The notes below the pieces were generated by a model that worked only from the letters and a program-made list of their open reading frames with translations, was not told the DNA's origin and did not search any database. A stretch of 64,000 nt of DNA from Lachnospiraceae bacterium (GTDB taxonomy: Bacteria; Bacillota; Clostridia; Lachnospirales; Lachnospiraceae): the NCBI GenBank assembly GCA_011959105.1, contig BLLU01000197.1, positions 6,350 to 70,349 of the forward strand, read 5' to 3'. Positions 1 through 64,000 of this stretch are shown here, piece after piece (within the stretch, counting starts at the first letter, position 1; every line of letters begins with the position of its first letter). The translations under genes and the position numbers were made by a program.

Positions 1-1338
1 CTCCTCCTTCATGGACAGTCCCGCCGCCATCCTGTGGCCTCCATACTTGGTAAAATACTGCTTTACCCGGCTCATGGCGTCATACATATGGTAAGTCTCT
101 ATGGAACGTCCGGAACCCTTGACCCCCTCCTCTCCCCTGGTCAGCACAAAGACCGGGTGATGATACCGCTCCCTGATCCGTCCGGCGATGATGCCCGCCA
201 GGCTTTCATGCACCTGGGGCAGGTAGAGTACCATTACGGGATCAGGCAGGCCACCCGCCGCTTCCAATTGTTCCACTGCCTGTTCCACCCCCTGGAGCGT
301 CATATTTTTCCGGCTGTCATTCAGGTCTTTCAATTCCCTGGCGGCGGTCATGGCTTCTGTCCTGTCCCGGCTCTCCAACAATTCCAGGGCGCGCCGGGCT
401 GTATCCAGCCGCCCGGTGGCATTGAGGCAGGGCCCCAGGACAAACCCCAGATGATAGGCCGACACCGCCGCAGGTTCCAGACCGTTCACCTCCAGCAGGG
501 CCCGGAGGCCCGGATTTTCACAGGCGCCAAAGCGGCGCAGCCCCTCCCGCACCAAAATCCGATTTTCATCTTTAAGTTCCATCACATCACACACCGTGGC
601 CAGGGCAGCAAAGGGCAGCAACTCCTCTTTCAAGGCTTCCAGCCCCCGAAAAGCCATGCGTTCTCCCAGGGCCGACACCAGCTTGTAAGCCACCACCGCG
701 CCGCAGATTCCCTGCCAGGGATAACCGCAGCCCTCCTGCTTGGGATCGATCACCGCCTCCGCCGGGGGCAGCTGCTGGATTCTGCGGCCCTCTTCTTCCA
801 CATAGGGCACCTCGTGATGGTCCGTCACCACCACCTGCATTCCCAGTTCCCGGGCCCGGGCAATCTGAGGCTGGGCCGCAATACCGTTGTCGCAGGTGAC
901 AATCAGGCCCACCCCATCGGCATGGGCTTCCTCAATCAGAGCGTCATTCAACCCGTACCCGTCCCGGATCCGATGAGGAATGGCGGTATCTACCCTCCCC
1001 CCCATGTCCCGCAGAGCCCTGGTAAGGATATAGGAGGAACATATGCCGTCCACATCATAATCCCCGATCACCCGAATTTTCACATTGTCGGCCATATTGT
1101 TCCGAAGCAGACCCACCGCTTCCTCCATGCCTTTCAGCAGCCAGGGGCTGTAACAATCGGCCAAGGTGCCTCCCAGAAACTTCCCCACCTCTTCCGGCTC
1201 CGTGATATCCCTGTTCCGAATAATCCGGGCCAACACCGGGCTGATGCCGAACTGCCTTGCCCAACTCTCAAAATCCGCCTTTTTGGCAGCTACCATCCAC
1301 TTTTCCATCCCGTCTTCTTTCCTCCGCTCCTTTTCCAT
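1..1338 (-). CDS. recJ: Single-stranded-DNA-specific exonuclease RecJ, N-terminal 446 codons (3' end runs off the left window edge)
   Basis: Absent from the ORF track because it is open at nt 1. My translation from ATG 1338 gives MEKERRKEDGMEKWMVAAKKADFESWARQFGISPVLARIIRNRDI...KIRVIGDYDVDGICSSYIL...VTCDNGIAAQPQIARARELGMQVVVTDHHEVP (DHH motifs in RecJ order). The same frame at nt 1-240 reads ...AGIIAGRIRERYHHPVFVLTRGEEGVKGSGRSIETYHMYDAM...YGGHRMAAGLSMKEE. The plus ORF 34..1368 is its antisense shadow. Confidence 0.85.
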   Translation of the reverse strand, partial: MEKERRKEDGMEKWMVAAKKADFESWARQFGISPVLARIIRNRDITEPEEVGKFLGGTLADCYSPWLLKGMEEAVGLLRNNMADNVKIRVIGDYDVDGICSSYILTRALRDMGGRVDTAIPHRIRDGYGLNDALIEEAHADGVGLIVTCDNGIAAQPQIARARELGMQVVVTDHHEVPYVEEEGRRIQQLPPAEAVIDPKQEGCGYPWQGICGAVVAYKLVSALGERMAFRGLEALKEELLPFAALATVCDVMELKDENRILVREGLRRFGACENPGLRALLEVNGLEPAAVSAYHLGFVLGPCLNATGRLDTARRALELLESRDRTEAMTAARELKDLNDSRKNMTLQGVEQAVEQLEAAGGLPDPVMVLYLPQVHESLAGIIAGRIRERYHHPVFVLTRGEEGVKGSGRSIETYHMYDAMSRVKQYFTKYGGHRMAAGLSMKEE

Positions 1339-1348
1339 GGAAAAGAGT

Positions 1349-3286
1349 TTATCTCACCAGTATCTTGAAAAATCTGTTCTTTCCCATTTTCAGTGTATGT
1401 TCCGTCCCGACTGGAAGTGCCAGCGCCTTTACGTCCGTCACCTTCTCTCCGTCCACCTGCGCGCCTCCCTGCTGAAAGATCCGCCGGGCTTCACTCTTGG
1501 TCTTGTAGAAGCCCCCGCCGGCCAGAAGATTGAGAATCTGCTCCCCCTGGACAGGATCGGAACCTCCGTCAATCTCCAGGGACGGCACATCTTCCGGCAT
1601 CTGGTTTTTCTGATATACCATTCTAAAGTGCTCCTGCGCCTGAACCGCCGCCTCTTTTCCGGCGTAGAGCCCGGTGATTTCCAGGGCCAGCATCATCTTC
1701 ACATCTCTCGGATTCACCCCGTCCTCCAACATTTTCTGCAGCTTCGCCACTTCGTCCGGGTGCACATCCGTGCAGAGATTATAGTACTTGAGAATCAGGG
1801 AATCCGGAATCTTCATGATCTTTTCATAGATCACCGCGGCGGGCTCACTGATCCCCACATAATTTCCCAGACTCTTACTCATCTTTTCCACGCCGTCGAT
1901 TCCTTCCAGAAGGGGCATAAAAAGCGTCAACTGGGGCGTCTGTCCATAATCCCTCTGAATATTTCTGCCCATCAGGATATTAAAAGTCTGATCGGTCCCG
2001 CCCAGTTCGATGTCCGCCTCAATGGCCACGGAATCATAGGCCTGCATCAGCGGATAGAAAAATTCGTGCACCGACAGGGGCAGATGATTGGTGTAGCGTT
2101 TGTTAAAATCATCTCTCTCCAGCATTCGGGCCACGGTGCATTTCGCGGCCAGTTCAATCACATCCCCAAAGTTCATTTTGCTCAGCCATTCGCTGTTGAA
2201 ATGCACTTCCGTGCGGTCACGGTCAATAATTTTGAAAATCTGTTCCATATAGGTTTCGGCGTTGCGCTCCACATCTTCCCGGGACAGTTGTTTCCGGGTC
2301 TTGGATTTGCCGGTGGGATCACCGATCATCCCCGTGTAATCCCCGATGATGATCACCGCCTTATGGCCCAGATCCTGCAGCTGACGGATCTTACGCAGCA
2401 CCACGGAATGGCCGATATGGATATCCGGCGCGGAGGGATCCAGCCCCAGCTTAACCCGGAGCGGCCGCCCCTCTCTCCCGGCCTCCGCCAGCTTCCGGCG
2501 GATCTCCGGCGTGGCCGTGCTCTGAGCCACGCCTTTTAGCATAATCGCAATCTGGTTCTCTATCTCCTTTTCCTCTTCCGTCATAAAGCCGAAGCGTATT
2601 TCATCGTTCTCCCGGTTGATAACGCCAAATTCCGCCTCCACAGAAAAGAATTCCCGAATTCGGGATACCAGTTCGGCACAGGCCGCTTCCACCTGTTCCC
2701 TGTTGTCATAAAATCCGTCTATGGGGAAAAGGAAATTTTTCGCGGTTTCCGCAACCCGGCCTGCCGGCATTTGCCGCCAGATCCAGCGCCTGGTTCTCAC
2801 AAGATGGCCGGAGACATACACCGGTTCCCCGGGCTTCAGTTCATCCCCCTGCAGATGGTTCTCCTCCATGCCGCAGTCCTCCTCCCCGGCAAGGCGAATC
2901 CACAGATCCTCCTGCAGAGTATCCAGATCGTGTACTCCCACGGGAAGTCTGTACTTTATGGAAATATAATTGCCAAGATCCACCACCGGACTTACCGCCG
3001 GGAATTCCCCCTTCTTGGAAATCCTGGTGAGGATGGCTTCAATGGAACAGGGGTATTTGGAAGGATTGACGCCGAGTTCCTTCATCGCGCAGCGATACAA
3101 CTGCAGATCTTCGTCCTCTTTCAGGTTTTTTCCGCTTAACGCCCCGGCAGCCGCTTCCACCTCCCCTCGAAGCAGCTGCCCGATTTTCTCATTGGGGGAT
3201 TGATTGTCCAGCCCCATGGCCGTAACCACTCCGATGTAAATCCCGCTCCTTAATTCCAGAATTTTCTTTTCAACTCTTAAAAACAT
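1349..3286 (-). CDS. tyrS: Tyrosine--tRNA ligase with an N-terminal B3/4 (COG3382, PheRS-beta-like) domain, 645 aa
   Basis: The C-terminal 411 aa carry class I signatures HIGH (DIHIGHSVVL) and KMSKS plus an S4-like tail (KSEARRIFQQGGAQVDGEKV). The N-terminal 234 aa match the B3/4 pattern (YRCAMKELGVNPSKYPCSIEAILTRISKKGEFPAVSPVVDLGNYISIKYRLPVGVHDLD...PGEPVYVSG..VRTRRWIWRQ). I place the start at ATG 3286, which has SD GGAGG 9 nt upstream. Track codons 3287-3352 overlap the T-box terminator. Confidence 0.85.
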   Translation of the reverse strand: MFLRVEKKILELRSGIYIGVVTAMGLDNQSPNEKIGQLLRGEVEAAAGALSGKNLKEDEDLQLYRCAMKELGVNPSKYPCSIEAILTRISKKGEFPAVSPVVDLGNYISIKYRLPVGVHDLDTLQEDLWIRLAGEEDCGMEENHLQGDELKPGEPVYVSGHLVRTRRWIWRQMPAGRVAETAKNFLFPIDGFYDNREQVEAACAELVSRIREFFSVEAEFGVINRENDEIRFGFMTEEEKEIENQIAIMLKGVAQSTATPEIRRKLAEAGREGRPLRVKLGLDPSAPDIHIGHSVVLRKIRQLQDLGHKAVIIIGDYTGMIGDPTGKSKTRKQLSREDVERNAETYMEQIFKIIDRDRTEVHFNSEWLSKMNFGDVIELAAKCTVARMLERDDFNKRYTNHLPLSVHEFFYPLMQAYDSVAIEADIELGGTDQTFNILMGRNIQRDYGQTPQLTLFMPLLEGIDGVEKMSKSLGNYVGISEPAAVIYEKIMKIPDSLILKYYNLCTDVHPDEVAKLQKMLEDGVNPRDVKMMLALEITGLYAGKEAAVQAQEHFRMVYQKNQMPEDVPSLEIDGGSDPVQGEQILNLLAGGGFYKTKSEARRIFQQGGAQVDGEKVTDVKALALPVGTEHTLKMGKNRFFKILVR

Positions 3287-3328
3287 TTTTCGGCCCTCCT
3301 GTTTTGGTTCCCCATACGCAAAAAAAGC

Positions 3329-3632
3329 AAAATAAAAACCCGCCCTGTTCAAAAGGGCGAGTTTGTTCGCGTTACCACCTAATGTTTACGGACACCTCAC
3401 GGTGTTCGTCTCATGCAGTATCCCATGCAAAGTGTAAAATACATGGCAAATACCTGGGCATATAACGGTGCCTCCCGGCATATCCTACTGTGATTTCAGT
3501 ATGCGACTCCAAGATGTATTCGCAGTGCTGTTCTTCCGCGCCTCTCATCAACCGGCTGCTTTCTGTGGAGCATTCACACTGTTACTGATTCTTTTCCCTG
3601 TCTTTGTATATGCAGTTTTTGTGAATTCACTT
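3329..3632 (-). promoter_or_regulatory. T-box leader with tyrosine specifier (UAC) and intrinsic terminator, upstream of tyrS
   Basis: The minus strand reads ...GAUGAGAGGCGCGGAAGAACAGCACUGCGAAUACAUCUUGGAG... with GAA-UAC-A at plus 3516-3518. The conserved T-box sequence AAACAUUAGGUGGUAACGCG lies at plus 3361-3387. It is followed by terminator CGCCCUUUUGAACAGGGCGGGUUUUUAUUUU (plus 3329-3361). Confidence 0.8.
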
Positions 3633-3638
3633 CGGTTA

Positions 3639-3668
3639 ATTATATATTCAGCCGCCGGTGTTTGTCAA
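3639..3668 (-). promoter_or_regulatory. Sigma-A type promoter for the tyrS leader
   Basis: Minus strand TTGACA (3668-3663), 18-nt spacer, TATAAT (3644-3639). Confidence 0.55.
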
Positions 3669-3825
3669 CTTTTTTCGGAAAATTTCCTCTGCTGTATGAG
3701 CCATCCATGATCAAACACGGCGATAGAGTCACAGAACCGGCAGCTTGACAGCCTGTGACTGATAAACACCACGGTTTTATTCTCCACCAGCGTGTTGAAA
3801 TTCTCATAGACTTCCCTAATCGAAC
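3665..3825 (-). pseudogene. C-terminal fragment of an ABC-transporter ATPase (gene remnant)
   Basis: Only the last ~50 codons of ORF 3665..3937 look like protein: REVYENFNTLVENKTVVFISHRLSSCRFCDSIAVFDHGWLIQQ, which is the H-loop/C-terminal region of ABC ATPases. No Walker A, signature or Walker B lies upstream; that space is occupied by the 3' end of the PepSY gene. Confidence 0.45.
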
Positions 3826-4877
3826 TCCTTCTCAAAACCGAGCACTTCGCCTGTAACCGCGTCCACATCGCAGGCGTATTCTGTCCGTCCCACATGCCAC
3901 TCGATCTCAAACTCGGCGCGCCCGTCGTCATAATCATAAGAGACTTCCAGGAACTGCGCTTCCTCTTCGGCTACACCTGCATATTCCAGGGCGATTTCCT
4001 TCGCCTTGTCCCCGGTGATTTGTCCATCCCCCGTCGGGCTGTCACCGCCGGTTCCCTGGGGATAATACTCCGCATCATGATCGAAGGAGAGGATCTTCCC
4101 GGTGAGCGCGTCAATGTCGTAGTCATACTCCGTCCGGGTGCTGTCCTGATAAAATTCCACATCGTATTGCCAGATTCCATCCTCCAGTTCCAGTTTCGTA
4201 TGAGCAAAGCCCACCTCTTCTTCTTTCAGACCGGCATGTTCCAGGGCCACACGCTTTGCCGCTTCCAGACCGATATACTGCCCTTCCCGGACATCAGACT
4301 GAGCGGTTCCGGGCCCTGATTGGATGGCTCCAGGCTCCGGCTGAGTGGCTCCAGGTTCTGACTGGGCGGCTCCGGGCTCCGGTTGAGTGGCCACGGCCTG
4401 AAGCGTTCCCTGGGGCACGCTCTCGAGATCATAATCACCGATCTCGCAGTTCATGGAAAGAATCTCCCCCGTAGCCGCGTTCACCCTGTAGTCATATGCC
4501 GCATCTGCACTGATAAATTCCAGATCATATGTGGAAGAACCGCTCTCTGAATCCAGATGAACCCGAACAAACCGCACCTCCTCCTCCGAAAGCCCCGCAT
4601 TGCCCAGGGCAGCAGCCTTCGCCTCCGCCATCGTGATAGTGTCGGCAATCTGGCCCTCCTCATTTTCCCGACCGCCCTCGGCCTCCGACTGCCCCGGCAA
4701 GTTCTGCCCGCCGGATTGTCCCGGCATATCTGCCTGACCTGCCGCTCCCGTCGGCTCCGATGAATTCTGCTGTTCCTGCTCCCCGGATATTGACCCGGGC
4801 GTCTTTCCACTGCATCCCGCAAACAGAATCAGGCCGCAAACCAAAAGGATACTTTTGAAAATCATATGTTTTACCAT
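3816..4877 (-). CDS. Secreted lipoprotein with three PepSY domains
   Basis: Lipobox LFAGCSG follows a signal peptide. There are three PepSY-like repeats (ITMAEAKAAALGNAGLSEEEV..., IGLEAAKRVALEHAGLKEEEV..., ITGDKAKEIALEYAGVAEEEA...). The start is taken at ATG 4877, which has an upstream GGGAGGAG. Confidence 0.8.
   Translation of the reverse strand: MVKHMIFKSILLVCGLILFAGCSGKTPGSISGEQEQQNSSEPTGAAGQADMPGQSGGQNLPGQSEAEGGRENEEGQIADTITMAEAKAAALGNAGLSEEEVRFVRVHLDSESGSSTYDLEFISADAAYDYRVNAATGEILSMNCEIGDYDLESVPQGTLQAVATQPEPGAAQSEPGATQPEPGAIQSGPGTAQSDVREGQYIGLEAAKRVALEHAGLKEEEVGFAHTKLELEDGIWQYDVEFYQDSTRTEYDYDIDALTGKILSFDHDAEYYPQGTGGDSPTGDGQITGDKAKEIALEYAGVAEEEAQFLEVSYDYDDGRAEFEIEWHVGRTEYACDVDAVTGEVLGFEKEFD
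4305..4391. repeat. 21-bp tandem repeat (about 4 units) encoding the (A/T)Q(P/S)EPGA linker of the PepSY protein
   Basis: Consecutive units ggctccaggctccggctgagt / ggctccaggttctgactgggc / ggctccgggctccggttgagt, plus one degenerate unit upstream. Confidence 0.7.
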
Positions 4878-5118
4878 CGTAGTTTTTCTCCTCCCATTCG
4901 TTTTCTTCCAATGCAATGTATTGCTGGTCTTATAGATTTTAGCACAAACCCATTTGCATTTCTACTGGAAGTTTTTTTGTGGGGAAACTGCTATGATGCG
5001 GGTTCCCGACGTGAGATATTTCGGATTATGGGTAAATCAATAATGACCGGCTTTGCGTCTTATGATTGTCACATCAAAAGCGCTTGTCCTCCTTTTTCAA
5101 TCGACTATTCTGGCTTGA

Positions 5119-5164
5119 AACAAAACAAGCTGCAGATCTCGGATCATTTCAGCATCTGCAGCTT
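5119..5164 (-). terminator. Rho-independent terminator at the distal border of the rlmD islet
   Basis: Perfect 11-bp stem AAGCTGCAGAT/ATCTGCAGCTT (5127-5137 and 5154-5164), followed on the minus strand by UUGUUUUGUUU. Confidence 0.55.
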
Positions 5165-5466
5165 ATCTATTCAAATTCCTATTCGATTATGAGGCTTACT
5201 TATCAGTGTTAGAACGCTTCCCTTCGTTATTGATGCGGCAGTAATCAGCCCTCTCTACATCCAGAGTTATACAGGATTCCTTCTTCTTTTTGGATATTGC
5301 TCAATAGGCATACCGTCTCCACATGTTCATCATTGTCCAAACCTATACTTAAATCATTTTCAATAATCGGTAGCTTAAACCGAATTGATTTAAGCCACTG
5401 ACCACCCCTCATGGCTGTTATCCCATTTGTGCAACGGTCGCTGCACTTTTGCTGTTAATTTTGTTA

Positions 5467-6543
5467 TTATTCTAATTCTTTTTCTATTTCTTCAATAGAA
5501 GGCAAACTGCTCTGGAACTCCTCTGGCAAAGACTGTGTGAGTTGATTCTGCCAATCTGCAACACCAATCGGGTTCTGATAACCAGATAAAGAATATTCCA
5601 CTACAGTTTTATTCTTACCCTTAACCAATAAAAGTCCGATTGTAGGTTTATCATCAGGATGGCACAAAATATCATTTACTATATTCTGATACATATTTAA
5701 CTGACTGATAAATCCCGGCTCAAAATCACAGGCTTTTAATTCTATCACGACATAGCAACGTAATTTCAAGTGATAAAACAAAAGATCTAAATAAAAATCC
5801 TGCCCTCCAACCTCTAAATGAACCTGCCGCCCAACAAATGCAAATCCCTGTCCTAATTCTAATAGAAAACTTTGAATATGTTCTGTTAGTTTCTGTTCTA
5901 TTTCCACCTCACGTCTTGGCATATCGGTTCCCAAAAAGTCAAACAAATAAGGATCTTTAAATATCTGATTCGCCATATCAGAATCAAGCGATGGCAATGC
6001 CACAGGGAAATTGTTGACTGTTTTTCCAGTACGTTCCATTAATTTACTTTGTATCTGTAACTCAAGTATCGTTTTACTCCAACCATTTTCTATTGTTTTA
6101 CCAGAATACCATATGCGTTCTTCCTGTGTTTTTAATTTATCCATCAAAGTAATATTTGTCCGCCATGGTATTTGTGCAACGACCCGTTGCACAATTTCAT
6201 AATCCCCCCAACACTGGGCAAATTTTCGCATATACTTAATATTACGTGGAGAAAAGCCGGACATTTCTGGAAAAGCAATTTTCAGATCCTTTGACATACG
6301 GTCAATAACCTTTGCACCCCATCCCTCTTCCTCTTGTTTTTTCAAAATAGCCCTGCCAATATTCCAGTAAAGGCAAATCATGCTTATATTGGCGTTCATT
6401 ACAACGGAAACTCTCTGCTTTTGAATCTCTTTCTTGATTTCTTCTATAAATTGCAAATAACTATCACTCATTTCAAAAAGATTTGGAGCAACAGGAAAAA
6501 TCACTCCCTCTTTATCTTTTCCCATGTGCTTTCGTTTATCCAT
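5467..6543 (-). CDS. DUF1016 / YhcG-family PDDEXK nuclease
   Basis: The N-terminal region is typical of DUF1016 (ICLYWNIGRAILKKQEEEGWGAKVIDRMSKDLKIAFPEMSGFSPRNIKYMRKFAQCW). The C-terminal restriction-endonuclease-like core reads DLLFYHLKLRCYVVIELK. SD AAAGGAGAG lies upstream. Confidence 0.85.
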   Translation of the reverse strand: MDKRKHMGKDKEGVIFPVAPNLFEMSDSYLQFIEEIKKEIQKQRVSVVMNANISMICLYWNIGRAILKKQEEEGWGAKVIDRMSKDLKIAFPEMSGFSPRNIKYMRKFAQCWGDYEIVQRVVAQIPWRTNITLMDKLKTQEERIWYSGKTIENGWSKTILELQIQSKLMERTGKTVNNFPVALPSLDSDMANQIFKDPYLFDFLGTDMPRREVEIEQKLTEHIQSFLLELGQGFAFVGRQVHLEVGGQDFYLDLLFYHLKLRCYVVIELKACDFEPGFISQLNMYQNIVNDILCHPDDKPTIGLLLVKGKNKTVVEYSLSGYQNPIGVADWQNQLTQSLPEEFQSSLPSIEEIEKELE

Positions 6544-6566
6544 AAGCGCTCTCCTTTATCTATTCC

Positions 6567-8255
6567 TTAATCATGGATGACAGTATTAAGTTTCTCTTCA
6601 AGTTGCTTACACTTTGTTGAATTTTTAAAAATATTGGCAGGATAAGACTCTGGAAAAAGTTCATCCATAAATTGTGTTGTTTGATCTACAAGTACATCAA
6701 CCAAAGAGATTACACTATTTCGGATACTATCTTTATCTATAACACACATGTTAAAATTCTCATCTTGTCCTTTATCCCTCAAAATAAAATGTAAAATAAA
6801 CCTATTAGCATGAATGCAGACCAGACGTTCCCTATTGTTATTTACATGCTCTTTCTTATCTTGCAAACATTGCTCAGCTTCTCTCATATATAAAACAGAA
6901 TTTAAAAGTGCATATGAATTTGTCGATCGATTCATTAATGCCTTATATGGTGTTTTAGTAATGTCCTCAGATAACGCCCCAATATTGCCTTTAGCAATTA
7001 CAGTATACGATATATCTGCATGTAAGCATGCTAACGCCACAATTGCTTCATCAAAAGAAATTTGCTTCTCTAAATTTGTAATTTTATCACCACTCTTATA
7101 GAGATACGAGTAATGAGCAAACGTCAACTCTGTCCGTAATCTATCCTGTTCAGGATCAAGCGCTGCAAAATCTTTATTCTCGATTCTATTTTGTGTATTA
7201 GATAATCTTGTAATTTGTGTAGTTGTTTCTGTGTCAACACTACTCAGATCAATTATTTGAATCATGACTATCGCTTTTGAAACTTGTTCTGGATTATCTA
7301 AAAACAAGGAGCCTATCGTACCTGTTGTCTGCGCTCCATTAACAAGAGAAACGCCCTCCAAAGCAAATAATCCTGTTGCATTAGTTGTACTATCCTTTGC
7401 TTTTCGCTTAATAGATTTACATAACAATTTAATCCCGTTATTGTAATAGTAAAACTTTTCTGGTTCTTGTAAAAGGACTTTTTTCATACCTTCATTTACA
7501 TCTGTATTTCCCTTATAAAATCGAATGTTTTTTGCGAACAAAGCATTTCCATAATTTTTATACCATTCACCTACTGTTGCTGCTGAAATAGTTCCGTAAT
7601 AAGAAACAAAAGGAACATCCACTTTTCCCCAATTGGATAAAATAACATCATCAATATTAATTCCCAGCTGCTCTTGCCCATTCGCCAAAAAAGTATATAT
7701 ATCCTTAAAATTAAGCTCGTCAAACAATAAAATCGTACTTATCTCATCATTTGTTTTTCCCATCAGCTGCAAAATTGGGCGCAATATATAATCATTTGCA
7801 TTTTGATTTCCTGTATGTATAAATATGGCATGTATTTGATACCCCATTTGCGTTAAGGCCACATCTATATCAATACTCTTTGCCATTATTTTAGCATTTG
7901 AACCTGCCAAATCCTCTTCCAATACTCTCTGAACTCCTTGAACAAAATTAGACATTTCGTCTTGAGTAATGGAACCGCCTCCGTCTGATCGCCATTTACT
8001 TTGAACAATAAATAATTTTTTCTGAGTTTCATCCAAATATATCGCATCAATTCCCATATCATGGTAACCATCTGTAACATGAACACTCGCCTGCGACACT
8101 TCAAGGCCAGATGTCATAATTAATGCAAATGCCGCTAAGGCTCTCGTTTCAAAATGTCCATTTGTATCATTAGGAATATCTGCCATGTCGATTTTACCTT
8201 GAAACATTTCCTGAATCCGTACCTGCACTCGACGCATATTAATATTATTTGCCAT
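6567..8255 (-). CDS. AIPR-family (abortive infection phage resistance) protein
   Basis: The N-terminal part reads HVTDGYHDMGIDAIYLDETQKKLFIVQSKWRSDGGG, and the central motif is LVNGAQTTGTIG; both are characteristic of AIPR (PF10592-like). This was recognised by eye, not searched. Confidence 0.75.
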   Translation of the reverse strand: MANNINMRRVQVRIQEMFQGKIDMADIPNDTNGHFETRALAAFALIMTSGLEVSQASVHVTDGYHDMGIDAIYLDETQKKLFIVQSKWRSDGGGSITQDEMSNFVQGVQRVLEEDLAGSNAKIMAKSIDIDVALTQMGYQIHAIFIHTGNQNANDYILRPILQLMGKTNDEISTILLFDELNFKDIYTFLANGQEQLGINIDDVILSNWGKVDVPFVSYYGTISAATVGEWYKNYGNALFAKNIRFYKGNTDVNEGMKKVLLQEPEKFYYYNNGIKLLCKSIKRKAKDSTTNATGLFALEGVSLVNGAQTTGTIGSLFLDNPEQVSKAIVMIQIIDLSSVDTETTTQITRLSNTQNRIENKDFAALDPEQDRLRTELTFAHYSYLYKSGDKITNLEKQISFDEAIVALACLHADISYTVIAKGNIGALSEDITKTPYKALMNRSTNSYALLNSVLYMREAEQCLQDKKEHVNNNRERLVCIHANRFILHFILRDKGQDENFNMCVIDKDSIRNSVISLVDVLVDQTTQFMDELFPESYPANIFKNSTKCKQLEEKLNTVIHD

Positions 8256-8273
8256 CTTTCGTTTACACCTTCC

Positions 8274-8474
8274 TTACTGTATCATCTTAAAATGTTCCAA
8301 CGCTTCCCTTATAGCAGCTTCTTTCTCTGGTGGGCATTTCGGTTGTCTGGAATTTTCCGATTTTGGCAGATTATAATTTGCCCTCTCAATAATCCCACAT
8401 TTCTGTTTTACCTGTGCAATATACAAGTTGCTGACTTTCAATCCGCTTTTCTTCAGAACATAATCCTTGATTTC
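8274..8474 (-). other. 66-codon in-frame continuation of rlmD beyond a TAG stop (C-terminal tail module)
   Basis: The same frame as rlmD reads ...TAAENKAIY-TAG-EIKDYVLKKSGLKVSNLYIAQVKQKCGIIERANYNLPKSENSRQPKCPPEKEAAIREALEHFKMIQ-TAA. TAG is at 8475-8477 and TAA at 8274-8276. Confidence 0.6.
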
Positions 8475-9983
8475 CTAATAAATTGCTTTGTTCTCCGCCG
8501 CCGTCAAATCAAGTTCATCCATCTCTAATTCCACATTAATATGCTTAAACTTATTTGATTTAAGTTTTGAAAGCAACACGATACTTTCCACATTCGCCGT
8601 CCAGGGAAACTGATCCACCGCCACAGCCCTCTCCACATGATATCCGCCCTCCAGAAACGCTTCCAGGTCTCGGGCCAGGCTGGTGGGCTTGCAGGAGATA
8701 TAGACAATCCGCTCCACACCATAGCCGATGATCTTAGGCAGTGCCTTGGGATGGATGCCGTCCCGGGGCGGGTCCAGGATGATCATATCCGGCTTCTCCG
8801 TCAGACCGTCCAGCACCTTCAGCACATCCCCGGCAATAAACGCGCAGTTCCCCAGGCCGTTCAGCGACGCGTTTTCCCTGGCAGCCTCTACAGCCTCCTC
8901 CACAATCTCCACGCCGATTACCCGGTCTGCTGCCGCCGCCATCAGTTGGGCAATGGTGCCGGTACCGCTGTACAGATCATAAAGCAGCTTTCCGCCCTCC
9001 AGTTCCCCCACATATTCCCTGGCCGTCTCATACAGCACTTCCGCGCTGTAGGTATTGGTCTGGAAAAAGGAAAAAGTCGAGATCCTGAAACGCAGTCCCA
9101 GCAGTTCCTCATAGATGTAGTCACGCCCATAGAGAATCTCGGTGTGATCGCTCTGTACCACATCCGCCAAAGAGTCATTGGTAATATGTAAAATACCTGT
9201 CAATGTCCCTTTCAGCTCTCCCCGCTCCTGCATTTGAAGCAGGCATTCCCGATAACCTGCCGCCAGCTTCCGAATCTCTTCCGAATCTCCCGGCTGCCCA
9301 TAGACACCGTCCACAGGAGCCTGGGAAGAAGTCACCAATGCCACCAGAATCTCCCCCGTCCTGGCAGCTTTTCTCACCAGCAGATGCCGCAGAAATCCCT
9401 GATGCCGCATCTTGTGGTGGAAGCTGGTGCCCTGCTCCCGAAAATAGGCCAATGTGCCGCACAAAATCCTTCGGTAATCCTCATCCACAATTTTGCAGTC
9501 TTTCACATGCACCACATCATACATGCTGCCCCGTTTATGCATGCCCAGGGACAGGGGACCATCCTTTACTTCGTCCCCGAAGGAAAATTCCATCTTGTTG
9601 CGGTAGGCATAAGGCCGGGGGCTTCCCTTGATGCCCTCCCACCGCCAGGGTTCCTGCTGCCCCTCCAGTGCCCGGTCCAACATCTCCTTCACCTGCCGCT
9701 CCTTGATCTGCAGCTGCTCCTCATAGGGCAGGGACAGATACGTACAGCCTCCGCACAAGCCAAAATGGGAACACGGTTCTCCGGTTTCCAGAGAGGATGT
9801 TTCCAACACCTCCAGAAGCCGGGCTTCCGCCTTCCCATGTCGCACTTTGTTTACAAGAAAAGAAATCTTTTGTCCGGGCAGGCTGTTCTTCACCACGCAG
9901 GTCTCCTCCCCGGCCCTTACTATGCCTTTGTTCGGAAACTCCACACGTTCCACAATTCCGATATACACCTGTCCTTTTTTCAT
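8475..9983 (-). CDS. rlmD: 23S rRNA (uracil-C5)-methyltransferase RlmD/RumA (TRAM + Fe-S Cys cluster + SAM MTase)
   Basis: TRAM-like N-terminus (VYIGIVERVEFPNKGIVRAGE), a Cys cluster (CSHFGLCGGCTY), SAM motifs (LYDLYSGTGTIAQ, DPPRDG) and catalytic YISCKP. The start is placed at ATG 9983. Confidence 0.85.
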   Translation of the reverse strand: MKKGQVYIGIVERVEFPNKGIVRAGEETCVVKNSLPGQKISFLVNKVRHGKAEARLLEVLETSSLETGEPCSHFGLCGGCTYLSLPYEEQLQIKERQVKEMLDRALEGQQEPWRWEGIKGSPRPYAYRNKMEFSFGDEVKDGPLSLGMHKRGSMYDVVHVKDCKIVDEDYRRILCGTLAYFREQGTSFHHKMRHQGFLRHLLVRKAARTGEILVALVTSSQAPVDGVYGQPGDSEEIRKLAAGYRECLLQMQERGELKGTLTGILHITNDSLADVVQSDHTEILYGRDYIYEELLGLRFRISTFSFFQTNTYSAEVLYETAREYVGELEGGKLLYDLYSGTGTIAQLMAAAADRVIGVEIVEEAVEAARENASLNGLGNCAFIAGDVLKVLDGLTEKPDMIILDPPRDGIHPKALPKIIGYGVERIVYISCKPTSLARDLEAFLEGGYHVERAVAVDQFPWTANVESIVLLSKLKSNKFKHINVELEMDELDLTAAENKAIY

Positions 9984-10036
9984 GATTACCCCTACCCGCA
10001 TACCGCAGTCTGTCTGCGGCATCGCGTCACTCCGTA

Positions 10037-10285
10037 TTAGTTCTCTCCTTCATCTTCGAAGATGTCTTCCTCGTCGTCCTCATCCTCAAACTCGTCCTCG
10101 AACTCATCTTCAAAGTCCTCCAGATAAGTGGGGGTAAAGTAGCGGTACACCGCATAAGCGATAGCGGCCACAGCAGCCACCGCGCCGATGATGGCCAGGA
10201 CCCACACCAGTGTATTGCCCTTCTTGTCTTCTTCCTTCTTGCTGCCCAGCAGTTCGCCCAATTTCTTTAATTCTGTCATATTCAT
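10037..10285 (-). CDS. Small single-pass membrane protein with a poly-acidic C-terminal tail
   Basis: One TM helix (LVWVLAIIGAVAAVAAIAYAVY) is followed by EDFEDEFEDEFEDEDDEEDIFEDEGEN. No family recognised. Confidence 0.55.
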   Translation of the reverse strand: MNMTELKKLGELLGSKKEEDKKGNTLVWVLAIIGAVAAVAAIAYAVYRYFTPTYLEDFEDEFEDEFEDEDDEEDIFEDEGEN

Positions 10286-10414
10286 ATCACAGTCATCCTT
10301 TCTGATATGTTATTAAGTATTGCTGCCTTGTTTCCATGCGCCCCGGCGCATATTCCATTCAACAAATAAAATGCGATGCTTTTGATTTATTATACCACAA
10401 ACCCAATCAATTTA

Positions 10415-12667
10415 CTACACTTTTTTTAGTTTTGCAAAAGAAGCGTACATGATTTTCTGCCCGGCCTTTTCAAAGGTCACCGTGACCTTGTAATCCCTGG
10501 GCTCCTTGGCAATCTGCAGCACCGTACCCTCTCCGTATTTCAGGTGGCGGACCCTGTCTCCTTCCCGGTACTCCAGTTCTCCCAGAGTCTCCATGCTGTC
10601 CCCTTTGGTGATTCCGGCAATCTTGTTCAGGCCGCCGATGCCCTGGGCAATATAGGGCTTGTTCTCCTTGGGTGTCACCCTGGGCCGCAGGATGGCTTTG
10701 GGGCGGAAATCCCCCGGCTCCATGGCCCTGGTTTGGGGCGGCGTATTGTCCATCAGTTCCCCGGGGATCTCCTGTACAAACCGACTCACGGGATTGTACT
10801 GGTTTTCCCCCCGGATCATACGGCTGCGGGCACAGGTCAGAGTCAATTCCTCCCGGGCCCTGGTGATGCCCACATAGGCCAGCCTGCGCTCCTCCTCCAG
10901 ATCCCCGGGATCGTCTGAACTGATGCACATATAGCTGGGAAACAGTCCGTCCTCCATGCCTGCCAGATACACACAGGGGAATTCCAGTCCTTTGGCACTG
11001 TGCAGCGTCATCAGCACGATGCGGTCCGCACCATTCTCCAGGCTGTCGATATCGGCCACCAGCGCAATCTCTTCCAAAAACTCGCTCAGGGAAATCTCGT
11101 CATGGGTCTGTTCGTAGAACACGGCCCTGTTCAGAAATTCCTCCACATTCTCCATTCGGTCATTGGCGTCCTCATCGTCCAGGTCCTGCAAATATGCCCC
11201 ATAGTCTATGGTGTCCATGATCTCATGAATCATATCCACGATGCCATAATATTTCGCCTTGGCCTTGAACACCTGGATCATCTTCACAAATGGTTCCAGC
11301 TTGGCCGCCGCCCTGCCCAGGCTGGTGATCTGGTCCATTTGCTCCAGCGCCTGGTAAAACGTGATACCCCGCATATCCGCATAACTCTGTACCTTGTCCA
11401 GTGTGGCATTGCCTATGCCCCGTTTGGGCACATTGATAATCCGCTTCACGGCCAGGTCATCCCTGCCGTTGTCGATGGTCTTCAGGTAGGCCAGAATATC
11501 CTTGATCTCCCGGCGCGCGTAGAAATTGATGCCGCCCACCACCTTGTAGGGCATACCGTCCACCACCAGACGTTCCTCCAGCGCCCGGGACTGGGCGTTG
11601 GTGCGATAAAGAATGGCACAGTCACCATAGTGCGCCTGGCCCTTCCGCACCCGGGCAGCGATATCGTCGGAAATATATTCTGCCTCTTCATAGCCGTTGT
11701 CAAACTGCCGGAAATGGATTCTGCTTCCCTGCTCTTTCGCCGTCCAAAGCGTTTTTTCCTTGCGCCCTCGATTGTTGCGGATTACTGCATTGGCCACATC
11801 CAGTATATTGCCGGTGGATCGGTAATTCTGCTCCAGCTTGATAACTTTTGCCTCCGGGTACACTTTCTCATAATCCAGAATATTACGGATATTCGCCCCC
11901 CGGAACTTGTAGATGGACTGGTCGTCGTCGCCCACCACGCAGAGATTGCGGTACTTGTCCGCCAACAGCCTTATCAGTTCAAACTGCGCCGTGTTGGTGT
12001 CCTGATACTCGTCCACCATGATATAGCGAAATCTCTCCTGATACTGGTTCAGCACCTCCGGACAGCTTTTCAGCAGTTCCACCGTCATAACCAGCAGATC
12101 GTCAAAATCCAGCGCATTGCTCTTTTTCAGTTCCCGCTGATACTCCTTATAGCATGCTGCTATCTTTTTTTTCTGAAAATCTCCCATGGCCTGCAGTTCA
12201 TATTCCGTGGGGGAGAGCAGTTCATTTTTGGCGGAGGAGATGGCGGACAGCACCGACCGCTCCTTCAAAGTCTTGGTGTCGATCATCTGCCTCTTGCACA
12301 CGTCTTTGATGATGGATTTCTGATCGTCCGTGTCATAGATGGTAAAGTGGTTGTCATACCCCAGCTTATCTATATATCTGCGCAGAATACGCACACAGGT
12401 GGAATGGAAAGTGGACACCCACACCTGGTCCGCGCCGAAGCCCACGATCTGGTCTACCCTCTCCCGCATCTCTCCCGCCGCCTTGTTGGTGAAGGTGATG
12501 GCCAGGATATTCCAGGGATTCACCCCCATCTGGTCAATCAGGTACGCGATCCGATGGGTCAGCACCCTGGTCTTGCCGGAGCCAGCTCCTGCCAGCAGCA
12601 ACAGCGGCCCCTCGGTGGTCAGTACCGCCTCTTTCTGTTCCTTATTTAATGTATCGTATATACTCAT
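10415..12667 (-). CDS. pcrA: ATP-dependent DNA helicase PcrA (UvrD family)
   Basis: Walker A AGAGSGKT, motif DEYQDT, and VGDDDQSIYKFRGA, in a 750-aa protein. Confidence 0.9.
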   Translation of the reverse strand: MSIYDTLNKEQKEAVLTTEGPLLLLAGAGSGKTRVLTHRIAYLIDQMGVNPWNILAITFTNKAAGEMRERVDQIVGFGADQVWVSTFHSTCVRILRRYIDKLGYDNHFTIYDTDDQKSIIKDVCKRQMIDTKTLKERSVLSAISSAKNELLSPTEYELQAMGDFQKKKIAACYKEYQRELKKSNALDFDDLLVMTVELLKSCPEVLNQYQERFRYIMVDEYQDTNTAQFELIRLLADKYRNLCVVGDDDQSIYKFRGANIRNILDYEKVYPEAKVIKLEQNYRSTGNILDVANAVIRNNRGRKEKTLWTAKEQGSRIHFRQFDNGYEEAEYISDDIAARVRKGQAHYGDCAILYRTNAQSRALEERLVVDGMPYKVVGGINFYARREIKDILAYLKTIDNGRDDLAVKRIINVPKRGIGNATLDKVQSYADMRGITFYQALEQMDQITSLGRAAAKLEPFVKMIQVFKAKAKYYGIVDMIHEIMDTIDYGAYLQDLDDEDANDRMENVEEFLNRAVFYEQTHDEISLSEFLEEIALVADIDSLENGADRIVLMTLHSAKGLEFPCVYLAGMEDGLFPSYMCISSDDPGDLEEERRLAYVGITRAREELTLTCARSRMIRGENQYNPVSRFVQEIPGELMDNTPPQTRAMEPGDFRPKAILRPRVTPKENKPYIAQGIGGLNKIAGITKGDSMETLGELEYREGDRVRHLKYGEGTVLQIAKEPRDYKVTVTFEKAGQKIMYASFAKLKKV

Positions 12668-12839
12668 AAATGCATCAATCCTCTTACTTGCCTAAGACTC
12701 TCACCTGTCGACCGGCAAATCCCGCTTCTCCCGGATGCCGAACCCACAACGCTGAAAACTCTTTCACAAACCATCTCTCTCCTGTTTCAATCCGTTACTC
12801 AATCCGCTTTTATCCTGCTTTCCCTCCGCTGCTCTGCCC

Positions 12840-13601
12840 TTACACTGCCTCCACATCCGTGAAATTCCAGACCCTGATGTTGAATTCCAGCACCGGGCTG
12901 TCACAGTAGGCACAGGTCTTGGCTCCCAGGGAAGACAGAGGAGCGCCGCAGTTGGGACAAACCATGGCCAGACCCGCATCCGAAAGGTTTTCCACCTGCT
13001 CCTGGTCCTGGATATAGCTGACTTCCACATTGTACTTGGCCTGTTCCAGCCGTTCCCTGTGTCCCTTTATGACTGCGGAGTTCTGTTCCTGATAATGAAT
13101 ATGTTCTGCCGCCGTCTGGAATACGATGCTGCAGCGCCCCTTGTCCTTGCGGTATTTATGGATTTCCGTTTTATGTACCTTGATTCGCTCATAATGCTCC
13201 CTGATTCCCGCGCCCCGGAGCATCTCAATGCGCATATCCAGCTTTTCCCGCAGTTCCCGGGTTCCCTCTGTCAGCAGGCGGCTGTTGCCGGCATCAACAC
13301 CTCTCAGATAGGAGGTGAGTACATTCTCCGCCCTGCTCTTCATCTCCTCCAGATGAAATTCCGGAAAGTCTTTCATAATCCTGGGCAGATACAGCCCCGT
13401 GGCAGAGGACACAGATTTGGGTGTGGAGGCATACTCCATCTCCATCTGCTGCACACCTTTCCGCACATTCTCGGTCCCGAACAGCATACGACTGTAATGC
13501 CTGACTGTATCCCGGATCTTGCGGTAAGCCAGGTAGATAATCCCCGCCAACACCAGCAGCAGGACCAGTATCACTATAATCCCGATTATTTTACCATTCA
13601 T
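12840..13601 (-). CDS. Membrane-anchored protein with a C-terminal zinc ribbon (Tim44-like region possible)
   Basis: N-terminal TM helix (IIGIIVILVLLLVLAGIIYLAY) and C-terminal CPNCGAPLSSLGAKTCAYCDSP. The start is placed at ATG 13601. Confidence 0.6.
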   Translation of the reverse strand: MNGKIIGIIVILVLLLVLAGIIYLAYRKIRDTVRHYSRMLFGTENVRKGVQQMEMEYASTPKSVSSATGLYLPRIMKDFPEFHLEEMKSRAENVLTSYLRGVDAGNSRLLTEGTRELREKLDMRIEMLRGAGIREHYERIKVHKTEIHKYRKDKGRCSIVFQTAAEHIHYQEQNSAVIKGHRERLEQAKYNVEVSYIQDQEQVENLSDAGLAMVCPNCGAPLSSLGAKTCAYCDSPVLEFNIRVWNFTDVEAV

Positions 13602-13776
13602 CCCATCCCGTCCCCACACTTTTCCATACCGCAGCAATCCGGGCCATACCCGGCTCGTCACGGCAGGCAATCCGCCGTTCCGTCCCCCTGTCCCAGAGCT
13701 GCGACCTCCCGGCGCAAAAACGCCGGCGCAGCCGGATGGCCTCGCCAGCGCTTATCTGTCCTACTCTCAGGAAATC

Positions 13777-15138
13777 CTATGACACGATATCGCCGTCGTC
13801 AAATATGTCTCCGCACTCCGGACAGAATTTGGGCGGATGAGCCGGATCCTCGGGCTCCCAGCCGCATTTGTCACATTTGTAAACAGGCGCGCCCGCGGGC
13901 TTCTTGCTGCCGCATTCCGTGCAGAATCTGCCCTGGTTCACCGCACCGCAGCTGCAGGTCCAGCCTGCGTTGTCCGGCTTGCGGCTGCCGCACTCCTCAC
14001 AGAATTTACCGATGTTGCCCGCCTTTCCGCAGCTGCAGGTCCACCCCAATACCGGCGCAGCCTGTGTACGGGAACGCTCCTGAGCGGGAGCCTGCTGACG
14101 GGCCTGAGCCTGCTGCTGCGCCTGGGCCTGTTGCTGGGCGCCCATGGCATACAGTGCATTGGCATCAAAACCGCCTGCCTGATTCGCCATATTCATGCCC
14201 GCAAACGCCATCATGGGCCCGGTGGAGGTATTGGAGGCAGCTGCCTTCATGGCCTCGGCCTGGGCTCCCACCAATGTGGCAGCGGCCATATTGGCATTGC
14301 GCATCACGGCAGTCTTCTGCAGATCCTTGATCATCTTCTCGTCATCGTCAGGGATCTTCACGCTGTTGAAGCCGATAGAGACGATCTCAATACCCCGCAG
14401 ATTGCTCCATTTCTCGCTGAGCACCTCATTCAGGGCCTGGGCCATGGTCTCCGTATTGCCCGCCAGTTCATAATAGCGGATACCCATGGCGGAAATCTTG
14501 GCCAGCGCCGGCTGCAGGGCCGTCAGAAGTTCTGTTTTCAAAGTGGCCAGCAGTTGGGATTTGTCATAGTCCTGGGTCACATTGCCGCACACATTCTTAT
14601 AAAAAAGCAGGGGATCCGTGATCTTAAAGGAATACTGCCCGTTACATTTCACCGATGTATCCACGTCCAGTCCGATGTTGTTGTCCACCACCCGGAAAGG
14701 AATGGGGCTGGCCGTACCGAACAGATTGCCCATGATTTCCTTGATGTTGAAAAAGTACACTCTCTGGTCCTTGCCGGTATCGCCGCCCATGGTAAAGCGC
14801 TTGCCGATACTTTTGAAGGTGTTCATCACATTGTCACCCAGATTGCCGTAAAACAGGCTGGGCTCAGTGGAAGTGTCGTATTCGAACTGACCCGCGTCCG
14901 CGCAGAACTCCACGATTTCCCCCTGGTCCACAATGATCATGCACTGCCCCTCATTGATGGCGATGATGGAACCATTGGAAATAATATTGTCCACACCCTT
15001 GTTGTTTTTGCTATTGGAGCGAACCTTGCCCTTGGTCACCAACACATCATTGGGAAGGGCGTCACAGTAGAAATACTCCCTCCACTGGTCAGCCATCATG
15101 CTGCTGATTGCTTCTTTTGCCGCTCTGATCAAACCCAT
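13777..15138 (-). CDS. SPFH/band-7 domain protein (COG4260-like) with a Q/A-rich linker and three C-terminal zinc ribbons
   Basis: The N-terminal region looks like the COG4260 family (GLIRAAKEAISSMMADQWREYFYCDALPNDVLVTKG...). The tail carries WTCSCGKAGNIGKFCEECG, WTCSCGAVNQGRFCTECG and YKCDKCGW...FCPECG. Confidence 0.75.
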   Translation of the reverse strand: MGLIRAAKEAISSMMADQWREYFYCDALPNDVLVTKGKVRSNSKNNKGVDNIISNGSIIAINEGQCMIIVDQGEIVEFCADAGQFEYDTSTEPSLFYGNLGDNVMNTFKSIGKRFTMGGDTGKDQRVYFFNIKEIMGNLFGTASPIPFRVVDNNIGLDVDTSVKCNGQYSFKITDPLLFYKNVCGNVTQDYDKSQLLATLKTELLTALQPALAKISAMGIRYYELAGNTETMAQALNEVLSEKWSNLRGIEIVSIGFNSVKIPDDDEKMIKDLQKTAVMRNANMAAATLVGAQAEAMKAAASNTSTGPMMAFAGMNMANQAGGFDANALYAMGAQQQAQAQQQAQARQQAPAQERSRTQAAPVLGWTCSCGKAGNIGKFCEECGSRKPDNAGWTCSCGAVNQGRFCTECGSKKPAGAPVYKCDKCGWEPEDPAHPPKFCPECGDIFDDGDIVS

Positions 15139-15156
15139 ATCCCATATCCTCCTTAT

Positions 15157-15363
15157 TATAGTTCCGCATTTTTCCTAACAACACACATTCCTGGCGATTC
15201 ATGTCTCGGCTCTTTCGCGCCGACACATGAATCCGTGCGTTGTCAGGAAAATTGCTGTTTATAGTTCCGCATTTTTCCTGACAACACACATTCCTGGCGA
15301 TTCATGTCCCACCCCGTAAGCGCCGCCGCATAAATCCGTGTTTTGTCCGGGAAGATGCTGTCT
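15157..15363 (-). repeat. Two tandem ~103-nt palindromic repeat units (TAGTTCCGCAT family, copy A)
   Basis: Units at 15157-15259 and 15260-15363 both begin tatagttccgcatttttcct(a/g)acaacacacattcctggcgattcatgtc. Internal arms pair: cctgacaac with gttgtcagg, and attcatgt with acatgaat. Confidence 0.85.
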
Positions 15364-15549
15364 CAAATAATCATTCCCGGTCAGCAATACTGTTTCTATT
15401 TTAGCAGATTATGCCGGATTCCTCAACTGCTTTGTCCCATATTTTACATAAAATATTTTTCTTTACAAAACCACCGGAATCCGATACACTAAAACGGAAA
15501 CCCGTCTGTACCGTCTATTACAGTATACAGCAGTGAGGATAAATACGCC

Positions 15550-16035
15550 ATGAGCAAAAAAGCCACAAAAGCAGCAGATAACATGTACTATCTCGCACGT
15601 TGCGAGGCCGCAGAAAATAACGATGACTTCTCCAGCCGGGAAAAGGCTGCGGAAATCATCGGTATTGACCGTACCCGTCTGGCCAGAATTGAGTTAAATA
15701 CCATCGCCCCCTACCCGGAGGAAGTCAAAGCCATGGCGGAGGCGTACAACACGCCGGAACTCTGCAACTCCTATTGCGCCAAAGAATGTCCCATTGGCCG
15801 GGGCAGCATCCATGAAGTCACCATCGACGACTTTGATCGGCTGGCCCTGAAGGTACTGGGCTCTCTGAAGGACATAGACGGTCTGAGGGCCTCCCTGATC
15901 GCCATATCCGAAGACGGATACATTGACGAAACCGAGAGGCCCGCTTTTCAGCATATATTGGATTCTCTGGAAAAAATCAGCACCAACGCCACGGCGCTGC
16001 GGCTCTGGGCCGAGAAGAACATCCGGCTGAAGTAA
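15550..16035 (+). CDS. XRE-family helix-turn-helix regulator with a CxxxCxxxC motif
   Basis: HTH segment EKAAEIIGIDRTRLARIELN and Cys motif CNSYCAKECPIG. The ATG is at 15550. Confidence 0.65.
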   Translation: MSKKATKAADNMYYLARCEAAENNDDFSSREKAAEIIGIDRTRLARIELNTIAPYPEEVKAMAEAYNTPELCNSYCAKECPIGRGSIHEVTIDDFDRLALKVLGSLKDIDGLRASLIAISEDGYIDETERPAFQHILDSLEKISTNATALRLWAEKNIRLK

Positions 16036-16056
16036 AGGCCGCACGCCCGGTACCCA

Positions 16057-17094
16057 TTACTTCCCTGCCGCTTTTTCCGCGAAAGAAGTATTCACCAGAT
16101 CTTCATAGGGCACCCGCTCCGACAGCACCTTGGAATCCTCCAGGATGTTCTGCAGCAGATCGAAGGCTTCCTTTTCAAAAACCAGATTATCCTTCCAGGT
16201 GTCCTGATCATAATATCTGGTGACAATGGTCACCAGCGCCTGCTTATCCGTCTCGGCGAACTGGGGAGCAATCACATCGGCAATTTCTTCCGGTTTATGA
16301 GACTGCACATAGTCCATGCCCTTCTGCAGTGCATTGGTAAACGCCTGTATTACGGCGCTGTTCTGCTCTATATAACTCTTCTTGGCACTGAAAGCGGTGT
16401 AGGGCACATAACCGGAATCTTCTCCCAGAGAAGCCACCACATAGCCGTCTCCCTTCTGCTCCAGCAAGGTAGCATGGGGCTCAAATTCCACGGTAAAGTC
16501 CGCATCGCCGCCGGAGAAGGCCGCCGCCGTGGACCCGAAATCTATGCTCTGGTCAATCCGCAGATCCGCTGTCGGATCTATATTGTTTTTCCGCAGGATA
16601 TATTCAAATACCATCTGGGGCATTCCTCCCGCCCTGCCGCCCAACACATCCTGGTCTTTCAGCATATCCCAGTTAAAATCCTCAATCGGTTCCCTGGACA
16701 CCAGGAAATTGCCTGCCCGTTGGGTAAGCTGGGCAAAATTCACCACATAGTCGTCGGTGCCGCCCGCATAGGTATAGATAGTGGACTCGCTGCCCATGAA
16801 GCCGATATCCGCATCCCCCGCCAGCACGGCGGTCATAGTCTTGTCGGCGCCGAAGCCCGTGACCAGCGTCACATCCAGGCCCTCCTCCTTAAAATATCCT
16901 TCCTCGATGGCCACATACATGGGTGCGTAGAAAATGGAGTGTGCCACCTCGTTCAAAGTGACCTCCGTCAACTTACCGTCACCGCCGGCATTTCCGCCGG
17001 GAGCGCCGCATCCCGCCAACAGCCCCGCTGTCAGTGCCGCCGTCAGCACTGCCGTCAGCCGGGTCCGCCTTCCTGCCTGATTCTTTCTTCTCAT
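16057..17094 (-). CDS. ABC-transporter substrate-binding lipoprotein, NMT1/THI5-SsuA-like
   Basis: Lipobox LLAGCGA. Has an SsuA/NMT1-like pattern (VAHSIFYAPMYVAIEEGYFKEEGLDV). No permease or ATPase gene is adjacent. Confidence 0.75.
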   Translation of the reverse strand: MRRKNQAGRRTRLTAVLTAALTAGLLAGCGAPGGNAGGDGKLTEVTLNEVAHSIFYAPMYVAIEEGYFKEEGLDVTLVTGFGADKTMTAVLAGDADIGFMGSESTIYTYAGGTDDYVVNFAQLTQRAGNFLVSREPIEDFNWDMLKDQDVLGGRAGGMPQMVFEYILRKNNIDPTADLRIDQSIDFGSTAAAFSGGDADFTVEFEPHATLLEQKGDGYVVASLGEDSGYVPYTAFSAKKSYIEQNSAVIQAFTNALQKGMDYVQSHKPEEIADVIAPQFAETDKQALVTIVTRYYDQDTWKDNLVFEKEAFDLLQNILEDSKVLSERVPYEDLVNTSFAEKAAGK

Positions 17095-17237
17095 ATGCTC
17101 TCATATCCTCCCTTTTCAAAATGACTGATGCTCTATGTTATGTCTGCCGGAAGAAAAAAGTGACATATGCTTTACTTTATCCTGCAAAATGTGTATGATT
17201 TTATATAAGAAAAATGCCTGTGAGAAAGGACTTGCCC

Positions 17238-18626
17238 ATGTCAAAACCGCAAAAGATTCTGGAATACATACTGGGCTCCCTGCTGGCCATGCTGGGAACC
17301 GACTATCTGCTGCTGGGCAGACTGGAAAGCGTTCTGGCCGGCACAGCCTGGCACTGGATGCCGGGACTGCTCCGGGCCGTGTCGCCCTGGCTGTTTCTCC
17401 TGCTGAACCTCTATCCGGCTCTGCCCCTGTCCCGCCCCGCCGGTTACCGCCTGAACGTCTGCAACCGAGGCTGCAATCTGCTGGTCATATTTGCCGCCAC
17501 CACCCTGATCAATGTGCCCCTGGCCGCGGCGGGCATGGGCGGCCTGATACCGGGTGTGGAACCGCTGACCCGGAGCAGTGCCCGCTTCTGGCTTCTCCAC
17601 TGCCTGATACTGCTGGGTGCTGAAGCTCTGCTCTTCTGGAACGGCATACTGCGGGTATACCTGACCTCCCGTCAGCTTGGGATCCGGCTGCGGGTTATCG
17701 GCATTCTCTGCGGCTTCATCCCCATCGCCCATCTGATCGCCCTGTTCCTGATTTTTCGAACGGCCTCCCGGGAAGTGGTATTTGAGAGCCGCAAACTCCG
17801 GGAAAGCCGGACCCACAGCCTCCTGCTTCCCTGTGCCACCAGGTATCCGATCCTGATGGTACACGGCGTGTTTTTCCGGGACTTCCGCTATTTCAATTAC
17901 TGGGGCCGTATCCCCCAGGCGCTGGAAACGGCGGGAGCCAGAATCTATTACGGAAACCATCAGTCTGCCGCCTCGGTGGCGGACTGCGGCCGGGAGTTGG
18001 CCGACCGGATACGGGACATCGTTGAAAAGACGGGCTGTGAAAAACTCAACATCATCGCCCATTCCAAAGGCGGCCTGGACGCCCGGGCGGCTCTGCAGCT
18101 TCCCGGCGTGGCCGACCATGTGGCCTCCCTGACCACCGTGAGCACCCCCCACCGGGGCTGCGAATTTGCCGACTACCTGCTGACCAGAATTCCCCTCCGG
18201 CAGCAGCAGGCCGTGGCCCGGGCCTACAATACCGCCCTGAGCAAGCTGGGAGATCCCAATCCGGATTTCCTTGGCGCGGTCACCAATCTAACCGCCTCCT
18301 TCTGCCAGAAGTTCAATCAGGAAAACCCCGATGTGCCCGGCGTTTTCTACCAAAGCGTGGGCTCCCGGCTCGCCCGGGCCAGAGGAGGACGCTTTCCCCT
18401 GAACTTCACCCATATGCTCTGCCGGCATTTTGACGGCCCCAATGACGGCCTGGTGGGAGAGCGCTCCTTTCCCTGGGGCTCGGCCTACCAATTCCTCACC
18501 CTCCCCTCCACCCGGGGCATCTCCCACGGGGACATGATTGACCTAAACCGGGAGAATGTGCCGGGCTTCGACGTAAGGGATTTCTATATACAACTGGTTC
18601 AGGACTTAAAAAAACGTGGCTTCTGA
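17238..18626 (+). CDS. Polytopic membrane domain fused to an alpha/beta-hydrolase lipase/esterase domain
   Basis: About 5 hydrophobic helices at the N-terminus. The C-terminal lipase-like domain has the nucleophile elbow IIAHSKGG. The start is ATG 17238 with an upstream GAAAGGA. Confidence 0.7.
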   Translation: MSKPQKILEYILGSLLAMLGTDYLLLGRLESVLAGTAWHWMPGLLRAVSPWLFLLLNLYPALPLSRPAGYRLNVCNRGCNLLVIFAATTLINVPLAAAGMGGLIPGVEPLTRSSARFWLLHCLILLGAEALLFWNGILRVYLTSRQLGIRLRVIGILCGFIPIAHLIALFLIFRTASREVVFESRKLRESRTHSLLLPCATRYPILMVHGVFFRDFRYFNYWGRIPQALETAGARIYYGNHQSAASVADCGRELADRIRDIVEKTGCEKLNIIAHSKGGLDARAALQLPGVADHVASLTTVSTPHRGCEFADYLLTRIPLRQQQAVARAYNTALSKLGDPNPDFLGAVTNLTASFCQKFNQENPDVPGVFYQSVGSRLARARGGRFPLNFTHMLCRHFDGPNDGLVGERSFPWGSAYQFLTLPSTRGISHGDMIDLNRENVPGFDVRDFYIQLVQDLKKRGF

Positions 18627-18650
18627 TCTCTCAGAACCACGTTTTTAAAC

Positions 18651-21062
18651 TCACTCCATCCACTTTTCAAATTCCGATATGGGCACCGGCTTGGAGAACG
18701 CGTAGCCCTGTGCCTTGTCATAACCGTAATCCCGCAAAAATTCAATCTGCTGCTGGGTCTCCACGCCCTCAAATATAATATCTTTTCCCGCAGCCCGCAC
18801 CAACTGGCCAATACGATTGATATACTGCTGTTCCTGATCCGTCTCATAGTGGTCGATAAAACTCTTGTCCACCTTCACAATATCCACATTGGCGTCGATC
18901 AGCATGCCCAGGGAAGAGTAACCGATGCCGAAATCATCCATGGCGATCCGCAGCCCGTTTTCCCGCAGACAGGTCATCTGCTGGATCATGCCCAGGGGAT
19001 TGCCGGAGATACAACTCTCCGTCACCTCTATCTCAATATACTCCGGCTCCACTCCATACTTGCGCAGCATCCCCATCACCTTGTCACAGAAATGATGGTC
19101 CCGGAAATGTACCCGGGAGAAATTCACGGAAATGGGAACCCTTTTCCTGCCCTCGGCCTTCCAGCGCTTCAGGCAGGACAGGACCTGGCGGAATACGCAG
19201 AAGTCCACGTTTACTATATACCCCACTTCCTCCAGCACGGGTATGAACTGATCCGGATACTTCAGACTGCCGTCGGCATTGTGCCATCTGACCAGGGCCT
19301 CCGCACCCACCACCTCTCCTGTCCTCATGGAGAATTTGGGCTGCAGATAGGCTTCCACGTCTCCCTTGTCTATGGCGTCATGGATACTGGCCACCACCTT
19401 GATCTTCTCCGCCCTGGTCTGGCGCAGCCGGTCGGTGTACACCATCACATGGTTCAGATAGTCCTCCTTGATGGTCTTTCTGGCGTGGTTGGCGGCGTCT
19501 ATCATGGTAAAAATCTCCGCCTCGGGATTGTCTATGCAGTAAAGGCCGGCCCGCACCTGCAAATCCCCCATGGGATATCTGTGCTGCAGATAGTCGGAAA
19601 AGCGGCTCACGGAATGACGGATCTCCTCCTCTATCTCCTGCTGGTTCTCTCCCGTTACCAGGGCCACAAACCGATCCGCATACACCCGGCCGCAGATACA
19701 GCGCTTCGCATTCATATACCGCAGCCACCTGGCCATGTCCTTCAGCAGCTGATTGCCTTCGCTGTAGCCAAAGTTCTCATTCAGATAGGCAAAATTACTC
19801 ACATCCATGTACACCATGGCATAGGCCAGACCGGGATCGCACTGATACAGCGCACGGCGCACCTCCTTCAGGAAAGCGCCGTAGTGATACAGTCCCGTCA
19901 GTTCGTCCCGCCTCAGCGCCTCGATGTGTTCCTGGTTCTGCCTGTTCTGGAACCGCAGGGCCACAAAGGAACTGATTACCTTACCCAGCTGGGTCAGAGT
20001 GTTCAATTCCGTCTCAGACACCTGTTCAATGGGCTTATGCCTGCTGCAGGTCATATAACCGATGGGATGCCCATTGCTGTACAACAGCAGATTGATGAAG
20101 CTGCCGATCTCATATTCATGAAAAAATGCCATATCCCGCTGGGAATAACTACCCTTCTCCACATCGCAGGTGAGATTGATACCGTCCTTGTCAAAACCCG
20201 AAAAGAAATCATCCCAGATGTCCAGGGTGTTGATCTGCTCCGGGTTGGGAAGTATCCCCTCCTCCCGCCGCCATCTGTTTGACACCATGGTGCTGTTGTC
20301 CCGGATAAACTCTGAGACGATCACCTCGTCATACCCAAAATGCCAGCCCACCTGCTTCACCAGCATATCCAGGCTGCTGTCCAGATCGGTGGTATCCGAC
20401 AGAAGACTTACCGCAAAGGCGATGAAGGGACTGTCATATCGAAGCAGCTTCTCCTCCGCCATCTTCTCCGACGTCACTTCCTCATCAATCTGTACATCCA
20501 CATTTTCCACGCTCTCGTCATAGATAACAAAGGGAATTTTGTTGTGGATACCATGTCCCACCGCCTTGCCGCAGCGGATCAACGCCTGCCGCAGGTCACA
20601 GGCCGGCCGGGGCAAATGGTAAACGCCCAGGGCCACTCTGCAGCGCAGTTTCTCCCTGCGGCCGAAATATCTGTCCTGCAGCTTCCTCTGCACCTTGCGG
20701 CAGTGTTCTTCCAACTCCCAGGCATCCTCCCACTCCACAAAGGCCATCAGCACATCCTTGCAAAGACGGCAGAAAAGGATATTCTCGGTCAACTGAAAAC
20801 AGCGCTGCAGCAGAACCGCCTGGTTCTCCAGCACCGCCATGGCAAAAGCGAAACCGTATTCTTCTGTCAGTTTTGAAATATTGCCCACATGTAATATCAC
20901 CACATGGTATGTACCCTGGGGCTTCTTACTCATCCAATCGCTGATCCGCTCTTTCGCGGCAGGGAAAGTATAGAGGTCTGTCAGCGCGTCCCTGTCCCCC
21001 CTGACCGTCCCCGTACTCTCCGGGCTTATTATGCTGTCCATCTGTGTTTTATCCCTCATCAT
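18651..21062 (-). CDS. GGDEF-EAL signalling protein (cyclic-di-GMP turnover), with an extra degenerate N-terminal GGDEF-like region
   Basis: GGDEF-domain entry (DELTGLYHYGAFL) and EAL-domain motifs (EALVRW, DDFGIGYSSL, KVDKSFI). Confidence 0.85.
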   Translation of the reverse strand: MMRDKTQMDSIISPESTGTVRGDRDALTDLYTFPAAKERISDWMSKKPQGTYHVVILHVGNISKLTEEYGFAFAMAVLENQAVLLQRCFQLTENILFCRLCKDVLMAFVEWEDAWELEEHCRKVQRKLQDRYFGRREKLRCRVALGVYHLPRPACDLRQALIRCGKAVGHGIHNKIPFVIYDESVENVDVQIDEEVTSEKMAEEKLLRYDSPFIAFAVSLLSDTTDLDSSLDMLVKQVGWHFGYDEVIVSEFIRDNSTMVSNRWRREEGILPNPEQINTLDIWDDFFSGFDKDGINLTCDVEKGSYSQRDMAFFHEYEIGSFINLLLYSNGHPIGYMTCSRHKPIEQVSETELNTLTQLGKVISSFVALRFQNRQNQEHIEALRRDELTGLYHYGAFLKEVRRALYQCDPGLAYAMVYMDVSNFAYLNENFGYSEGNQLLKDMARWLRYMNAKRCICGRVYADRFVALVTGENQQEIEEEIRHSVSRFSDYLQHRYPMGDLQVRAGLYCIDNPEAEIFTMIDAANHARKTIKEDYLNHVMVYTDRLRQTRAEKIKVVASIHDAIDKGDVEAYLQPKFSMRTGEVVGAEALVRWHNADGSLKYPDQFIPVLEEVGYIVNVDFCVFRQVLSCLKRWKAEGRKRVPISVNFSRVHFRDHHFCDKVMGMLRKYGVEPEYIEIEVTESCISGNPLGMIQQMTCLRENGLRIAMDDFGIGYSSLGMLIDANVDIVKVDKSFIDHYETDQEQQYINRIGQLVRAAGKDIIFEGVETQQQIEFLRDYGYDKAQGYAFSKPVPISEFEKWME

Positions 21063-21155
21063 TCTCCCCGATTATCCATATTTACCGGATAATATTACCT
21101 ATTGCATATTATACTCTTGGGCTTACGGAATTGTCAACTAAATGGTCCTATTTTA

Positions 21156-22562
21156 CTATTTTTTTGCGATATTCCCGGCCACTGCGTCATGGATCCAGCG
21201 ACCGCTCAGGAACCTCCGGGCGAAAATTACGCTGCGCAGAGCCCAATCCGCAAACATCCCGTACCACACCGCCATAGGCCCCATTTGGCAGACTTTCACC
21301 AGAAAGATACACAGGGCCACCCGCATGAACCACATGGTCAAAGTGGCAGTGATCATGGTGAATTTCACATCTCCCGCCGCCCGCAGCCCATATGCCGGTA
21401 TAAAGGAAAAAGCCCACAGCAGCGGTTTGGCCACGGTGATGGCCGCCACCATCTGCCGGCACATGACTGCGCTCTCCGGCTCCATGCCCGCCAGCCACAG
21501 CACCGGTCCGGTGACGGCATACACCAGCAGACAGGAGACCAGGATTCCCAGCATCCCGATGAAAGTACATTTCACCACATAATATTTGGCTTCCTCCCGT
21601 CTGCCCGCGCCGACGGCCTGCCCCACCAGGGTCATCAGACAGATGCCCGTCCCCACTCCAAAGATGCCGTTGACCATCTCCAGAATGTTGGTCATGGCCT
21701 GAGCCGCAATGGCCGCCGTACCCATGGCGGACACCGTGGACTGGATGGCCAGCTTACCGAACTGGAACATGCCGTTCTCCACCCCGGCGGGAACACCGAT
21801 GGCCAGAATCTTCCAGATCATGGACATGTCCGGGCGAATCCGCAGATAGTGGTTTACCACCACCGGCTGCCTGGGCCGGCGAAGGAATACCAGTACCAGT
21901 ACGGCACAGAAAGCCCTGGACGCCAGAGTGGACAGAGCCGCCCCCACCACCCCCATCCGGAAGCCGAAAATCAGGATGGCATTGCCTCCCACGTTGAGCA
22001 GATTGGAAGCAACGGACACCTTCATGGGGAAGCGGGAATTACCCCCCGCCCGGAAAAAGGCGGCTCCTGCGTTAAACAGCGCCAGAAACGGATAAGAGGC
22101 CAGAGACAGCAGAAAATATTTCTCCGCATTGCTCATAACTTCCCGTTCGATGCTGCCGAATATCAGCCGGAGCAGAGGCCTGCGCAGGCACAGCCCCGCC
22201 AGCGTCACGCCCAGGGAAATAGTCAGCACGGTGAGCACCACCTGTCTGGCCGCCCGGTTGCAGCCTTCCCGGTCTCCGCCGCCCAGATACTGGGAACAGA
22301 GGATGGACGCCCCCGCCGCCATGGCGGAAAATATCTGGATCACCAGATTGTTGATGGAATCCACCAGGGAGACGGCGGAAATGGCCTCGCTTCCCACATT
22401 GCTCACCATCATGGTGTCCACCATGCCCATCAGGGAATTCAGCAGCTGTTCCACCACAATAGGAATCAGAAGCGCCATCAGCGCCCCGGAAGGATACAGC
22501 ATATTCTCTTTGTCGATCTGGCTGCTGTCATATAAGCGGCTTCTGAGTCCCCTGGCCCGCAT
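21156..22562 (-). CDS. MATE-family efflux transporter
   Basis: Twelve-TM profile with a typical MATE N-terminus (LLIPIVVEQLLNSLMGMVDTMMVSNVG). The exact start is uncertain (22562 or an internal ATG). Confidence 0.8.
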   Translation of the reverse strand: MRARGLRSRLYDSSQIDKENMLYPSGALMALLIPIVVEQLLNSLMGMVDTMMVSNVGSEAISAVSLVDSINNLVIQIFSAMAAGASILCSQYLGGGDREGCNRAARQVVLTVLTISLGVTLAGLCLRRPLLRLIFGSIEREVMSNAEKYFLLSLASYPFLALFNAGAAFFRAGGNSRFPMKVSVASNLLNVGGNAILIFGFRMGVVGAALSTLASRAFCAVLVLVFLRRPRQPVVVNHYLRIRPDMSMIWKILAIGVPAGVENGMFQFGKLAIQSTVSAMGTAAIAAQAMTNILEMVNGIFGVGTGICLMTLVGQAVGAGRREEAKYYVVKCTFIGMLGILVSCLLVYAVTGPVLWLAGMEPESAVMCRQMVAAITVAKPLLWAFSFIPAYGLRAAGDVKFTMITATLTMWFMRVALCIFLVKVCQMGPMAVWYGMFADWALRSVIFARRFLSGRWIHDAVAGNIAKK

Positions 22563-22738
22563 AATTCCACTTCCCCGTCATTGATATCCGGTGCGCCATG
22601 GCTTTTCCACCGCCCCGGCGTTTTCCTCATAGTACCACATATTTTTAATCTTCGCCATGTTCTATCCTGTCCTTTTGTGTGACAGGGAGAACAAAATATG
22701 ATATACTCAATAAAAAATGTATACTGGGAGGTATGATT

Positions 22739-23431
22739 ATGGCCGGCACAGTCACCCATCTGGTCATCGCAGATCAGCTGCTGGAACCCCTGGGAATCAA
22801 AAATCCCGCCCTGTTCTACTGCGGCAGCCTGGCCCCCGACGCCATCATGGCCCGGGAGGGATATCAAAGAGAAATGAAGCGGCACACCCATTTCAAGGAC
22901 GGCATACACCTGAAAGAACTTCATCTGCCGGATTGTTATGATAAATACCGACGTGCTTTCCGGGCTTTCGCGGAACAGTATCTGCATCCCGGCAGCACGG
23001 ACTATGAACTGTACCTGGGTTATGTGACCCATATTCTGGCCGATGAAGTATTTATCCTGACTCTCCGGGACGCCCACTCCCAAAGACTTCAGGCCGCCGG
23101 GAAAAACCCGGAGGACCCGGCGTATTTCGCCGCTTTCGGCAGGGATGTGGATCTGCACGACCGGCGGCTGGCCCGGGAGTACCCTTTTCGGCATCCCATG
23201 CCCCACATCCTGCTCACGGAACAGGATTATGAGATTCCGGGCTATATCACCCGCCGGGAACTGCTAAACAGCAAAGCCTTTATCATCCGCAAGAATTTCC
23301 CTTCTTCCCGGGAAAACGGAGAGCCCCGGGAGGAATCCTCCCCTGCCGTCTTTTCCTTCGAGGAAAATCAAAACTTCATCCGGGAAGCCTGCAGCTACAT
23401 CCAGAAGGCGATCAAAGACTGTACCCTGTAG
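22739..23431 (+). CDS. Zinc-dependent phospholipase C-like / HD-fold-like hydrolase (family uncertain)
   Basis: Starts MAGTVTHLVIADQLL, with His-rich motifs (HTHFKD, THILADE). SD GGGAGG lies 7 nt before ATG 22739. Confidence 0.5.
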   Translation: MAGTVTHLVIADQLLEPLGIKNPALFYCGSLAPDAIMAREGYQREMKRHTHFKDGIHLKELHLPDCYDKYRRAFRAFAEQYLHPGSTDYELYLGYVTHILADEVFILTLRDAHSQRLQAAGKNPEDPAYFAAFGRDVDLHDRRLAREYPFRHPMPHILLTEQDYEIPGYITRRELLNSKAFIIRKNFPSSRENGEPREESSPAVFSFEENQNFIREACSYIQKAIKDCTL

Positions 23432-25485
23432 TACAGGGCCGGATTGGCGCTCCGTATGGAATCCTCGCTGTGGGCGAAGATCCGCAGGAAGGTAAACAGA
23501 AGTGTCACGGCGCAGGCCGTCACCACCAGCCGCCGCAGAGGGCGGCAGTCTCCGCCGTTCTCCGCCCGCCACCCGTGGCAGGCCAGGATGGCAAGCAGGC
23601 TGCCCACCATGCCCAGCCACACAAAATCCCCAAAATACCGGGTGAGGAGTCCCGCCATCTGAGCGTCCGCCACCGCCACCGCCGCCATGGCAAGCTGACT
23701 GATCCATACCAGCCCATGGCATCTGCTGTCTCTGTACCACTCTTTCCGAAACAACCCATAAAAGCCAAAACACAGCACCGGGAACAGCCACAGTACACCT
23801 CCCACCATCCGCTCCGACACCGTCAGTCCCATATAAGCCGTTTCCACCGGGAAATCCTGTAAAAAGGGAAACAGGCTGCCAATCCGGGGAGGCTGCAGCA
23901 AGTAGGAAAAGAGCCCCAGTCCGCACCGGCCCCAGACCCATCCCCTGTGGGTCATATCATTGGTGGTCAGATTGTAGCTGGCGCCAAAATCCAGGGGAGA
24001 GCCAAAGCGGAGGGCATTGTACCACATGAGCCCTGCCGCCACCGCCCCAAAGGGCAGGCACAGCGCCAGGGTCTGAACTTTGCTCTTCCCCGAGAACAGC
24101 TTCCGCTCCCGAAACACAGCCCGGCCAAACAGCACCGGCCCTGCCGCCAAAATCAGCAGCATCTGGGGTCTGCAGCCGGCCACCAGCGCCAGGCAGAGGG
24201 AACCTGCTCCCAGCCGCCAGGCCGTATATTCCCCGGAAGCCGGGCCATTGTTTTGCTCCCTTATGTCAGGTTCTCTTTCCGCGGAGATCCAGAAAGCCAG
24301 TCCCCACACGCCCAAGGCCGTCCCTGCCAGGATAGGCACCAGGTACAGGTCCGGCTTATACACCGCATAGCCCAGTCCGGAAGCCGCCCCCATGGTTACG
24401 CATAGCAGCAGGTACAATATATAGGGGGTTCCGGGAAACCATCTTCTCACCATCTGCCACAGCAGATAGGCAATCCCCGCCATCAACAGGGCCCCCAGCA
24501 GGAAAATGCAGTCCGCATGGGGCAGATGGCGGCCCGTGAGCATATAGAAGGGCAGATAAAAAAACACCACGGGAACCACACCGAAATACACATAATAACT
24601 GCCCTCATAATAGGCATGATCCCATTTGAAATCCCCGGCCCCCAGTCCCGCCGCCGCCCGGGCCCAGGGATCATAGGGATTTTCCACCACCTCCAGGGCA
24701 GGCGCCTCTCCGATGTCCACCCGTCCCTGGGTCAGGGCCTCCGTCAGCCGATAATACTGCTGGTGATGTTCCATATAGGCCGGCCAGGCCAGAGCATCGG
24801 TATTCCATCCAAGCATCCCATGAAAAAAAAGCAGCTGAAGAGCAATGCATGCCGCTGTCAGCAGCCACTGCCCCCTCCGGGTCAGATCCGTCCCCACCCG
24901 GTAGAGCGGACTGGCGGAACGCAGCAGATACAGACAGCAGATTCCCCCTGCCAGCAGCAGAAAACGCGGCCAGGAAAAGCAGAGGGGCGCCGCCGGGTTC
25001 AGCGCCACTGCCTCCCGGGAGATGCTGTCCCCCCGCAGCCCCCGGATCACCACCCGGAGTTTTTGTACGTCACGACCGAAGTGCAGCCGCAGATACTGGC
25101 TGGCCGCCAGGTCCCCCCTGACCACCCGGACAGGCGTCCACAGATAGGAAGCGTTGGCCTCGTCCACCGCTCCCACAGCCACTTCCGCCTGCTGCCCCTC
25201 CTCCAAAGCCAGGGACAGATAGGCCACCGGCCTGTGAATCCCGGAAAACTCCACCACCGCTTCCTCTTCCGCGATCTCATACCGATCCCCCACGGCCTCC
25301 AGCCCATAGAGGCTGCATACCGCATCCTCCACGGGCGCATAAACCAGGGACTCCCAGTGTTTATAATTGAACAGGAATAGTTCACAAAGCAGCACCGCCA
25401 GAACAATAGCCGCCAGGACAACCCCTTCCCTGCCCGGCCTCAGCGCCTTCTCTTTTTCCACCAGCATATTCCACAAGCCCCCCAT
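23395..25485 (-). CDS. Large polytopic membrane protein, GT-C-like glycosyltransferase candidate
   Basis: About 700 aa with many TM helices. The segment WDHAYYEGSYYVYFGVVPVVFFYLPFYMLTG is reminiscent of ArnT/PMT-type enzymes. The family was not confirmed. Confidence 0.55.
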   Translation of the reverse strand: MGGLWNMLVEKEKALRPGREGVVLAAIVLAVLLCELFLFNYKHWESLVYAPVEDAVCSLYGLEAVGDRYEIAEEEAVVEFSGIHRPVAYLSLALEEGQQAEVAVGAVDEANASYLWTPVRVVRGDLAASQYLRLHFGRDVQKLRVVIRGLRGDSISREAVALNPAAPLCFSWPRFLLLAGGICCLYLLRSASPLYRVGTDLTRRGQWLLTAACIALQLLFFHGMLGWNTDALAWPAYMEHHQQYYRLTEALTQGRVDIGEAPALEVVENPYDPWARAAAGLGAGDFKWDHAYYEGSYYVYFGVVPVVFFYLPFYMLTGRHLPHADCIFLLGALLMAGIAYLLWQMVRRWFPGTPYILYLLLCVTMGAASGLGYAVYKPDLYLVPILAGTALGVWGLAFWISAEREPDIREQNNGPASGEYTAWRLGAGSLCLALVAGCRPQMLLILAAGPVLFGRAVFRERKLFSGKSKVQTLALCLPFGAVAAGLMWYNALRFGSPLDFGASYNLTTNDMTHRGWVWGRCGLGLFSYLLQPPRIGSLFPFLQDFPVETAYMGLTVSERMVGGVLWLFPVLCFGFYGLFRKEWYRDSRCHGLVWISQLAMAAVAVADAQMAGLLTRYFGDFVWLGMVGSLLAILACHGWRAENGGDCRPLRRLVVTACAVTLLFTFLRIFAHSEDSIRSANPALYYRVQSLIAFWM

Positions 25486-27578
25486 GCCGCCAGACTCACC
25501 AGTTCCGCCCCGCGGAAATACCAAAATCCCCTGTAGCGCAGGCTTACCTGCTCCGCCCCCTCCTGCAGCCGGACCCGAACCACATGATTGTCCCCGTCTT
25601 CTACAATCAGGGAGCGGCCCTGGCCGTCTATGGCCTCATAGCCCCCGTAATACAGCAGGGGGACTTCCACCCAGTCTCCCGGCCCCACATTGCAAAGCTG
25701 CAGTTCAATCCGGGTTCCCTGTTTGTAATATCCGGTGAGTTCCGCACTGCCCCCGGTGACATAGCGGTCCACCGTAAGGCTGTCCCTGTTTGTCCCCCAC
25801 AGATAGTATTCATTGTCATACCCTGCGGAGGCATAAGTGTCCACCGCCATCCCCGGCCGCAGCACCGGCGCCAGTTCCGTGGTATACGCAGTGCCCCACA
25901 GGATAAAAGCCAGGCTGCACACCCCCAACACCCCACAGGCCGTCAGACTCCGCTCCTGCCTGCTCCGCCGGGCCAGAATACCGGCCGCCGCCATACACAG
26001 CATGGGAGAGGCCAAGCTGAGGAACCGCCAGGGCATCTGCACCGTTTTGCAGAAGGCATTCACCGGCCCCGGGCGCTGCAGAATCTGCCAGGGAAACAGA
26101 GTGCTGGACATAAAGAGCAGCGCCCCGGCCATCCCTGCCATCAGGCCGTAGAACCGCTCCCGGCCATCCTCCTCTTTTTTCCCCAGCAGAAAATGTACCC
26201 CGCAGAACACCAGCGCTCCCGTGACCCCCACGCCCAGAGAAAGGGACATATTGCCCTGCAGCCCCTGGTCCAGCAGCTGGGAATGTCCGAAACCGGTGTT
26301 GAACACATTGAACAATTCCGTGGGAAACACGGCGTTCTGATAGAATTCCGTATTTTCCGGGGTATGTTTAATGGCCAGATCTTCCCCCAGATAATACGTC
26401 AGAAAGGCCGCCAGATACCAGAGATTCATAAGCAGGGTCAGCAGTCCCGCCTTCACAAAACCCAAAAACCGCTGCTTTTTCACAAATTCTCTGTGACACA
26501 GCGCCGCCGCTGCCGCCACCGTAAACGCGGCGAATACGGTGCTGATGATATGGGACTGAAGGACACCGCCGCATCCCAGGGCCAGCACCCACCATTTCCG
26601 GCAGTCCCCGGCCAGCAACAGGTACAGCCCATATAAAAGCAGAGGGAAAAACAGCATGGCCAGGGCCTCCCCCACCGCCGCTCTGTGATAGAGATTCACC
26701 GCACGCCAGGTGGACAGAGTGTACAAAACGGATGCCAAAAGCCCTGCGTACCGGGACCGGGCCATGCCCTTGGCACAGACATACATGATCCAGGCCGTCA
26801 TGCCGTTGATGGAAAACACAAAGATATGATACGCCGCCACCGGGGAAGCCCCCAGCAGCCGCAGCAGAGCGGGAAAATACAAAAAAAGCTCCGGATATAA
26901 GCTGGAAGAAATATATCCGTAGCCATGATTATGAGTGGGATGCAGCCTCACGGGAAACTGGCCCGACAACAGGCCGTCCTTGATCCCCTCAATCCGGTAC
27001 AGATGAAAATTCAGGTCATGCCCGGGCCCCGTCATGCCGTAAAACAGAGGATAGCTGGCCAGCACCGTAACACCCAGCAGAACACAGAAAATAAAAATAC
27101 CGACCCCCTTTTCTTCCTCTCCCTGCCGGTTAAATCCCCGCATCCGCCACCCCGCCAGTCCCAGAATCAGGACCACGGCCGCGATTCCCAGACTCACCAG
27201 AAATCCGTCGCTGTAGATAGGACCTCCCCCGGCAGGGGACAGTTCCAGAGAGGTCAGTACGCCCTCCTGCCAGCCATGGAAAACCACTTCGCTCTCGTCC
27301 TTCTCCAGACGGATCAGAAAGGGCTCCCCGGCATCCCCCGCCCCCAGCAGATTTCCTTCGCCGCTGCGGACCACCACAGGCCCATACCCGCCAACCAGCA
27401 CCCGATATTCCCCCCGGGGCAGGGTCAGGTGCGGCGCGTAACTGTGCCAGGCTGCTTCCCCCGGTGTGCTCTCTGCCGCCAGACCTGTCTGCAATCCCTG
27501 ACGGCCATATGTATTTATCAACAACAATAACAGCACCGCCGCCGAAACCAGCAGTGCCGGTATCCATCCCTTTTTCAT
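25440..27578 (-). CDS. Large polytopic membrane protein, YfhO/PTPS-related GT-C-like candidate
   Basis: Signal/TM, then a beta-rich segment, then the motif GHDLNFHLYRIEGIKDGLLSGQFPVRL, then more than 10 TM helices. It overlaps the downstream gene by about 46 nt. Confidence 0.55.
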   Translation of the reverse strand: MKKGWIPALLVSAAVLLLLLINTYGRQGLQTGLAAESTPGEAAWHSYAPHLTLPRGEYRVLVGGYGPVVVRSGEGNLLGAGDAGEPFLIRLEKDESEVVFHGWQEGVLTSLELSPAGGGPIYSDGFLVSLGIAAVVLILGLAGWRMRGFNRQGEEEKGVGIFIFCVLLGVTVLASYPLFYGMTGPGHDLNFHLYRIEGIKDGLLSGQFPVRLHPTHNHGYGYISSSLYPELFLYFPALLRLLGASPVAAYHIFVFSINGMTAWIMYVCAKGMARSRYAGLLASVLYTLSTWRAVNLYHRAAVGEALAMLFFPLLLYGLYLLLAGDCRKWWVLALGCGGVLQSHIISTVFAAFTVAAAAALCHREFVKKQRFLGFVKAGLLTLLMNLWYLAAFLTYYLGEDLAIKHTPENTEFYQNAVFPTELFNVFNTGFGHSQLLDQGLQGNMSLSLGVGVTGALVFCGVHFLLGKKEEDGRERFYGLMAGMAGALLFMSSTLFPWQILQRPGPVNAFCKTVQMPWRFLSLASPMLCMAAAGILARRSRQERSLTACGVLGVCSLAFILWGTAYTTELAPVLRPGMAVDTYASAGYDNEYYLWGTNRDSLTVDRYVTGGSAELTGYYKQGTRIELQLCNVGPGDWVEVPLLYYGGYEAIDGQGRSLIVEDGDNHVVRVRLQEGAEQVSLRYRGFWYFRGAELVSLAAWGACGICWWKKRRR

Positions 27579-27643
27579 CCGCCGTTCCCGCCGCAGGCCC
27601 CGCCCGGGGCTCGGCCCGCCTTTCTACCGCCCCTTCGGTTTCC

Positions 27644-28063
27644 TTACAGATTCTCTTTGATCCTGCGGATCATCTCTTCGTATTCCTCTTCCGCCAGATA
27701 GGTCTTGCCGGGATTCATCTGGAATATGCCGCCCCACTCGTCGCCTCCCTGATATTTGGGGCACAGATGCATATGCAGATGACAACCCGTGTCGCCGTAA
27801 GCGCCATAATTCAGCTTATCCGGGTGAAACGCCTTATGAATGGCCCTGGCCGCATGGGCCACATCCGCCATAAACAGATTGCGTTCCTCCTCTCCGATGT
27901 CCACAATTTCGCTGACATGATCCCTGTAGGCCACAATGCACCTGCCCGGTTTGCTCTGCTCCTTGAACAGAATCAAACTGCTGACCTGCAAATCACAGAT
28001 CCAGATCCCGAACTTCTCCAGCAATTCCCCTCTCATACAATAGCCGCAATTTTCGTCCTTCAT
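27644..28063 (-). CDS. HIT-family nucleotide hydrolase/transferase
   Basis: Histidine triad HLHMHLCP and N-terminal CGYC. The start is ATG 28063 with an upstream GGAGGAG. Confidence 0.8.
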   Translation of the reverse strand: MKDENCGYCMRGELLEKFGIWICDLQVSSLILFKEQSKPGRCIVAYRDHVSEIVDIGEEERNLFMADVAHAARAIHKAFHPDKLNYGAYGDTGCHLHMHLCPKYQGGDEWGGIFQMNPGKTYLAEEEYEEMIRRIKENL

Positions 28064-28138
28064 GTTGAGTCTCCTCCATACTGTTTTTTGCAAACCGCCG
28101 ATTCGGGCTCTCTCCCTTTTGGTTTGCATTTCCTGTTT

Positions 28139-28852
28139 CTACAAAATATTAACCACTTCCCCGATCCGGGCAGGATCCGTATTGATGATCAGTTCCCGGG
28201 GGAAGTCCACCTCCCGAAGCAGCGCATCCGCCTGGGTAAAGTCCCCCACTGACTGGCAGATATGACTGTCCGTCCCCAGGATTACGCTGGCCCTGTGACG
28301 CAGACAGGCTTCCAGCATCCTGCGGATATTCTCCCTGGCTCCCTGTCGGGAAGACAGGGGATGGAGAGAGGAATTATTCACCTCCAGCGCCACTTTAAGT
28401 CCTGCCGCCTCCCTGACCAGTTCTTCATAATCCATGGGATAACGGGAATCGTCCGGATGCCCCAGAATCTTTACATAAGGATTCTCCATGGCCAGCACCG
28501 CCGCCCGGGTGTTCTCCCTGGCGGAACCCGGCGTCACGATCAGGGTATGCATGCTGGCGATGCAGTAGTCCAGCCGGGACAAGGTAAGGGCATCCAGATC
28601 CAGATGCCCCTCGTAATCCGTGATATTGGCCTCGACTCCGCACAACAGCCTCATATCCCCATATTCTCTGGGAATGATCTTGTAATTCTGAAAATACAGC
28701 CGGCTCGGCCCCCCGTCCACTGCGGGTCCGTGCTCGCTGAGCCCCAAAAACTTCAGCCCCCGCTCCCTGGCCGCCGCTATGTTCTCCTGCAAGGTACTGT
28801 AGGCATGGCCGCTGGCTATGGTATGGGTATGCAGATCCATCACATAGTTCAT
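28139..28852 (-). CDS. PHP-domain phosphatase (YcdX-like)
   Basis: MDLHTHTIASGHAYSTLQENIAAARERGLKFLGLSEHGP. Confidence 0.8.
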   Translation of the reverse strand: MNYVMDLHTHTIASGHAYSTLQENIAAARERGLKFLGLSEHGPAVDGGPSRLYFQNYKIIPREYGDMRLLCGVEANITDYEGHLDLDALTLSRLDYCIASMHTLIVTPGSARENTRAAVLAMENPYVKILGHPDDSRYPMDYEELVREAAGLKVALEVNNSSLHPLSSRQGARENIRRMLEACLRHRASVILGTDSHICQSVGDFTQADALLREVDFPRELIINTDPARIGEVVNIL

Positions 28853-29484
28853 TCCTTCTTTTCCCTCTTTTCTTTTTTATCCGGGGCCGTCATATGACCC
28901 GCCAGATCATCTACCATCTTCTCGATCATCAGCTTTTTCACATACACATCAAAGCTGAGAAGGCAGATAAAGGAGAATTTCTGAAGGAACTCCTGGTCCT
29001 CCTGGGGCGCTTCCTGGAAGGTCTGCCGGGCTTTAAGATAGTTGCGCCTCACATCCTCTTTCAGCAGTTCTACCTCCTCCTGTTCCATGCCAAAGACCTC
29101 CTGATACACCGCTTCCAGATCAAAGGCGCCCCCTCCCCCAAAATATTTGTCCGTGATGGGCTTCAGCAGGACCTGGATATCATTGATGGACATGACCCCC
29201 TTAAAATAATAGATAAAAATCAACACCAGCACATGCTCTTTGGAGTATTTCTTCCGCACCGGGGGCGGCAGCAGATCATTCTTGGCATAGTTGTTGATCA
29301 TGGTCTTGGTCAGCACCTTGTCATCGCCCGGATTGCGGGTGGTGGTGCGCAGTCTGCTGTCCATGAATGTGGTCACCTGGTCCATATACAGGTCTATGTC
29401 CGGGATATCCTCCGGACGGACATACTCGATCCTGCTCAAACTGTCCAATATGCTGTTTAACAGATTTTCCGTATCTATCTTCAT
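28849..29484 (-). CDS. DUF1836 domain protein
   Basis: DLYMDQVTTFMDS...LTKTMINNYAKNDLLPPPVRKKYSKEHVLVLIFIYYFK. There is a 4-nt overlap with the PHP gene. Confidence 0.7.
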   Translation of the reverse strand: MKIDTENLLNSILDSLSRIEYVRPEDIPDIDLYMDQVTTFMDSRLRTTTRNPGDDKVLTKTMINNYAKNDLLPPPVRKKYSKEHVLVLIFIYYFKGVMSINDIQVLLKPITDKYFGGGGAFDLEAVYQEVFGMEQEEVELLKEDVRRNYLKARQTFQEAPQEDQEFLQKFSFICLLSFDVYVKKLMIEKMVDDLAGHMTAPDKKEKREKKE

Positions 29485-29759
29485 GCTTACCTCTACCTGC
29501 ATAACGCGGGTCATACCCGGATTATCCATTATCCCACCCGGGTCAAACACCGCTTTATCTGTGATATTGCGTCTGAAATTGTTTTTATCATAGTTTTTAT
29601 TATATAGTATTTAAAACTACATGACAACCTTTTTTCATAAAACTTCTCCAAAAAAGAAATTTTGCGTCCATATTTACTTTACAACTTTAATATGATAAAA
29701 TAGAGGACAGAGAACATGCTTAGCTTTAAGCAGAACTTTAATAGCAGAAAGGCTTGGAA

Positions 29760-30065
29760 ATGACAATGAATAAAAAGATCAAGACAGATGCGGTAGGCAG
29801 GCTGTTTGAGGCGATTCTCTGTCTGCAGAACAAAGACGAATGTTATACTTTTTTCGAGGATCTCTGTACCGTAAACGAACTTTTGTCCCTGTCGCAGCGC
29901 TTCGAGGTGGCCTCCATGCTGGACGACCACAAAACCTATCTGGAGATCGCCGAAAAGACCGGGGCCTCCACCGCCACCATCAGCAGGGTCAACCGTTCCC
30001 TGAATTACGGCAACGATGGCTATGACATGGTGTTCAAGCGGATGACTCCCCCGGGAGAGCAATAG
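29760..30065 (+). CDS. YerC/YecD (TrpR-like) family protein
   Basis: LFEAILCLQNKDECYTFFEDLCTVNELLSLSQRFEVASML...TGASTATISRVNRSLNYG. Confidence 0.8.
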   Translation: MTMNKKIKTDAVGRLFEAILCLQNKDECYTFFEDLCTVNELLSLSQRFEVASMLDDHKTYLEIAEKTGASTATISRVNRSLNYGNDGYDMVFKRMTPPGEQ

Positions 30066-30071
30066 AACACC

Positions 30072-30109
30072 AAAAGGCAGGAGCTCTACGCCGCCTGCCT
30101 TTTTATTTT
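30072..30109. terminator. Bidirectional intrinsic terminator between the yerC-like and bactofilin genes
   Basis: AAAAGGCAGG...CCTGCCTTTTTATTTT. Confidence 0.55.
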
Positions 30110-30146
30110 CCTTATCATCTGTTCTGTACCAAATCTCTTCGCCAGT

Positions 30147-30614
30147 CTATTCCGTATCACCCGCGGAGACTCTCTCCTCCTGGGCCTCCCGAAGCGCTTC
30201 CTGCAATACCGCTCTGGCGGATCGTTTTTCGTCCTTAAGGGCTTTCTTGGCCTCGGGGGTCTTTCTGCGGGGCGCGTCCTGGTTCATGTTGCATCTGCCC
30301 TGGAATATGGCGTTCTCGTCAATTACAATCACATTGGTGGTAATGTCCCCGATGACTTTGGCCGTCACCGTCAGTTCCACCTTCCCGGGAGCCTGTACAT
30401 TGCCTATCACATCACCCCCAAGGATGGCCTCTCCGGCTTCGATATTACCCTCGACCCTGGCTCCGGCGCCCATGATCAGGGTTCCTGACACATATACATC
30501 GCCCTGTACTTCGCCGTCGATCCTGGCGCTCTGCTTCACGATGAAGTTCCCGTTGACAACACAGTCCTTGCCCAGTATTGTGGTTATTACCATATCATCC
30601 TTTTTTCCTGTCAT
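30147..30614 (-). CDS. Bactofilin-family polymer-forming protein
   Basis: Beta-helical repeat pattern (VNGNFIVKQSARIDGEVQGDVYVSGTLIMGAGARVEGNIEAGEAILGGDVIGNV). Confidence 0.8.
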   Translation of the reverse strand: MTGKKDDMVITTILGKDCVVNGNFIVKQSARIDGEVQGDVYVSGTLIMGAGARVEGNIEAGEAILGGDVIGNVQAPGKVELTVTAKVIGDITTNVIVIDENAIFQGRCNMNQDAPRRKTPEAKKALKDEKRSARAVLQEALREAQEERVSAGDTE

Positions 30615-30676
30615 GCTTTCTCCTCCCATTCTGCCGCCCCGCGGCTTAAAACCTTTTTGATGTGACTGTTTTCCCC

Positions 30677-31423
30677 TTACCCGCTGATGTCTATCAACTG
30701 CATGGGGCTGATATAGGTCCCGTCCTGCTGGATCTGGTATCCCAGTTTGGTGTTGTCGCTGCCGATGTAATAGAGCGCCCCCCCCTGGGCCACCGTGTCC
30801 CCCACTTTCACCAGGCAGTTCCCCTTGTTGCGGTAGATGGTCACATAGCCGTTGCCATGGTCCAGTACCACCCTGCTTCCGTAATCCGCGTCCTCACCCA
30901 CCTCCGTCACCACTCCGGTAGCGGCCGCAACCACCACTGTACCCTCCGTACCGTTCAGAATGCAGGCGGGTTCTCCGTCGGTGATCTCGTCGATGGAAGC
31001 GGAACCTGTCATGGGAAAACGACTGGGAATGCCCTGCTGCTGAATCTTTTCCGCCAGCGCGTTCATCTCCTCCGTTTTCTGATTCACCGTGTCGCTCAGC
31101 AGGTCAATCTTGCTTTTTAAGGCTATGACCTGACTTTGCATATCCAGGCTCCCGGATTCCGCCGCCGCCAGTTTCTCCTGCATCTCCTCGTTTGCGGCCT
31201 GGGCCTCCGCAATCTTCTGGTTGGCAATCTGCCACACCCTGGACTTGTACTGTTCCTCATAGATGATACGGCCCACCACATAGCCCACGGCAACGCAAAA
31301 CACCACCATCAGTACCCGAAATACCCAGTGGCTGAGCCGCAGGTGGCGCACCCCCGCATCCACCGCATCCGAGGCAACGATCACCACACGGTTTGTCTTG
31401 CGTTTATGCTTTTTGGTTTTCAT
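30677..31423 (-). CDS. M23/LytM-family peptidoglycan metalloendopeptidase with an N-terminal TM helix and coiled coil
   Basis: C-terminal motifs (GSRVVLDHGNGYVTIYRN, VGDTVAQGGALYYIGS). Confidence 0.8.
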   Translation of the reverse strand: MKTKKHKRKTNRVVIVASDAVDAGVRHLRLSHWVFRVLMVVFCVAVGYVVGRIIYEEQYKSRVWQIANQKIAEAQAANEEMQEKLAAAESGSLDMQSQVIALKSKIDLLSDTVNQKTEEMNALAEKIQQQGIPSRFPMTGSASIDEITDGEPACILNGTEGTVVVAAATGVVTEVGEDADYGSRVVLDHGNGYVTIYRNKGNCLVKVGDTVAQGGALYYIGSDNTKLGYQIQQDGTYISPMQLIDISG

Positions 31424-31575
31424 TTAAGTCTTTCACCTCCAATGAACAAGACCTATTCTACCATAGCTGATTCATTTTCTCAACAAAAATTAATAATTTT
31501 GTAACATTTGACACATATTTTCATGCCGTGAACCAAAGAAATAAAGGAATTTCTGTAAAAATCTCATAAAAACTA

Positions 31576-31604
31576 TTTACAATTTCTGTTTCTTGTGTTA
31601 TCCT
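31576..31604 (+). promoter_or_regulatory. Putative promoter of the cold-shock gene
   Basis: TTTACA, 17-nt spacer, TATCCT. Confidence 0.4.
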
Positions 31605-31651
31605 TTAGTCGTTGTAATAGTGCAACATACATTTTTTTGGAGGTATCAACA

Positions 31652-31852
31652 ATGAACAAAGGTACAGTAAAGTGGTTTAACAACCAAAAGGGCTATGGTT
31701 TCATCTCTGATGAGTCTGGTAACGATGTATTCGTACACTACTCCGGGCTGAACATGGAAGGCTTCAAGTCTCTTGAGGAGGGCCAGGCAGTTGAATTCGA
31801 GGTAGTGAACGGCGAAAAGGGACCTCAGGCCGTGAACGTAACAAAGTTATAA
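31652..31852 (+). CDS. cspA: Cold-shock protein (CspA family)
   Basis: [31 protein letters not shown] contains the RNP1 and RNP2 motifs. SD GGAGG lies upstream. Confidence 0.9.
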
Positions 31853-31957
31853 GAGACGCTTATAACATCCATAATCAGTAACACGATGTACCTGTTCTTA
31901 ATATAATGAAGAATTGTTTAATGAATAGCAATATCGTTTTATGGGATTAGAGACAAG

Positions 31958-31988
31958 GGGCTGACAGTATTTGTCAGCCCTTTTCTTT
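31958..31988. terminator. Intrinsic terminator shared by cspA and the convergent hisA-like gene
   Basis: GGGCTGACA-gtatt-TGTCAGCCC followed by TTTT. Confidence 0.55.
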
Positions 31989-32756
31989 GCAGATCTCCAG
32001 CACCCGCTCCCACGCCATGTCCCCCCCGAACAAGTCCAGCGCGCTGCCCACGGTCACATGCAGACGGTCATGCCCCAGCCTTTTCAGAAGCCGCAGATCC
32101 TCATAGCTGTGTACGCCTCCGGCGTAAGTCACCGGCAGCCTGCCCCATTCCCCCAGCAGGGCCGCAAGCCCTCTGTCGATGCCGCCGGACTTGCCCTCCA
32201 CATCCACTCCATGGACCAGAAACTCGCAGCAATAGCCCGCCAGCCGGTCCAATAACTGATCCGTCAGCACTTCTCTGGTGGCTTTCTGCCAGCGGTCGGT
32301 CACGATCCGATACTCTCCCTCTATCTTCCGGCAGCTCAGATCCAGCACCAGCCGCTCTCTGCCCACAATCGCCGCCAGTTCCTCCAGTCGGCCATAGTCC
32401 ACCCGGCCGTCATGGAACACATAGGAAGTGACAATGACCTGGGCAGCGCCCGCATCCAGATATTCCCGGGCGTTGCCCCCATGGATGCCGCCGCCCACCT
32501 GCAGCCCGCCGGGGTATGCCGCCAGAGCCTCAAAAGCCTGCTGCCGGGTAGCCTCAAAGTGGGGGCTGTCCGCCCCGTTGAGCAGAATAATATGCCCGCC
32601 CCGTATGCCTGCGCTCCGATAGAGCCTGGCGTAAAAAGCCGCGTCCTGTTGGGAGACAAAATTTTCCAAAGCCTGGTCCCCCTGATCTTTCAGGCTTCCG
32701 CCTACGATCTGTTTTACTTTTCCGTTGTGAATGTCAATACAGGGTCTGAATTCCAT
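31974..32756 (-). CDS. HisA/His6-family phosphoribosylformimino-AICAR isomerase-like protein
   Basis: MEFRPCIDIHNGKVKQIVGGSL...; TIM-barrel HisA/HisF family pattern. Confidence 0.75.
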   Translation of the reverse strand: MEFRPCIDIHNGKVKQIVGGSLKDQGDQALENFVSQQDAAFYARLYRSAGIRGGHIILLNGADSPHFEATRQQAFEALAAYPGGLQVGGGIHGGNAREYLDAGAAQVIVTSYVFHDGRVDYGRLEELAAIVGRERLVLDLSCRKIEGEYRIVTDRWQKATREVLTDQLLDRLAGYCCEFLVHGVDVEGKSGGIDRGLAALLGEWGRLPVTYAGGVHSYEDLRLLKRLGHDRLHVTVGSALDLFGGDMAWERVLEICKEKG

Positions 32757-32767
32757 ACTTTTCCTCT

Positions 32768-32884
32768 TATTTTAGTTCCGCATTGTCCGAACGCTTCGCC
32801 GTCCGCACATGCATCAGTGCGTTTTCCGGGCATATGCTGTTTTTTAGTTCCGCATATGCCCTCCCTACACACATTCCGATGATT
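32768..32884 (-). repeat. TAGTTCCGCAT-family repeat, copy B (one shortened unit plus one partial unit)
   Basis: ttttagttccgcattgtccgaacgc...gttttccgggcatatgctgtt, then ttttagttccgcatatgccctccctacacacattccgatgatt. Confidence 0.75.
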
Positions 32885-33163
32885 TGGATATAAGAGGCAG
32901 CCATAACGGCTGCCCCTATTGGCAATCAGACCGAAGTCCTGATTTACTTATACGCAGGATAAGTGTATCACAGACCACGGTCTTTATCAATGGAGAACAG
33001 GTTTTCGACTGGAAACGACAAGGGCAGCAGCAAGTGTTAATGATTTTCATTGACAGATATGGTATAATGTTTTTGTTGTTGGGAGCGACAAAGTACAGTG
33101 ATGGAGGTATTTTTTATACCCGGCATAGGCCGATGCATCATATAGCCTATGCCTTTACAGATG

Positions 33164-34228
33164 TCAAATATTTGGAGATTTACCATCCAATACTTCGCGG
33201 ATATAGTTATACGCCCGTTCATCGTGAGCCTTCATCCGCTCAATCTGTCCGGCGAGCAGGCGGCGGTTCTCTGCCTTGGCCAGTTGGCGCATCTGAGCCT
33301 CGCCCCGCTCGCAGCCGCCTAAGACGGGAACCATTTCTTTCCAGATGATTGTCAATATCCCATCCAGTTCCCCAGCGGCGGCATTCAGGCCCGGGGCCAT
33401 TGCAGGGTGCTGCTCTGCCAATCTGCGCAGGTACTTTGCCCCGTGGCTGCGCCCATCGGAGAGGCAGTCCATGGCATCACCCTGACACATCATGCGTTCC
33501 ACCTGCAGGGGGAGGACAGCATCGGCCGGAAAGTCCCGGTCGCACAACAGGGCGTTCTTCCAGGCATCATAGGCCAGGATGCCTTTGGCATAGGTTCCAC
33601 ACATACGGCCTTCCAGAGCCTCCACCATGTTCTGGAGCGCTTCTGTGAAAGTGAAAGGGGGAATGCTTTCCGTGCCGGTGGCGATCAGTGCGGTTGTATC
33701 GGGATTCTCCCACCAGTCCCCGGTGAGAAAATAGCCGTTTTTCTCGAACTGAACACTTGCCTGGTATTCCGGATATTCCTGGAACACATTCCAGCCCATC
33801 AACACTTTACCGCCGTCCTGGTAGCCGGTTATAACGCAGGCTTCCGGCGGGCCTATGATGCCAAGGGCGATGACCGGGTATCCTGCATCGATCTCCCTGC
33901 AGATGAAGTCCATGTAATCCTCTTTTTTCGTTTCCGGCATGCGGCGGAGGAACTTAAACTCCCGCTCCATGGCACGCATACCGCAACGAAATACTTTTAG
34001 CGGATCATCAAAAGTGAAGATAGCATCCACATTGCCGCCATCCCAACAGGCGGTATTCCAGACAAGCCGGAAAGCGGCGCCGCTCTCGGCCATAGCCCGG
34101 GTGTAGTCAACGCGCAGCCCCAGATACTTTGCGCAGGATTGGATGCACATGGGAAAAGGAGTACATCCGTCCTGACCATAGGCTACTTTTGGTACGCCGT
34201 ATAAAATTGCATTGTTCTGTTTATCCAT
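33164..34228 (-). CDS. Hypothetical protein, possibly a BtrH_N/papain-like fold
   Basis: 354-aa ORF with good coding character. The N-terminal part reads DGCTPFPMCIQSCAKYLGLRVDYTRAMAESGAAFRLVW. The family is not securely recognised. Confidence 0.55.
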   Translation of the reverse strand: MDKQNNAILYGVPKVAYGQDGCTPFPMCIQSCAKYLGLRVDYTRAMAESGAAFRLVWNTACWDGGNVDAIFTFDDPLKVFRCGMRAMEREFKFLRRMPETKKEDYMDFICREIDAGYPVIALGIIGPPEACVITGYQDGGKVLMGWNVFQEYPEYQASVQFEKNGYFLTGDWWENPDTTALIATGTESIPPFTFTEALQNMVEALEGRMCGTYAKGILAYDAWKNALLCDRDFPADAVLPLQVERMMCQGDAMDCLSDGRSHGAKYLRRLAEQHPAMAPGLNAAAGELDGILTIIWKEMVPVLGGCERGEAQMRQLAKAENRRLLAGQIERMKAHDERAYNYIREVLDGKSPNI

Positions 34229-34264
34229 TTAATTTCCTCAACTTTCTTTTTTCAATATGTCTGT

Positions 34265-34678
34265 CTATGCCATGCTGCTGTCACCGCCATCCTCCCATCT
34301 CCTCGGAAGCGACGCGCCGTATACCCCCGCACAAAGTCGAACCCGGGCAAGCACAGGGGCCTCGGCGCGAAACTGGGAGGGGGTATAGTCGGTATGCCGT
34401 CGGAAAGCCCGGGAGAATACGGTTCTGCCGGAGAATCCGTAATGCAAGGCAATGTCAAGAATTGTTCTGTCCGTGTCCAGAAGCTCTTGGGCGGCATTGG
34501 CAATCCTGCGCTCCTGCACATACCGGGACAGTGACTTTCCGGTACACTTTCGAAACACATCTCTGATATGCGCCAGAGAAAAACCAGTCTGACGCACAAA
34601 CTCTTCCATAGGAATTTCCTCCTGTACATGGCTTTCCACAAAGGTACACACAGACCAGATCAGAATGTAGTGGTTCAT
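34265..34678 (-). CDS. Short AraC-family HTH regulator (DNA-binding domain only)
   Basis: FSLAHIRDVFRKCTGKSLSRYVQERRIANAAQELLDTDRTILDIALHYGFSGRTVFSRAFRRHTDYTPSQFR. Confidence 0.75.
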   Translation of the reverse strand: MNHYILIWSVCTFVESHVQEEIPMEEFVRQTGFSLAHIRDVFRKCTGKSLSRYVQERRIANAAQELLDTDRTILDIALHYGFSGRTVFSRAFRRHTDYTPSQFRAEAPVLARVRLCAGVYGASLPRRWEDGGDSSMA

Positions 34679-34995
34679 ATGGTTCGCTGTTCACCTCCCG
34701 TTCCTATTGCTTCGAAGCAGTTTCAGTATAACACAGTCCTGAATTTGCTGCGCAACGATTTTGAGGAATTTGCTTTTTGAATGATAAAATCCTTAACTTG
34801 TGGAATTTGATACAGAATACTAATGATATGTATTTTGGTTACCGTCGTCAGTATGAGGGACAGGCAATGTTTGGATTGCAGCGAATTGTCTAAAAACGAA
34901 GCAAATCTAAATTCCTGTTTTTGGATTTGCTGTATAAATCATTTGCAGATACACATAATATATGCAGAGCCAAAAACAATCATTCAGGAGGAGTT

Positions 34996-35604
34996 ATGAT
35001 GAAAGTGCGAGTTAATGGTAAGAAACTTATCTTAATCGGTCTGCTGGCGGCCTTTATGTGTACGGCGGCAGCATGTACCAGAAACAAGGATAACAATAAC
35101 GATCCCAGCGACATGGCCGGGAACCAGACCACCGGCGAGAGCAATACAGGTTCCACAGCCAACAATGGCAATTCCGGAGCCGTGGCCGGTAACAACGGCA
35201 ATACTTCCGGGTCTATAGCCGACGATAACAACAGCAATTCCACCACGGATTCCGCCATGGGCGGCAGCGATGACATCAACGCCGGCAGCAACGGCAGTGC
35301 CGCAGACGGTTCTACGGATGGCTCTACGGACGGCTCTACCGTAGGCGATGGCGGCAGCGGAGTGGGCGGCGCCATAGATGACGCGGCAGACGATGCGGGC
35401 AATACCGTAGGCGGCATCGTCGACGATGTGGCAGACGGGGTAAATGACCTCATCGACGACATGACCGGAGACAACACCGGGGATACGTCCGACTCTGCTC
35501 TGGGCAACGGAAATGCTAACGGCAACGGTTCAGCCGGAAACAATGCCGGCACCGTCACGGGCACTACCGGAAGCGGAACCGGCACCGGCACCGGCGCACA
35601 CTGA
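34996..35604 (+). CDS. Low-complexity (G/N/D/S/T-rich) lipoprotein
   Basis: SD AGGAGG, then ATG 34996. Signal peptide and lipobox (LIGLLAAFMCTAAAC). The remainder is compositionally biased. Confidence 0.6.
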   Translation: MMKVRVNGKKLILIGLLAAFMCTAAACTRNKDNNNDPSDMAGNQTTGESNTGSTANNGNSGAVAGNNGNTSGSIADDNNSNSTTDSAMGGSDDINAGSNGSAADGSTDGSTDGSTVGDGGSGVGGAIDDAADDAGNTVGGIVDDVADGVNDLIDDMTGDNTGDTSDSALGNGNANGNGSAGNNAGTVTGTTGSGTGTGTGAH

Positions 35605-35616
35605 TCTTCAAACATC

Positions 35617-35652
35617 AAAAGGCCACAGGTATATTTCTCCTGTGGCCTTTTT
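35617..35652. terminator. Bidirectional intrinsic terminator
   Basis: AAAAGGCCACAGG...CCTGTGGCCTTTTT. Confidence 0.6.
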
Positions 35653-35657
35653 GGAAA

Positions 35658-36422
35658 TCAGATCTGTCCGTCGATCACATGGCTCATATCGTACAGGCCC
35701 GCAGGCTTCCCTGCCAGGAATTTGCCTGCCTGCACCGCGCCCTTGGCAAACACTGCCTTGGAATAAGCACTGTGGGAAAAGGTAATTACCTCGTCCTCCC
35801 CGGCAAAAATCACATCATGCTCTCCCACAATGGTCCCGCCCCGGACGGCACTGATACCTATTTCCTTTTTATTCCGCTTTTCCCTTCTCCCGCTTCTGTC
35901 GTAAATATATTCGCCGGTATTGCCCAACTCCTCATTGATGGAATCCGCCAGGGCCAGCGCCGTTCCGCTGGGAGCGTCCACCTTCTGGTTGTGATGTTTC
36001 TCTACGATCTCCACATCAAATCCCGCTGGAACCAGCACCCCGGCCGCCTCTTTCAGCAGCTTCAGAAGCAGATTGATGCCCAGGGACATATTGGCAGACT
36101 TGAGTACCGCCACTTCCCGGGAGACCTCCTCCACCCTGGCAAGCTGCTGAGGGCTGAGGCCTGTGGTACACAATACGCAGGGGAGCCTGCGGGCCGCGCA
36201 GTAGTCCAGCAGCCGGTCCACCGCCGGGGCCGCAGAAAAGTCGATCAGCGCATCCGCCTCCACATCACAGGCGCTTATGTCCGTGAATACCGGATAGGGA
36301 TTATGTCCGTCGTCCCGCATATCAATGCCTGCCACCAGTTCCGCCTCCGGGTCCTGTGCCACGATGTTGCTGATCACCTGGCCCATCTTGCCGTTACATC
36401 CATGCATAATTAATCGAATCAT
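35658..36422 (-). CDS. dapB: 4-hydroxy-tetrahydrodipicolinate reductase
   Basis: MIRLIMHGCNGKMGQVI...; EIVEKHHNQKVDAPSGTA motif. Confidence 0.9.
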   Translation of the reverse strand: MIRLIMHGCNGKMGQVISNIVAQDPEAELVAGIDMRDDGHNPYPVFTDISACDVEADALIDFSAAPAVDRLLDYCAARRLPCVLCTTGLSPQQLARVEEVSREVAVLKSANMSLGINLLLKLLKEAAGVLVPAGFDVEIVEKHHNQKVDAPSGTALALADSINEELGNTGEYIYDRSGRREKRNKKEIGISAVRGGTIVGEHDVIFAGEDEVITFSHSAYSKAVFAKGAVQAGKFLAGKPAGLYDMSHVIDGQI

Positions 36423-36507
36423 TTTCGTTTCCTTTTCCCCATTCCCGCATACCGCAGGCAAGCCTGCGATGCCGCGTCAATCTAAATTTCCCGTTCCCCG
36501 GATCCTG

Positions 36508-37395
36508 TCAGTCCAGGATGCCGTATGCCCGCATGGCTTTCTCCAGCCTGGCCGCGTTTTCCTCCTCCATATCCGTCAGGGGAAGCCGCAGGGAACCTGC
36601 GCCCAGGCCCATCAGATTGAGCGCCTTCTTGACCGGAATGGGATTCACCTCACAGAACAACGCGCTGCACAGTTCCATGGCCTCCAACTGCATCCGACAG
36701 CTTCCCTCCACATCCCCGGCAAAAAACTTCGCACAGATCTCGTGGGTCTGGCGGGGGGCTACATTGGATAATACAGAAATCACACCCTTGCCGCCCAGAG
36801 ACAAAACGGGAACAATATGGTCGTCATTGCCGGAATATATGTCCACACTGCCCCCGGCAAGAGCGGCAAGCTGACCGATCTGCGAAATATTGCCGCTGGC
36901 TTCCTTCACCCCCACGATATTCTCACAGTCCCGGCACAGGCGCACAATGGTCTGGGGCAGAATGTTGCCGCCCGTGCGGCTGGGCACATTGTACAGCAGG
37001 ATGGGAGTTTTCACAGAGTCCGCCACCTTCTTGAAATGGGTGTACAGGCCGTTCTGGGTGGCTTTGTTGTAGTAAGGGGATACCAACAGAAGGCCATCCA
37101 CGCCGTACTTTTCCGCCTCCTGGGACAGATAGACGGCGGTATCCGTGCAGTTGGAACCGGTACCTGCGATCACGGGAATCCTGCCCTTTACCACCTCCAC
37201 ACAGTGCCGGATCACATCCAGATGTTCCTCATGGCTCATGGTGGATGCCTCTCCCGTAGTCCCGCAGACGATGATGGCATCCGTGCCCTCTCTGATCTGG
37301 AACTCCACCAGTTCCGTAAATTTCTCGTAATTCACGCTTCCGTCCCCATGCATGGGGGTCACAATCGCCACTCCCGCTCCAGTGAATATTGCCAT
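36508..37395 (-). CDS. dapA: 4-hydroxy-tetrahydrodipicolinate synthase
   Basis: GAGVAIVTPM...VCGTTGEASTMSHEEH...; the catalytic Lys context is GVKEASGN. Confidence 0.9.
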   Translation of the reverse strand: MAIFTGAGVAIVTPMHGDGSVNYEKFTELVEFQIREGTDAIIVCGTTGEASTMSHEEHLDVIRHCVEVVKGRIPVIAGTGSNCTDTAVYLSQEAEKYGVDGLLLVSPYYNKATQNGLYTHFKKVADSVKTPILLYNVPSRTGGNILPQTIVRLCRDCENIVGVKEASGNISQIGQLAALAGGSVDIYSGNDDHIVPVLSLGGKGVISVLSNVAPRQTHEICAKFFAGDVEGSCRMQLEAMELCSALFCEVNPIPVKKALNLMGLGAGSLRLPLTDMEEENAARLEKAMRAYGILD

Positions 37396-37455
37396 ACTCT
37401 TTCCTCCATTCCGCTGCCTCAGCAGCACCACGCCTGCCCGCCGGCTTATTTCCGC

Positions 37456-37685
37456 AAAAAAAAGCCGACACCCATGCGCCGACGAACCATATCACGAAAT
37501 GCTTCCTGATATTATACGATAGCGCCCCATCCAGATACTCAGATGACAGTCATGCAGTTATTCACTGCACACCCAAGGCTCCAGCCCGCAGCAGGCCGGT
37601 CCTTTCGGCGTATGTCCCTTTCCTTCCCCTTCCCCTGTGCCTGCCACATCCGGGGGAGTACTCTTAAAATACGCAACCTCTATCT
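37456..37685 (-). promoter_or_regulatory. Lysine riboswitch (L-box) with terminator, upstream of dapA-dapB
   Basis: Minus strand: AGAGGUUGCG...AGUACUCCCCC...GCCGAAAGG...GCUGGAGCC..GGGU...ACUGUCAUCUGAG...GGAUGGGGCGCUAUC. It ends in hairpin GUCGGCGC-AUGG-GUGUCGGC followed by U8 (plus 37456-37483). Confidence 0.75.
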
Positions 37686-37695
37686 TATTTTCAAT

Positions 37696-37724
37696 ATCAT
37701 AGCATTGCCCTATGTTTTTGTCAA
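37696..37724 (-). promoter_or_regulatory. Promoter of the L-box/dapAB transcript
   Basis: Minus strand TTGACA (37724-37719), 17-nt spacer, TATGAT (37701-37696). Confidence 0.6.
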
Positions 37725-37884
37725 TGAAAATTGGCTTATTTTTGTCAAAATGGAAGAGGCGGCAGCGGATTTGCCCCTGCCATCACCCGTATATATGTAG
37801 ATGCCTCCTCAGTCCATGTTCTTCCCCCTGCAGCCCGCAGACCGGTCTGCGGCATTGTCCAATAAGAGCTGAAAATAAGCCGTC

Positions 37885-38538
37885 CTACAGAGGCTGTTGC
37901 TGTTCCTCCTCCGTCTCCACAAGTTCCATCTTGCTCACGGACACCTCAAAGGCAACCCTCTTTTCCGCATGCTCCTCGTCCAGCTTCTTCATGTACTCCC
38001 GGCTCTGAATCCGGCCCCAGATGGCACAGCGCTCCCCCACATGAAAACTGCTGGCATAGCGGGCATTCCTTCCCCAGCAGATACAGGGAATGTAGTCCGA
38101 CTTACCGTAAGGGCGGTTTACCGCCAGCAGCACATCGGCAATCTCCCTTCCCAGCGGCGTCTTGCGGTAAATGGGTTCCTTACAAATATAGCCATCCAGA
38201 TAGATCTGATTGGTCTTGGAACTCTCCTCGATCTCCTCCACAAAATCGATCTCCCTGGCGAAAACAGACAATACCAGACGGTTCTTGCGCTCCTCATGAC
38301 GGTTGTAGGAGCGGAACTGGCCGTTCACGCAGATATTTTTCCCCTTATAATCCGCGTTCACGTCAATCAGTCTCTCCGAGACCATCAACGGAATAACGTC
38401 AAAACTCTCGCTGAGCCTCTGTACCTTCACGTCCACCATGTAGAATCCTTCCCCAAAGATCTCATGGCTGTAGGCAAAATCACTGATGATTTCCCCCATC
38501 ACGGTGACCTGGTTGTTTTCGATTACCTTATCTGTCAT
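37885..38538 (-). CDS. SSB-like protein with two OB-fold halves
   Basis: Two similar halves (VTVMGEIISDF...NGQFRSYN and IYLDGYICKEP...IWGRIQSREY), with an acidic C-terminus (ETEEEQQQPL). Confidence 0.6.
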   Translation of the reverse strand: MTDKVIENNQVTVMGEIISDFAYSHEIFGEGFYMVDVKVQRLSESFDVIPLMVSERLIDVNADYKGKNICVNGQFRSYNRHEERKNRLVLSVFAREIDFVEEIEESSKTNQIYLDGYICKEPIYRKTPLGREIADVLLAVNRPYGKSDYIPCICWGRNARYASSFHVGERCAIWGRIQSREYMKKLDEEHAEKRVAFEVSVSKMELVETEEEQQQPL

Positions 38539-38679
38539 TTTGTGTTCTCCCTTCTTACACATTAAGAAATTTTTCCGGCACAGTTACGCCTATAATGTAA
38601 TATATTTATACCGCATTTTTCCACATTTGAGAAGTACTTTTCAACAAAAAATTTCGACTAAAATTTCAATATTCTTTTA

Positions 38680-38708
38680 TTGCGCCTCTATTAAATTAGT
38701 GATATACT
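38680..38708 (+). promoter_or_regulatory. Putative typA promoter
   Basis: TTGCGC, 17-nt spacer, TATACT. Confidence 0.4.
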
Positions 38709-38784
38709 GTAACGGTTTGAGGAATATTAAAGATAAAACAGGCGCCGGAAAAGGACTGCAAAACCGGCATCGGAGAGGAAATTT

Positions 38785-40617
38785 ATGAAGCAAAAAAGAG
38801 AAGATATACGGAATGTGGCCATCATCGCCCACGTGGATCACGGCAAGACCACTTTGGTGGACGAACTGCTGAAACAAAGCGGCGTTTTCCGGGCCAATCA
38901 GGAAGTGGCCGAGAGGGTTATGGACTCCAACGACATCGAGCGGGAAAGGGGCATCACCATTCTGTCCAAGAATACCGCCGTCACCTATAAAGACACCAAA
39001 ATCAACATCATCGACACACCGGGCCATGCGGACTTCGGCGGCGAGGTGGAGCGGGTGCTGAAGATGGTGAACGGGGTTATTCTGGTGGTGGATGCCTTCG
39101 AGGGAGCCATGCCCCAGACCAAGTTCGTGCTGCGCAAAGCCCTGGAGTTAAAGCTGCCCGTCATTGTCTGCATCAACAAGATTGACCGTCCCGAGGCGCG
39201 GCCAAACGAGGTGATCGACGAGGTATTGGAGTTGTTTCTGGAGCTGGACGCCGATGACGCCCAACTGGACTGCCCCTTCGTGTTTGCCTCCGCCAAGTCC
39301 GGCATCGCCTCCCTGGAGGCAGACCAGCCGGGCACGGATATGACGCCCCTGTTTGAAACCATACTGGACTATATCCCCGCTCCGGAGGGAGATCCCGAAG
39401 CCGGGACCCAGGCGCTGATCAGCACCATCGACTACAACGAATATGTGGGGCGCATCGGCGTAGGCAAGGTGGACAACGGTGTCATCCGGGTAAATCAGGA
39501 GGTGGTGATCGTCAATCACCATGAACCGGACAAGCAGAGCAAGGTAAAGGTCAGCAAACTCTATGAGTTTGACGGACTGAACAAGGTGGAGGTAAAGGAA
39601 GCCGGCATCGGCTCCATCGTGGCCATTTCCGGCATCGCCGACATCCACATCGGGGACACCCTCTGCTCTCCCGATGCCATAGCGCCCATCCCTTTTCAGA
39701 AGATCAGCGAACCCACCATCGCCATGCATTTCATGGTCAACGACTCCCCGCTGGCAGGCCTGGAGGGCAAGTTTGTCACCAGCCGCCATATCCGGGACAG
39801 GCTGTTTCGGGAGTTGAACACGGATGTTTCCCTGCGGGTGGAGGAAACGGAATCCACGGATGCGTTCAAGGTATCCGGCCGGGGCGAACTGCATCTGTCC
39901 GTACTCATCGAGAACATGCGCCGGGAAGGATTTGAATTCGCCGTGAGCAAGGCGGAAGTGCTGTTTCGGACGGATGAGGCCGGACACAGGCTGGAGCCCA
40001 TGGAACTGGCTTACATTGATGTGCCCAACGAGTATGCCGGAGCCGTCATCGAGAAACTGGGCCAGCGAAAGGGCGAACTGCGGAACATGGGCTCCATCAC
40101 CGGCGGTACTTACACCCGGCTGGAGTTCTCCATCCCCTCCAGAGGCCTCATCGGCTACCGGGGTGAATTCATGACCGACACCAAGGGCAATGGCATCCTT
40201 AACACCGTGTTTGACGGCTACGGCCCCTATAAAGGGGATATCGCCTACAGAAAACAGGGTTCCCTGATCGCTTTCGAGGCTGGAGAATCCATCACCTACG
40301 GGCTGTACAACGCCCAGGAGAGAGGCATCCTGTTTATCGGCCCCGGCGAGAAGGTATACAGCGGCATGGTGGTGGGCCAGACCGGCAAGAGCGAGGATAT
40401 CGAGATCAATGTGTGCAAGAAAAAGCAGCTTACCAACACCCGCTCTTCCAGCGCGGACGAGGCCCTGCGGCTCACGCCTCCCAAGGTCATGAGCCTGGAG
40501 CAGGCCCTGGACTTCATCGACACCGACGAACTGCTGGAGATCACCCCTTCCACTCTGCGGATCCGCAAGAAAATCCTGGATCCCACCCTGCGTAAAAGGG
40601 CCAACAATAAGAAATAA
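38785..40617 (+). CDS. typA: Translational GTPase TypA/BipA
   Basis: IRNVAIIAHVDHGKTTLVD, DTPGHADFGGEVER and NKIDR, in a 610-aa protein. Confidence 0.9.
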   Translation: MKQKREDIRNVAIIAHVDHGKTTLVDELLKQSGVFRANQEVAERVMDSNDIERERGITILSKNTAVTYKDTKINIIDTPGHADFGGEVERVLKMVNGVILVVDAFEGAMPQTKFVLRKALELKLPVIVCINKIDRPEARPNEVIDEVLELFLELDADDAQLDCPFVFASAKSGIASLEADQPGTDMTPLFETILDYIPAPEGDPEAGTQALISTIDYNEYVGRIGVGKVDNGVIRVNQEVVIVNHHEPDKQSKVKVSKLYEFDGLNKVEVKEAGIGSIVAISGIADIHIGDTLCSPDAIAPIPFQKISEPTIAMHFMVNDSPLAGLEGKFVTSRHIRDRLFRELNTDVSLRVEETESTDAFKVSGRGELHLSVLIENMRREGFEFAVSKAEVLFRTDEAGHRLEPMELAYIDVPNEYAGAVIEKLGQRKGELRNMGSITGGTYTRLEFSIPSRGLIGYRGEFMTDTKGNGILNTVFDGYGPYKGDIAYRKQGSLIAFEAGESITYGLYNAQERGILFIGPGEKVYSGMVVGQTGKSEDIEINVCKKKQLTNTRSSSADEALRLTPPKVMSLEQALDFIDTDELLEITPSTLRIRKKILDPTLRKRANNKK

Positions 40618-40627
40618 GCATATAAAA

Positions 40628-40658
40628 GGAGCCGCTGTGAATCACGCCGGCTCCTTTT
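40628..40658 (+). terminator. Intrinsic terminator after typA
   Basis: GGAGCCG...CGGCTCC followed by TTTT. Confidence 0.55.
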
Positions 40659-40678
40659 CGCATACAAATGTATCCCCT

Positions 40679-42223
40679 TTAATCTTCATATTTAAAGTAA
40701 TCAAAATCCGCGCTCTTGCGGCAGCCACAGCCGCCGTTGTTGGCATAGATACCCACCAGAGTGCCGGTGTGGCGCTTGGGATCATCGGGGACGCCTTCAT
40801 CGCAGAGATAGATGCAGTTTTCCAATACCCCCACGCTCTGCCAGTCCTGTCCGTCATAGCTGTAGTAAAAACTGCGGGTCAGCTTTTCCACCACCACTTT
40901 CAGATAGACCGGGGCCTCTTTCACCTCCGGAATCTCTGCCATCAGTTCTTCGCCGTGATTCCGATTGATCACCAGTTGGATCTTACGCCCTCCTTCATAG
41001 CACAGAGCGCAGCGAACATAGGTGGCCGTACTGTAATAGCAGGTCAGGCCCGCCTGTTCCCCGTCATGATCCGGGTAATATTCCAGCCGGGTCTCCGCTC
41101 TGTAGGACAGTTCCTGTTCCCGGCGAAGCAGAGTGTTCTTGGAACGGATCTCATTAAGCTGTCCGTCTCTGGTCCAGATACGGAAATATCCCGGCCGCTC
41201 CGTCAGAGACCAGGAGCCATTGTCCGGGTTTCGTACAAACTCCCACTCCAGATTCAGCCTGGCTTCATTGAAATCGTCAAACAGATTTCTCTCAAATACA
41301 CACTCCGGCAGATCCGGGGCCGTCTGCTCCAGGCTGGGGCCCCTGCCCCCGTTGATGGTCAGCCAGCCGTCTTCGGTCCACTGCACCGGATCCAGCGCAG
41401 ACTCCCTTCCCACTGTGGTATAATGTCCCTGATTGGGCCTGCCGCAGAGATAGTAACACCACCATTGTCCGTTCTGATCCTGCACCAGCTTGCCATGGCC
41501 GCAGCGCTGGATGGGGGCCTGGGGATCCGTCTGCCGCATCACCGGGTTGTGGGGAGAATTCTCATAGGGGCCGTACATATTTTTGCTGCGGGCCATATTG
41601 ATGCCGTGCCCATAGCCTGTGCCCCCCTCCGCCACCATGGCGTAATAATAGCCGTCCTTTTTCAGCAGATGAGGCCCTTCGGAGCAGCGCTCCCCCGTGC
41701 CGTCCCAGGCCGTCCTCATCTCCCCGGCCACCTGCAGACTGTCCCCGCTCAGGGGCACGGCCTGCGCCGCCTTGGCAATGATCATGTACCGGCTGCCGTC
41801 CTCCTCCACAAAATGGGAGGGGTCAATATTGTCCACTTCCAGGCAGACGGGCTTGCTGTAGGGCCCTTCTGGCCGGTCGGACACCATCACCAGCTGCCTG
41901 CGCATCACATTGTTGTCCCGCTTGCCATCCGCATTGAGCCGCAGCGTGGCAAAGATATAGAACCTGCCCTCCACATAGGAGATATCCGGCGCCCAGATCC
42001 CGTGGGAATCCCTGATATCGCTGATGTCCAGCCACTCCGGGTTGCTGATGGCATGGCCCACGATATGCCAGTGCACCATATCCCTGGAATGGGATATGGG
42101 AATGGCCGGGAAATACTGAAAACTGGAGTTTACCATATAGTAGTCATCCCCTACCCGGATCACGGACGGATCCGGGAAAAAGCCCCTCTGCACCGGGTTG
42201 TGATACACTCTTTGTTCGCTCAT
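40679..42223 (-). CDS. Glycoside hydrolase family 43 (beta-xylosidase / alpha-L-arabinofuranosidase type)
   Basis: YHNPVQRGFFPDPSVIRVGDDYYMVNSSF, IWAPDISY and GPHLLKKDGYYY, plus a C-terminal beta-sandwich. The start is ATG 42223 behind AGGAGGAG. Confidence 0.85.
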   Translation of the reverse strand: MSEQRVYHNPVQRGFFPDPSVIRVGDDYYMVNSSFQYFPAIPISHSRDMVHWHIVGHAISNPEWLDISDIRDSHGIWAPDISYVEGRFYIFATLRLNADGKRDNNVMRRQLVMVSDRPEGPYSKPVCLEVDNIDPSHFVEEDGSRYMIIAKAAQAVPLSGDSLQVAGEMRTAWDGTGERCSEGPHLLKKDGYYYAMVAEGGTGYGHGINMARSKNMYGPYENSPHNPVMRQTDPQAPIQRCGHGKLVQDQNGQWWCYYLCGRPNQGHYTTVGRESALDPVQWTEDGWLTINGGRGPSLEQTAPDLPECVFERNLFDDFNEARLNLEWEFVRNPDNGSWSLTERPGYFRIWTRDGQLNEIRSKNTLLRREQELSYRAETRLEYYPDHDGEQAGLTCYYSTATYVRCALCYEGGRKIQLVINRNHGEELMAEIPEVKEAPVYLKVVVEKLTRSFYYSYDGQDWQSVGVLENCIYLCDEGVPDDPKRHTGTLVGIYANNGGCGCRKSADFDYFKYED

Positions 42224-42237
42224 CGCTCTCCTCCTGT

Positions 42238-42292
42238 TATAGTTCCGCAACATGCTGTTTTAGTTCCGCATTTTCCCCTGTTTCCCCTGTTT
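42238..42292 (-). repeat. TAGTTCCGCAT-family repeat, copy C (two minimal cores) plus a 9-nt tandem duplication
   Basis: tatagttccgcaacatgctgttttagttccgcattttcccctgtttcccctgttt. Confidence 0.75.
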
Positions 42293-42464
42293 ACGCTAAG
42301 ATGCTGTACTGCATCCATTCATAGAGAAGTTCCGTCCCCTCCGTGATCTCCGGCGGCAGCAGCGCCCGGGCCACCAGTTTGAGGTCATCGGATTCCTGGT
42401 CAATGCGTTTCAGCCGGGCATAGTCCCCATCTATGCTCACCACCCGATACCGAAATGAATTCAT
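42291..42464 (-). CDS. Small DUF3006-like protein (57 aa)
   Basis: MNSFRYRVVSIDGDYARLKRIDQESDDLKLVARALLPPEITEGTELLYEW, behind GGAGGGAGG. There is a 4-nt overlap with the GH9 stop. Confidence 0.5.
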   Translation of the reverse strand: MNSFRYRVVSIDGDYARLKRIDQESDDLKLVARALLPPEITEGTELLYEWMQYSILA

Positions 42465-44122
42465 GATTCCCTTCCTCCCTCCGGCTTCCTGCTGCGCAGG
42501 AATGCTGTGACGAACACCGCCGAAGAATTCCAGTAGATGGTCATCTCGTTCAGGGAATAGCACTCCTCCCTGTCCAGATAGCATTTCATGGGGGGCGTGC
42601 CTGCCGGGATCATCCGTATGGCCAGTTCATCTCCGGGCCTTCCGTTGGGGCCGCCGGATACCCATCCCGCCATGGGAGCGTCTATGCCGTCCGCCGCCGT
42701 GGTGCGCAGATGGGGATACCGATAAGCATGTTCCCCAAATCCTGTGACAAAACTGTATCCCGTGATGTTTTTGCCCAGCAGATAATCGGTCTGGGCCTGG
42801 ATTACCTCCCGATAACGAGCCCTGGAGGAAGCCGCCTGCTCTCCCGGTATTTCGCAGGCCAGAGCCAGCAGAATCCCTCTGTTGGTCACTACCATATTGC
42901 TGCCCCAGCAGAAATCTTTCGCCTCCATGGCCATGCCGAACGCATTCCGGGTACTCAGACATACCAGCCGATCTGCCTCTGCCAATACGGCCTCCCGGAA
43001 GACTCCCAGGATTTCTTCTCCTGCGGTTTTTTCGGAATCTGTCAATACCGCCAGAGCAGCAAAGCCGGCCACATCCGTCCAGCCGAAATCCGTCACTCCA
43101 AGGCCGGTGTCCAGAATCTTGCGCAGCTCGTCTCTGTATGTCCCCACATTTTCCCCTTTGCGGGCCGCCAACAGCATCATCTCCGCCGCCGCCCACAGAC
43201 GTTCGTCCGCGTCCGCCCTGTCTCCGTATTCCCCGGTGTTGCTGCCCTCCGGGTTGGTAAATAAAAGCGGCTCCGGATTCTTTTCAAGCCACTGCCAGGA
43301 CAGCCTCGCCGCTCCTTCCATGCGGTCCGCAAAAGCCTGGTCCACGCTGTGATACACCCCCGAAGCCAGCGCCATGCAGGCACAGAAATCCGCCACAGCC
43401 AGGGAAGAGACCGAATAGGCGTAGAAGGGATCCTTATCTTCCTCCGGCATGACAAAAGGCGCATGGCTCCACGCCGTCAGTTTATGATACACGCCGCCGT
43501 CTTCCCGCTGCATTTTCAGCATCCATTCCAACTCATACCGACATTCGTTTAACACATCCGCCGCACCATTGCCGCTCTCGGGAATGTTCAGTTTTTCTTC
43601 AAAGGCTCTGGGATACATTTTGTAAGCATACAGCAGATGGCCTACGGTCACCGCCCCAGGAGTGATATAACGTCCATAATCTCCGGCATCGTGCCAGCCG
43701 CCCCGGGCTTCCAGAGTCTGCCCCTCCTCCCCGTAGATCCGGCTGTCCGCCATATGGCAGGCCGCATGAATGTAGGGACCTGCGTATTTTTCCTCCAACG
43801 CACAGCCGCAGCGCTGAAAGTAAAGGGCTTTGACCATGGCATTATGTACTCCGGCATACACATCCTTTCCGATTTCAAAAGTGTCGCTGTGCTCTCCCTG
43901 TCCGTCCTCCAGATAATATTTTCCGGCCGCCCGCACACTGCCGAAGTCCAGTGGATATAATGTCTCCCCGCACAGAGGGTCCTGGACCGCAGTCCCCGTC
44001 TCTCCCTGCCAGGCCTCCTCTCCGGCCGCATTTTTCAGTACATAACTGCCCGGCCGGGACACTACCGCTTTTTTGCCGAGGGCATCCGCTTCATACCCCA
44101 CCTGATTAACCATGATCGCCAT
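42461..44122 (-). CDS. Glycoside hydrolase family 9 endoglucanase with an N-terminal Ig-like (CelD_N) domain
   Basis: GGWHDAGDYGRY, plus an N-terminal VNQVGY segment. No signal peptide is seen. Confidence 0.85.
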   Translation of the reverse strand: MAIMVNQVGYEADALGKKAVVSRPGSYVLKNAAGEEAWQGETGTAVQDPLCGETLYPLDFGSVRAAGKYYLEDGQGEHSDTFEIGKDVYAGVHNAMVKALYFQRCGCALEEKYAGPYIHAACHMADSRIYGEEGQTLEARGGWHDAGDYGRYITPGAVTVGHLLYAYKMYPRAFEEKLNIPESGNGAADVLNECRYELEWMLKMQREDGGVYHKLTAWSHAPFVMPEEDKDPFYAYSVSSLAVADFCACMALASGVYHSVDQAFADRMEGAARLSWQWLEKNPEPLLFTNPEGSNTGEYGDRADADERLWAAAEMMLLAARKGENVGTYRDELRKILDTGLGVTDFGWTDVAGFAALAVLTDSEKTAGEEILGVFREAVLAEADRLVCLSTRNAFGMAMEAKDFCWGSNMVVTNRGILLALACEIPGEQAASSRARYREVIQAQTDYLLGKNITGYSFVTGFGEHAYRYPHLRTTAADGIDAPMAGWVSGGPNGRPGDELAIRMIPAGTPPMKCYLDREECYSLNEMTIYWNSSAVFVTAFLRSRKPEGGRES

Positions 44123-44174
44123 ACCCATATCCTCCTGTCGCAATTTCGCCGGTTCTCTGCCGGCGCCGCTCTTG

Positions 44175-44598
44175 CTATAAAGTCAGTATAGCAAAAAAAA
44201 GGTCGCTTGAGAAGCCCTCAGTCTCGAAACCTTGCGCCCCGGAAATATCTATCTCCCCCTTCTCCAGCAGACTTTTAACCTGACTTCGAGATAATCCTAA
44301 CACCATGGCAATCTGTTTTTCCCAGCGGATACTCAGTTGATATGGGTTCTTTATGGTGATTTCGATCCGATCTCCAAAACTGCTGTTTTCTATGGTTTCG
44401 TGCTTCTTTATTTTTCCCATACATTTCCGCATGCTGCTCATTATTGTCTAAAAAGCATGTCATCCGTAAAAGTTTCTTCACGGTGACTTTCCAATTCGCC
44501 CTTATCCGGCATATTCCACAAACGCTCAGATATCTTTCTGCTATAGTCCATAAATCGATCTCCTTTTCTGGTTGTTTCTTTGTGGTATAGCGTAACAT
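44175..44598 (-). pseudogene. Possible frameshifted small gene (DUF1062-like, recalled from memory), split over overlapping frames
   Basis: One frame reads ...IDLWTIAERYLSVCGICRIRANWKVTVKKLLRMTCFLDNNEQHAEMYGKN. From an A-run (gggaaaaataaag, ~44410-44422) onward, another frame reads KKHETIENSSFGDRIEITIKNPYQLSIRWEKQIAMVLGLSRSQVKSLLEKGEIDISG. Alternatively these are two coupled mini-ORFs: a 36-aa ORF from ATG 44551 whose TAA overlaps (TAATG) the ATG of 44175..44441. Confidence 0.35.
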
Positions 44599-44827
44599 AT
44601 TTCAATCCCGCCTTCCACCTCATGCATTTTTGTTACCAAATATGAACCAATACCGGGTATCAACTCCTATTTTGCTGGTTATGCTTTTTATCGCAAACAA
44701 AGCAGTTGTGTATACCCAGTCTCAGGAGTAGAATTATAATCTAAAGTACGTTTGTGTTTATGGTATTTCCGGTCAAGAAAAAAAATCCGTTTTGTACTAA
44801 AATGATATTCAGAAGGGGGGGACGCAT

Positions 44828-46396
44828 TTGAGCAAGTCTAACGCAATCAATGGCTCCATCGACTTTATTGAAAGCCGTTTGACCGAAGCCATAGATCTAG
44901 CTGAGTTGGCACAGCAGACATTTTTCTCGAAAACGCATTACCAACGGCTGTTTCGTGCCATTGTTGGCGAACCTGTGATGGAATATGTAAAAAATCGTCG
45001 GTTACAGCTTGCCTGTCGTGATGTGCAGGCAGGAAGCATCGGAATTTTAGATATTGCCCTTAAATATGGCTATGGTTCTCACGAAGGATTCACCCGGGCG
45101 TTTAAGGCGTACTTCGGCGTAACCCCCTCCGAATACCGTAAATGTAGTAATCCAAACGAAACGGAGGCAGACGTAATGTTATCGAACGAACTATTAAACA
45201 GGATTGGACAAAATGCAGAAAAAACTTCCGCAATACTAAGCAATTTCATCGAGGAAGCGGAAAAGCTGGTTTCTCTCACAAATAAAACGGCAGAGTCAGC
45301 AGGTGAGAAAGGCGCGGCAGCGACCATTGTCGCTAATGGGTTGAGTCATCTTGCTCAGCGCATGGGACAGCTTAGGAATGAGGCTGTAAGGAACTTGACA
45401 GCAGGGGGTAGGTCCTCTTTTGAAATGTTTGACAGGATATATGCCTTGATCCGCTGCATTGACGACGGGGTTTTCCAGATGCATCTGCTGCGCTTCTTTT
45501 GCGGCATTGAAATGGGGCGCATTTCCCCGCCCAAAGACCAATTTGAGGCGATTGATGCAGACTATGCCAAGTTATGCAGTGAATTTGCGGGCAATAAGGA
45601 ACACATGATTGCCTTAATGAACGAAGCGGTTGAACTGCTCAATGAGGACATTAAGCAGGAAGCTGCAAATTGCATGGAAACCTGTATCAAAGAGGTGAAC
45701 AAAGCCATTGAGATCGGCGAGAGCACTGCGGCCTCGGCACATGCCGCCGCCAAATCGTTGAACCACCGCGGCAGAGCATTCTTTCATATTGCCAAAGAGG
45801 TAAGCGCAGGCATAGACATGTTAAAAAATGTGACCGAGGATTTCAATATTCTCCAGGATAATGCTCTCCAGAATTTATCAACTGCCCTTTCTCAATTAGC
45901 CAACATTGTTTACAGTATGAACATCCATGGTTTCAACGCTTCCGTTGAAGCCGCCAGAGCAGGCAATCCCGCCGAATGCCTGGCTGCCGCCGAAAAGATA
46001 GCGCAATTTACGGAGGTTTTGCAAACCACTTACCGGCAATGTGAAACTCTGTGCAGCGAATATGGGCGCCTAACGGAATTAACAAAACGAAACGGCCCGC
46101 AATGTAAGCAGGCTCTTACCGAAAAGCATATTGATGACATCCTTTTTCAAAGCAGAATCGTATCGTCACAATTCGCGCTCGAATCGGAACGCATCAATCG
46201 CGAAACATTCCGTGCTCTTGCTCAGACTGCCGTTACAGCCGACACAAATTTGATGAAAACCCGGAATGTCGCAGAATACCGGGAAGCTATTGCAAAATTC
46301 CTTCAAGCATTAAACAGGGAAATTTCCACATTGGAAATTGGCGGCAGTTTTGCCTATTTGGCTAAGGAATATGAGAACTTTCTGAAACACATTTGA
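44828..46396 (+). CDS. Soluble AraC-type HTH domain fused to a long helical domain with a degenerate MCP-signalling hairpin
   Basis: Residues 1-105 form an AraC HTH pair (TFFSKTHYQRLFRAIVGEPVMEYVKNRRL...ALKYGYGSHEGFTRAFKAYFGVTPSEYR). Residues 369-379 are FNASVEAARAG, the chemoreceptor tip motif. Residues 313-325 are HRGRAFFHIAKEV, resembling GRGFAVVAxEV. No TM segment is visible. Confidence 0.75.
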   Translation: MSKSNAINGSIDFIESRLTEAIDLAELAQQTFFSKTHYQRLFRAIVGEPVMEYVKNRRLQLACRDVQAGSIGILDIALKYGYGSHEGFTRAFKAYFGVTPSEYRKCSNPNETEADVMLSNELLNRIGQNAEKTSAILSNFIEEAEKLVSLTNKTAESAGEKGAAATIVANGLSHLAQRMGQLRNEAVRNLTAGGRSSFEMFDRIYALIRCIDDGVFQMHLLRFFCGIEMGRISPPKDQFEAIDADYAKLCSEFAGNKEHMIALMNEAVELLNEDIKQEAANCMETCIKEVNKAIEIGESTAASAHAAAKSLNHRGRAFFHIAKEVSAGIDMLKNVTEDFNILQDNALQNLSTALSQLANIVYSMNIHGFNASVEAARAGNPAECLAAAEKIAQFTEVLQTTYRQCETLCSEYGRLTELTKRNGPQCKQALTEKHIDDILFQSRIVSSQFALESERINRETFRALAQTAVTADTNLMKTRNVAEYREAIAKFLQALNREISTLEIGGSFAYLAKEYENFLKHI

Positions 46397-46416
46397 TCCG
46401 GAAATCCACAAAATAC

Positions 46417-46456
46417 CCTCCGCAGCAACGACGAAAAACGTTGCTGCGGAGGTTTA
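46417..46456. terminator. Bidirectional intrinsic terminator
   Basis: 14-bp stem CCTCCGCAGCAACG / CGTTGCTGCGGAGG followed by TTT. Confidence 0.6.
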
Positions 46457-46463
46457 AATAAAT

Positions 46464-46754
46464 TCATCCAATATCTTCCGGGACCATGCTCTCCCAGCGA
46501 TGCCTTGGGCAGGCGTTTTTGTTCATGGCGGCCCTCAGTTCCACATAACAGCCGCAGACACGGCACATGCCTTCCAGCAGCAAGTCGCAGTCCTTGCATA
46601 CCGCAAGCCGTTCCTCGTAGACCGCTTCCGGCGCTTTTAATTCCGGTTCAATATTGGCTATATATTCCTGCAGATTTTTAAAATATTCCTCCTGACCTGC
46701 CATTTCCCTTGTCAGGCATTTCCGGCAATATCTCCGGGATTGGGAATCTTCCAT
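46464..46754 (-). CDS. Small Cys-rich protein (DUF6171-like)
   Basis: CRKC...CKDC...CRVCGC...ACP arrangement in 96 aa. Confidence 0.55.
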   Translation of the reverse strand: MEDSQSRRYCRKCLTREMAGQEEYFKNLQEYIANIEPELKAPEAVYEERLAVCKDCDLLLEGMCRVCGCYVELRAAMNKNACPRHRWESMVPEDIG

Positions 46755-46896
46755 CTTATCATACCTCGCATATCCTTTTCAAACCTTCTCATTTCTCCAA
46801 ACGGCTCACCGATTACCCCAAGCTCCCCATTCGGAATGCACCATACAAAAAAAGCAGGAACGTCTGTCTTACGAGACTTTCCCGCCTTTTCCGCAA

Positions 46897-46970
46897 CGTG
46901 CGTTAGAGGATTCGAACCCCCGACCTTTTGGTCCGTAGCCAAACGCTCTATCCAGCTGAGCTAAACGCAC
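46897..46970 (-). tRNA. tRNA-Arg (anticodon ACG)
   Basis: Minus strand GTGCGTTTAGCTCAGCTGGATAGAGCGTTTGGCTACGGACCAAAAGGTCGGGGGTTCGAATCCTCTAACGCACG. The acceptor stem is GTGCGTT/AACGCAC, the anticodon loop is CUACGGA, and the T-loop is GGTTCGAATCC. CCA is not encoded. Confidence 0.9.
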
Positions 46971-47027
46971 ATTCGCTGCAGGTTCTCCCTGCAACATTGA
47001 TTATTCTACTAAGTTTTACCGCAAATG

Positions 47028-48497
47028 TCAATAGTTTTTTCTAATTTTTTTCGTTTCTTCGTTCAAATTCTCCACTATAGCGGTTACTTCAGAAACCATT
47101 TCGCTGTTTCGCTCGCAGGCCTCATAGGTCTCGTTGGAATGGGCCGACACTTCCTCCGTGATGGCGGAGATGGTCTGAATGCTCTCTACAATACCGGCAT
47201 TGGAGGTATCCAGGCTTTCCACTGTCTCCCTCATGGCGCTGGTCTGCATACTGATTTCCTTTGTCCTCCCGGCAATCCTTTCAAAACTGCCCAGCACCCT
47301 GCTGGCTGTGACGGCATGGGATTTATTGCTGTCCGTCACCAGGTCAACGGCCGCGGACACCTCTTTCAACTCCGCATTAATGTTATGGATCAATTCCGTG
47401 ATGCTGACGGTGGCAGACTTGGTCTGGTTGGCCAGGGAAGAAATCTCCCCTGCCACCACCGCAAATCCTTTTCCCGCGTCTCCCGCTCTGGCCGCCTCGA
47501 TACTGGCATTCAGGGACAACAGGCTGGTCTGGTTGGTGATGCCGGTGATCATCTCAATAATGGTATTCATCTTCTCCGTCTGCGCATTCAGATCCTCCAT
47601 CCTGCTGAGCACGGTATCATTGGCCGCTATGGACTTTTGTACCTGATCTGCCATGGCGTCTATATCTTTCCGGCCCTCCCGGATCATCTCTGCCGCATCG
47701 TCCACGCCCCGGTCTATGGTCTCCGCATTCTCCTTTACCCGGGCGATATGCTCTTGAATCTCCCCGGTGCGGGCCATCTGCTGCTGTACGGAATCCGCCG
47801 TCTCCGTGCTGCCCTGAGTCACTTCCTTCATGGAGTCCTTGATATGGATAACCGACTGGTCCAGCTTCTCCATTTTCTCCGTCACCTGCCCGATTCCCTG
47901 GCTGATCTGCCCTGCCAACTCCAGGGTGTCGCTGAGCATCTGGGTGGACTTATCCTTCTCCGCGTTCAGATTAGCCAGCTTCTGCTTGTTAAGTTTGTTC
48001 AGACTCATGGTGGTCATAACGCAGAAAACGGCAATCAGCGTAATGCTGGCCACCCGGATCTCCACATCCGCAATCTGTTCGGGCGCATAACCCACCGTCA
48101 CGGCCACATATACAATATCCAAAATATTAAACAGGCAGAGAGTTCCGCCGAACAGGGCCGTATAACGCACGTCCGAGTACAGGAGCAGTACCACGAACAT
48201 GGGGATCGCATATACGAAATTGGTAATGCTGTTGGCCGTAAAAATTGCAAATATATACAGGATGCCATAACACACGGCTATGATATGCATAATGAGACCG
48301 CTGTCCGGATTCCTTTTGTACAGCACCCATTCCACGATCACGGGCACAAGACATATGGCTGCAAATATGCATATGTACCCCACCGTCCTGGCGCCCTTGA
48401 GCAATTCCACCAGGTAGGCCAAGGCAAGCACCGCATCAATTATTGTATGGCACACCACAGCCATTCGGTTGATATAAGCCTTCTCTGACAGTTTCAT
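47028..48497 (-). CDS. Methyl-accepting chemotaxis protein with a polytopic N-terminal membrane domain (paralog 1)
   Basis: LLSLNASIEAARAGDAGKGFAVVAGEISSLANQT. About 6 hydrophobic helices at the N-terminus, and no periplasmic domain. The start is ATG 48497 behind GGAGG. Confidence 0.85.
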   Translation of the reverse strand: MKLSEKAYINRMAVVCHTIIDAVLALAYLVELLKGARTVGYICIFAAICLVPVIVEWVLYKRNPDSGLIMHIIAVCYGILYIFAIFTANSITNFVYAIPMFVVLLLYSDVRYTALFGGTLCLFNILDIVYVAVTVGYAPEQIADVEIRVASITLIAVFCVMTTMSLNKLNKQKLANLNAEKDKSTQMLSDTLELAGQISQGIGQVTEKMEKLDQSVIHIKDSMKEVTQGSTETADSVQQQMARTGEIQEHIARVKENAETIDRGVDDAAEMIREGRKDIDAMADQVQKSIAANDTVLSRMEDLNAQTEKMNTIIEMITGITNQTSLLSLNASIEAARAGDAGKGFAVVAGEISSLANQTKSATVSITELIHNINAELKEVSAAVDLVTDSNKSHAVTASRVLGSFERIAGRTKEISMQTSAMRETVESLDTSNAGIVESIQTISAITEEVSAHSNETYEACERNSEMVSEVTAIVENLNEETKKIRKNY

Positions 48498-48696
48498 TTT
48501 CAACCTCCTAAATCATTCCCTTTAAAGGAAAGTGCAATTCTTTCATTGTTATAACACATTTTCCGCAAAAATAATATGTCAATTTTGTCTTTTTTTCTGC
48601 TATTTTTGTCTGGCGGGAATCAGCAAAACAAATGCCGGGAAAACCCCTTTGAGGCTTTCCCGGCAATCCCGCACCGGCTTATGTATGCATCACGGC

Positions 48697-50166
48697 TCAA
48701 TAACCTGCCTTTATCTTCTTTGTTTCCTCGTTCAGGCTCTCCACGATGCCCGTCACCTCCGTTACCATGCCGCTGTTCCTCTCGCAGGCTTCATAAGTCT
48801 CATTGGAATGGGCCGACACCTCCTCCGTGATGGCGGAGATGGTCTGGATGCTCTCCACAATGCCGGAATTGGCGGCCTCCAGACTGTCCACTGTCTCCCG
48901 CATGGCGCTGGTCTGTCGGCCGATGCTCCCTGTCATCTCCGCGATCTGCTCAAAACTGCCTCGCACTTCCCTGGCCGTGGCCGCATGAGACTTGTTGCTG
49001 TCGGTCACCAGGTCGATGGCCTCAGACACTTCCTTGAGTTCCGCATTGATATCCCGAATCAGTTCCGTGATACTGACGGTGGCGGACTTGGTCTGGTTGG
49101 CCAGAGAGGAAATCTCCCCCGCCACCACCGCGAAGCCCCTTCCCGCCTCCCCTGCCCTGGCGGCCTCGATGCTGGCGTTCAGAGACAGCAGGCTGGTCTG
49201 ATTGGTGATGCCGGTGATCATCTCAATGATGGTGTTCATCTTCTCCGTCTGTACGCTCAGATCCTCCATCCTGCTGAGCACAGTGTCATTGGCCGCTATG
49301 GACTTTTGCACCTGTTCTGTCATGGCGTCTATATTTTTCTGCCCGTTCCGAATCATCCCCGCCGCATCGTCCACCCCCCGGTCTATGGTCTCCGCATTCT
49401 CCTTTACCCTGGCGATATGATGCTGTATCTCCTCGGTGCGGACCATCTGCTGCTGTACGGAATCCGCCGTCTCCATGCTGCCCTGGGTTACTTCCTTCAT
49501 GGAACCCCGGATATGTAATACCGACTGGTCAAGCTGCTCCATCTTCTCCGTCACATGCTCAATCCCCTGGCTGATCCGCCCTGCCAGCTGCAGGGTACTG
49601 TTGAGCATCTGGGTGGACTTATCCTTTTCCGCGTTCAGATTGGCCAGCTTGCCCTTGTTCAGTCTGTTTAAATATACAGTGGTCATAACACAGAACAAAG
49701 CGATCAGGATAATGCTGGTGGTGCGGATCTCCACATCCGCGATCTGGTCAGGGGCATATCCCACCGTAAGCGCCTTATATACCACATCTAATATGTTCAT
49801 CAGACAGAGCGTCCCACAGTACAGAACACTGAAACGCACATCAGAATACAGGAGCAGAACCACGAACATGGGAACCGCGTACACGAAGTTGGTGACGCTG
49901 TTGGCCGTGAAAATGGTAAATACATATAATATGCCATAGAACACGCCGATCAGATGCATAATGAGACCGCTGTCCGGGTTCTTCCTGTACAGCAGCCACT
50001 CCATCACCACCGGCAGAATACACAATGCCGTAAAGACACATATATAGCCCACAGTCCTGGTACCCTTGAACAATTCCAGCATATAGGCCAGGGCCAGCGC
50101 TGTGTCGATGATGGTGTGGCATAAAATTGCCGCCTTATTGATGTACGCCTTTTCTGATACTTTCAT
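48697..50166 (-). CDS. Methyl-accepting chemotaxis protein (paralog 2, tandem duplicate)
   Basis: LLSLNASIEAARAGEAGRGFAVVAGEISSLANQT. Same architecture as paralog 1 and very similar throughout. The start is ATG 50166 behind GGAGGGG. Confidence 0.85.
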   Translation of the reverse strand: MKVSEKAYINKAAILCHTIIDTALALAYMLELFKGTRTVGYICVFTALCILPVVMEWLLYRKNPDSGLIMHLIGVFYGILYVFTIFTANSVTNFVYAVPMFVVLLLYSDVRFSVLYCGTLCLMNILDVVYKALTVGYAPDQIADVEIRTTSIILIALFCVMTTVYLNRLNKGKLANLNAEKDKSTQMLNSTLQLAGRISQGIEHVTEKMEQLDQSVLHIRGSMKEVTQGSMETADSVQQQMVRTEEIQHHIARVKENAETIDRGVDDAAGMIRNGQKNIDAMTEQVQKSIAANDTVLSRMEDLSVQTEKMNTIIEMITGITNQTSLLSLNASIEAARAGEAGRGFAVVAGEISSLANQTKSATVSITELIRDINAELKEVSEAIDLVTDSNKSHAATAREVRGSFEQIAEMTGSIGRQTSAMRETVDSLEAANSGIVESIQTISAITEEVSAHSNETYEACERNSGMVTEVTGIVESLNEETKKIKAGY

Positions 50167-50490
50167 TTTTATACCCCTCCGCGCGCTGCTGCGCGCACTT
50201 AAATTAATAGTTGAATACGCATTTTTATTCAACCTTTCCCCTTCTTTCATAAAATCCATTTCTCTGCGGCCTGCGCAAATACGTTATCTTATGTAGGATA
50301 ATACCGTTTTGGAATGCACGGTTATGCTATCTGATTTGTAAATAGTACTTTTGCATTATATCACACTTTTATAAAAAAAACTAGAATAAACAGGAATATC
50401 TCTGTTATTTTTTGAGGAATGTGCTATAATGGTAAAGGCATTTCAGAGCCGGGCTGCCCCCCGGCAAACCTTAAAAATAAAGAGTCTGAG

Positions 50491-50510
50491 AATATGCGGA
50501 ACTAAAACAT
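50491..50510 (+). repeat. TAGTTCCGCAT-family core, copy D
   Basis: aatATGCGGAACTAAAACA sits immediately before the SD GGAGG of sufC. Confidence 0.6.
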
Positions 50511-50520
50511 GGAGGTATAT

Positions 50521-51255
50521 ATGCTGCAATTAGAGAACCTCTCCTTCCAGGTGGCGGACGCGTCCGCCTCTCAGAAAGAGATTATCAAAAACCTGAATCT
50601 CACCATCGGCGATCACCGCTTCATCGTGATCACCGGGCCAAACGGCGGAGGCAAGTCTACCCTGGCCAAACTGATCATGGGCATTGAAAAGCCCACCGGC
50701 GGCCGTATCCTTTTTAACGGACAGGATATCACGGAATTTTCCATCACCCAGAGAGCCGGAAGCGGTATCAGTTTTGCGTTCCAACAGCCGGTACGCTTTA
50801 AGGGAATCAAGGTCAAGGACCTGATCACCCTCTCTGCGGGAAGCAGCCTCTCCACCGCCGGGGCCTGCGAATATCTGTCCAAAGTTGGTTTGTGCGCCCG
50901 GGACTATATCAACCGGGATGTGGACGCCAGCCTGTCCGGCGGGGAACTGAAGCGCATTGAAATCGCCACCGTCCTGGCCCGGAACACCCCTTTGTCGGTG
51001 TTTGACGAGCCGGAAGCGGGCATTGACCTGTGGAGTTTCAACAATCTGATCAAGGTATTTGAAGAACTGCATGACACCGACACCCACCGTTCCCTGCTCA
51101 TCATTTCCCACCAGGAGCGCATTCTCAATATCGCGGACGAAATCGTGGTGATCGCCGACGGCCGGGTGAAGGCCCAGGGGCGCAGAGAGAACATCCTGCC
51201 GGAACTGCTGCAGGACACCGGCAGCTGCCGTTTTTATCAGGAAGTGCAGGAATAA
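50521..51255 (+). CDS. sufC: SufC-like Fe-S cluster assembly ATPase
   Basis: Walker A GPNGGGKST, signature LSGGELKR, and Walker B VFDEPEAGID. Confidence 0.85.
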   Translation: MLQLENLSFQVADASASQKEIIKNLNLTIGDHRFIVITGPNGGGKSTLAKLIMGIEKPTGGRILFNGQDITEFSITQRAGSGISFAFQQPVRFKGIKVKDLITLSAGSSLSTAGACEYLSKVGLCARDYINRDVDASLSGGELKRIEIATVLARNTPLSVFDEPEAGIDLWSFNNLIKVFEELHDTDTHRSLLIISHQERILNIADEIVVIADGRVKAQGRRENILPELLQDTGSCRFYQEVQE

Positions 51256-51300
51256 TATTATGCGGAAAACGCGTGAGATTCTATTTGGGAGGTAAGTGAG

Positions 51301-52218
51301 ATGGACGCAATACAGAAAGAATTGCTTAATCAGGTGGCGGGACTGCACGAGATGCCCGCCGGCGCCTATAACATCCGCGCCGACGGCGAATCCGTGGCCC
51401 GAAGCACCACTGCCCATATCGACATAGTCACCAAGACGGACAAACCGGGCATAGATATCGTGATAAAACCCGGGACGAAAAACGAAAGCGTGCACATCCC
51501 GGTGCTGCTGAGCCAAAGCGGATTGACCGAGATGGTCTATAACGATTTCTACATCGGGGACGACTGCGACGTGACCATCGTGGCGGGCTGCGGTATTCAC
51601 AACAGCGGTGATCAAATGTCCCGGCACGACGGCGTGCACAGCTTTTATGTGGGCAAAAATTCCCATGTGAAATATGTGGAGAAGCACTATGGTTCCGGCG
51701 AAGGCTCCGGAGAGCGGATCATGAATCCCCAGACCGTGGTGGAACTGCAGGAAAACAGCTTTATGGAACTGGAGACCGTGCAGATCCGGGGGGTGGATTC
51801 CACCAAACGTTCCACCCGGGCCACCCTGGGGGACGGAGCCAAGATCATCGTCACCGAAAAACTGATGACTCACGGGAAGCAGTATGCAGAAACCTCCTTC
51901 GACGTGGACTTAAACGGAGAGGGCTCCAGCGCCAACGTGATTTCCCGGGCAGTGGCCAGGGACGATTCCCGGCAGCTTTTTCTGGCCAAAATAAACGGCA
52001 ACAACCGCTGCGCGGGACATTCCGAATGCGATGCCATTATCATGGACAATGCCAGGATCAGCGCCGTTCCGGAGATCACCGCCAACCATCTGGACGCGGA
52101 ACTCATCCATGAGGCCGCCATCGGCAAAATCGCCGGGGATCAGATTATCAAGCTGATGACCCTAGGACTGACGGAGGCCGAGGCAGAAGCCCAGATTGTC
52201 AACGGCTTCCTGAAATAG
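51301..52218 (+). CDS. SufB/SufD-family protein (short, 305 aa)
   Basis: Beta-helix SufBD core pattern (SRAVARDDSRQLFLAKING...AELIHEAAIGKIAGDQI). Confidence 0.8.
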   Translation: MDAIQKELLNQVAGLHEMPAGAYNIRADGESVARSTTAHIDIVTKTDKPGIDIVIKPGTKNESVHIPVLLSQSGLTEMVYNDFYIGDDCDVTIVAGCGIHNSGDQMSRHDGVHSFYVGKNSHVKYVEKHYGSGEGSGERIMNPQTVVELQENSFMELETVQIRGVDSTKRSTRATLGDGAKIIVTEKLMTHGKQYAETSFDVDLNGEGSSANVISRAVARDDSRQLFLAKINGNNRCAGHSECDAIIMDNARISAVPEITANHLDAELIHEAAIGKIAGDQIIKLMTLGLTEAEAEAQIVNGFLK

Positions 52219-52240
52219 CCCGATTGACCTGTTAAGTCAA

Positions 52241-52268
52241 GGGGGCGTCTCTTTCTGGAGACGCCCCC
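52241..52268 (+). terminator. Hairpin after the suf pair
   Basis: 11-bp stem GGGGGCGTCTC / GAGACGCCCCC. The T-tract is weak. Confidence 0.5.
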
Positions 52269-52322
52269 CTATCCTGTCTGCTCCGAAATGCTTCTTACAT
52301 GCCCGCCTTCTTTCTGCGCGCC

Positions 52323-52488
52323 CTAGAGCGTGTCTGAAAATTCATTCCCGCCATCTGCACGCCCCACTTTGCGTGATATTTGCACCAAATTCAGGTTACA
52401 TAGCCCGCTATGCGCCCTTCATTTGGCACAAATCTCCCACAAATTGTGACGCACATCTGTCAGAAAGCAATTTTCAGACACGCTCTAG
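52323..52488. repeat. 166-bp MITE-like element with perfect 20-bp terminal inverted repeats
   Basis: CTAGAGCGTGTCTGAAAATT at 52323-52342 and its exact reverse complement AATTTTCAGACACGCTCTAG at 52469-52488. Inner arms are also partly palindromic (tgcgtgat...gtgacgca, atttgcaccaaat...atttggcacaaat). Confidence 0.6.
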
Positions 52489-54710
52489 TCTCTGCCGGTC
52501 TCATTCAAATACATCTGCACCCGGCTGTGCAAAGCCTCCACAGCTTTTTCCAGGGATCTGTCGCCTGCAAAATAGGGTTCCAGTTCCTCATATAAAATAC
52601 TCTCCAACTCCAGGGCATTGAATTTACCGGGCTGCGCCTGCTCCAGCAATTCCTCCAATGTCTCAAACTGTTCCTGACTTAAGCCATCCTCCTGCCAAGT
52701 CACAAACCCATCCCCATAAATCAGAGGAAGTTCCGATGCCTCCGCCCTATTCCGATCCTGCTCCACCAGATAGAAAATCGTACTGAGACGGACTGGCAAT
52801 CCAAAACTCATCTCGCCGGACAGGCATAACCTCTGCGCCTCTTCCGTGAGCATAAACTGCAAAAATGCCCTGATACCCTCAAGTTTGTCCGTAGCCTGGT
52901 TTACATACAGGCACTCTGCCCGGACATATACGCCCTTTCTGCCGATGCTGGTGGGGTATCCCACGAAGCAGGCCTCTCCACCAAAGAAGGTCTCCGCATA
53001 GTCCAACTGGCCCGGTCTGTCCATATGAAAATCCAGTCCCGCGATTTCACCGCTCTGCAGCTTGGAAAGTACTTCCGCGGATTCATAATTTCCTCTGTCC
53101 GCATACTCTTTCACAAACTCTAGCAATTCCATAAAAGGCTGTTCGTTCAGATGACTTTCTCCGGCTTTCCAGTCTATATAAGCCGTGTTTTCATTATCGT
53201 AGAGTCCGCATTTCATCAGAATGTCATGGGCATTATATTGGGAAAAATACCAATACAGCGTCTTGGCCTCCGACTCCCCCACGGCCTGTATCATCTCCTC
53301 CACTGTCCAGGATTGGCGGTCTCCCGCTATCTCCCGGGAACATACCAGAGTGCTCAGACTGCAGGAATAGGGAATACCGTATGTGACTCCTTCCACTTTA
53401 CCGTTTTCCAGCGCCGCGTTCAGAAACAGAGAAGGATCCTCAACAATCCCCTCCATCTCCCGGATATAGCCCTGTGCGGCATATTCCTCCGCCTCCAGAG
53501 GTGTCAGAAGAAACAGATCCGGCCCTTTTCCGCCAGCGATCTCCATGGAAAACCGGGGATTGGGCTCCTCCAGGCTGTCCTGAATGGTAATGTGATACAG
53601 TGAATTCTGGCGGTTAAACCGGGTGACAAGCTGCTGCAGAAATATACTCCCATGCCCGTACAAAAGGATTTCCTGTTGCTCGGATGTCTCCCCCTGCGCC
53701 AGCCGTTGCAGCGTCATAAGACACTGGGCCCCGTCCAGAGTCGCATAGCACAGTATGGTTCCGTCCTCCTCCACCCGGATGCCGTGCAGCTCCTGGGGCA
53801 GATAACCGCTGTCCCCAAAATCCAGAATCTGCCGGGGGACATCCGCCTGGACCCAGATCCCCTGGACATCGGCATAGTACAGAACACCCTCCGGCCCGCA
53901 GGCGATCCAAGACTCATAGGGCGCCACCACCTGGATGGATTCATAGGCGGACGGCTTGCCTGCGTCTTTCCAGAGACGCAGTTCTCCGGGACTGCCCCCA
54001 TACCAGAGCATGTCCCCTGTCACCGGATCACAGATCCCTCCTCTCAGATAAGCATCCAGCCGCTTCTGTCCCCGGCGTTTTCCGTCACTGTCACAGGTAT
54101 AGACGATTCCCTCCATATCATTGACAAAATAGAAGTCGCCCTGGGGATCCTGATACACCATGGCTTCTGCCATATCCTCCGGCCATTCCATCAGAAGAGT
54201 GCCATCTGTCCCGTCAAAATATCCCAGATAACTCTGCTCTTTCCCTTCCGCATAATAATCCGTAAGTCTCAGGAAAATCCCTTCTTCCGTGGCTCCCACC
54301 AGGGTATCAATGGTGATGTACCGCTCTGCCACCCATCCCGCTTTAGGCAACAGAATCTGTTCCCAGTTCCAGTTGTCCTCGCGGAAAATCTGTAACACGT
54401 TCTCATAGTAAAAATTGCTTTCGCTTTCATTCATAATAGCCAGAAACCGATAAATACAGCCGCTTTGGTAAACTCGTTTCCTCTCCAGTACCTGGCAATC
54501 CTCATGACCCTCCAGAATATCGCTCTCATAAAGCGCCTGGTCTGGGTTCGGAATCTCACGAAACTGTATGGAATAGTGATATTCCTGCTCCGCCTCTGAT
54601 TCAGACACAGCCTGCGGCGCATCTCCGCAGGCTGTTCCCAATCCGCACAGTCCCAATGCCAGAAGCAGGCAGAATTTCTTTTTTATTGACTGTAATATGC
54701 GAACTTTCAT
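52485..54710 (-). CDS. Lipoprotein with an N-terminal ~330-aa unknown (beta-rich) domain fused to an ABC substrate-binding domain (family 1 type)
   Basis: Lipobox LGTACG. The C-terminal half is SBP-like (ILLYGHGSIFLQQLVTRFNRQN...GKGPDLFLL...GIPYS). Confidence 0.7.
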   Translation of the reverse strand: MKVRILQSIKKKFCLLLALGLCGLGTACGDAPQAVSESEAEQEYHYSIQFREIPNPDQALYESDILEGHEDCQVLERKRVYQSGCIYRFLAIMNESESNFYYENVLQIFREDNWNWEQILLPKAGWVAERYITIDTLVGATEEGIFLRLTDYYAEGKEQSYLGYFDGTDGTLLMEWPEDMAEAMVYQDPQGDFYFVNDMEGIVYTCDSDGKRRGQKRLDAYLRGGICDPVTGDMLWYGGSPGELRLWKDAGKPSAYESIQVVAPYESWIACGPEGVLYYADVQGIWVQADVPRQILDFGDSGYLPQELHGIRVEEDGTILCYATLDGAQCLMTLQRLAQGETSEQQEILLYGHGSIFLQQLVTRFNRQNSLYHITIQDSLEEPNPRFSMEIAGGKGPDLFLLTPLEAEEYAAQGYIREMEGIVEDPSLFLNAALENGKVEGVTYGIPYSCSLSTLVCSREIAGDRQSWTVEEMIQAVGESEAKTLYWYFSQYNAHDILMKCGLYDNENTAYIDWKAGESHLNEQPFMELLEFVKEYADRGNYESAEVLSKLQSGEIAGLDFHMDRPGQLDYAETFFGGEACFVGYPTSIGRKGVYVRAECLYVNQATDKLEGIRAFLQFMLTEEAQRLCLSGEMSFGLPVRLSTIFYLVEQDRNRAEASELPLIYGDGFVTWQEDGLSQEQFETLEELLEQAQPGKFNALELESILYEELEPYFAGDRSLEKAVEALHSRVQMYLNETGRD

Positions 54711-54826
54711 AATCTGACCCCCTGCACTATCCACTGCTGTAACAGGATAGACATTTCTTTATGTTTTGTTTTATTGTAGCATCAATCTAGTCTGGGGTCA
54801 AGCATTCCATATTTCGACATGCCGTC

Positions 54827-55879
54827 TCAGGGTTTAAAAAACGCCTCCACATCCGTGGCGTAACACCATTGCCCGGATGTAAACTTTCCAAAAATATACT
54901 TGTTGGAGGCGGACTCGCACATGGTGTACAGTTTGCCATCCACCACCACAATCTCTTCGGACATGGGCGCGATCACGCCGTCCGCCAATAGAGCCGCGCT
55001 GTCCAGCGCATACAGGGGCAGTTCCATGCCCAGCAGCGCTATATTCCCCTGTAATTGCAGCCGGGATTCGTCATACTGATAGATATGGGAAAATGCCGTG
55101 CCCCAGGAAGAGGACACATAGATCCTGTCCCCATCAAAACACATGCCCTGGGCCAGATCCGGCAGGGTATAGGCTCTCACGGGCGTGGGCATGATGCCAA
55201 ATTCCGCCTGCTCACTGAGGGCATATTCCACCCCCAGGGCCTGCTGATAATCCCCGGCCAGGGTGGTGTACTTGTGACTTTCCGGTGTCTGGTAGTTGGG
55301 ATTACGGTAAAATTCCCCCGTCACCAGGCGATTCCCCTCCACCGCCACAAAGGCCGGTCCGATATAATCCGTCTCCGATACCGCCGTATCGAAAGTCCCC
55401 ATGGCTGCCACGCTGTCTCCGTCTCCGGCGCCATAGAGATCCTCGCTGGAAAAGACCAGCAGCCTATGCTCCCCACCGTCCGCCACATAGACATAGTCTC
55501 CGTATCTGGCAATCCCTCCGGCATGGCCCGTATAGGCCGAGCCGTCCGGCAGCGCCATGCGAATGGTCTTATCGGGCTTTTTCGCCCCCGGCGCAATGAT
55601 ATAGATGGGCGAGGCAATGCCGTCTTTCTGATAGCCGTTCACCAGAAACCGATCCGTCTCTTCGTCATAGGCAATCCCCTGGGCCACAAACCCCCGGTTA
55701 CAGTCCGGAATCAAAAACCCCCGCTCTGAAGCCTTATAATAGTCCCTCACCGGAACCCGGAAATACAGCCTGGCTCCCAACAGAACCAATGCGATCAAGG
55801 CCGCCGGAACCCCCAAGGCCCACAGCAGATAATTCCACCAGGCAAGTTTCTTTTTTGTCTTCTCTCTTTTAACCGTCAT
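54827..55879 (-). CDS. Membrane-anchored hypothetical protein (beta-propeller-like ectodomain)
   Basis: N-terminal TM helix (WWNYLLWALGVPAALIALVLLGA). The rest is rich in G/D/Y beta-strand repeats. No family recognised. Confidence 0.55.
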   Translation of the reverse strand: MTVKREKTKKKLAWWNYLLWALGVPAALIALVLLGARLYFRVPVRDYYKASERGFLIPDCNRGFVAQGIAYDEETDRFLVNGYQKDGIASPIYIIAPGAKKPDKTIRMALPDGSAYTGHAGGIARYGDYVYVADGGEHRLLVFSSEDLYGAGDGDSVAAMGTFDTAVSETDYIGPAFVAVEGNRLVTGEFYRNPNYQTPESHKYTTLAGDYQQALGVEYALSEQAEFGIMPTPVRAYTLPDLAQGMCFDGDRIYVSSSWGTAFSHIYQYDESRLQLQGNIALLGMELPLYALDSAALLADGVIAPMSEEIVVVDGKLYTMCESASNKYIFGKFTSGQWCYATDVEAFFKP

Positions 55880-55903
55880 ATTTTCTCCTATCGGCTTTGT
55901 CCC

Positions 55904-56911
55904 TTAACCAAAGACTTCCCGCACCGCTGCTTCAAACTGAGCCATATTCCCGGCTTTACGAATCTTTTTCAGAGCTCTTTCCTTTCCGGGAAATGACTCT
56001 CCGAAATAGGACCACAACTCTTTCATCCTGAATAAGGCATTCTGCTCTCCTGACATGATTTCCCGATATCCCTCCAGCAATTCCTGATGAAAGGCCCAAA
56101 GTATCTCCCGATGCTGCTTTGCAGCCGGGATCTCTTCCTGAGCCTGCCGCCCGCTCTCCCATTGCCGAAGCTGCGCTGCCAAAAAGGGGTTTTTCAGCAC
56201 CCCTCTTCCCAGCATGACCCGCTGGATCTGCGGATACTTCTGCCTAAGCGCCCGGTACTCCGCCAGGCTGTGAATCTCCCCATTATAACAGATGGGGATG
56301 CTGCTTCCCGTTCGTTCCCAGCGCTCCAGAGCCAGTTCCACTCCCTCCCACCTTATGGGATGTTTATAAAAATCCCGCTGTATCCTGGGATGGATAATCA
56401 GTTCCTCCACCGGATATTTCTCATAAATCTCCAGAATTTCTTCCCAATCCTCCATATCCGACACCCCCAGGCGGGTCTTAAGGGAGATGGTCAGAGGACA
56501 GTTGGCGTAAATCTCTGCCAGGAAGGCGTCAAGCCGCCAGGTATAGCCCAGAAATCCCGCTCCCCTGCCCCGGCTGGCCACCGTGCCGGAGGGACAGCCC
56601 AGATTCAGGTTCACATGGCTATATCCCATCTGCCTCAGCCTGTCCGCTATCGCCAGAAAATCCTCCGCCCTGTTGGCCAGTATCTGGGGAATCAGCCGGG
56701 GCGGCCCGTCCACAGCGTTTCTGCCGGCATCCTGCCCCAGCAGAAATGCCGCATTATGCGCCGGAAGCACATCATTTAATTCCTTATGGTTTAAGCCCGT
56801 ACTGGCGATAAAGGGGGTGTAATACCGATCCATGCCCCCAAAATATTTTCTGTATGCATTACGGTATATATAACCCGTAATCCCCTCCATGGGGGCCAGC
56901 TCATACTGCAT
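55904..56911 (-). CDS. tRNA-dihydrouridine synthase (Dus family)
   Basis: MQYELAPMEGITGYIYRNAY... and NLNLGCPS. Confidence 0.85.
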   Translation of the reverse strand: MQYELAPMEGITGYIYRNAYRKYFGGMDRYYTPFIASTGLNHKELNDVLPAHNAAFLLGQDAGRNAVDGPPRLIPQILANRAEDFLAIADRLRQMGYSHVNLNLGCPSGTVASRGRGAGFLGYTWRLDAFLAEIYANCPLTISLKTRLGVSDMEDWEEILEIYEKYPVEELIIHPRIQRDFYKHPIRWEGVELALERWERTGSSIPICYNGEIHSLAEYRALRQKYPQIQRVMLGRGVLKNPFLAAQLRQWESGRQAQEEIPAAKQHREILWAFHQELLEGYREIMSGEQNALFRMKELWSYFGESFPGKERALKKIRKAGNMAQFEAAVREVFG

Positions 56912-57131
56912 CCTGTTGCTCCCGTTCCCGGGGTTCTTCCCCCGCCTCCTCATCCTCCAGGTCAAAAAGCTGTCCTGTGGCAAAGGGGCTGCCCACATCA
57001 CATCTACCGTGGTGGTATGCCTTCTCTGCGGCCCCTTCCTCCAGCGTCTCCGAAATCTCCACCTTTATACGGCCCACACCGGCCTCTGTCATGGCGTCCA
57101 ACATCTTTACCACATCTTCCGTTTGACTCAT
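56901..57131 (-). CDS. Small acidic hypothetical protein (76 aa), translationally overlapped with dus
   Basis: AGGAGG lies 8 nt before ATG 57131. The stop TGA overlaps the dus start region (ATGCAGTATGA). Confidence 0.45.
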   Translation of the reverse strand: MSQTEDVVKMLDAMTEAGVGRIKVEISETLEEGAAEKAYHHGRCDVGSPFATGQLFDLEDEEAGEEPREREQQDAV

Positions 57132-57249
57132 CAGGTCTACCTCCTGTTCTTTGGATTCTCCCTCTCTGGAAAAATTTACCTTCTGCAAACATATGTTCTG
57201 TGTGATATACTTTATATGTGGAACTCTTAATCAGAAAGGGGGAATTGAA

Positions 57250-57522
57250 TTGGAAAGCATTCTGTGCGTTGACATTCCGGTACAGATGATTTCCTGTACC
57301 GATACCAACGGAACAATTACGCCCATGCGGTTCCGGTTCCGCGATAAAACCGGGGAACTCGTCACCATAACCATAGACAAAATCCTGGCCCGGGACCAGG
57401 ACAGAAACCGGGTGGGGGCGCATTTTTCCTGCAGCGCCTGCATTTACGGCAGGCAGAAAACATTCCGGCTCCGATACAGCTATTTTTCCCACGAATGGCG
57501 TTTGTCCTGCCTGGGAGATTAA
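57250..57522 (+). CDS. Small hypothetical protein (about 90 aa), TTG start proposed
   Basis: SD AAAGGGGGA lies upstream. The sequence is LESILCVDIPVQMISCTDTNGTITPMRFRFRDKTGELVTITIDKILARDQD...FSCSACIYGRQKTFRLRYSYFSHEWRL. Confidence 0.45.
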   Translation: MESILCVDIPVQMISCTDTNGTITPMRFRFRDKTGELVTITIDKILARDQDRNRVGAHFSCSACIYGRQKTFRLRYSYFSHEWRLSCLGD

Positions 57523-57550
57523 AACCGATCACAAAGCACAATAGAACAAA

Positions 57551-57582
57551 GGGCTGTCACTCCAAGTGAGAACAGCCCTTTG
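57551..57582. terminator. Intrinsic terminator between the small ORF and secDF
   Basis: GGGCTGTCAC...GTGAGAACAGCCC followed by TTT. Confidence 0.55.
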
Positions 57583-57593
57583 CATATTTCCGA

Positions 57594-59882
57594 TTACTTA
57601 CCTGCCGTCGCCTTGGGCGGAAACTTTTTGCGCAGCACATACCACAGGGGACCTGCCAGACAGATGGAAGAGTAGGTACCGCAGAGGATGCCCACCATCA
57701 GAGGCAGCGCGAAATCGCGAATGCTGGTCACGCCCAGAATATACAGCACTGCCACCATGATAAAGGTGGTCAGGGAAGTGAAAATACTTCTGGACAGGGT
57801 CTGGGTGATACTCTTGTCCAACACTTCCTCCAGACTCTCCTTCCTGCCCATCTCCGCCATATTCTCCCGCACCCGGTCGAAGATCACGATGGTGGCGTTG
57901 ATGGAGTAACCCACGATGGTCAGCATACAGGCGATAAAGGTATTGCTGACGGATACTCTGGCCACGGCATAGAAAGCCAGCACCACCAGCACATCGTGAA
58001 GCAGGGCCGCCACGCCGGACGCTCCAAAGCGGATATCGCTGAAGCGGATTCGGATGTACACCAGCATACACACGATGGCCACCACCACCGCGATAATGGT
58101 ATCCCGGGTCATCTCGTCACTGATGGTGGAACTGATGGTCTCGGAAAGGATCTCCGACTCCTCCACCCCAAAGCGTTCCATAAACATCTGGTTCAGCGCC
58201 TCCCTCTGTTCCATATTCAGGGAGTCTGACTTAAAGATTACTTCGCTGCTGTCCTGCACCGTCTGAATCTGCACGCCGCTGCCGGTGATCTCCTCCACAT
58301 AGGGGACAATCTCGCTGTTGATCTGCTCCAAAGTCCTGCTCTCCGCAAAAGTCACCGTGGTAGCTGTACCGCCCTTAAACTCCAGGCTCAGATTCAGCGC
58401 GTCGCCGGAATTCACCTGATGCACGCCCATCACCACGAAGCCCGCCAGAATCAGTCCGGCGGAAATACCGAAGAAAAGTTTCTTATGCTTCAGCACCTGC
58501 AGCGCCCTGCGCTCCTTGCCGATGCCATACCACTTTGCGTCCTTGAGTCCCAGGGTATACAGGGAACTCATAATCAGCCTGGTGAGCACCAGCGCCGTGA
58601 ACATGGATAACACGATGCCCAGCGCCAGGGTCTGGGCGAAGCCCTTCACCGTACCGGGACCCAGCAGCCACAGCACCGCCGCCGCAATCAGGGTGGTGAT
58701 ATTGCCGTCCACAATGGCGGACAGGGCCTTGTCAAAACCGATCTTCATGGAAGACTTAACCGTCTTGCCGGTAGCCAGTTCCTCCCGGATACGGGCGAAA
58801 ATAATCACATTGGCATCCACCGCCATACCGATGGACAGGATGATACCTGCAATGCCGGAAAGGGTCAGCGTCATATCAAAGCCGTTGAGCAAAAGCACAA
58901 TCAGCGCCACATACATGCCCAGTCCCAGAGAAGAAGCCAAACCGGCAATAAAGTACACCGCGATCATAAACACAATCACAATCACCAGGCCGATGGCCCC
59001 GGCCTTCAGGCTTGTCTCAATGGCGTCTACGCCAAGCTGGGCGCCCACCACTTTGGAATGCAGTTCTTCCAGTTCCAGGCTCAATCCGCCGATACGGATG
59101 GTAGAGGCCAGCTTCTCCGCCTCCTCAAAATTCTTGGAACCGCTGATCTGGGCGCTGCCATCGCTGATCACCGCGCTCACTGTGGGCACACTGACAAAAT
59201 TCCCATCGTAATAGATGGCGATGCTCTTGCTGTTCACCCCATTATTATACGCCTCACGGGTAGCCTCCTCAAATTTGGACGTACCCTCCGGGGTCAGGGT
59301 CAGCACCACCACAATCTGCTGGTTCTGCATGCTGTCCGAACGGGTAGCCGCAGAAGCGTCCGCCACATCCGTGCCCTCCAGCACCACGCCGCCGTCCGCC
59401 ATGATTTCCTCTAAGCTGCGGTTTAAGTGATGCTCATATCCGTAGCTGCCGTCCGCCTGCATCACAAGCTGGGAACTATAGTTGTCCACACCGTCAGAGC
59501 CTGTCTGCTTGATAAAGTACAGGGCGCCGGGGCGTCCCAGATCCTGCAGGATTGCGTTGGCATCGGAAACGCCGGGGATCTCAATGTTGATACGATCCGT
59601 ACCCTCCTGATACACCACTGCCTCGGTACTGTAATTCCACACACGCTGCTGCAGTTTGGAGATGGTATCCGCCATATCCGTTGAACTGGGCTCCTCTTCT
59701 CCCACCACCTGATAGGTAATGCTGACACCTCCCGCCAGGTCCAGACCCAGCTTGATGTCTGAGGCACTTCCCCTGCCGCTGGCATCCACGCCGGCGATAT
59801 CCACATAGGTGATCCCCGCCAGAGCCAGCATCATCACGATCAGAATAACAATCGCTTTGCTTTTGGTCATGTTCTTAATCAT
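57594..59882 (-). CDS. secDF: Fused protein-export membrane protein SecDF
   Basis: 762 aa, with the SecD periplasmic domain followed by two 6-TM RND-like halves (GIAGIILSIGMAVDANVIIFARI and VAALLHDVLVVLAF). Confidence 0.9.
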   Translation of the reverse strand: MIKNMTKSKAIVILIVMMLALAGITYVDIAGVDASGRGSASDIKLGLDLAGGVSITYQVVGEEEPSSTDMADTISKLQQRVWNYSTEAVVYQEGTDRINIEIPGVSDANAILQDLGRPGALYFIKQTGSDGVDNYSSQLVMQADGSYGYEHHLNRSLEEIMADGGVVLEGTDVADASAATRSDSMQNQQIVVVLTLTPEGTSKFEEATREAYNNGVNSKSIAIYYDGNFVSVPTVSAVISDGSAQISGSKNFEEAEKLASTIRIGGLSLELEELHSKVVGAQLGVDAIETSLKAGAIGLVIVIVFMIAVYFIAGLASSLGLGMYVALIVLLLNGFDMTLTLSGIAGIILSIGMAVDANVIIFARIREELATGKTVKSSMKIGFDKALSAIVDGNITTLIAAAVLWLLGPGTVKGFAQTLALGIVLSMFTALVLTRLIMSSLYTLGLKDAKWYGIGKERRALQVLKHKKLFFGISAGLILAGFVVMGVHQVNSGDALNLSLEFKGGTATTVTFAESRTLEQINSEIVPYVEEITGSGVQIQTVQDSSEVIFKSDSLNMEQREALNQMFMERFGVEESEILSETISSTISDEMTRDTIIAVVVAIVCMLVYIRIRFSDIRFGASGVAALLHDVLVVLAFYAVARVSVSNTFIACMLTIVGYSINATIVIFDRVRENMAEMGRKESLEEVLDKSITQTLSRSIFTSLTTFIMVAVLYILGVTSIRDFALPLMVGILCGTYSSICLAGPLWYVLRKKFPPKATAGK

Positions 59883-61278
59883 GTTGTTCTTCCTCCATAT
59901 CGCTTTCGGCCGCCTTTAACATGATGGCGCATTCCACACGTTTCTTCTGTAATTCACAGCCGATTTCGTAGGCGCCGTTGATGTCTCCGCTGAAATTGTA
60001 GGCATTGGCCGCGCAGCCGCCGCTGCAGTAAAATTTGGCAAAGCATTTTCTACACTTGTCCTTTGCGTAGACATTGCAGCATTTAAACAGATCCCTTACG
60101 GCCGTGTTGGTGATTCCCTCTTCCACATTGCCCAGAAGGAATTTCTCCTGCCCTACGAACTGGTGGCAGGGATAGAAGTCCCCCCAGGGGGTTACGGCCA
60201 GGTATTCCGTACCGGAGCCGCAGCCTGACAGGCGCTTGGCCACACAGGGACCGCCCTCCAGGTCTATCATAAAGTGAAAGAAATTAAATCCCCTTCCTTC
60301 TTTTCGGCGTTCTATCATCTCCCGGGCCAGCTTGTCATACTCCTCCAGCAGCCGGGGCAGATCTTCCTTGCGTATGGCGTAGTCATCCTGGGGCTGGGCC
60401 ACCACCGGCTCCACCGAAATCTGCCGAAATCCCAGATCCGCCAGATGCTTCACATCTTCCGAAAAATCCAGATTATAGTGAGTGAAGGTCCCCCTTACAT
60501 AATAGTTCATCTGATTCCTGGTTTCCGCCACCTTCTGAAACTTGGGAACGATCAGGTCATAGCTGCCCTGCCCTTTCCGGAAGGGACGCATCCTGTCGTG
60601 AACCTCCCTGCGGCCATCAATGCTGCACACCACATTGGCCATCTCCCGGTTGGCAAATGCCAGCACCTCATCGTCCAGGAGAACACCGTTGGTGGTCAGG
60701 GTGAAACGGAACTTTTTGTTGTTCGGCTCCTCCAGGCTGCGTCCATAGGCCACCAGGTCCTTTACCACCTGCCAGTTCATCAGGGGCTCACCCCCGAAGA
60801 AATCCACCTCCAGATTTACCCGGCTGCCGGAGTTGGCCACCAGGAAATCCAGCGCCTTTTTCCCCACTTCAAAAGACATCAGTGCCCGTCTTCCGTGGTA
60901 CTCCCCTTCCTCCGCGAAGCAATACCGGCAGGCCAGATTGCAGTCATGGGCGATATGCAGACACAGGGCTTTCACCACAGTCTGTCGGTTCTTAAAGTCA
61001 AACACGTAATTCTCGTAGACATCCGGCGCGAACAGCTGCCCGGCCTCCTGCAATTCCAGCACTTCCTCCAGGGCTTCCCCCAGTTCCTCCCGGCTGAATC
61101 TGACATCCGCCAGGTTCAGTACCGCCGCCCGTATCGTGGCCGCGTCCCGGATGCCCTCGTTTACCAGAGGCTCTATCAGGGAGATTACATGATATACGAT
61201 CTCGTCTACCACATGGATGGAACCGCTGTTCACATCCATGACAATATTGTAGCCGTTATTTTTAAACTGATGTATCAC
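59875..61278 (-). CDS. scfB: Radical SAM/SPASM thioether-forming SCIFF peptide maturase
   Basis: CNLACRYCF radical SAM motif. C-terminal SPASM Cys clusters (CGSGTEY...CHQF...CRKCFAKFYCSGGC). It lies directly downstream of the SCIFF precursor. Confidence 0.9.
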   Translation of the reverse strand: MIHQFKNNGYNIVMDVNSGSIHVVDEIVYHVISLIEPLVNEGIRDAATIRAAVLNLADVRFSREELGEALEEVLELQEAGQLFAPDVYENYVFDFKNRQTVVKALCLHIAHDCNLACRYCFAEEGEYHGRRALMSFEVGKKALDFLVANSGSRVNLEVDFFGGEPLMNWQVVKDLVAYGRSLEEPNNKKFRFTLTTNGVLLDDEVLAFANREMANVVCSIDGRREVHDRMRPFRKGQGSYDLIVPKFQKVAETRNQMNYYVRGTFTHYNLDFSEDVKHLADLGFRQISVEPVVAQPQDDYAIRKEDLPRLLEEYDKLAREMIERRKEGRGFNFFHFMIDLEGGPCVAKRLSGCGSGTEYLAVTPWGDFYPCHQFVGQEKFLLGNVEEGITNTAVRDLFKCCNVYAKDKCRKCFAKFYCSGGCAANAYNFSGDINGAYEIGCELQKKRVECAIMLKAAESDMEEEQHD

Positions 61279-61389
61279 GATAACTTATCCTCTCAATGTT
61301 TACTGCCCTTCTCACACCAAGCAGCCCCGAAATGCCATTGCACTCCGAGGCCGCCCGCTCATGTCGGCAAAATAATTTCCGATACCGAC

Positions 61390-61533
61390 TTATTTAATCT
61401 TCTCACAGCTCTGATTGCCCACTGTACAGGAAGTCTTGCACGCAGACTGGCAGGAGGTCTGGCATTCGCCGCAGCCGCCCTTCTTCATGGACTCCTTCAT
61501 ATTTCTGGTTGTTAATGTTTTAATGTGCTTCAT
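61390..61533 (-). CDS. scfA: SCIFF (six-cysteines-in-forty-five) ribosomal peptide precursor, 47 aa
   Basis: Not in the ORF track because it is under 60 aa. My translation gives MKHIKTLTTRNMKESMKKGGCGECQTSCQSACKTSCTVGNQSCEKIK. SD AGGAGG lies upstream. Confidence 0.85.
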   Translation of the reverse strand: MKHIKTLTTRNMKESMKKGGCGECQTSCQSACKTSCTVGNQSCEKIK

Positions 61534-61713
61534 AGAAATAGCCTCCTGTCGTTTTACCACTGCGCCCGGCGCAGCTTTCCTTTATTTGCCTCTTCGTGCA
61601 TACCGCGTCCCTGACCCGGAACACGCCCTGGGCGCGATGGCATACCCGCGCATCCAAACTTTATGTATTATAACATATAATTAAGATTTGTAAAATAGTT
61701 TTTTACAAATTTT

Positions 61714-62100
61714 TCAACTGAGCATCCCGCCCAGCATACCTCCCCCGCCGCAGAGCACCAGAGTGGTGAGAAGGGAATTGGCCAGCACGCCGGGCTGCCG
61801 GTTTACGATCAGGGAAACCACCACCAGTATCAGGAAGTAGGCCAGACCCATCAGCGCCCCCCAGAGAAATTTCCTGTTTTTCAGCTTTTTACCGGTGATA
61901 AATCCCGCGAAAAAGGTGGCCAGCACATAAATCACGATGATACAGATTGACACCACCTTCTGCGACAGGCCCACCTTGTACAACAGCAGTGCCAAAAGCA
62001 GCAGCAGGCCGCCGGTGAGTATGTAGGAAAACAGCAGGCTCTTCAGTAGGAACAGCACCGGAATCTCCCCCCATTTTCCCTGTCTGCCTTCATTCATCAT
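61714..62100 (-). CDS. TIGR04086-like small polytopic membrane protein
   Basis: Four hydrophobic helices. The position next to the SCIFF cassette is typical of this family. Confidence 0.65.
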   Translation of the reverse strand: MMNEGRQGKWGEIPVLFLLKSLLFSYILTGGLLLLLALLLYKVGLSQKVVSICIIVIYVLATFFAGFITGKKLKNRKFLWGALMGLAYFLILVVVSLIVNRQPGVLANSLLTTLVLCGGGGMLGGMLS

Positions 62101-62208
62101 AAAATCCTCCTTATATTATATATTATGTTCCCCACTGTGAGCATATTGACTTTTGATTAATTATATTATATTATTCTTAGTAAAATTACAAAAAAGGAGT
62201 GGTTTATT

Positions 62209-63528
62209 TTGGACAGTTCTGCTGTCATACAACTTGTGATCCTGTTAATCCTGATTATTCTCTCCGCTTTCTTTTCCTCTGCGGAGACGGCGCTCTCCAC
62301 CGTGAACCGGGTGCGTATGCGGGCACTGGAGGAGGAGGGCAGCAAACGGGCCGCTAGGGTCAATCTGATTCTGGACAATTACGGCAAGATGATCAGTACG
62401 ATCCTGATCGGCAACAACATCGTGAACATCACGGCTTCCTCTCTGGCCACCATACTGGCCCAGCGGATCAATCTGATCGTGGGGATTGCCACCGGTATAT
62501 TGACCATCGTTGTTTTGCTTTTCGGAGAGATCGTGCCCAAGACCTGGGCCAATCTGAATAATGAGAAGATCGCCCTGACTTACAGCGGCATCATCTTCGG
62601 CCTGATGCATCTGCTGACTCCGGTGATCTTTGTGGTGGATAAATTGTCCAACGGCATCCTGCGGCTGCTACATATCGATCCCAACAAAAAGCCCAGCGCC
62701 ATGACGGAAACGGAATTAAAGACTTATGTAAACGTAAGCCATGAGGACGGTGTCATCGAGTCCGAAGAAAAGGAGATGATCTACAATGTGTTTGACTTCT
62801 CCGATGCCGTGGCCAAGGATATCATGATCCCCAGAATCAATATGGTGACAGTCAGCGTGGATGCCTCCTACGGCGATGTGCTGCAGGTTTTCCGGGAGTC
62901 CATGTACACCCGGCTTCCCGTGTATCAGGAGGATAAGGACAATATCATCGGCCTGGTCAACATCAAGGATTTCATACTCAGCGATGACCAGGAGCATTTT
63001 TCCGTGCACAGCATTATGCGGGAAGCGCACTACACTTACGAGTACAAAAAAAGCGCGGATCTGCTGCTGGAGATGCGGGAGATCACCATGAATGTGGCTT
63101 TTGTACTGAATGAATACGGAGCCACCGTGGGCATGATCACGCTGGAAGATCTGCTGGAGGAAATTGTGGGCGAAATCCGGGATGAGTACGACGCAGACGA
63201 GGCGGAATATATTCAGGCCGTGGACGAACGCACCTATCTGGTGGAGGGCAGCATGAAGCTGGACGACATCAACGATGTGCTGGACACGACTCTGGACTCC
63301 GAGGATTACGACTCCATCGGCGGCATCATCATTGAATATCTGGACCGCCTGCCGGAAGACGGCGAGGAAGTGGAACTGGAAAACGGCATCCGGCTGAAGG
63401 TGCAGGGCATCGACCAGAACCGTATCTGCAAAGTAGTTCTGACGCTGCCGGAGGAAGCCTCCCGGGATGGAGCGGAAAAGACCGGGGAAGAAAAAGAGCC
63501 CGAGAACGACTCCAGGGCAAACGAATAA
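62209..63528 (+). CDS. CNNM/TlyC-family protein (DUF21 + CBS pair + CorC_HlyC)
   Basis: SAFFSSAETALS and LLFGEIVPK (DUF21), a CBS region, and C-terminal TVGMITLEDLLEEIVGEIRDEYD. Confidence 0.85.
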   Translation: MDSSAVIQLVILLILIILSAFFSSAETALSTVNRVRMRALEEEGSKRAARVNLILDNYGKMISTILIGNNIVNITASSLATILAQRINLIVGIATGILTIVVLLFGEIVPKTWANLNNEKIALTYSGIIFGLMHLLTPVIFVVDKLSNGILRLLHIDPNKKPSAMTETELKTYVNVSHEDGVIESEEKEMIYNVFDFSDAVAKDIMIPRINMVTVSVDASYGDVLQVFRESMYTRLPVYQEDKDNIIGLVNIKDFILSDDQEHFSVHSIMREAHYTYEYKKSADLLLEMREITMNVAFVLNEYGATVGMITLEDLLEEIVGEIRDEYDADEAEYIQAVDERTYLVEGSMKLDDINDVLDTTLDSEDYDSIGGIIIEYLDRLPEDGEEVELENGIRLKVQGIDQNRICKVVLTLPEEASRDGAEKTGEEKEPENDSRANE

Positions 63529-63540
63529 GACAATACGCAA

Positions 63541-63571
63541 GGGGACAGTCCGTAAAGGCTGTCCCTTTTTC
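63541..63571 (+). terminator. Intrinsic terminator
   Basis: GGGACAG...CTGTCCC followed by TTTTT. Confidence 0.55.
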
Positions 63572-63584
63572 TCTGCGTCCAGGC

Positions 63585-64000
63585 CTAGTCGGCCGCAAAA
63601 AGCACCCGGACTGTGGTACCCTGTCCCGGACTGCTCTCCAGCTCCAGCCGCGCTCCATGTCTGGCCACGATATGCTTTACGATGGCCAGCCCCAGGCCCG
63701 TGCCGCCTGTGGACTTGGAGCGGCTTCTGTCCACCCGGTAGAAACGCTCGAAGATCCTTTCCTGATGCTCTTTGGGAATGCCGATCCCCGTATCCCGCAC
63801 CGTCAGCACCACTCGGTTCCCCTCCCGGCAGACCTCCAGCCGCACCAGCCCTTCCTCCACATTGTAACGGATTGCGTTATCGCATAGATTGTACAGAAGT
63901 TCCTCCAGCATAATCCGGTTCCCCCGGATATAACAGTCGCTGCCCCCGGTCTCCAGCCGCACCCTGTGCCTGGCGGCACTGACATCCAGCATCTCCGCGC
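63585..64000 (-). CDS. Sensor histidine kinase, C-terminal HATPase_c part (5' end beyond the right window edge)
   Basis: N box LLYNLCDNAIRY, G1 box VRDTGIGI, and G2 box GGTGLGLAIVKHIV. The frame stays open to nt 64000. Confidence 0.8.
   Translation of the reverse strand, partial: AEMLDVSAARHRVRLETGGSDCYIRGNRIMLEELLYNLCDNAIRYNVEEGLVRLEVCREGNRVVLTVRDTGIGIPKEHQERIFERFYRVDRSRSKSTGGTGLGLAIVKHIVARHGARLELESSPGQGTTVRVLFAAD

Follow-up and report, generated by a model that had tools for sequence, protein, structure and literature searches.

The window analysed here, a 64-kb stretch of Lachnospiraceae DNA, contains at positions 5318-8588 what is probably a non-autonomous cassette of the large serine recombinase (LSR) type that targets rumA/rlmD, from which the recombinase has been deleted and which carries two independent defence-type genes, one of the AIPR family and one of the DUF1016/YhcG family. 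The original prediction had placed an integrated element without an integrase at the rumA/rlmD hot spot, with the 3′ end of rlmD replaced, and this is supported both by the junctions and by comparison between strains.

The host part of rlmD, encoding the 23S rRNA U1939 methyltransferase (8589..10022, minus strand; NCBIfam TIGR00479 rumA, 6e-84; Pfam tRNA_U5-meth_tr), is 98% identical between strains up to the crossover. The abrupt change from GC-rich to AT-rich sequence, predicted at ~8575-8600, was confirmed, and the switch to foreign DNA lies at 8587/8588, the other end of the islet being at 5318/5319. GC content is 0.56 in rlmD, 0.37 in the tail that follows and 0.35 in the cargo. Alignment with related genomes, which had been proposed for defining the junctions, resolved both to a GA dinucleotide. 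Other strains of the same species lose homology at window ~8586-8593 and regain it at ~5312-5325. The left crossover GA (8587..8588, minus strand; attL core) falls in the Glu codon of NVE/SIVLLS, where homology to other cassettes and strains breaks, whilst the right crossover GA (5318..5319, minus strand; attR core) is the point immediately beyond which the flanks of six cassette copies diverge. Moreover, GTGGA is present at both junctions as a direct repeat. Beyond the right crossover lies the displaced native 3′ end of rlmD (5245..5317, minus strand), reading (E)TVCLLSNIQKEEGILYNSGCREG and then stop, which is conserved at the right border in all four alternative cassettes of the species. Among the 24 contigs of this species that were read, which fall into ten distinct contexts, none has an empty rlmD site.

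From the left crossover, rlmD runs in frame into an element-encoded tail of ~104 codons (8274..8586, minus strand) with a natural stop, TAA, at 8274-8276. In the window strain a GAG to TAG change at 8475-8477 introduces an in-frame stop where other copies read ATYEEIKDYV, which shortens the annotated RlmD to 515 aa. The prediction that the AT-rich tail is read to 8274 thus holds for strains L003 and L015, which have a 582-aa form, but not for the window strain. The tail domain is also the C-terminus of intact large serine recombinases, in L096 (663 aa) and in L102 (two copies), and its homologues were confirmed at no fewer than 494 loci in genomes, with dN/dS of 0.09-0.18. A Pfam search of the tail matched no family, and its AlphaFold2 model (pLDDT 51; three short helices) was too poor for a structure search. 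An ancestral origin of the tail within rlmD was rejected, since the same species has other tails and cassettes and recombinases bear the same tail.

The right end of the islet retains a trace of the recombinase. A small ORF at 5245-5412 had been read as the displaced rlmD end; this is correct for 5245-5319, but 5320-5404 is a recombinase remnant, so that the ORF is a chimera. The remnant (5320..5404, minus strand) comprises ~28 codons from the very end of a large serine recombinase gene and forms the attP-derived arm of attR. By tblastn it aligns with the L096 recombinase over residues 522-557 (86% identity, E 2e-14); at the nucleotide level it is 94% identical to L096 positions 7316-7402, and it also matches the 3′ end of a Javan prophage integrase gene. 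No recombinase gene was found elsewhere in the 64-kb window. A small HMM built from this end of the recombinase, used to look for corresponding right ends in 80 tail loci, was too narrow, and most elements exceeded 10 kb or met a contig end first.

Elements that use large serine recombinases to target rumA/rlmD are a known family (Srinivasan 2014). They have a GA core, fuse 101-115 element codons to rlmD and have the recombinase fused to the last codons of rlmD, an architecture reported for vanG and ICE-r elements (PMC4120198). The islet resembles members of this family (vanG, ICE-r, Tn1806/ICESp2905-type ICEs and Javan-type streptococcal prophages) in the GA within a conserved Glu codon, the VE(T/C)V.LL motif, the in-frame ~104-codon tail, albeit broken by TAG in the window strain, and the native last codons of rlmD at its right end, fused to the recombinase frame. 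However, it lacks the ~550-660-codon recombinase, of which only those ~28 codons are left, marking it as a non-autonomous deletion derivative. It also differs in being just 3.27 kb long, in having no conjugation or phage genes, in carrying defence-type instead of resistance cargo, and in that the recombinase-less form has itself spread between genera. In elements of this kind, the attP core splits the recombinase gene into a body and a C-terminal tail of ~100 aa. When the element inserts at the GA in the conserved Glu codon near the rlmD end, RlmD receives the tail and the recombinase receives the last codons of RlmD. The cassette has lost the recombinase body and keeps the last ~28 codons of the gene as the attP-derived arm. 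With the body deleted, the comparative data suggest that the cassette could be moved only with a related recombinase acting in trans.

The 3.27-kb recombinase-less unit can be found at ~90-92% identity in Dorea sp. 5-2, in Lachnospiraceae 45-P1 and in several metagenome backgrounds, where the rlmD flanking it is unalignable or only 66-73% identical. The end-point of the deletion is identical in six copies in at least four flanking contexts, and the right flanks differ from the base after the GA. Therefore, the unit appears to have spread as a non-autonomous cassette. The original description of the islet as a decayed element is right in that the recombinase has been lost, but the cassette appears to have moved after losing it. 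Cis-mobilizable elements (CIMEs) are att-flanked derivatives of integrative elements without recombination and transfer genes of their own, and those described derive from tyrosine-recombinase ICEs. The cassette is similar in its attL-like and attR-like flanks, in having no recombinase or transfer genes and in its tandem accretion with other elements at the same site (L059, L107 and L188). It differs from CIMEs in its serine-recombinase sites and in that part of the recombinase ORF survives as one of the arms, and its mobilisation in trans is proposed from comparison.

Four alternative cassettes share the rlmD slot in one species, with DarTG, KilA-N or AAA_28 plus Metallophos genes occupying it in other strains, and tandem cassette arrays were found in L059, L188, L190, L096 and L107. 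The last of these, a 5,219-bp contig with a recombinase::tail fusion, AIPR and DUF1016, was considered as a circular free form; this was rejected in favour of a tandem array, as the ends of the contig do not overlap and the final ORF is the host gene also present in L106. As judged from these genome comparisons, the rlmD 3′ end is a strain-variable hot spot for predicted defence genes.

The first cargo gene (6567..8255, minus strand) encodes an AbiU-like protein of 562 aa. Both HMM searches and a PADLOC run had been suggested for the two cargo proteins, and Pfam matched both predicted families, AIPR and DUF1016/YhcG, whilst PADLOC assigned the former to AbiU and the latter to PDC-S02, both catalogued defence or defence-candidate genes. 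For AIPR the Pfam match is 1.5e-34 (120.5 bits against a cutoff of 25), the PADLOC AbiU match is distant (2e-25, 88 bits) yet near full-length (residues 78-557), and PHROG 1841, 'Abi alpha-like', matches over the full length (3.5e-86). An AlphaFold2 model from a 14-sequence alignment has a mean pLDDT of 59.7, reaching moderate confidence only in the N-terminal ~190 and C-terminal ~110 residues; with this model Foldseek found nothing in the PDB with E <0.06. Its weak top matches include PD-(D/E)xK nucleases (arenavirus L endonuclease and FokI), which is a hint only, and hmmscan of the N-domain alone gave Mrr_cat_2 at E 0.069, below threshold. Searches of PDB sequences with either cargo protein returned no relatives. 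Sequence and model are compatible with an AIPR/AbiU-like abortive-infection protein with a C-terminal AIPR domain and, possibly, an Mrr-like nuclease as its N-domain. The protein is thus like AbiU (AbiU1) and other AIPR abortive-infection proteins in its Pfam score above cutoff and its near full-length matches to AbiU-type models. However, its relation to the AbiU model is distant, and it does not lie among restriction-modification genes, the usual neighbourhood of the family (PMC3506569). The AIPR domain is also shared with MzaE of the MZA system, MzaABCDE (PADLOC MzaE, 3e-13), but membership was rejected: the NCBIfam MzaE score is 57 bits against a cutoff of 1050, and the islet, with only two genes, is without MutL/MORC, Z1 or other Mza genes.

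The second gene (5467..6543, minus strand; Pfam and PADLOC) encodes a predicted DUF1016/YhcG PD-(D/E)xK nuclease of 358 aa. It matches YhcG_C (8.5e-61) and DUF1016_N (2.3e-41) in Pfam and the PADLOC candidate PDC-S02 over its full length (1e-144). The D...ELK motif is intact in its translation (FYLDLLFY..VVIELK), with D253 and K270 invariant in A7. It shares with PDC-S02 the two domains and the D...ExK motif, but is carried on an LSR cassette and not within a restriction-modification operon. Estimated at dS of 0.2-0.5, dN/dS is 0.09-0.11 for AIPR and 0.05-0.12 for DUF1016; at about 0.1, these sequence-derived ratios indicate that both genes are under purifying selection.

The original prediction was of a candidate two-gene defence module, and the co-occurrence check proposed for it argues against a conserved one. 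Adjacency of AIPR and DUF1016 is confined to copies of the same cassette, with AIPR at least 87% identical (6 loci), whilst at loci whose AIPR is 44-73% identical, DUF1016 occurs within 5 kb in 0/74. Among 91 immediate neighbours of these AIPRs, restriction-modification families are the commonest Pfam matches and YhcG_C is found 0 times. Clusters at 90% are also of unequal size, with 1323 members for DUF1016 and 212 for AIPR, and of 11 viral-contig loci with DUF1016 none has AIPR. A Z1/ResIII helicase precedes a DUF1016 copy of 96.7% identity in L028, the swap falling exactly at the DUF1016 start, and other copies follow a HerA-type set or AAA_28 plus Metallophos genes, or adjoin serine recombinase genes. 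In L109 an intact, constrained AIPR sits beside a truncated DUF1016. We judge, on this comparative evidence, that the two are putative independent single-gene defence or defence-accessory modules and no obligate pair.

A true AIPR+DUF1016 system, in which AIPR might sense or regulate and DUF1016 serve as the nuclease effector, or a DUF1016 effector shared by AIPR, Z1 helicase and HerA-type sets, strikes us as unlikely, although it has several points in its favour. The genes are co-oriented, 23 nt apart and, within the cassette lineage, present together in each of at least four genomic backgrounds. Z1 helicases occur with AIPR in MZA-type systems, and the close DUF1016 copy behind Z1/ResIII in L028 could therefore mark a shared effector. 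Moreover, when one PDC-S02 representative was tested by itself in E. coli, it did not protect against T4, T5 or T7 (bioRxiv 10.1101/2024.09.26.614923), which fits a need for a partner, and according to a cold-seep preprint PADLOC takes as PDC candidates genes that are repeatedly embedded in known defence loci. Against this stand the 74/74 loci of 44-73% AIPR without DUF1016 and the viral contigs without AIPR, the mostly restriction-modification neighbours of AIPR, the constrained AIPR of L109, and the fact that the partners of DUF1016 are mutually unrelated.

It is less probable still that AIPR is the sole defence cargo and DUF1016 a backbone gene of the element that assists the serine recombinase, for example as an accessory or directionality factor, or serves element maintenance. 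DUF1016 is indeed the gene immediately preceding the recombinase or its remnant in the window, L059, L027, L028, the L011 remnant and L103, and it adjoins serine recombinase genes in the IMG/VR contigs L194 and L195, its closest viral-contig homologues (81-83% identity). However, many tail-bearing elements lack DUF1016, YhcG_C accounts for only 3/122 proteins sampled just downstream of tails, and selection has maintained the gene in recombinase-less cassettes. DUF1016 genes are also widespread in type I and type II restriction-modification loci without a serine recombinase (PMC9881135). Least plausible of all is that the two genes are functionless leftover cargo, or merely a toxin-like addiction module stabilising the islet: the recombinase is deleted, the tail has a nonsense mutation in the window strain, and AIPR and/or DUF1016 are disrupted in L106, L108, L116, L170 and L188 (several of them low-coverage assemblies), but both ORFs are intact in the window and constrained (dN/dS 0.05-0.12), proteins identical at every residue are encoded in 63 blocks of the assembly collection for AIPR and in 102 for DUF1016, and an antitoxin-like partner is not evident.

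Returning to the preferred reading, of a recombinase-less cassette with two independent genes, expression of the cargo would depend on rlmD. The two short spacers with Shine-Dalgarno sequences were found as predicted, 18 nt with GGAAGG between the tail stop and the AIPR ATG at 8255, and 23 nt with AAAGGAG between AIPR and the DUF1016 ATG at 6543. The predicted lack of a promoter or terminator between rlmD and the pair is borne out by a scan of low power: promoter-like matches are at chance level (14 against 13.4 expected), and on the coding strand from rlmD to the end of DUF1016 there is a single weak terminator-like match, at 6507-6485 within the DUF1016 ORF, and no convincing terminator. A strong terminator had also been predicted past the displaced rlmD end, at 5127-5164; it is present at 5118..5162 on the minus strand (hairpin and U-run, -25.1 kcal/mol, z = -4.5) as the intrinsic terminator of the original rlmD transcription unit, and was overlooked by the consensus scan because its loop is long. 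The cargo, co-oriented with rlmD, is probably transcribed by read-through from it, and in the first 3.5 kb downstream of tails 85% of ORFs share the orientation of rlmD.

The islet is like an integron gene cassette in being short and recombinase-less, in showing no evident promoter, in its site-specific insertion beside an upstream gene that has a promoter and shares its orientation, and in its stacking in arrays. Unlike integrons, it has no IntI or other recombinase gene and uses GA-core serine-recombinase sites instead of attC/attI; its recombinase presumably comes from sibling elements, whereas that of integrons is a fixed platform gene, and the likeness is an analogy only. We tentatively suggest, as a generalisation that may well prove too broad, that the rlmD 3′ end in gut Clostridia acts as an integron-like capture-and-expression platform for recombinase-less defence cassettes. 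Such cassettes, with no promoter in evidence, would retain only two recombination arms, the start of the tail and the last ~28 recombinase codons; they would be shuffled in trans by the large serine recombinases of sibling elements, stack in arrays and be expressed by read-through from a housekeeping gene.

In summary, the families of both AIPR and DUF1016 are already catalogued as defence or defence-candidate genes, and the evidence speaks against their being a new two-gene system; our verdict is that they are ordinary defence cargo on a mobile platform. AIPR+DUF1016, Z1-helicase+DUF1016 and AIPR-only (L109) nevertheless form a natural series for asking whether DUF1016 is an accessory nuclease or a lone actor. 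Moreover, the defence cassettes at the rlmD end in gut Lachnospiraceae are interchangeable, lack a recombinase and have borders defined to the base, and the site is therefore a convenient natural system for the exchange of defence genes between strains and genera, in which one can ask whether large serine recombinases mobilise minimal att-flanked cargo in trans. If the platform exists, it would allow strain-level swapping of AIPR+DUF1016, DarTG, KilA-N, GmrSD+RhuM and other defence genes, and the splitting of the recombinase at attP, with its tail passing to RlmD, would be a built-in switch between the free and the integrated form of the recombinase.

The AT-rich islet at the 3′ end of rlmD lies among minus-strand genes for PcrA (10415-12667), an 82-aa protein (10037-10285), RlmD (8475-10022), AIPR (6567-8255), DUF1016 (5467-6543), a 55-aa ORF (5245-5412), a PepSY protein (3816-4916) and TyrRS (1349-3352). 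By exact sequence matches the window belongs to Lachnospiraceae bacterium IMSAGC_003 / Acetatifactor sp. Accessions run consecutively from GFH96169 ('putative nuclease YhcG') and GFH96170, the AIPR gene, up to GFH96173 (PcrA). GFH96170 was deposited as a hypothetical protein; an Acetatifactor record names it 'AIPR family protein'. HMM and PADLOC searches recovered both families named in the original prediction. AIPR matched Pfam AIPR (1.5e-34), PADLOC AbiU (2e-25) and MzaE (3e-13), and PHROG 1841 'Abi alpha-like' (3.5e-86), whilst DUF1016 matched Pfam YhcG_C (8.5e-61) and DUF1016_N (2.3e-41) and the PADLOC candidate defence family PDC-S02 (1e-144). Judged by these matches, the assignments are firm. 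In the TyrRS region (1349-3607) the gene product is 645-667 aa, with Pfam marking an N-terminal B3_4 domain fused to a class-I synthetase core, and a T-box leader lies ahead of the gene (3350-3607, 97.7 bits). The PepSY-domain gene, downstream of the islet, differs in length among strains (350-378 aa) and contains internal repeats of ~40 nt, as seen by BLAST. The window also holds a lysine riboswitch (37512-37690, minus strand, 115 bits) and a tRNA gene (46897-46970, minus strand).

The predicted composition and transcriptional layout were likewise found. GC content is ~0.56 in rlmD and drops abruptly at ~8590 to 0.37-0.39, a level kept as far as ~5100. The SD-bearing spacers are 18 nt before AIPR (GGAAGG) and 23 nt before DUF1016 (AAAGGAG). 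The pair was thought to have neither promoter nor terminator between it and rlmD; in our scan promoter-like matches were at chance level (14 vs 13.4 expected) and no convincing terminator was found in that interval. The scan gave a single weak terminator-like sequence on the coding strand, at 6507-6485 within the DUF1016 ORF. The strong terminator proposed beyond the small ORF is a hairpin at 5118-5162 followed by a U-run (-25.1 kcal/mol, z = -4.5).

The borders of the islet match those of a known class of element, in keeping with the expectation that rumA (rlmD) is an integration hot spot for serine-recombinase elements. The insertion point of the vanG/ICE-r elements is a GA dinucleotide at codon 11 counted from the end of rumA, to which 101-115 element codons become fused; their serine recombinase gene (547-549 codons) spans the right end, has no stop of its own and runs on into the 3′ codons of rumA (Srinivasan et al. 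2014, PMC4120198). Those authors called the significance of this architecture unknown. The window carries GTGGA twice, at 8591-8587 (GA core 8588/8587) and at 5322-5318 (GA core 5319/5318). Its architecture agrees with that of vanG/ICE-r at base resolution, except that the recombinase body is gone. The 55-aa ORF, previously read as the displaced rlmD 3′ end, does contain the native rlmD end but is a chimera beginning with a recombinase 3′ end: it starts with GQWLKSIRFKLPIIENDLSIGLDNDEHVE, which matches L096 recombinase residues 522-557 at 86% identity (E 2e-14; 94% at the DNA level). At that locus an intact large serine recombinase (663 aa, 5754-7745) has as its own C-terminus the tail, which in the window is fused in frame to RlmD, and is followed by the same KilA-N cargo as L010, a locus of the window's species. 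Locus L102 (6356-10309) carries two tandem recombinases, both with tails, the first without the VET motif. Since rlmD-like VE(S/T)(I/V)VLLS codons sit just ahead of the tail in the L096 and L102 recombinases, attP falls within the recombinase ORF. In Streptococcus Javan prophages the integrase gene has the recombinase ending seen in the 55-aa ORF, joined to the host rumA end. The closest DUF1016 homologues in IMG/VR (81-83% identity) are found directly beside serine recombinase genes (L194, 3995-7072; L195, 3-5077).

Other assemblies of the same species were found through the identical 82-aa neighbour protein; 24 contigs were read and fell into ten distinct contexts. Four different inserts occupy one and the same site, bounded by rlmD and the PepSY gene: AIPR and DUF1016; DarT and DarG (L013, 10058-11717; PADLOC 2e-38 and 3e-90); a 98-aa protein, KilA-N (PDC-S22, 5e-132) and a 265-aa protein (L010, 10042-12066); and an AAA_28 ATPase (199 aa), a Metallophos protein (569 aa) and a 44-aa DUF1016 remnant (L011/L016, 10052-12377). 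Neither the AAA_28 nor the Metallophos protein had a PADLOC match. Junctions were to be defined by alignment with relatives, and pairwise BLAST between the variants places the variable segment at ~5325-8586. Common to all variants are a right-hand stretch that codes for HVETVCLLSNIQKEEGILYNSGCREG* and the terminator. No empty rlmD site was found among the ten contexts from the 24 contigs of this species. The rlmD 3′ site is a strain-variable defence hot spot. A further locus of the species (L170, 5001-7005) shows decay of the cassette at strain level, with AIPR internally deleted (pieces of 267 and 122 aa) and DUF1016 truncated, followed by unrelated genes. In L132/L133 (3215-6698) and L130 an AIPR homologue, 54% identical, lies directly downstream of a tail-less rlmD, followed by three large genes, and may have been captured at this gene end independently.

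The AT-rich tail, ~100 aa long and joined to RlmD after ..ANVE, differs from one insert variant to the next, that of the AIPR type sharing 40% identity with the others. The AT-rich rlmD tail of the original prediction does exist as a fusion, but in the window strain its frame is cut by a TAG at 8475-8477 (GAG to TAG; AIY*EIKDYV vs ATYEEIKDYV in related copies), so RlmD has 515 aa rather than the 582 aa of strains without the mutation. Among the contexts listed with the AIPR and DUF1016 cassette, the read-through allele occurs in one contig only (ERZ808046; L003/L015/L023) and the 515-aa allele in all others. The element-derived tail seems dispensable for the host. Its dN/dS is 0.09-0.18, indicating constraint. 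When one genome per species was scanned with the tail alignment, at least 494 tail loci were confirmed, from Lachnospiraceae, Oscillospiraceae, Faecalibacterium, Streptococcus and Peptoniphilus. Most of these tails are fused to rlmD, and several form the C-terminal end of an intact large serine recombinase.

Moreover, the cassette has spread between genera. Between window positions 8593 and 5312-5318 the sequence is 89.5-92% identical to that in Dorea sp. 5-2 (L059), Lachnospiraceae 45-P1 (L027) and four metagenome contigs (L106, L107, L108 and L116), in which the adjacent rlmD is unalignable or 66-73% identical. In the right-end alignment all six copies compared pass from the DUF1016 3′ flank into the recombinase remnant at the same point. 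Directly after GA the right ends diverge into four continuations, three being different native rlmD ends and the fourth, seen in L059, another cassette's tail. The simplest reading of these alignments is one deletion followed by several site-specific moves, which would imply mobilisation by a recombinase in trans. Of the 'decayed, integrase-less element' first proposed, the absence of the recombinase body stands, but the recombinase-less unit has itself moved. Tandem arrays are common: AIPR and DUF1016 precede a second tail cassette in L059 and follow a recombinase::tail in L107 and L116, L188 reads rlmD::tail, GmrSD, RhuM, remnant::tail, AIPR, and L190-193 hold RhuM cassettes. Lone 'remnant::tail' ORFs of 76-116 aa make up the best 120 matches listed in the tail protein search. 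Downstream of tails, 174/204 ORFs within 3.5 kb and 61/69 first ORFs are co-oriented with rlmD. Their cargo is diverse and its recognisable part is mostly defence (GajA, GmrSD, type I restriction-modification, OLD/TOPRIM, ABC-3C, RhuM, PDC-S02 and AIPR), with ParA/ParB genes of larger elements also present.

Both cassette ORFs are intact in the window, and the assembly collection contains proteins identical to theirs in 63 blocks for AIPR and 102 for DUF1016. Against copies in other genera, AIPR has a dN/dS of 0.09-0.11 and DUF1016 one of 0.05-0.12 (dS 0.2-0.5), showing purifying selection on both. An obligate pair would suit the tight 23-nt spacing and the report that E. coli carrying a PDC-S02 gene alone was not protected from T4, T5 or T7 (bioRxiv 10.1101/2024.09.26.614923), yet gene neighbourhoods make it unlikely. 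An AIPR-alignment metagenome scan returned 80 loci, six with AIPR at least 87% identical and 74 at 44-73%. DUF1016 adjoins AIPR only in the six, which are copies of the same cassette, and was found within 5 kb at 0/74 of the others (phmmer; four-sequence DUF1016 HMM), contrary to the adjacency beyond chance that had been anticipated. Among the 91 genes directly next to AIPR at those 74 loci, the most frequent Pfam families were AlwI-type endonucleases (15), MT-A70 (8), N6_N4 methylases (6) and HsdS (6), with no YhcG_C, in agreement with the long-known link between AbiU1/AIPR and restriction-modification (PMC3506569). DUF1016 in turn has other partners. A 96.7%-identical copy follows a Z1/ResIII helicase in L028, with the homology break precisely at its start; another follows a HerA-type set (L069), and the L011 remnant follows AAA_28 and Metallophos. 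AIPR was a neighbour at 0/11 IMG/VR loci, where the two closest homologues adjoin recombinase genes. Moreover, L109 has an intact 562-aa AIPR (dN/dS 0.11 vs the window) beside a DUF1016 shortened to 127 aa. The 90% clusters hold 1323 DUF1016 and 212 AIPR members. By its neighbourhoods, the AIPR and DUF1016 pair is not a conserved system.

We hypothesise that the cassette was captured at rlmD by an L096-type recombinase, the body of which was then lost, and that sibling recombinases would now move it. Excision would restore rlmD reading ..AATGTGGAGACGGTATGCC.. and the cassette genes would be transcribed from the rlmD promoter, ending at the old rlmD terminator. AIPR is predicted to act as an AbiU-like abortive-infection protein; its invariant motif D70...Q85-x-K87 hints at a nuclease N-domain, as do an Mrr_cat_2 match below threshold (E 0.069) and weak matches to PD-(D/E)xK nucleases in Foldseek. 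DUF1016 is a predicted PD-(D/E)xK nuclease (motif FYLDLLFY...VVIELK) and probably an accessory or second-line one; nucleases of its type recur inside other defence loci (PMC9881135). Elements of this type have been on record since 2014, and AIPR/AbiU and DUF1016/PDC-S02 are already catalogued. Less expected, and not found described in the literature searched, are base-precise recombinase-less cassettes at rlmD that are swapped within a species, stacked in arrays and carried across genera.

Follow-up and report, generated by a model that had tools for sequence, protein, structure and literature searches.

The window analyzed here is a 64-kb stretch of DNA from a Lachnospiraceae genome, and the feature of interest is a gene on its forward strand encoding a soluble regulator of the AraC family, whose C-terminal domain is built from repeats of the signalling tip of methyl-accepting chemotaxis proteins (MCPs). 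The gene and its flanking elements are as follows:

44828..46396, + strand: whole gene, encoding a 522-aa soluble AraC-family regulator with a domain of MCP-tip repeats (open reading frame and translation)
44812..44821, + strand: ribosome-binding site GAAGGGGGGG, 6 nt 5' of the TTG start (direct sequence reading)
44770..44789, + strand: approximate 5' end of the mRNA (starts of metatranscriptome contigs)
46417..46452, no strand assigned: hairpin in the intergenic space where the regulator and DUF6171 genes converge, its 14-bp stem containing 10 G-C pairs

The position of the TTG start is kept in 25 homologues in the alignment, and the identical protein is present on 83 public contigs. In the mouse gut the gene forms a transcription unit of its own, as seen in four metatranscriptomes: the contigs start at 44770, 44780, 44771 and 44789, none of the four covers 44242-44683, and the RNA contigs of the regulator stop at about 46463-46668. 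A consensus scan of the + strand found no sigma-70-like promoter. Downstream, the hairpin likely serves as a terminator common to the regulator and the DUF6171 gene.

Two MCP genes lie 0.6-3.9 kb from the regulator, separated from it by the convergent DUF6171 gene (46464-46754) and then a tRNA gene (46897-46970). A preliminary description of this locus, made from the sequence alone, had placed the regulator next to two MCP genes. While the proximity holds, the arrangement is interrupted by these intervening genes and recurs in 0 of 13 other family contexts. Because of the intervening genes and the lack of a common neighbour in those 13 contexts, the association is regarded as coincidental. Across all 14 contexts, only the gene itself is shared; no MCP, cheA or cheW neighbour is conserved among them, and no conserved neighbour emerged as a candidate regulatory target. 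In addition, the contexts examined have no stress or efflux gene in common near the regulator, and the genes scanned over the 64 kb of the window include neither cheA nor cheW. Flagellated or chemotactic hosts occur in at least two lineages, namely the window genome and that of a distant homologue located directly downstream of flagellin, FliK-like and FliS genes.

The N-terminal part of the protein is readily assigned:

44828..45142, + strand: complete bipartite AraC/XylS DNA-binding domain of the MarA/SoxS/Rob type, residues 1-105 (Pfam, NCBIfam and PDB matches)

In Pfam, HTH_18 matches residues 27-105 with 72.9 bits (cutoff 33.6) over 79 of 80 profile positions, and HTH_AraC matches in two stretches with 54.8 bits; such matches above the Pfam gathering score mark AraC/XylS transcription factors. 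The SoxS model (107 positions) is aligned over its positions 1-105. Taken together, the HTH_18 match and the SoxS alignment show that the N-terminal AraC DNA-binding domain is complete, as the preliminary description had proposed. The best NCBIfam models for this domain are SoxS, Rob, RamA and MarA; the same four proteins are the top PDB sequence matches and are also found among the Foldseek matches. The domain is N-terminal and is not preceded by an AraC-type ligand-binding or dimerisation domain, which places it in the MarA/SoxS/Rob subgroup. Orthology to a named member of this subgroup is not indicated, as the best score of 77 bits falls short of the equivalog cutoffs (174 for SoxS, 380-426 for Rob). 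All 36 of the distant family members also have HTH_18. That the domain is N-terminal had been described as a departure from classical AraC proteins, a view that is rejected here because the same arrangement exists in Rob and STM3175.

The domain C-terminal to the HTH comprises approximately 410 residues (about 120-522) and is all-helical in two AlphaFold models. It contains no transmembrane segment (highest Kyte-Doolittle 19-residue mean, 0.89), in agreement with the earlier view of a long helical remainder lacking membrane helices. The motif FNASVEAARAG occupies residues 369-379 (nt 45932-45964) and is directly followed by NPAECLAAAEKIAQF, so that both earlier positions are confirmed. The look-alike motif noted upstream, HRGRAFFHIAKEV (residues 313-325), lies 56 residues N-terminal of FNASVEAARAG and corresponds to the C-helix half of a separate repeat, T2 (see below). 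Over all six frames, the 64-kb window contains exactly three copies of a strict form of the tip pattern, NAx[IV]E[AST]AR, one in the regulator and one in each MCP; 50 shuffles gave none.

A search combining the Pfam profiles HTH_18 and MCPsignal, which had been suggested at the outset, succeeded for HTH_18, but the regulator reaches only 16.8 bits on MCPsignal (E 0.0065), below the cutoff of 34.6. The profile is matched by 23 of 25 close relatives (best E 6.3e-13) and by 35 of 36 divergent relatives (best E 3.2e-20), and three family members, P0082, P0078 and P0099, exceed its gathering cutoff with 50-56 bits in two to three stretches. Since the score of the regulator itself is below threshold, the homology rests on the family level. 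When a family profile restricted to the C-terminal domain was compared with the PDB, the significant matches were chemoreceptors only (Tsr, 1.4e-9; TM1143, 2e-8; Aer, 1.4e-7), all in tip register. On these sequence comparisons, the helical domain is derived from the MCP signalling tip.

Rather than a single hairpin, the domain consists of about six tandem, degenerate MCP-tip hairpins that fall into two alternating classes. The N-strong class keeps the N-helix motif F-Q-x-N-L-L...I-E-x-A-R-x-G, the C-strong class keeps the C-helix motif G-R-G-F-x-x-I-A-x-E, and each repeat has one degenerate tip half. Profile comparisons and hhalign delimit the repeats as follows:

45185..45397, + strand: repeat T0, residues about 120-190, C-strong, with the tip-equivalent AESAGEKGAAATIVA at 155-169
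45416..45637, + strand: repeat T1, residues 197-270, N-strong, with FQMHLLRFFCGIEMGR at 216-231 and a turn at 232-235
45653..45862, + strand: repeat T2, residues 276-345, C-strong, with HRGRAFFHIAKEV at 313-325 and a turn at 311-315
45863..46087, + strand: repeat T3, residues 346-420, N-strong, with FNASVEAARAG at 369-379 and a turn at 378-381
46103..46267, + strand: repeat T4, residues 426-480, N-strong, with FQSRIVSSQFALESER at 440-455 and a turn at 457-458
46268..46393, + strand: repeat T5, residues 481-522, C-strong and shortened, with GGSFAYLAKEY at 505-515 and a turn at 500-505

When six segment profiles were compared with the neighbouring MCPs, of approximately 500 residues each, the best match of each (6/6) fell on the same 60-residue tip, and all six repeats stack on it in one register. 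The scores on the MCP tip are 25 bits for T0 (MCP1/MCP2), 34 for T1, 16-19 for T2, 24 for T3, 8-9 for T4 and 4.5 for T5, and the corresponding hhalign values against MCPs are 94.4%, 95.9%, 63%, 94.5%, 15.8% (direct match) and 30.6%. Within each class, hhalign probabilities between repeats amount to 95-99% (T0 with T2, 94.9%; T0 with T5, 96.6%; T2 with T5, 95.9%; T1 with T3, 98.8%, E 7e-17; T4 with T1, 97.5%; T4 with T3, 95.5%). T4 and T5 are tied to the MCP tip only transitively, via T1/T3 and T0/T2, respectively. A larger internal duplication relates residues 118-275 to residues 276-418 (hhalign 99.3%, E 8e-21). These signals are clear only with a divergent alignment (A2); with a shallow one (A1; at least 52% identity, Neff 2.5), the repeats give no significant hhalign signal. 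Solved receptors differ in the repeat that anchors them, with the tip placed on T1 or on T3: T1 is the site where the Tsr tip aligns in the PDB profile search and where P0078 and P0094 match Pfam MCPsignal best, and T3 is the only segment of the regulator that matches Pfam MCPsignal alone (19.3 bits, profile 36-71). The other five isolated segments have no Pfam MCPsignal match.

The family defined by this domain is small and carries only generic database names, as a survey of the architecture proposed at the outset has now shown: 63 matches were recovered among 1.84 billion representatives. Nearly all members are 500-580 aa long, and their match begins around residue 110-135. They have been seen mainly in Lachnospiraceae and always carry the AraC domain. 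A profile scan of genome contigs was filled with ordinary MCPs sharing the tip motif, and at least four true family loci were present among the matches listed. Across 53 sequences, R377 is invariant; Cys405, located in T3, is kept in 45 of the 53, and the remaining cysteines are variable. Literature searches for an HTH plus MCPsignal architecture returned nothing relevant, and the six-tip domain represents an unrecognised regulatory domain design, uncharacterised so far.

AlphaFold was used for secondary structure and confidence. The domain-only model (pLDDT 92.1, pTM 0.80) places helix breaks at five of the six tip-equivalent positions and at four of the five repeat boundaries, and the T0 stretch forms one continuous helix. 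The repeats are predicted to pack as one compact, single-chain antiparallel helical bundle, in which many of the helices that stem from tips probably face one another in the interior, unlike the exposed tip of a receptor dimer. Helix lengths alone do not single out one packing, whether with all tips together at one end or as a double-ended bundle. In place of the four-helix-bundle hairpin that the preliminary description suggested looking for, the models indicate a multi-helix, single-chain design; of its chemoreceptor-like signalling hairpin, the MCP-tip origin is upheld by the family profiles, but one hairpin gives way to about six tandem tips. In Foldseek searches with the full-length model, the HTH domain alone was recognised, with STM3175 (7r3w) as the top match. 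The domain-only model gave no match with E <= 0.001 and no solved fold corresponding to it; its weak neighbours include the PilJ ligand-binding domain (LBD), the NasR NIT domain and the HBM of McpS (E 0.2-1.7), as well as 8QAE, a designed single-chain antiparallel helical barrel. Structure comparison of this type is known to perform poorly on long helical bundles, and its outcome neither confirms nor refutes the MCP relationship.

Several features of true receptors are missing. The longest Pfam stretch in any family member covers profile positions 14-131 of 172, so that a complete MCPsignal domain is absent, and two complete MCPsignal domains in one chain, as in DosM, are likewise not found. 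The Pfam scan of the regulator detected no sensor or HAMP domain, and the AlphaFold secondary structure includes no helix of adaptation length outside the tip repeats. Instead of a single long antiparallel hairpin of the MCP type (approximately 100-150 residues per arm), turns occur every 46-80 residues. The methylation-site pattern Glx-Glx-x-x-Ala-Ser/Thr is found 0 times in the regulator and also 0 times in two bona fide MCP controls, which makes the pattern uninformative. With no membrane anchor, HAMP domain or long adaptation helices, and with a predicted fold other than a single homodimeric hairpin, the regulator is probably no longer a chemoreceptor.

Comparison with known systems further defines this design. 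Rob of Escherichia coli and STM3175, the Salmonella albicidin-resistance regulator, share its DNA-binding subtype and its domain order, with the DNA-binding domain first and the regulatory domain second, and provide the best functional model. However, their C-terminal domain adopts a GyrI-like alpha/beta ligand-binding fold, whereas that of the regulator is an approximately 410-residue all-helical bundle of tip repeats. Its homology to the MCP signalling domain (PF00015; Tsr, 1QU7; Thermotoga maritima TM1143, 2CH7) extends to the tip motifs QTNLLALNAxIEAARAG and GRGFAVVAxEV. In contrast to MCPs, the regulator retains the tip region alone (about 30 + 35 residues) in roughly six copies, each half-degenerate, lacks adaptation helices, HAMP and a membrane or sensor module, is predicted to form a single-chain bundle, and is fused to a DNA-binding domain. 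DosM of Vibrio cholerae is likewise soluble with more than one MCP tip per chain. It contains two full-length signalling domains, is an array component with CheA/CheW partners, and has no DNA-binding domain; the regulator, in contrast, is not linked to che genes, and its six tips are short and degenerate. FrzCD of Myxococcus xanthus is a soluble protein that both carries MCP-signalling-domain sequence and binds DNA (PMC5716589, PMC12077210). However, FrzCD binds the nucleoid non-specifically via a basic N-terminal tail and, as a true receptor, has a complete signalling domain and is encoded in a che-type operon, whereas the regulator carries an AraC HTH of the sequence-specific type and no complete signalling domain. 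The HBM of McpS, the PilJ LBD, the NIT domain of NasR and 8QAE resemble the AlphaFold model in having two long and several short antiparallel helices, but these matches are non-significant (E 0.09-1.7, TM 0.13-0.44) and show no sequence relationship to the regulator.

The reading considered moderately probable here is that the protein is a Rob-like cytoplasmic one-component transcription factor whose activity is controlled by a new type of sensor or partner-binding domain. By analogy with MarA, SoxS and Rob, the DNA-binding domain would act as a monomer that recognises an asymmetric promoter site and makes contact with RNA polymerase. The C-terminal domain probably arose from the MCP hairpin tip by serial tandem duplication, in which a two-hairpin unit was copied about three times to yield about six degenerate tips. 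We infer that this domain, as in Rob, would gate DNA binding according to a signal, which may be a ligand, a redox cue or a partner protein, and that the regulator would act on promoters elsewhere in the genome. The family also strongly conserves the equivalents of Tsr F373, I377, L380, N381, V384, E385 and R388, residues that make the trimer contacts of genuine receptors, and this conservation would fit a partner-binding role as well.

One alternative is that the MCP likeness arose by chance, with an unrelated Ala-rich coiled coil resembling MCP tips in composition. The modest MCPsignal score of the regulator itself, the five of six isolated segments lacking a Pfam match and the failure of Foldseek to retrieve MCP structures could all be read in this way. 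However, family members exceed the curated MCPsignal cutoff, the PDB profile search is significant for MCPs only and in tip register throughout, all six segment profiles converge on the same tip, and the strict motif is absent from shuffles; this explanation is extremely improbable and effectively refuted by the family MCPsignal, segment-profile and PDB results. A thiol/redox or small-molecule sensor, in which the bundle would bind a ligand or Cys405 would sense oxidants and thereby alter the availability of the DNA-binding domain, is improbable. The conservation of this single cysteine (45 of 53 members) against the variability of the others, the stacked four-helix-bundle sensors (PilJ LBD, NasR NIT, McpS HBM) among the weak structural neighbours, and the stress-regulon proteins SoxS, Rob and RclR among close relatives of the DNA-binding domain are in its favour, but those structural matches are non-significant (E 0.2-1.7), a lone conserved cysteine may be structural only, and the neighbourhood has no conserved stress or efflux gene.

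The preliminary description had suggested docking to, or mimicry of, chemoreceptor arrays and titration of CheW/CheA, for which no support was gained. In this scheme, one or more exposed tip repeats would bind CheW or the P5 domain of CheA or join mixed MCP trimers, so that the activator would be sequestered and released or CheW/CheA titrated, and in both cases transcription would follow the state of the arrays. The best-conserved residues of the N-strong repeats occupy outer, interaction-prone face positions of receptor N-helices, and F369, N370, E374 and R377 are the equivalents of Tsr L380, N381, E385 and R388. The nearby MCPs (0.6-3.9 kb) of the window genome, the one distant homologue downstream of flagellin, FliK-like and FliS genes, and the precedents of odd soluble receptors, DosM with two signalling domains and the DNA-binding FrzCD, point in the same direction. 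On the other hand, motility or chemotaxis genes lie near only 2 of 14 contexts, a frequency that a rough, uncomputed estimate puts near the chance expectation for a flagellated Lachnospiraceae genome; beside the gene, no MCP, cheA or cheW is conserved, and none of the genes scanned in the window is a cheA or cheW. Moreover, one tip half is degenerate in each repeat, the tips are predicted to sit in a single-chain multi-helix bundle rather than in a free homodimeric four-helix tip, and intramolecular packing would explain the conserved a/d-type hydrophobics, E/R pairs and turn glycines equally well. Array docking is thus distinctly improbable, and the same low standing applies to its more specific form, in which the six-tip bundle would act as a single-chain pseudo-oligomer whose N-strong repeats keep the trimer-of-dimers and CheW/CheA-P5 contact residues and which would insert into arrays or bind free CheW/CheA or MCP tips, with the AraC activator sequestered or released according to the assembly or signalling state of the array.

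The MCP signalling tip is among the most conserved protein modules of prokaryotes and, to our knowledge, is regarded as dedicated to the control of CheA/CheW within receptor arrays. A tip that has been copied about six times, made into one compact bundle of helices in a single chain and joined to a DNA-binding domain shows that this module is open to exaptation for another role. Should chemotaxis proteins still bind to the bundle, this would be the first direct link from array state to transcription, and array docking, if true, would mean that the chemotaxis machinery is wired physically and directly to gene expression. If it does not bind them, the family would offer a natural case in which a homo-oligomeric interface has been turned into an intramolecular repeat fold, a conversion relevant to protein evolution and to designing single-chain helical bundles. 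For the abundant gut Clostridia that carry it, the family represents a previously unrecognised one-component regulatory domain, of which the copy in the window is expressed in the mouse gut.

The regulator is encoded by an open reading frame of 522 codons (44828-46396, + strand) with a TTG start 6 nt 3' of GAAGGGGGGG; the start position is common to its homologues, which begin MKKSNAI... in the alignment. Pfam assigns residues 27-105 to HTH_18 (72.9 bits, over a cutoff of 33.6) and two stretches to HTH_AraC. The top NCBIfam models are SoxS (1-105 of 107 positions, aligned over residues 1-105), Rob, RamA and MarA, all scoring far under their equivalog cutoffs, and RamA, MarA, Rob and SoxS are also the top PDB sequence matches. 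Together with HTH_18, these matches identify residues 1-105 as an AraC DNA-binding domain that is complete, as the preliminary description had stated, and belongs to the MarA/SoxS/Rob type. Its N-terminal position, earlier contrasted with that in classical AraC proteins, is already known from Rob/STM3175, in which the AraC domain is likewise N-terminal.

The other ~415 residues are all-helical in two AlphaFold models, and the reported absence of a membrane segment from this part is borne out by a maximum Kyte-Doolittle 19-mer mean of 0.89. The motif FNASVEAARAG (nt 45932-45964) indeed occupies residues 369-379, and its look-alike HRGRAFFHIAKEV residues 313-325. A six-frame scan of the window for the strict tip pattern NAx[IV]E[AST]AR gave three matches, one each in the regulator and the two nearby chemoreceptors, compared with no occurrence in 50 shuffles. 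The suggested search with HTH_18 and MCPsignal (PF00015) succeeded for the former, but MCPsignal remained under cutoff in the window regulator (16.8 bits, E 0.0065; cutoff 34.6) because degeneration has gone somewhat further in this copy than in its family, with G171 and H219 replacing near-invariant E and N. HTH_18 was present in every one of 36 divergent members of full length (identity 26-59%), and MCPsignal was detected in 35 of them at E <= 0.01 (best 3.2e-20); three of the family proteins (P0082, P0078 and P0099) exceeded the gathering score, with 50-56 bits over 2-3 separate stretches each. When a family profile of the C-terminal part only was searched against all PDB sequences, the significant matches were exclusively chemoreceptor signalling domains (Tsr 1.4e-9, TM1143 2e-8 and Aer 1.4e-7, followed by TM14 and PcaY), with designed coiled coils ranking below them at much weaker scores. 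The family-level MCPsignal matches and these chemoreceptor-only PDB matches establish sequence homology of the helical domain to the MCP signalling domain and rule out a chance resemblance to MCP tips.

The chemoreceptor-like hairpin described earlier thus retains its kinship with the MCP tip, but segment profiles and hhalign indicate a tandem tip array rather than one hairpin. In the divergent alignment, tip-like motifs lie at almost every predicted helix turn of the domain. Six consecutive segments (T0-T5, degenerate tip repeats in residues ~120-522) were converted into profiles and each searched against the complete neighbouring MCPs (~500 aa); the best domain of all six was the same ~60-residue tip (309-376 of MCP1, one of the two receptors, with EAARAG at 336). 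Stacked on MCP1, the repeats share one common register.

Tip repeats of the regulator: segment-profile score on the MCP tip; direct hhalign probability against the two MCPs; sequence in the MCP1 stack
T0: 25 bits; 94%; ...TAESAGEKGAAATIVANGLSHLAQR
T1: 34 bits; 96%; ...FQMHLLRFFCGIEMGRISPPKDQFEAIDADYAKL
T2: 16-19 bits; 63%; ...AASAHAAAKSLNHRGRAFFHIAKEVSAGI
T3: 24 bits; 94.5%; ...YSMNIHGFNASVEAARAGNPAE-CLAAAEKIAQF
T4: 8-9 bits; 16%; ...FQSRIVSSQFALESERIN--RETFRALA
T5: ~4 bits; 31%; ...REI-STLEIGGSFAYLAKEYENFLK

The low direct probabilities of T4 and T5 indicate that these two are tied to the tip only transitively. By hhalign between segments the repeats fall into two classes, with low cross-class values: T1, T3 and T4 ('N-strong'), which retain the N-helix half of the tip (T1~T3 98.8%, E 7e-17; T1~T4 97.5%; T3~T4 95.5%), and T0, T2 and T5 ('C-strong'), which retain the C-helix half (T0~T2 94.9%, T0~T5 96.6%, T2~T5 95.9%). 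Residues 118-275 align collinearly with 276-418 (99.3%, E 8e-21, 136 columns), and a frame shifted by one repeat aligns too (197-345 versus 346-480, 98.5%), so two hairpins form the basic duplicated unit and all hairpins are homologous. The best MCPsignal stretch falls on T1 in P0078 and P0094 and on T3 in P0082, P0099 and the window regulator, while the Tsr tip aligns at T1 of the family profile and TM1143 and the 4JPB fragment at T3; such shifting anchor points are consistent with several tip copies per protein.

An AlphaFold model of the C-terminal domain, based on a 53-sequence alignment, reached pLDDT 92.1 and pTM 0.80 and contains ten helices.

Model helices, full-length numbering
Helices 1-5: 120-187, 197-231, 236-310, 316-340, 346-377
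Helices 6-10: 382-420, 426-456, 459-478, 481-499, 506-521

Of the six tip-equivalent positions, all but that of T0, which is modelled as an unbroken helix, coincide with helix breaks (232-235, 311-315, 378-381, 457-458 and 500-505), and so do all but one of the five boundaries between repeats (188-196, 341-345, 421-425 and 479-480). Foldseek returned no significant structural neighbour of the domain model; its top, non-significant match was 8QAE, a designed single-chain antiparallel six-helix barrel (E 0.09), followed, also without significance, by the stacked four-helix-bundle sensor domains of PilJ, NasR and McpS (E 0.2-1.7).

A word-indexed search with residues 110-522 yielded 52 clusters at 47-97% identity, from metagenome bins of Lachnospiraceae and Defluviitaleaceae, and exhaustive phmmer across 1.84 billion representatives no more than 63 proteins (E <= 0.001), with few exceptions of 500-580 aa and with match onset at residue ~110-135. 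By these comparisons the regulator belongs to a well-conserved family, whose database names go no further than 'AraC family transcriptional regulator' and 'helix-turn-helix domain-containing protein'; neither NCBIfam nor Pfam has a model for the C-terminal domain in its own right. In a widespread allele found on 77 contigs (P0036, 474 aa; contigs L005 9361-9453 and L006 7647-7739), a frame change near residue 488 deletes T5; the family gene on contig L010 is out of frame at several points, perhaps because it is a pseudogene or was wrongly assembled.

Genes and features of the window
5467-8255, - strand: DUF1016/YhcG PDDEXK nuclease gene adjoining an AIPR (abortive-infection-like) gene, a possible small defence island
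18651-21062, - strand: GGDEF-EAL protein of 803 aa, a c-di-GMP signalling gene
23395-27578, - strand: two ~710-aa ORFs with no Pfam match or only sub-threshold YfhO, probably large membrane proteins
Upstream of the regulator: GH9/GH43 glycosidase genes
44175-44441, - strand, upstream: 88-aa DUF1062 ORF matching positions 78-132 of a 135-position model, probably a truncated remnant
46417-46452, downstream of the regulator: hairpin with a 14-bp stem
46464-46754, - strand: DUF6171 gene, convergent with the regulator
46897-46970, - strand: tRNA gene (Rfam RF00005, 63.6 bits), with the regulator on one side and the MCP genes on the other
47028-48503 and 48697-50259, - strand: two tandem MCP genes beyond the tRNA gene

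The DUF6171 product (119 bits) is small and Cys-rich, and its gene, which shares the hairpin with the regulator, is not kept beside other family members. In metatranscriptomes the tRNA gene stands out as a short stretch of high depth whose flanks diverge. Both MCPs are paralogous, each with an N-terminal ~170-residue multi-spanning membrane module, and Pfam recognises no periplasmic, HAMP or PAS sensor domain in either; a membrane module of this kind is an unusual receptor input.

Samples from mouse gut contain the exact regulator sequence. Contigs of four metatranscriptomes start at 44770-44789, span the gene and stop at ~46463-46668, and RNA coverage over 44242-44683 is absent from the four mouse-gut data sets; the regulator thus has a transcript to itself, with some DNA carry-over possible. 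The word depth of its transcript contigs is similar to that of the MCP genes, contig depth being a poor measure of expression.

The significance formerly attached to the MCP neighbourhood is not sustained, since an MCP gene adjoins the regulator homologue in none of 13 further contexts (contigs L001, L003, L005, L007-L010, L015, L017 and L018-L021). All-against-all comparison of eight contexts (window, L001, L003, L005, L007-L010) revealed no conserved neighbour but the family gene itself, an absence typical of MarA/SoxS/Rob-type global regulators. Immediately upstream of the distant member P0065 (L015 108-9901) are two genes for flagellin, one for a FliK-like hook-length protein, fliS and one for a class I tRNA synthetase (tRNA-synt_1b). 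Motility-linked contexts number two of 14 (window and L015 only), about the chance level for flagellated Lachnospiraceae by a rough, uncomputed estimate. Several family genes adjoin recombinases, integrase or transposase, and the frequency of such neighbours suggests location in variable genome regions.

Mobile or accessory neighbours of family genes
L003 1995-7107: three serine recombinases
L019 4024-4848: tyrosine integrase
L021 7613-8786: transposase fragment and RelB/YoeB

The best-supported reading is that of a Rob-like one-component regulator, whose monomeric MarA-type DNA-binding domain would act on promoters elsewhere in the genome and would be gated, on a cue, by the C-terminal domain. 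Cys405, which 45 of 53 members share, may hint that the domain responds to redox state or a ligand. Docking to chemoreceptor arrays, the function proposed in the preliminary description, has a low probability; neither cheA nor cheW was found among the ~30 largest genes scanned across the window. Positions conserved in each of the N-strong repeats correspond in the Tsr alignment to F373, I377, L380, N381, V384, E385 and R388, which form trimer contacts in Tsr; their conservation without a CheA/CheW partner may be explained by packing of repeat against repeat within the single chain. Array docking, if true, would be the only reading to make the finding truly remarkable.

No description of an HTH-MCPsignal architecture or of tandem tip repeats was found in the literature. 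Of the nearest precedents, DosM, an array component with two complete signalling domains, differs in kind from the regulator, as does FrzCD, a complete receptor with non-specific DNA binding that has been described as unique in binding DNA through its basic tail. The new element is the C-terminal single-chain bundle, evolved from an MCP tip by tandem duplication. The protein belongs at once to two familiar groups, the one-component regulators of AraC type and the derivatives of the MCP signalling domain.
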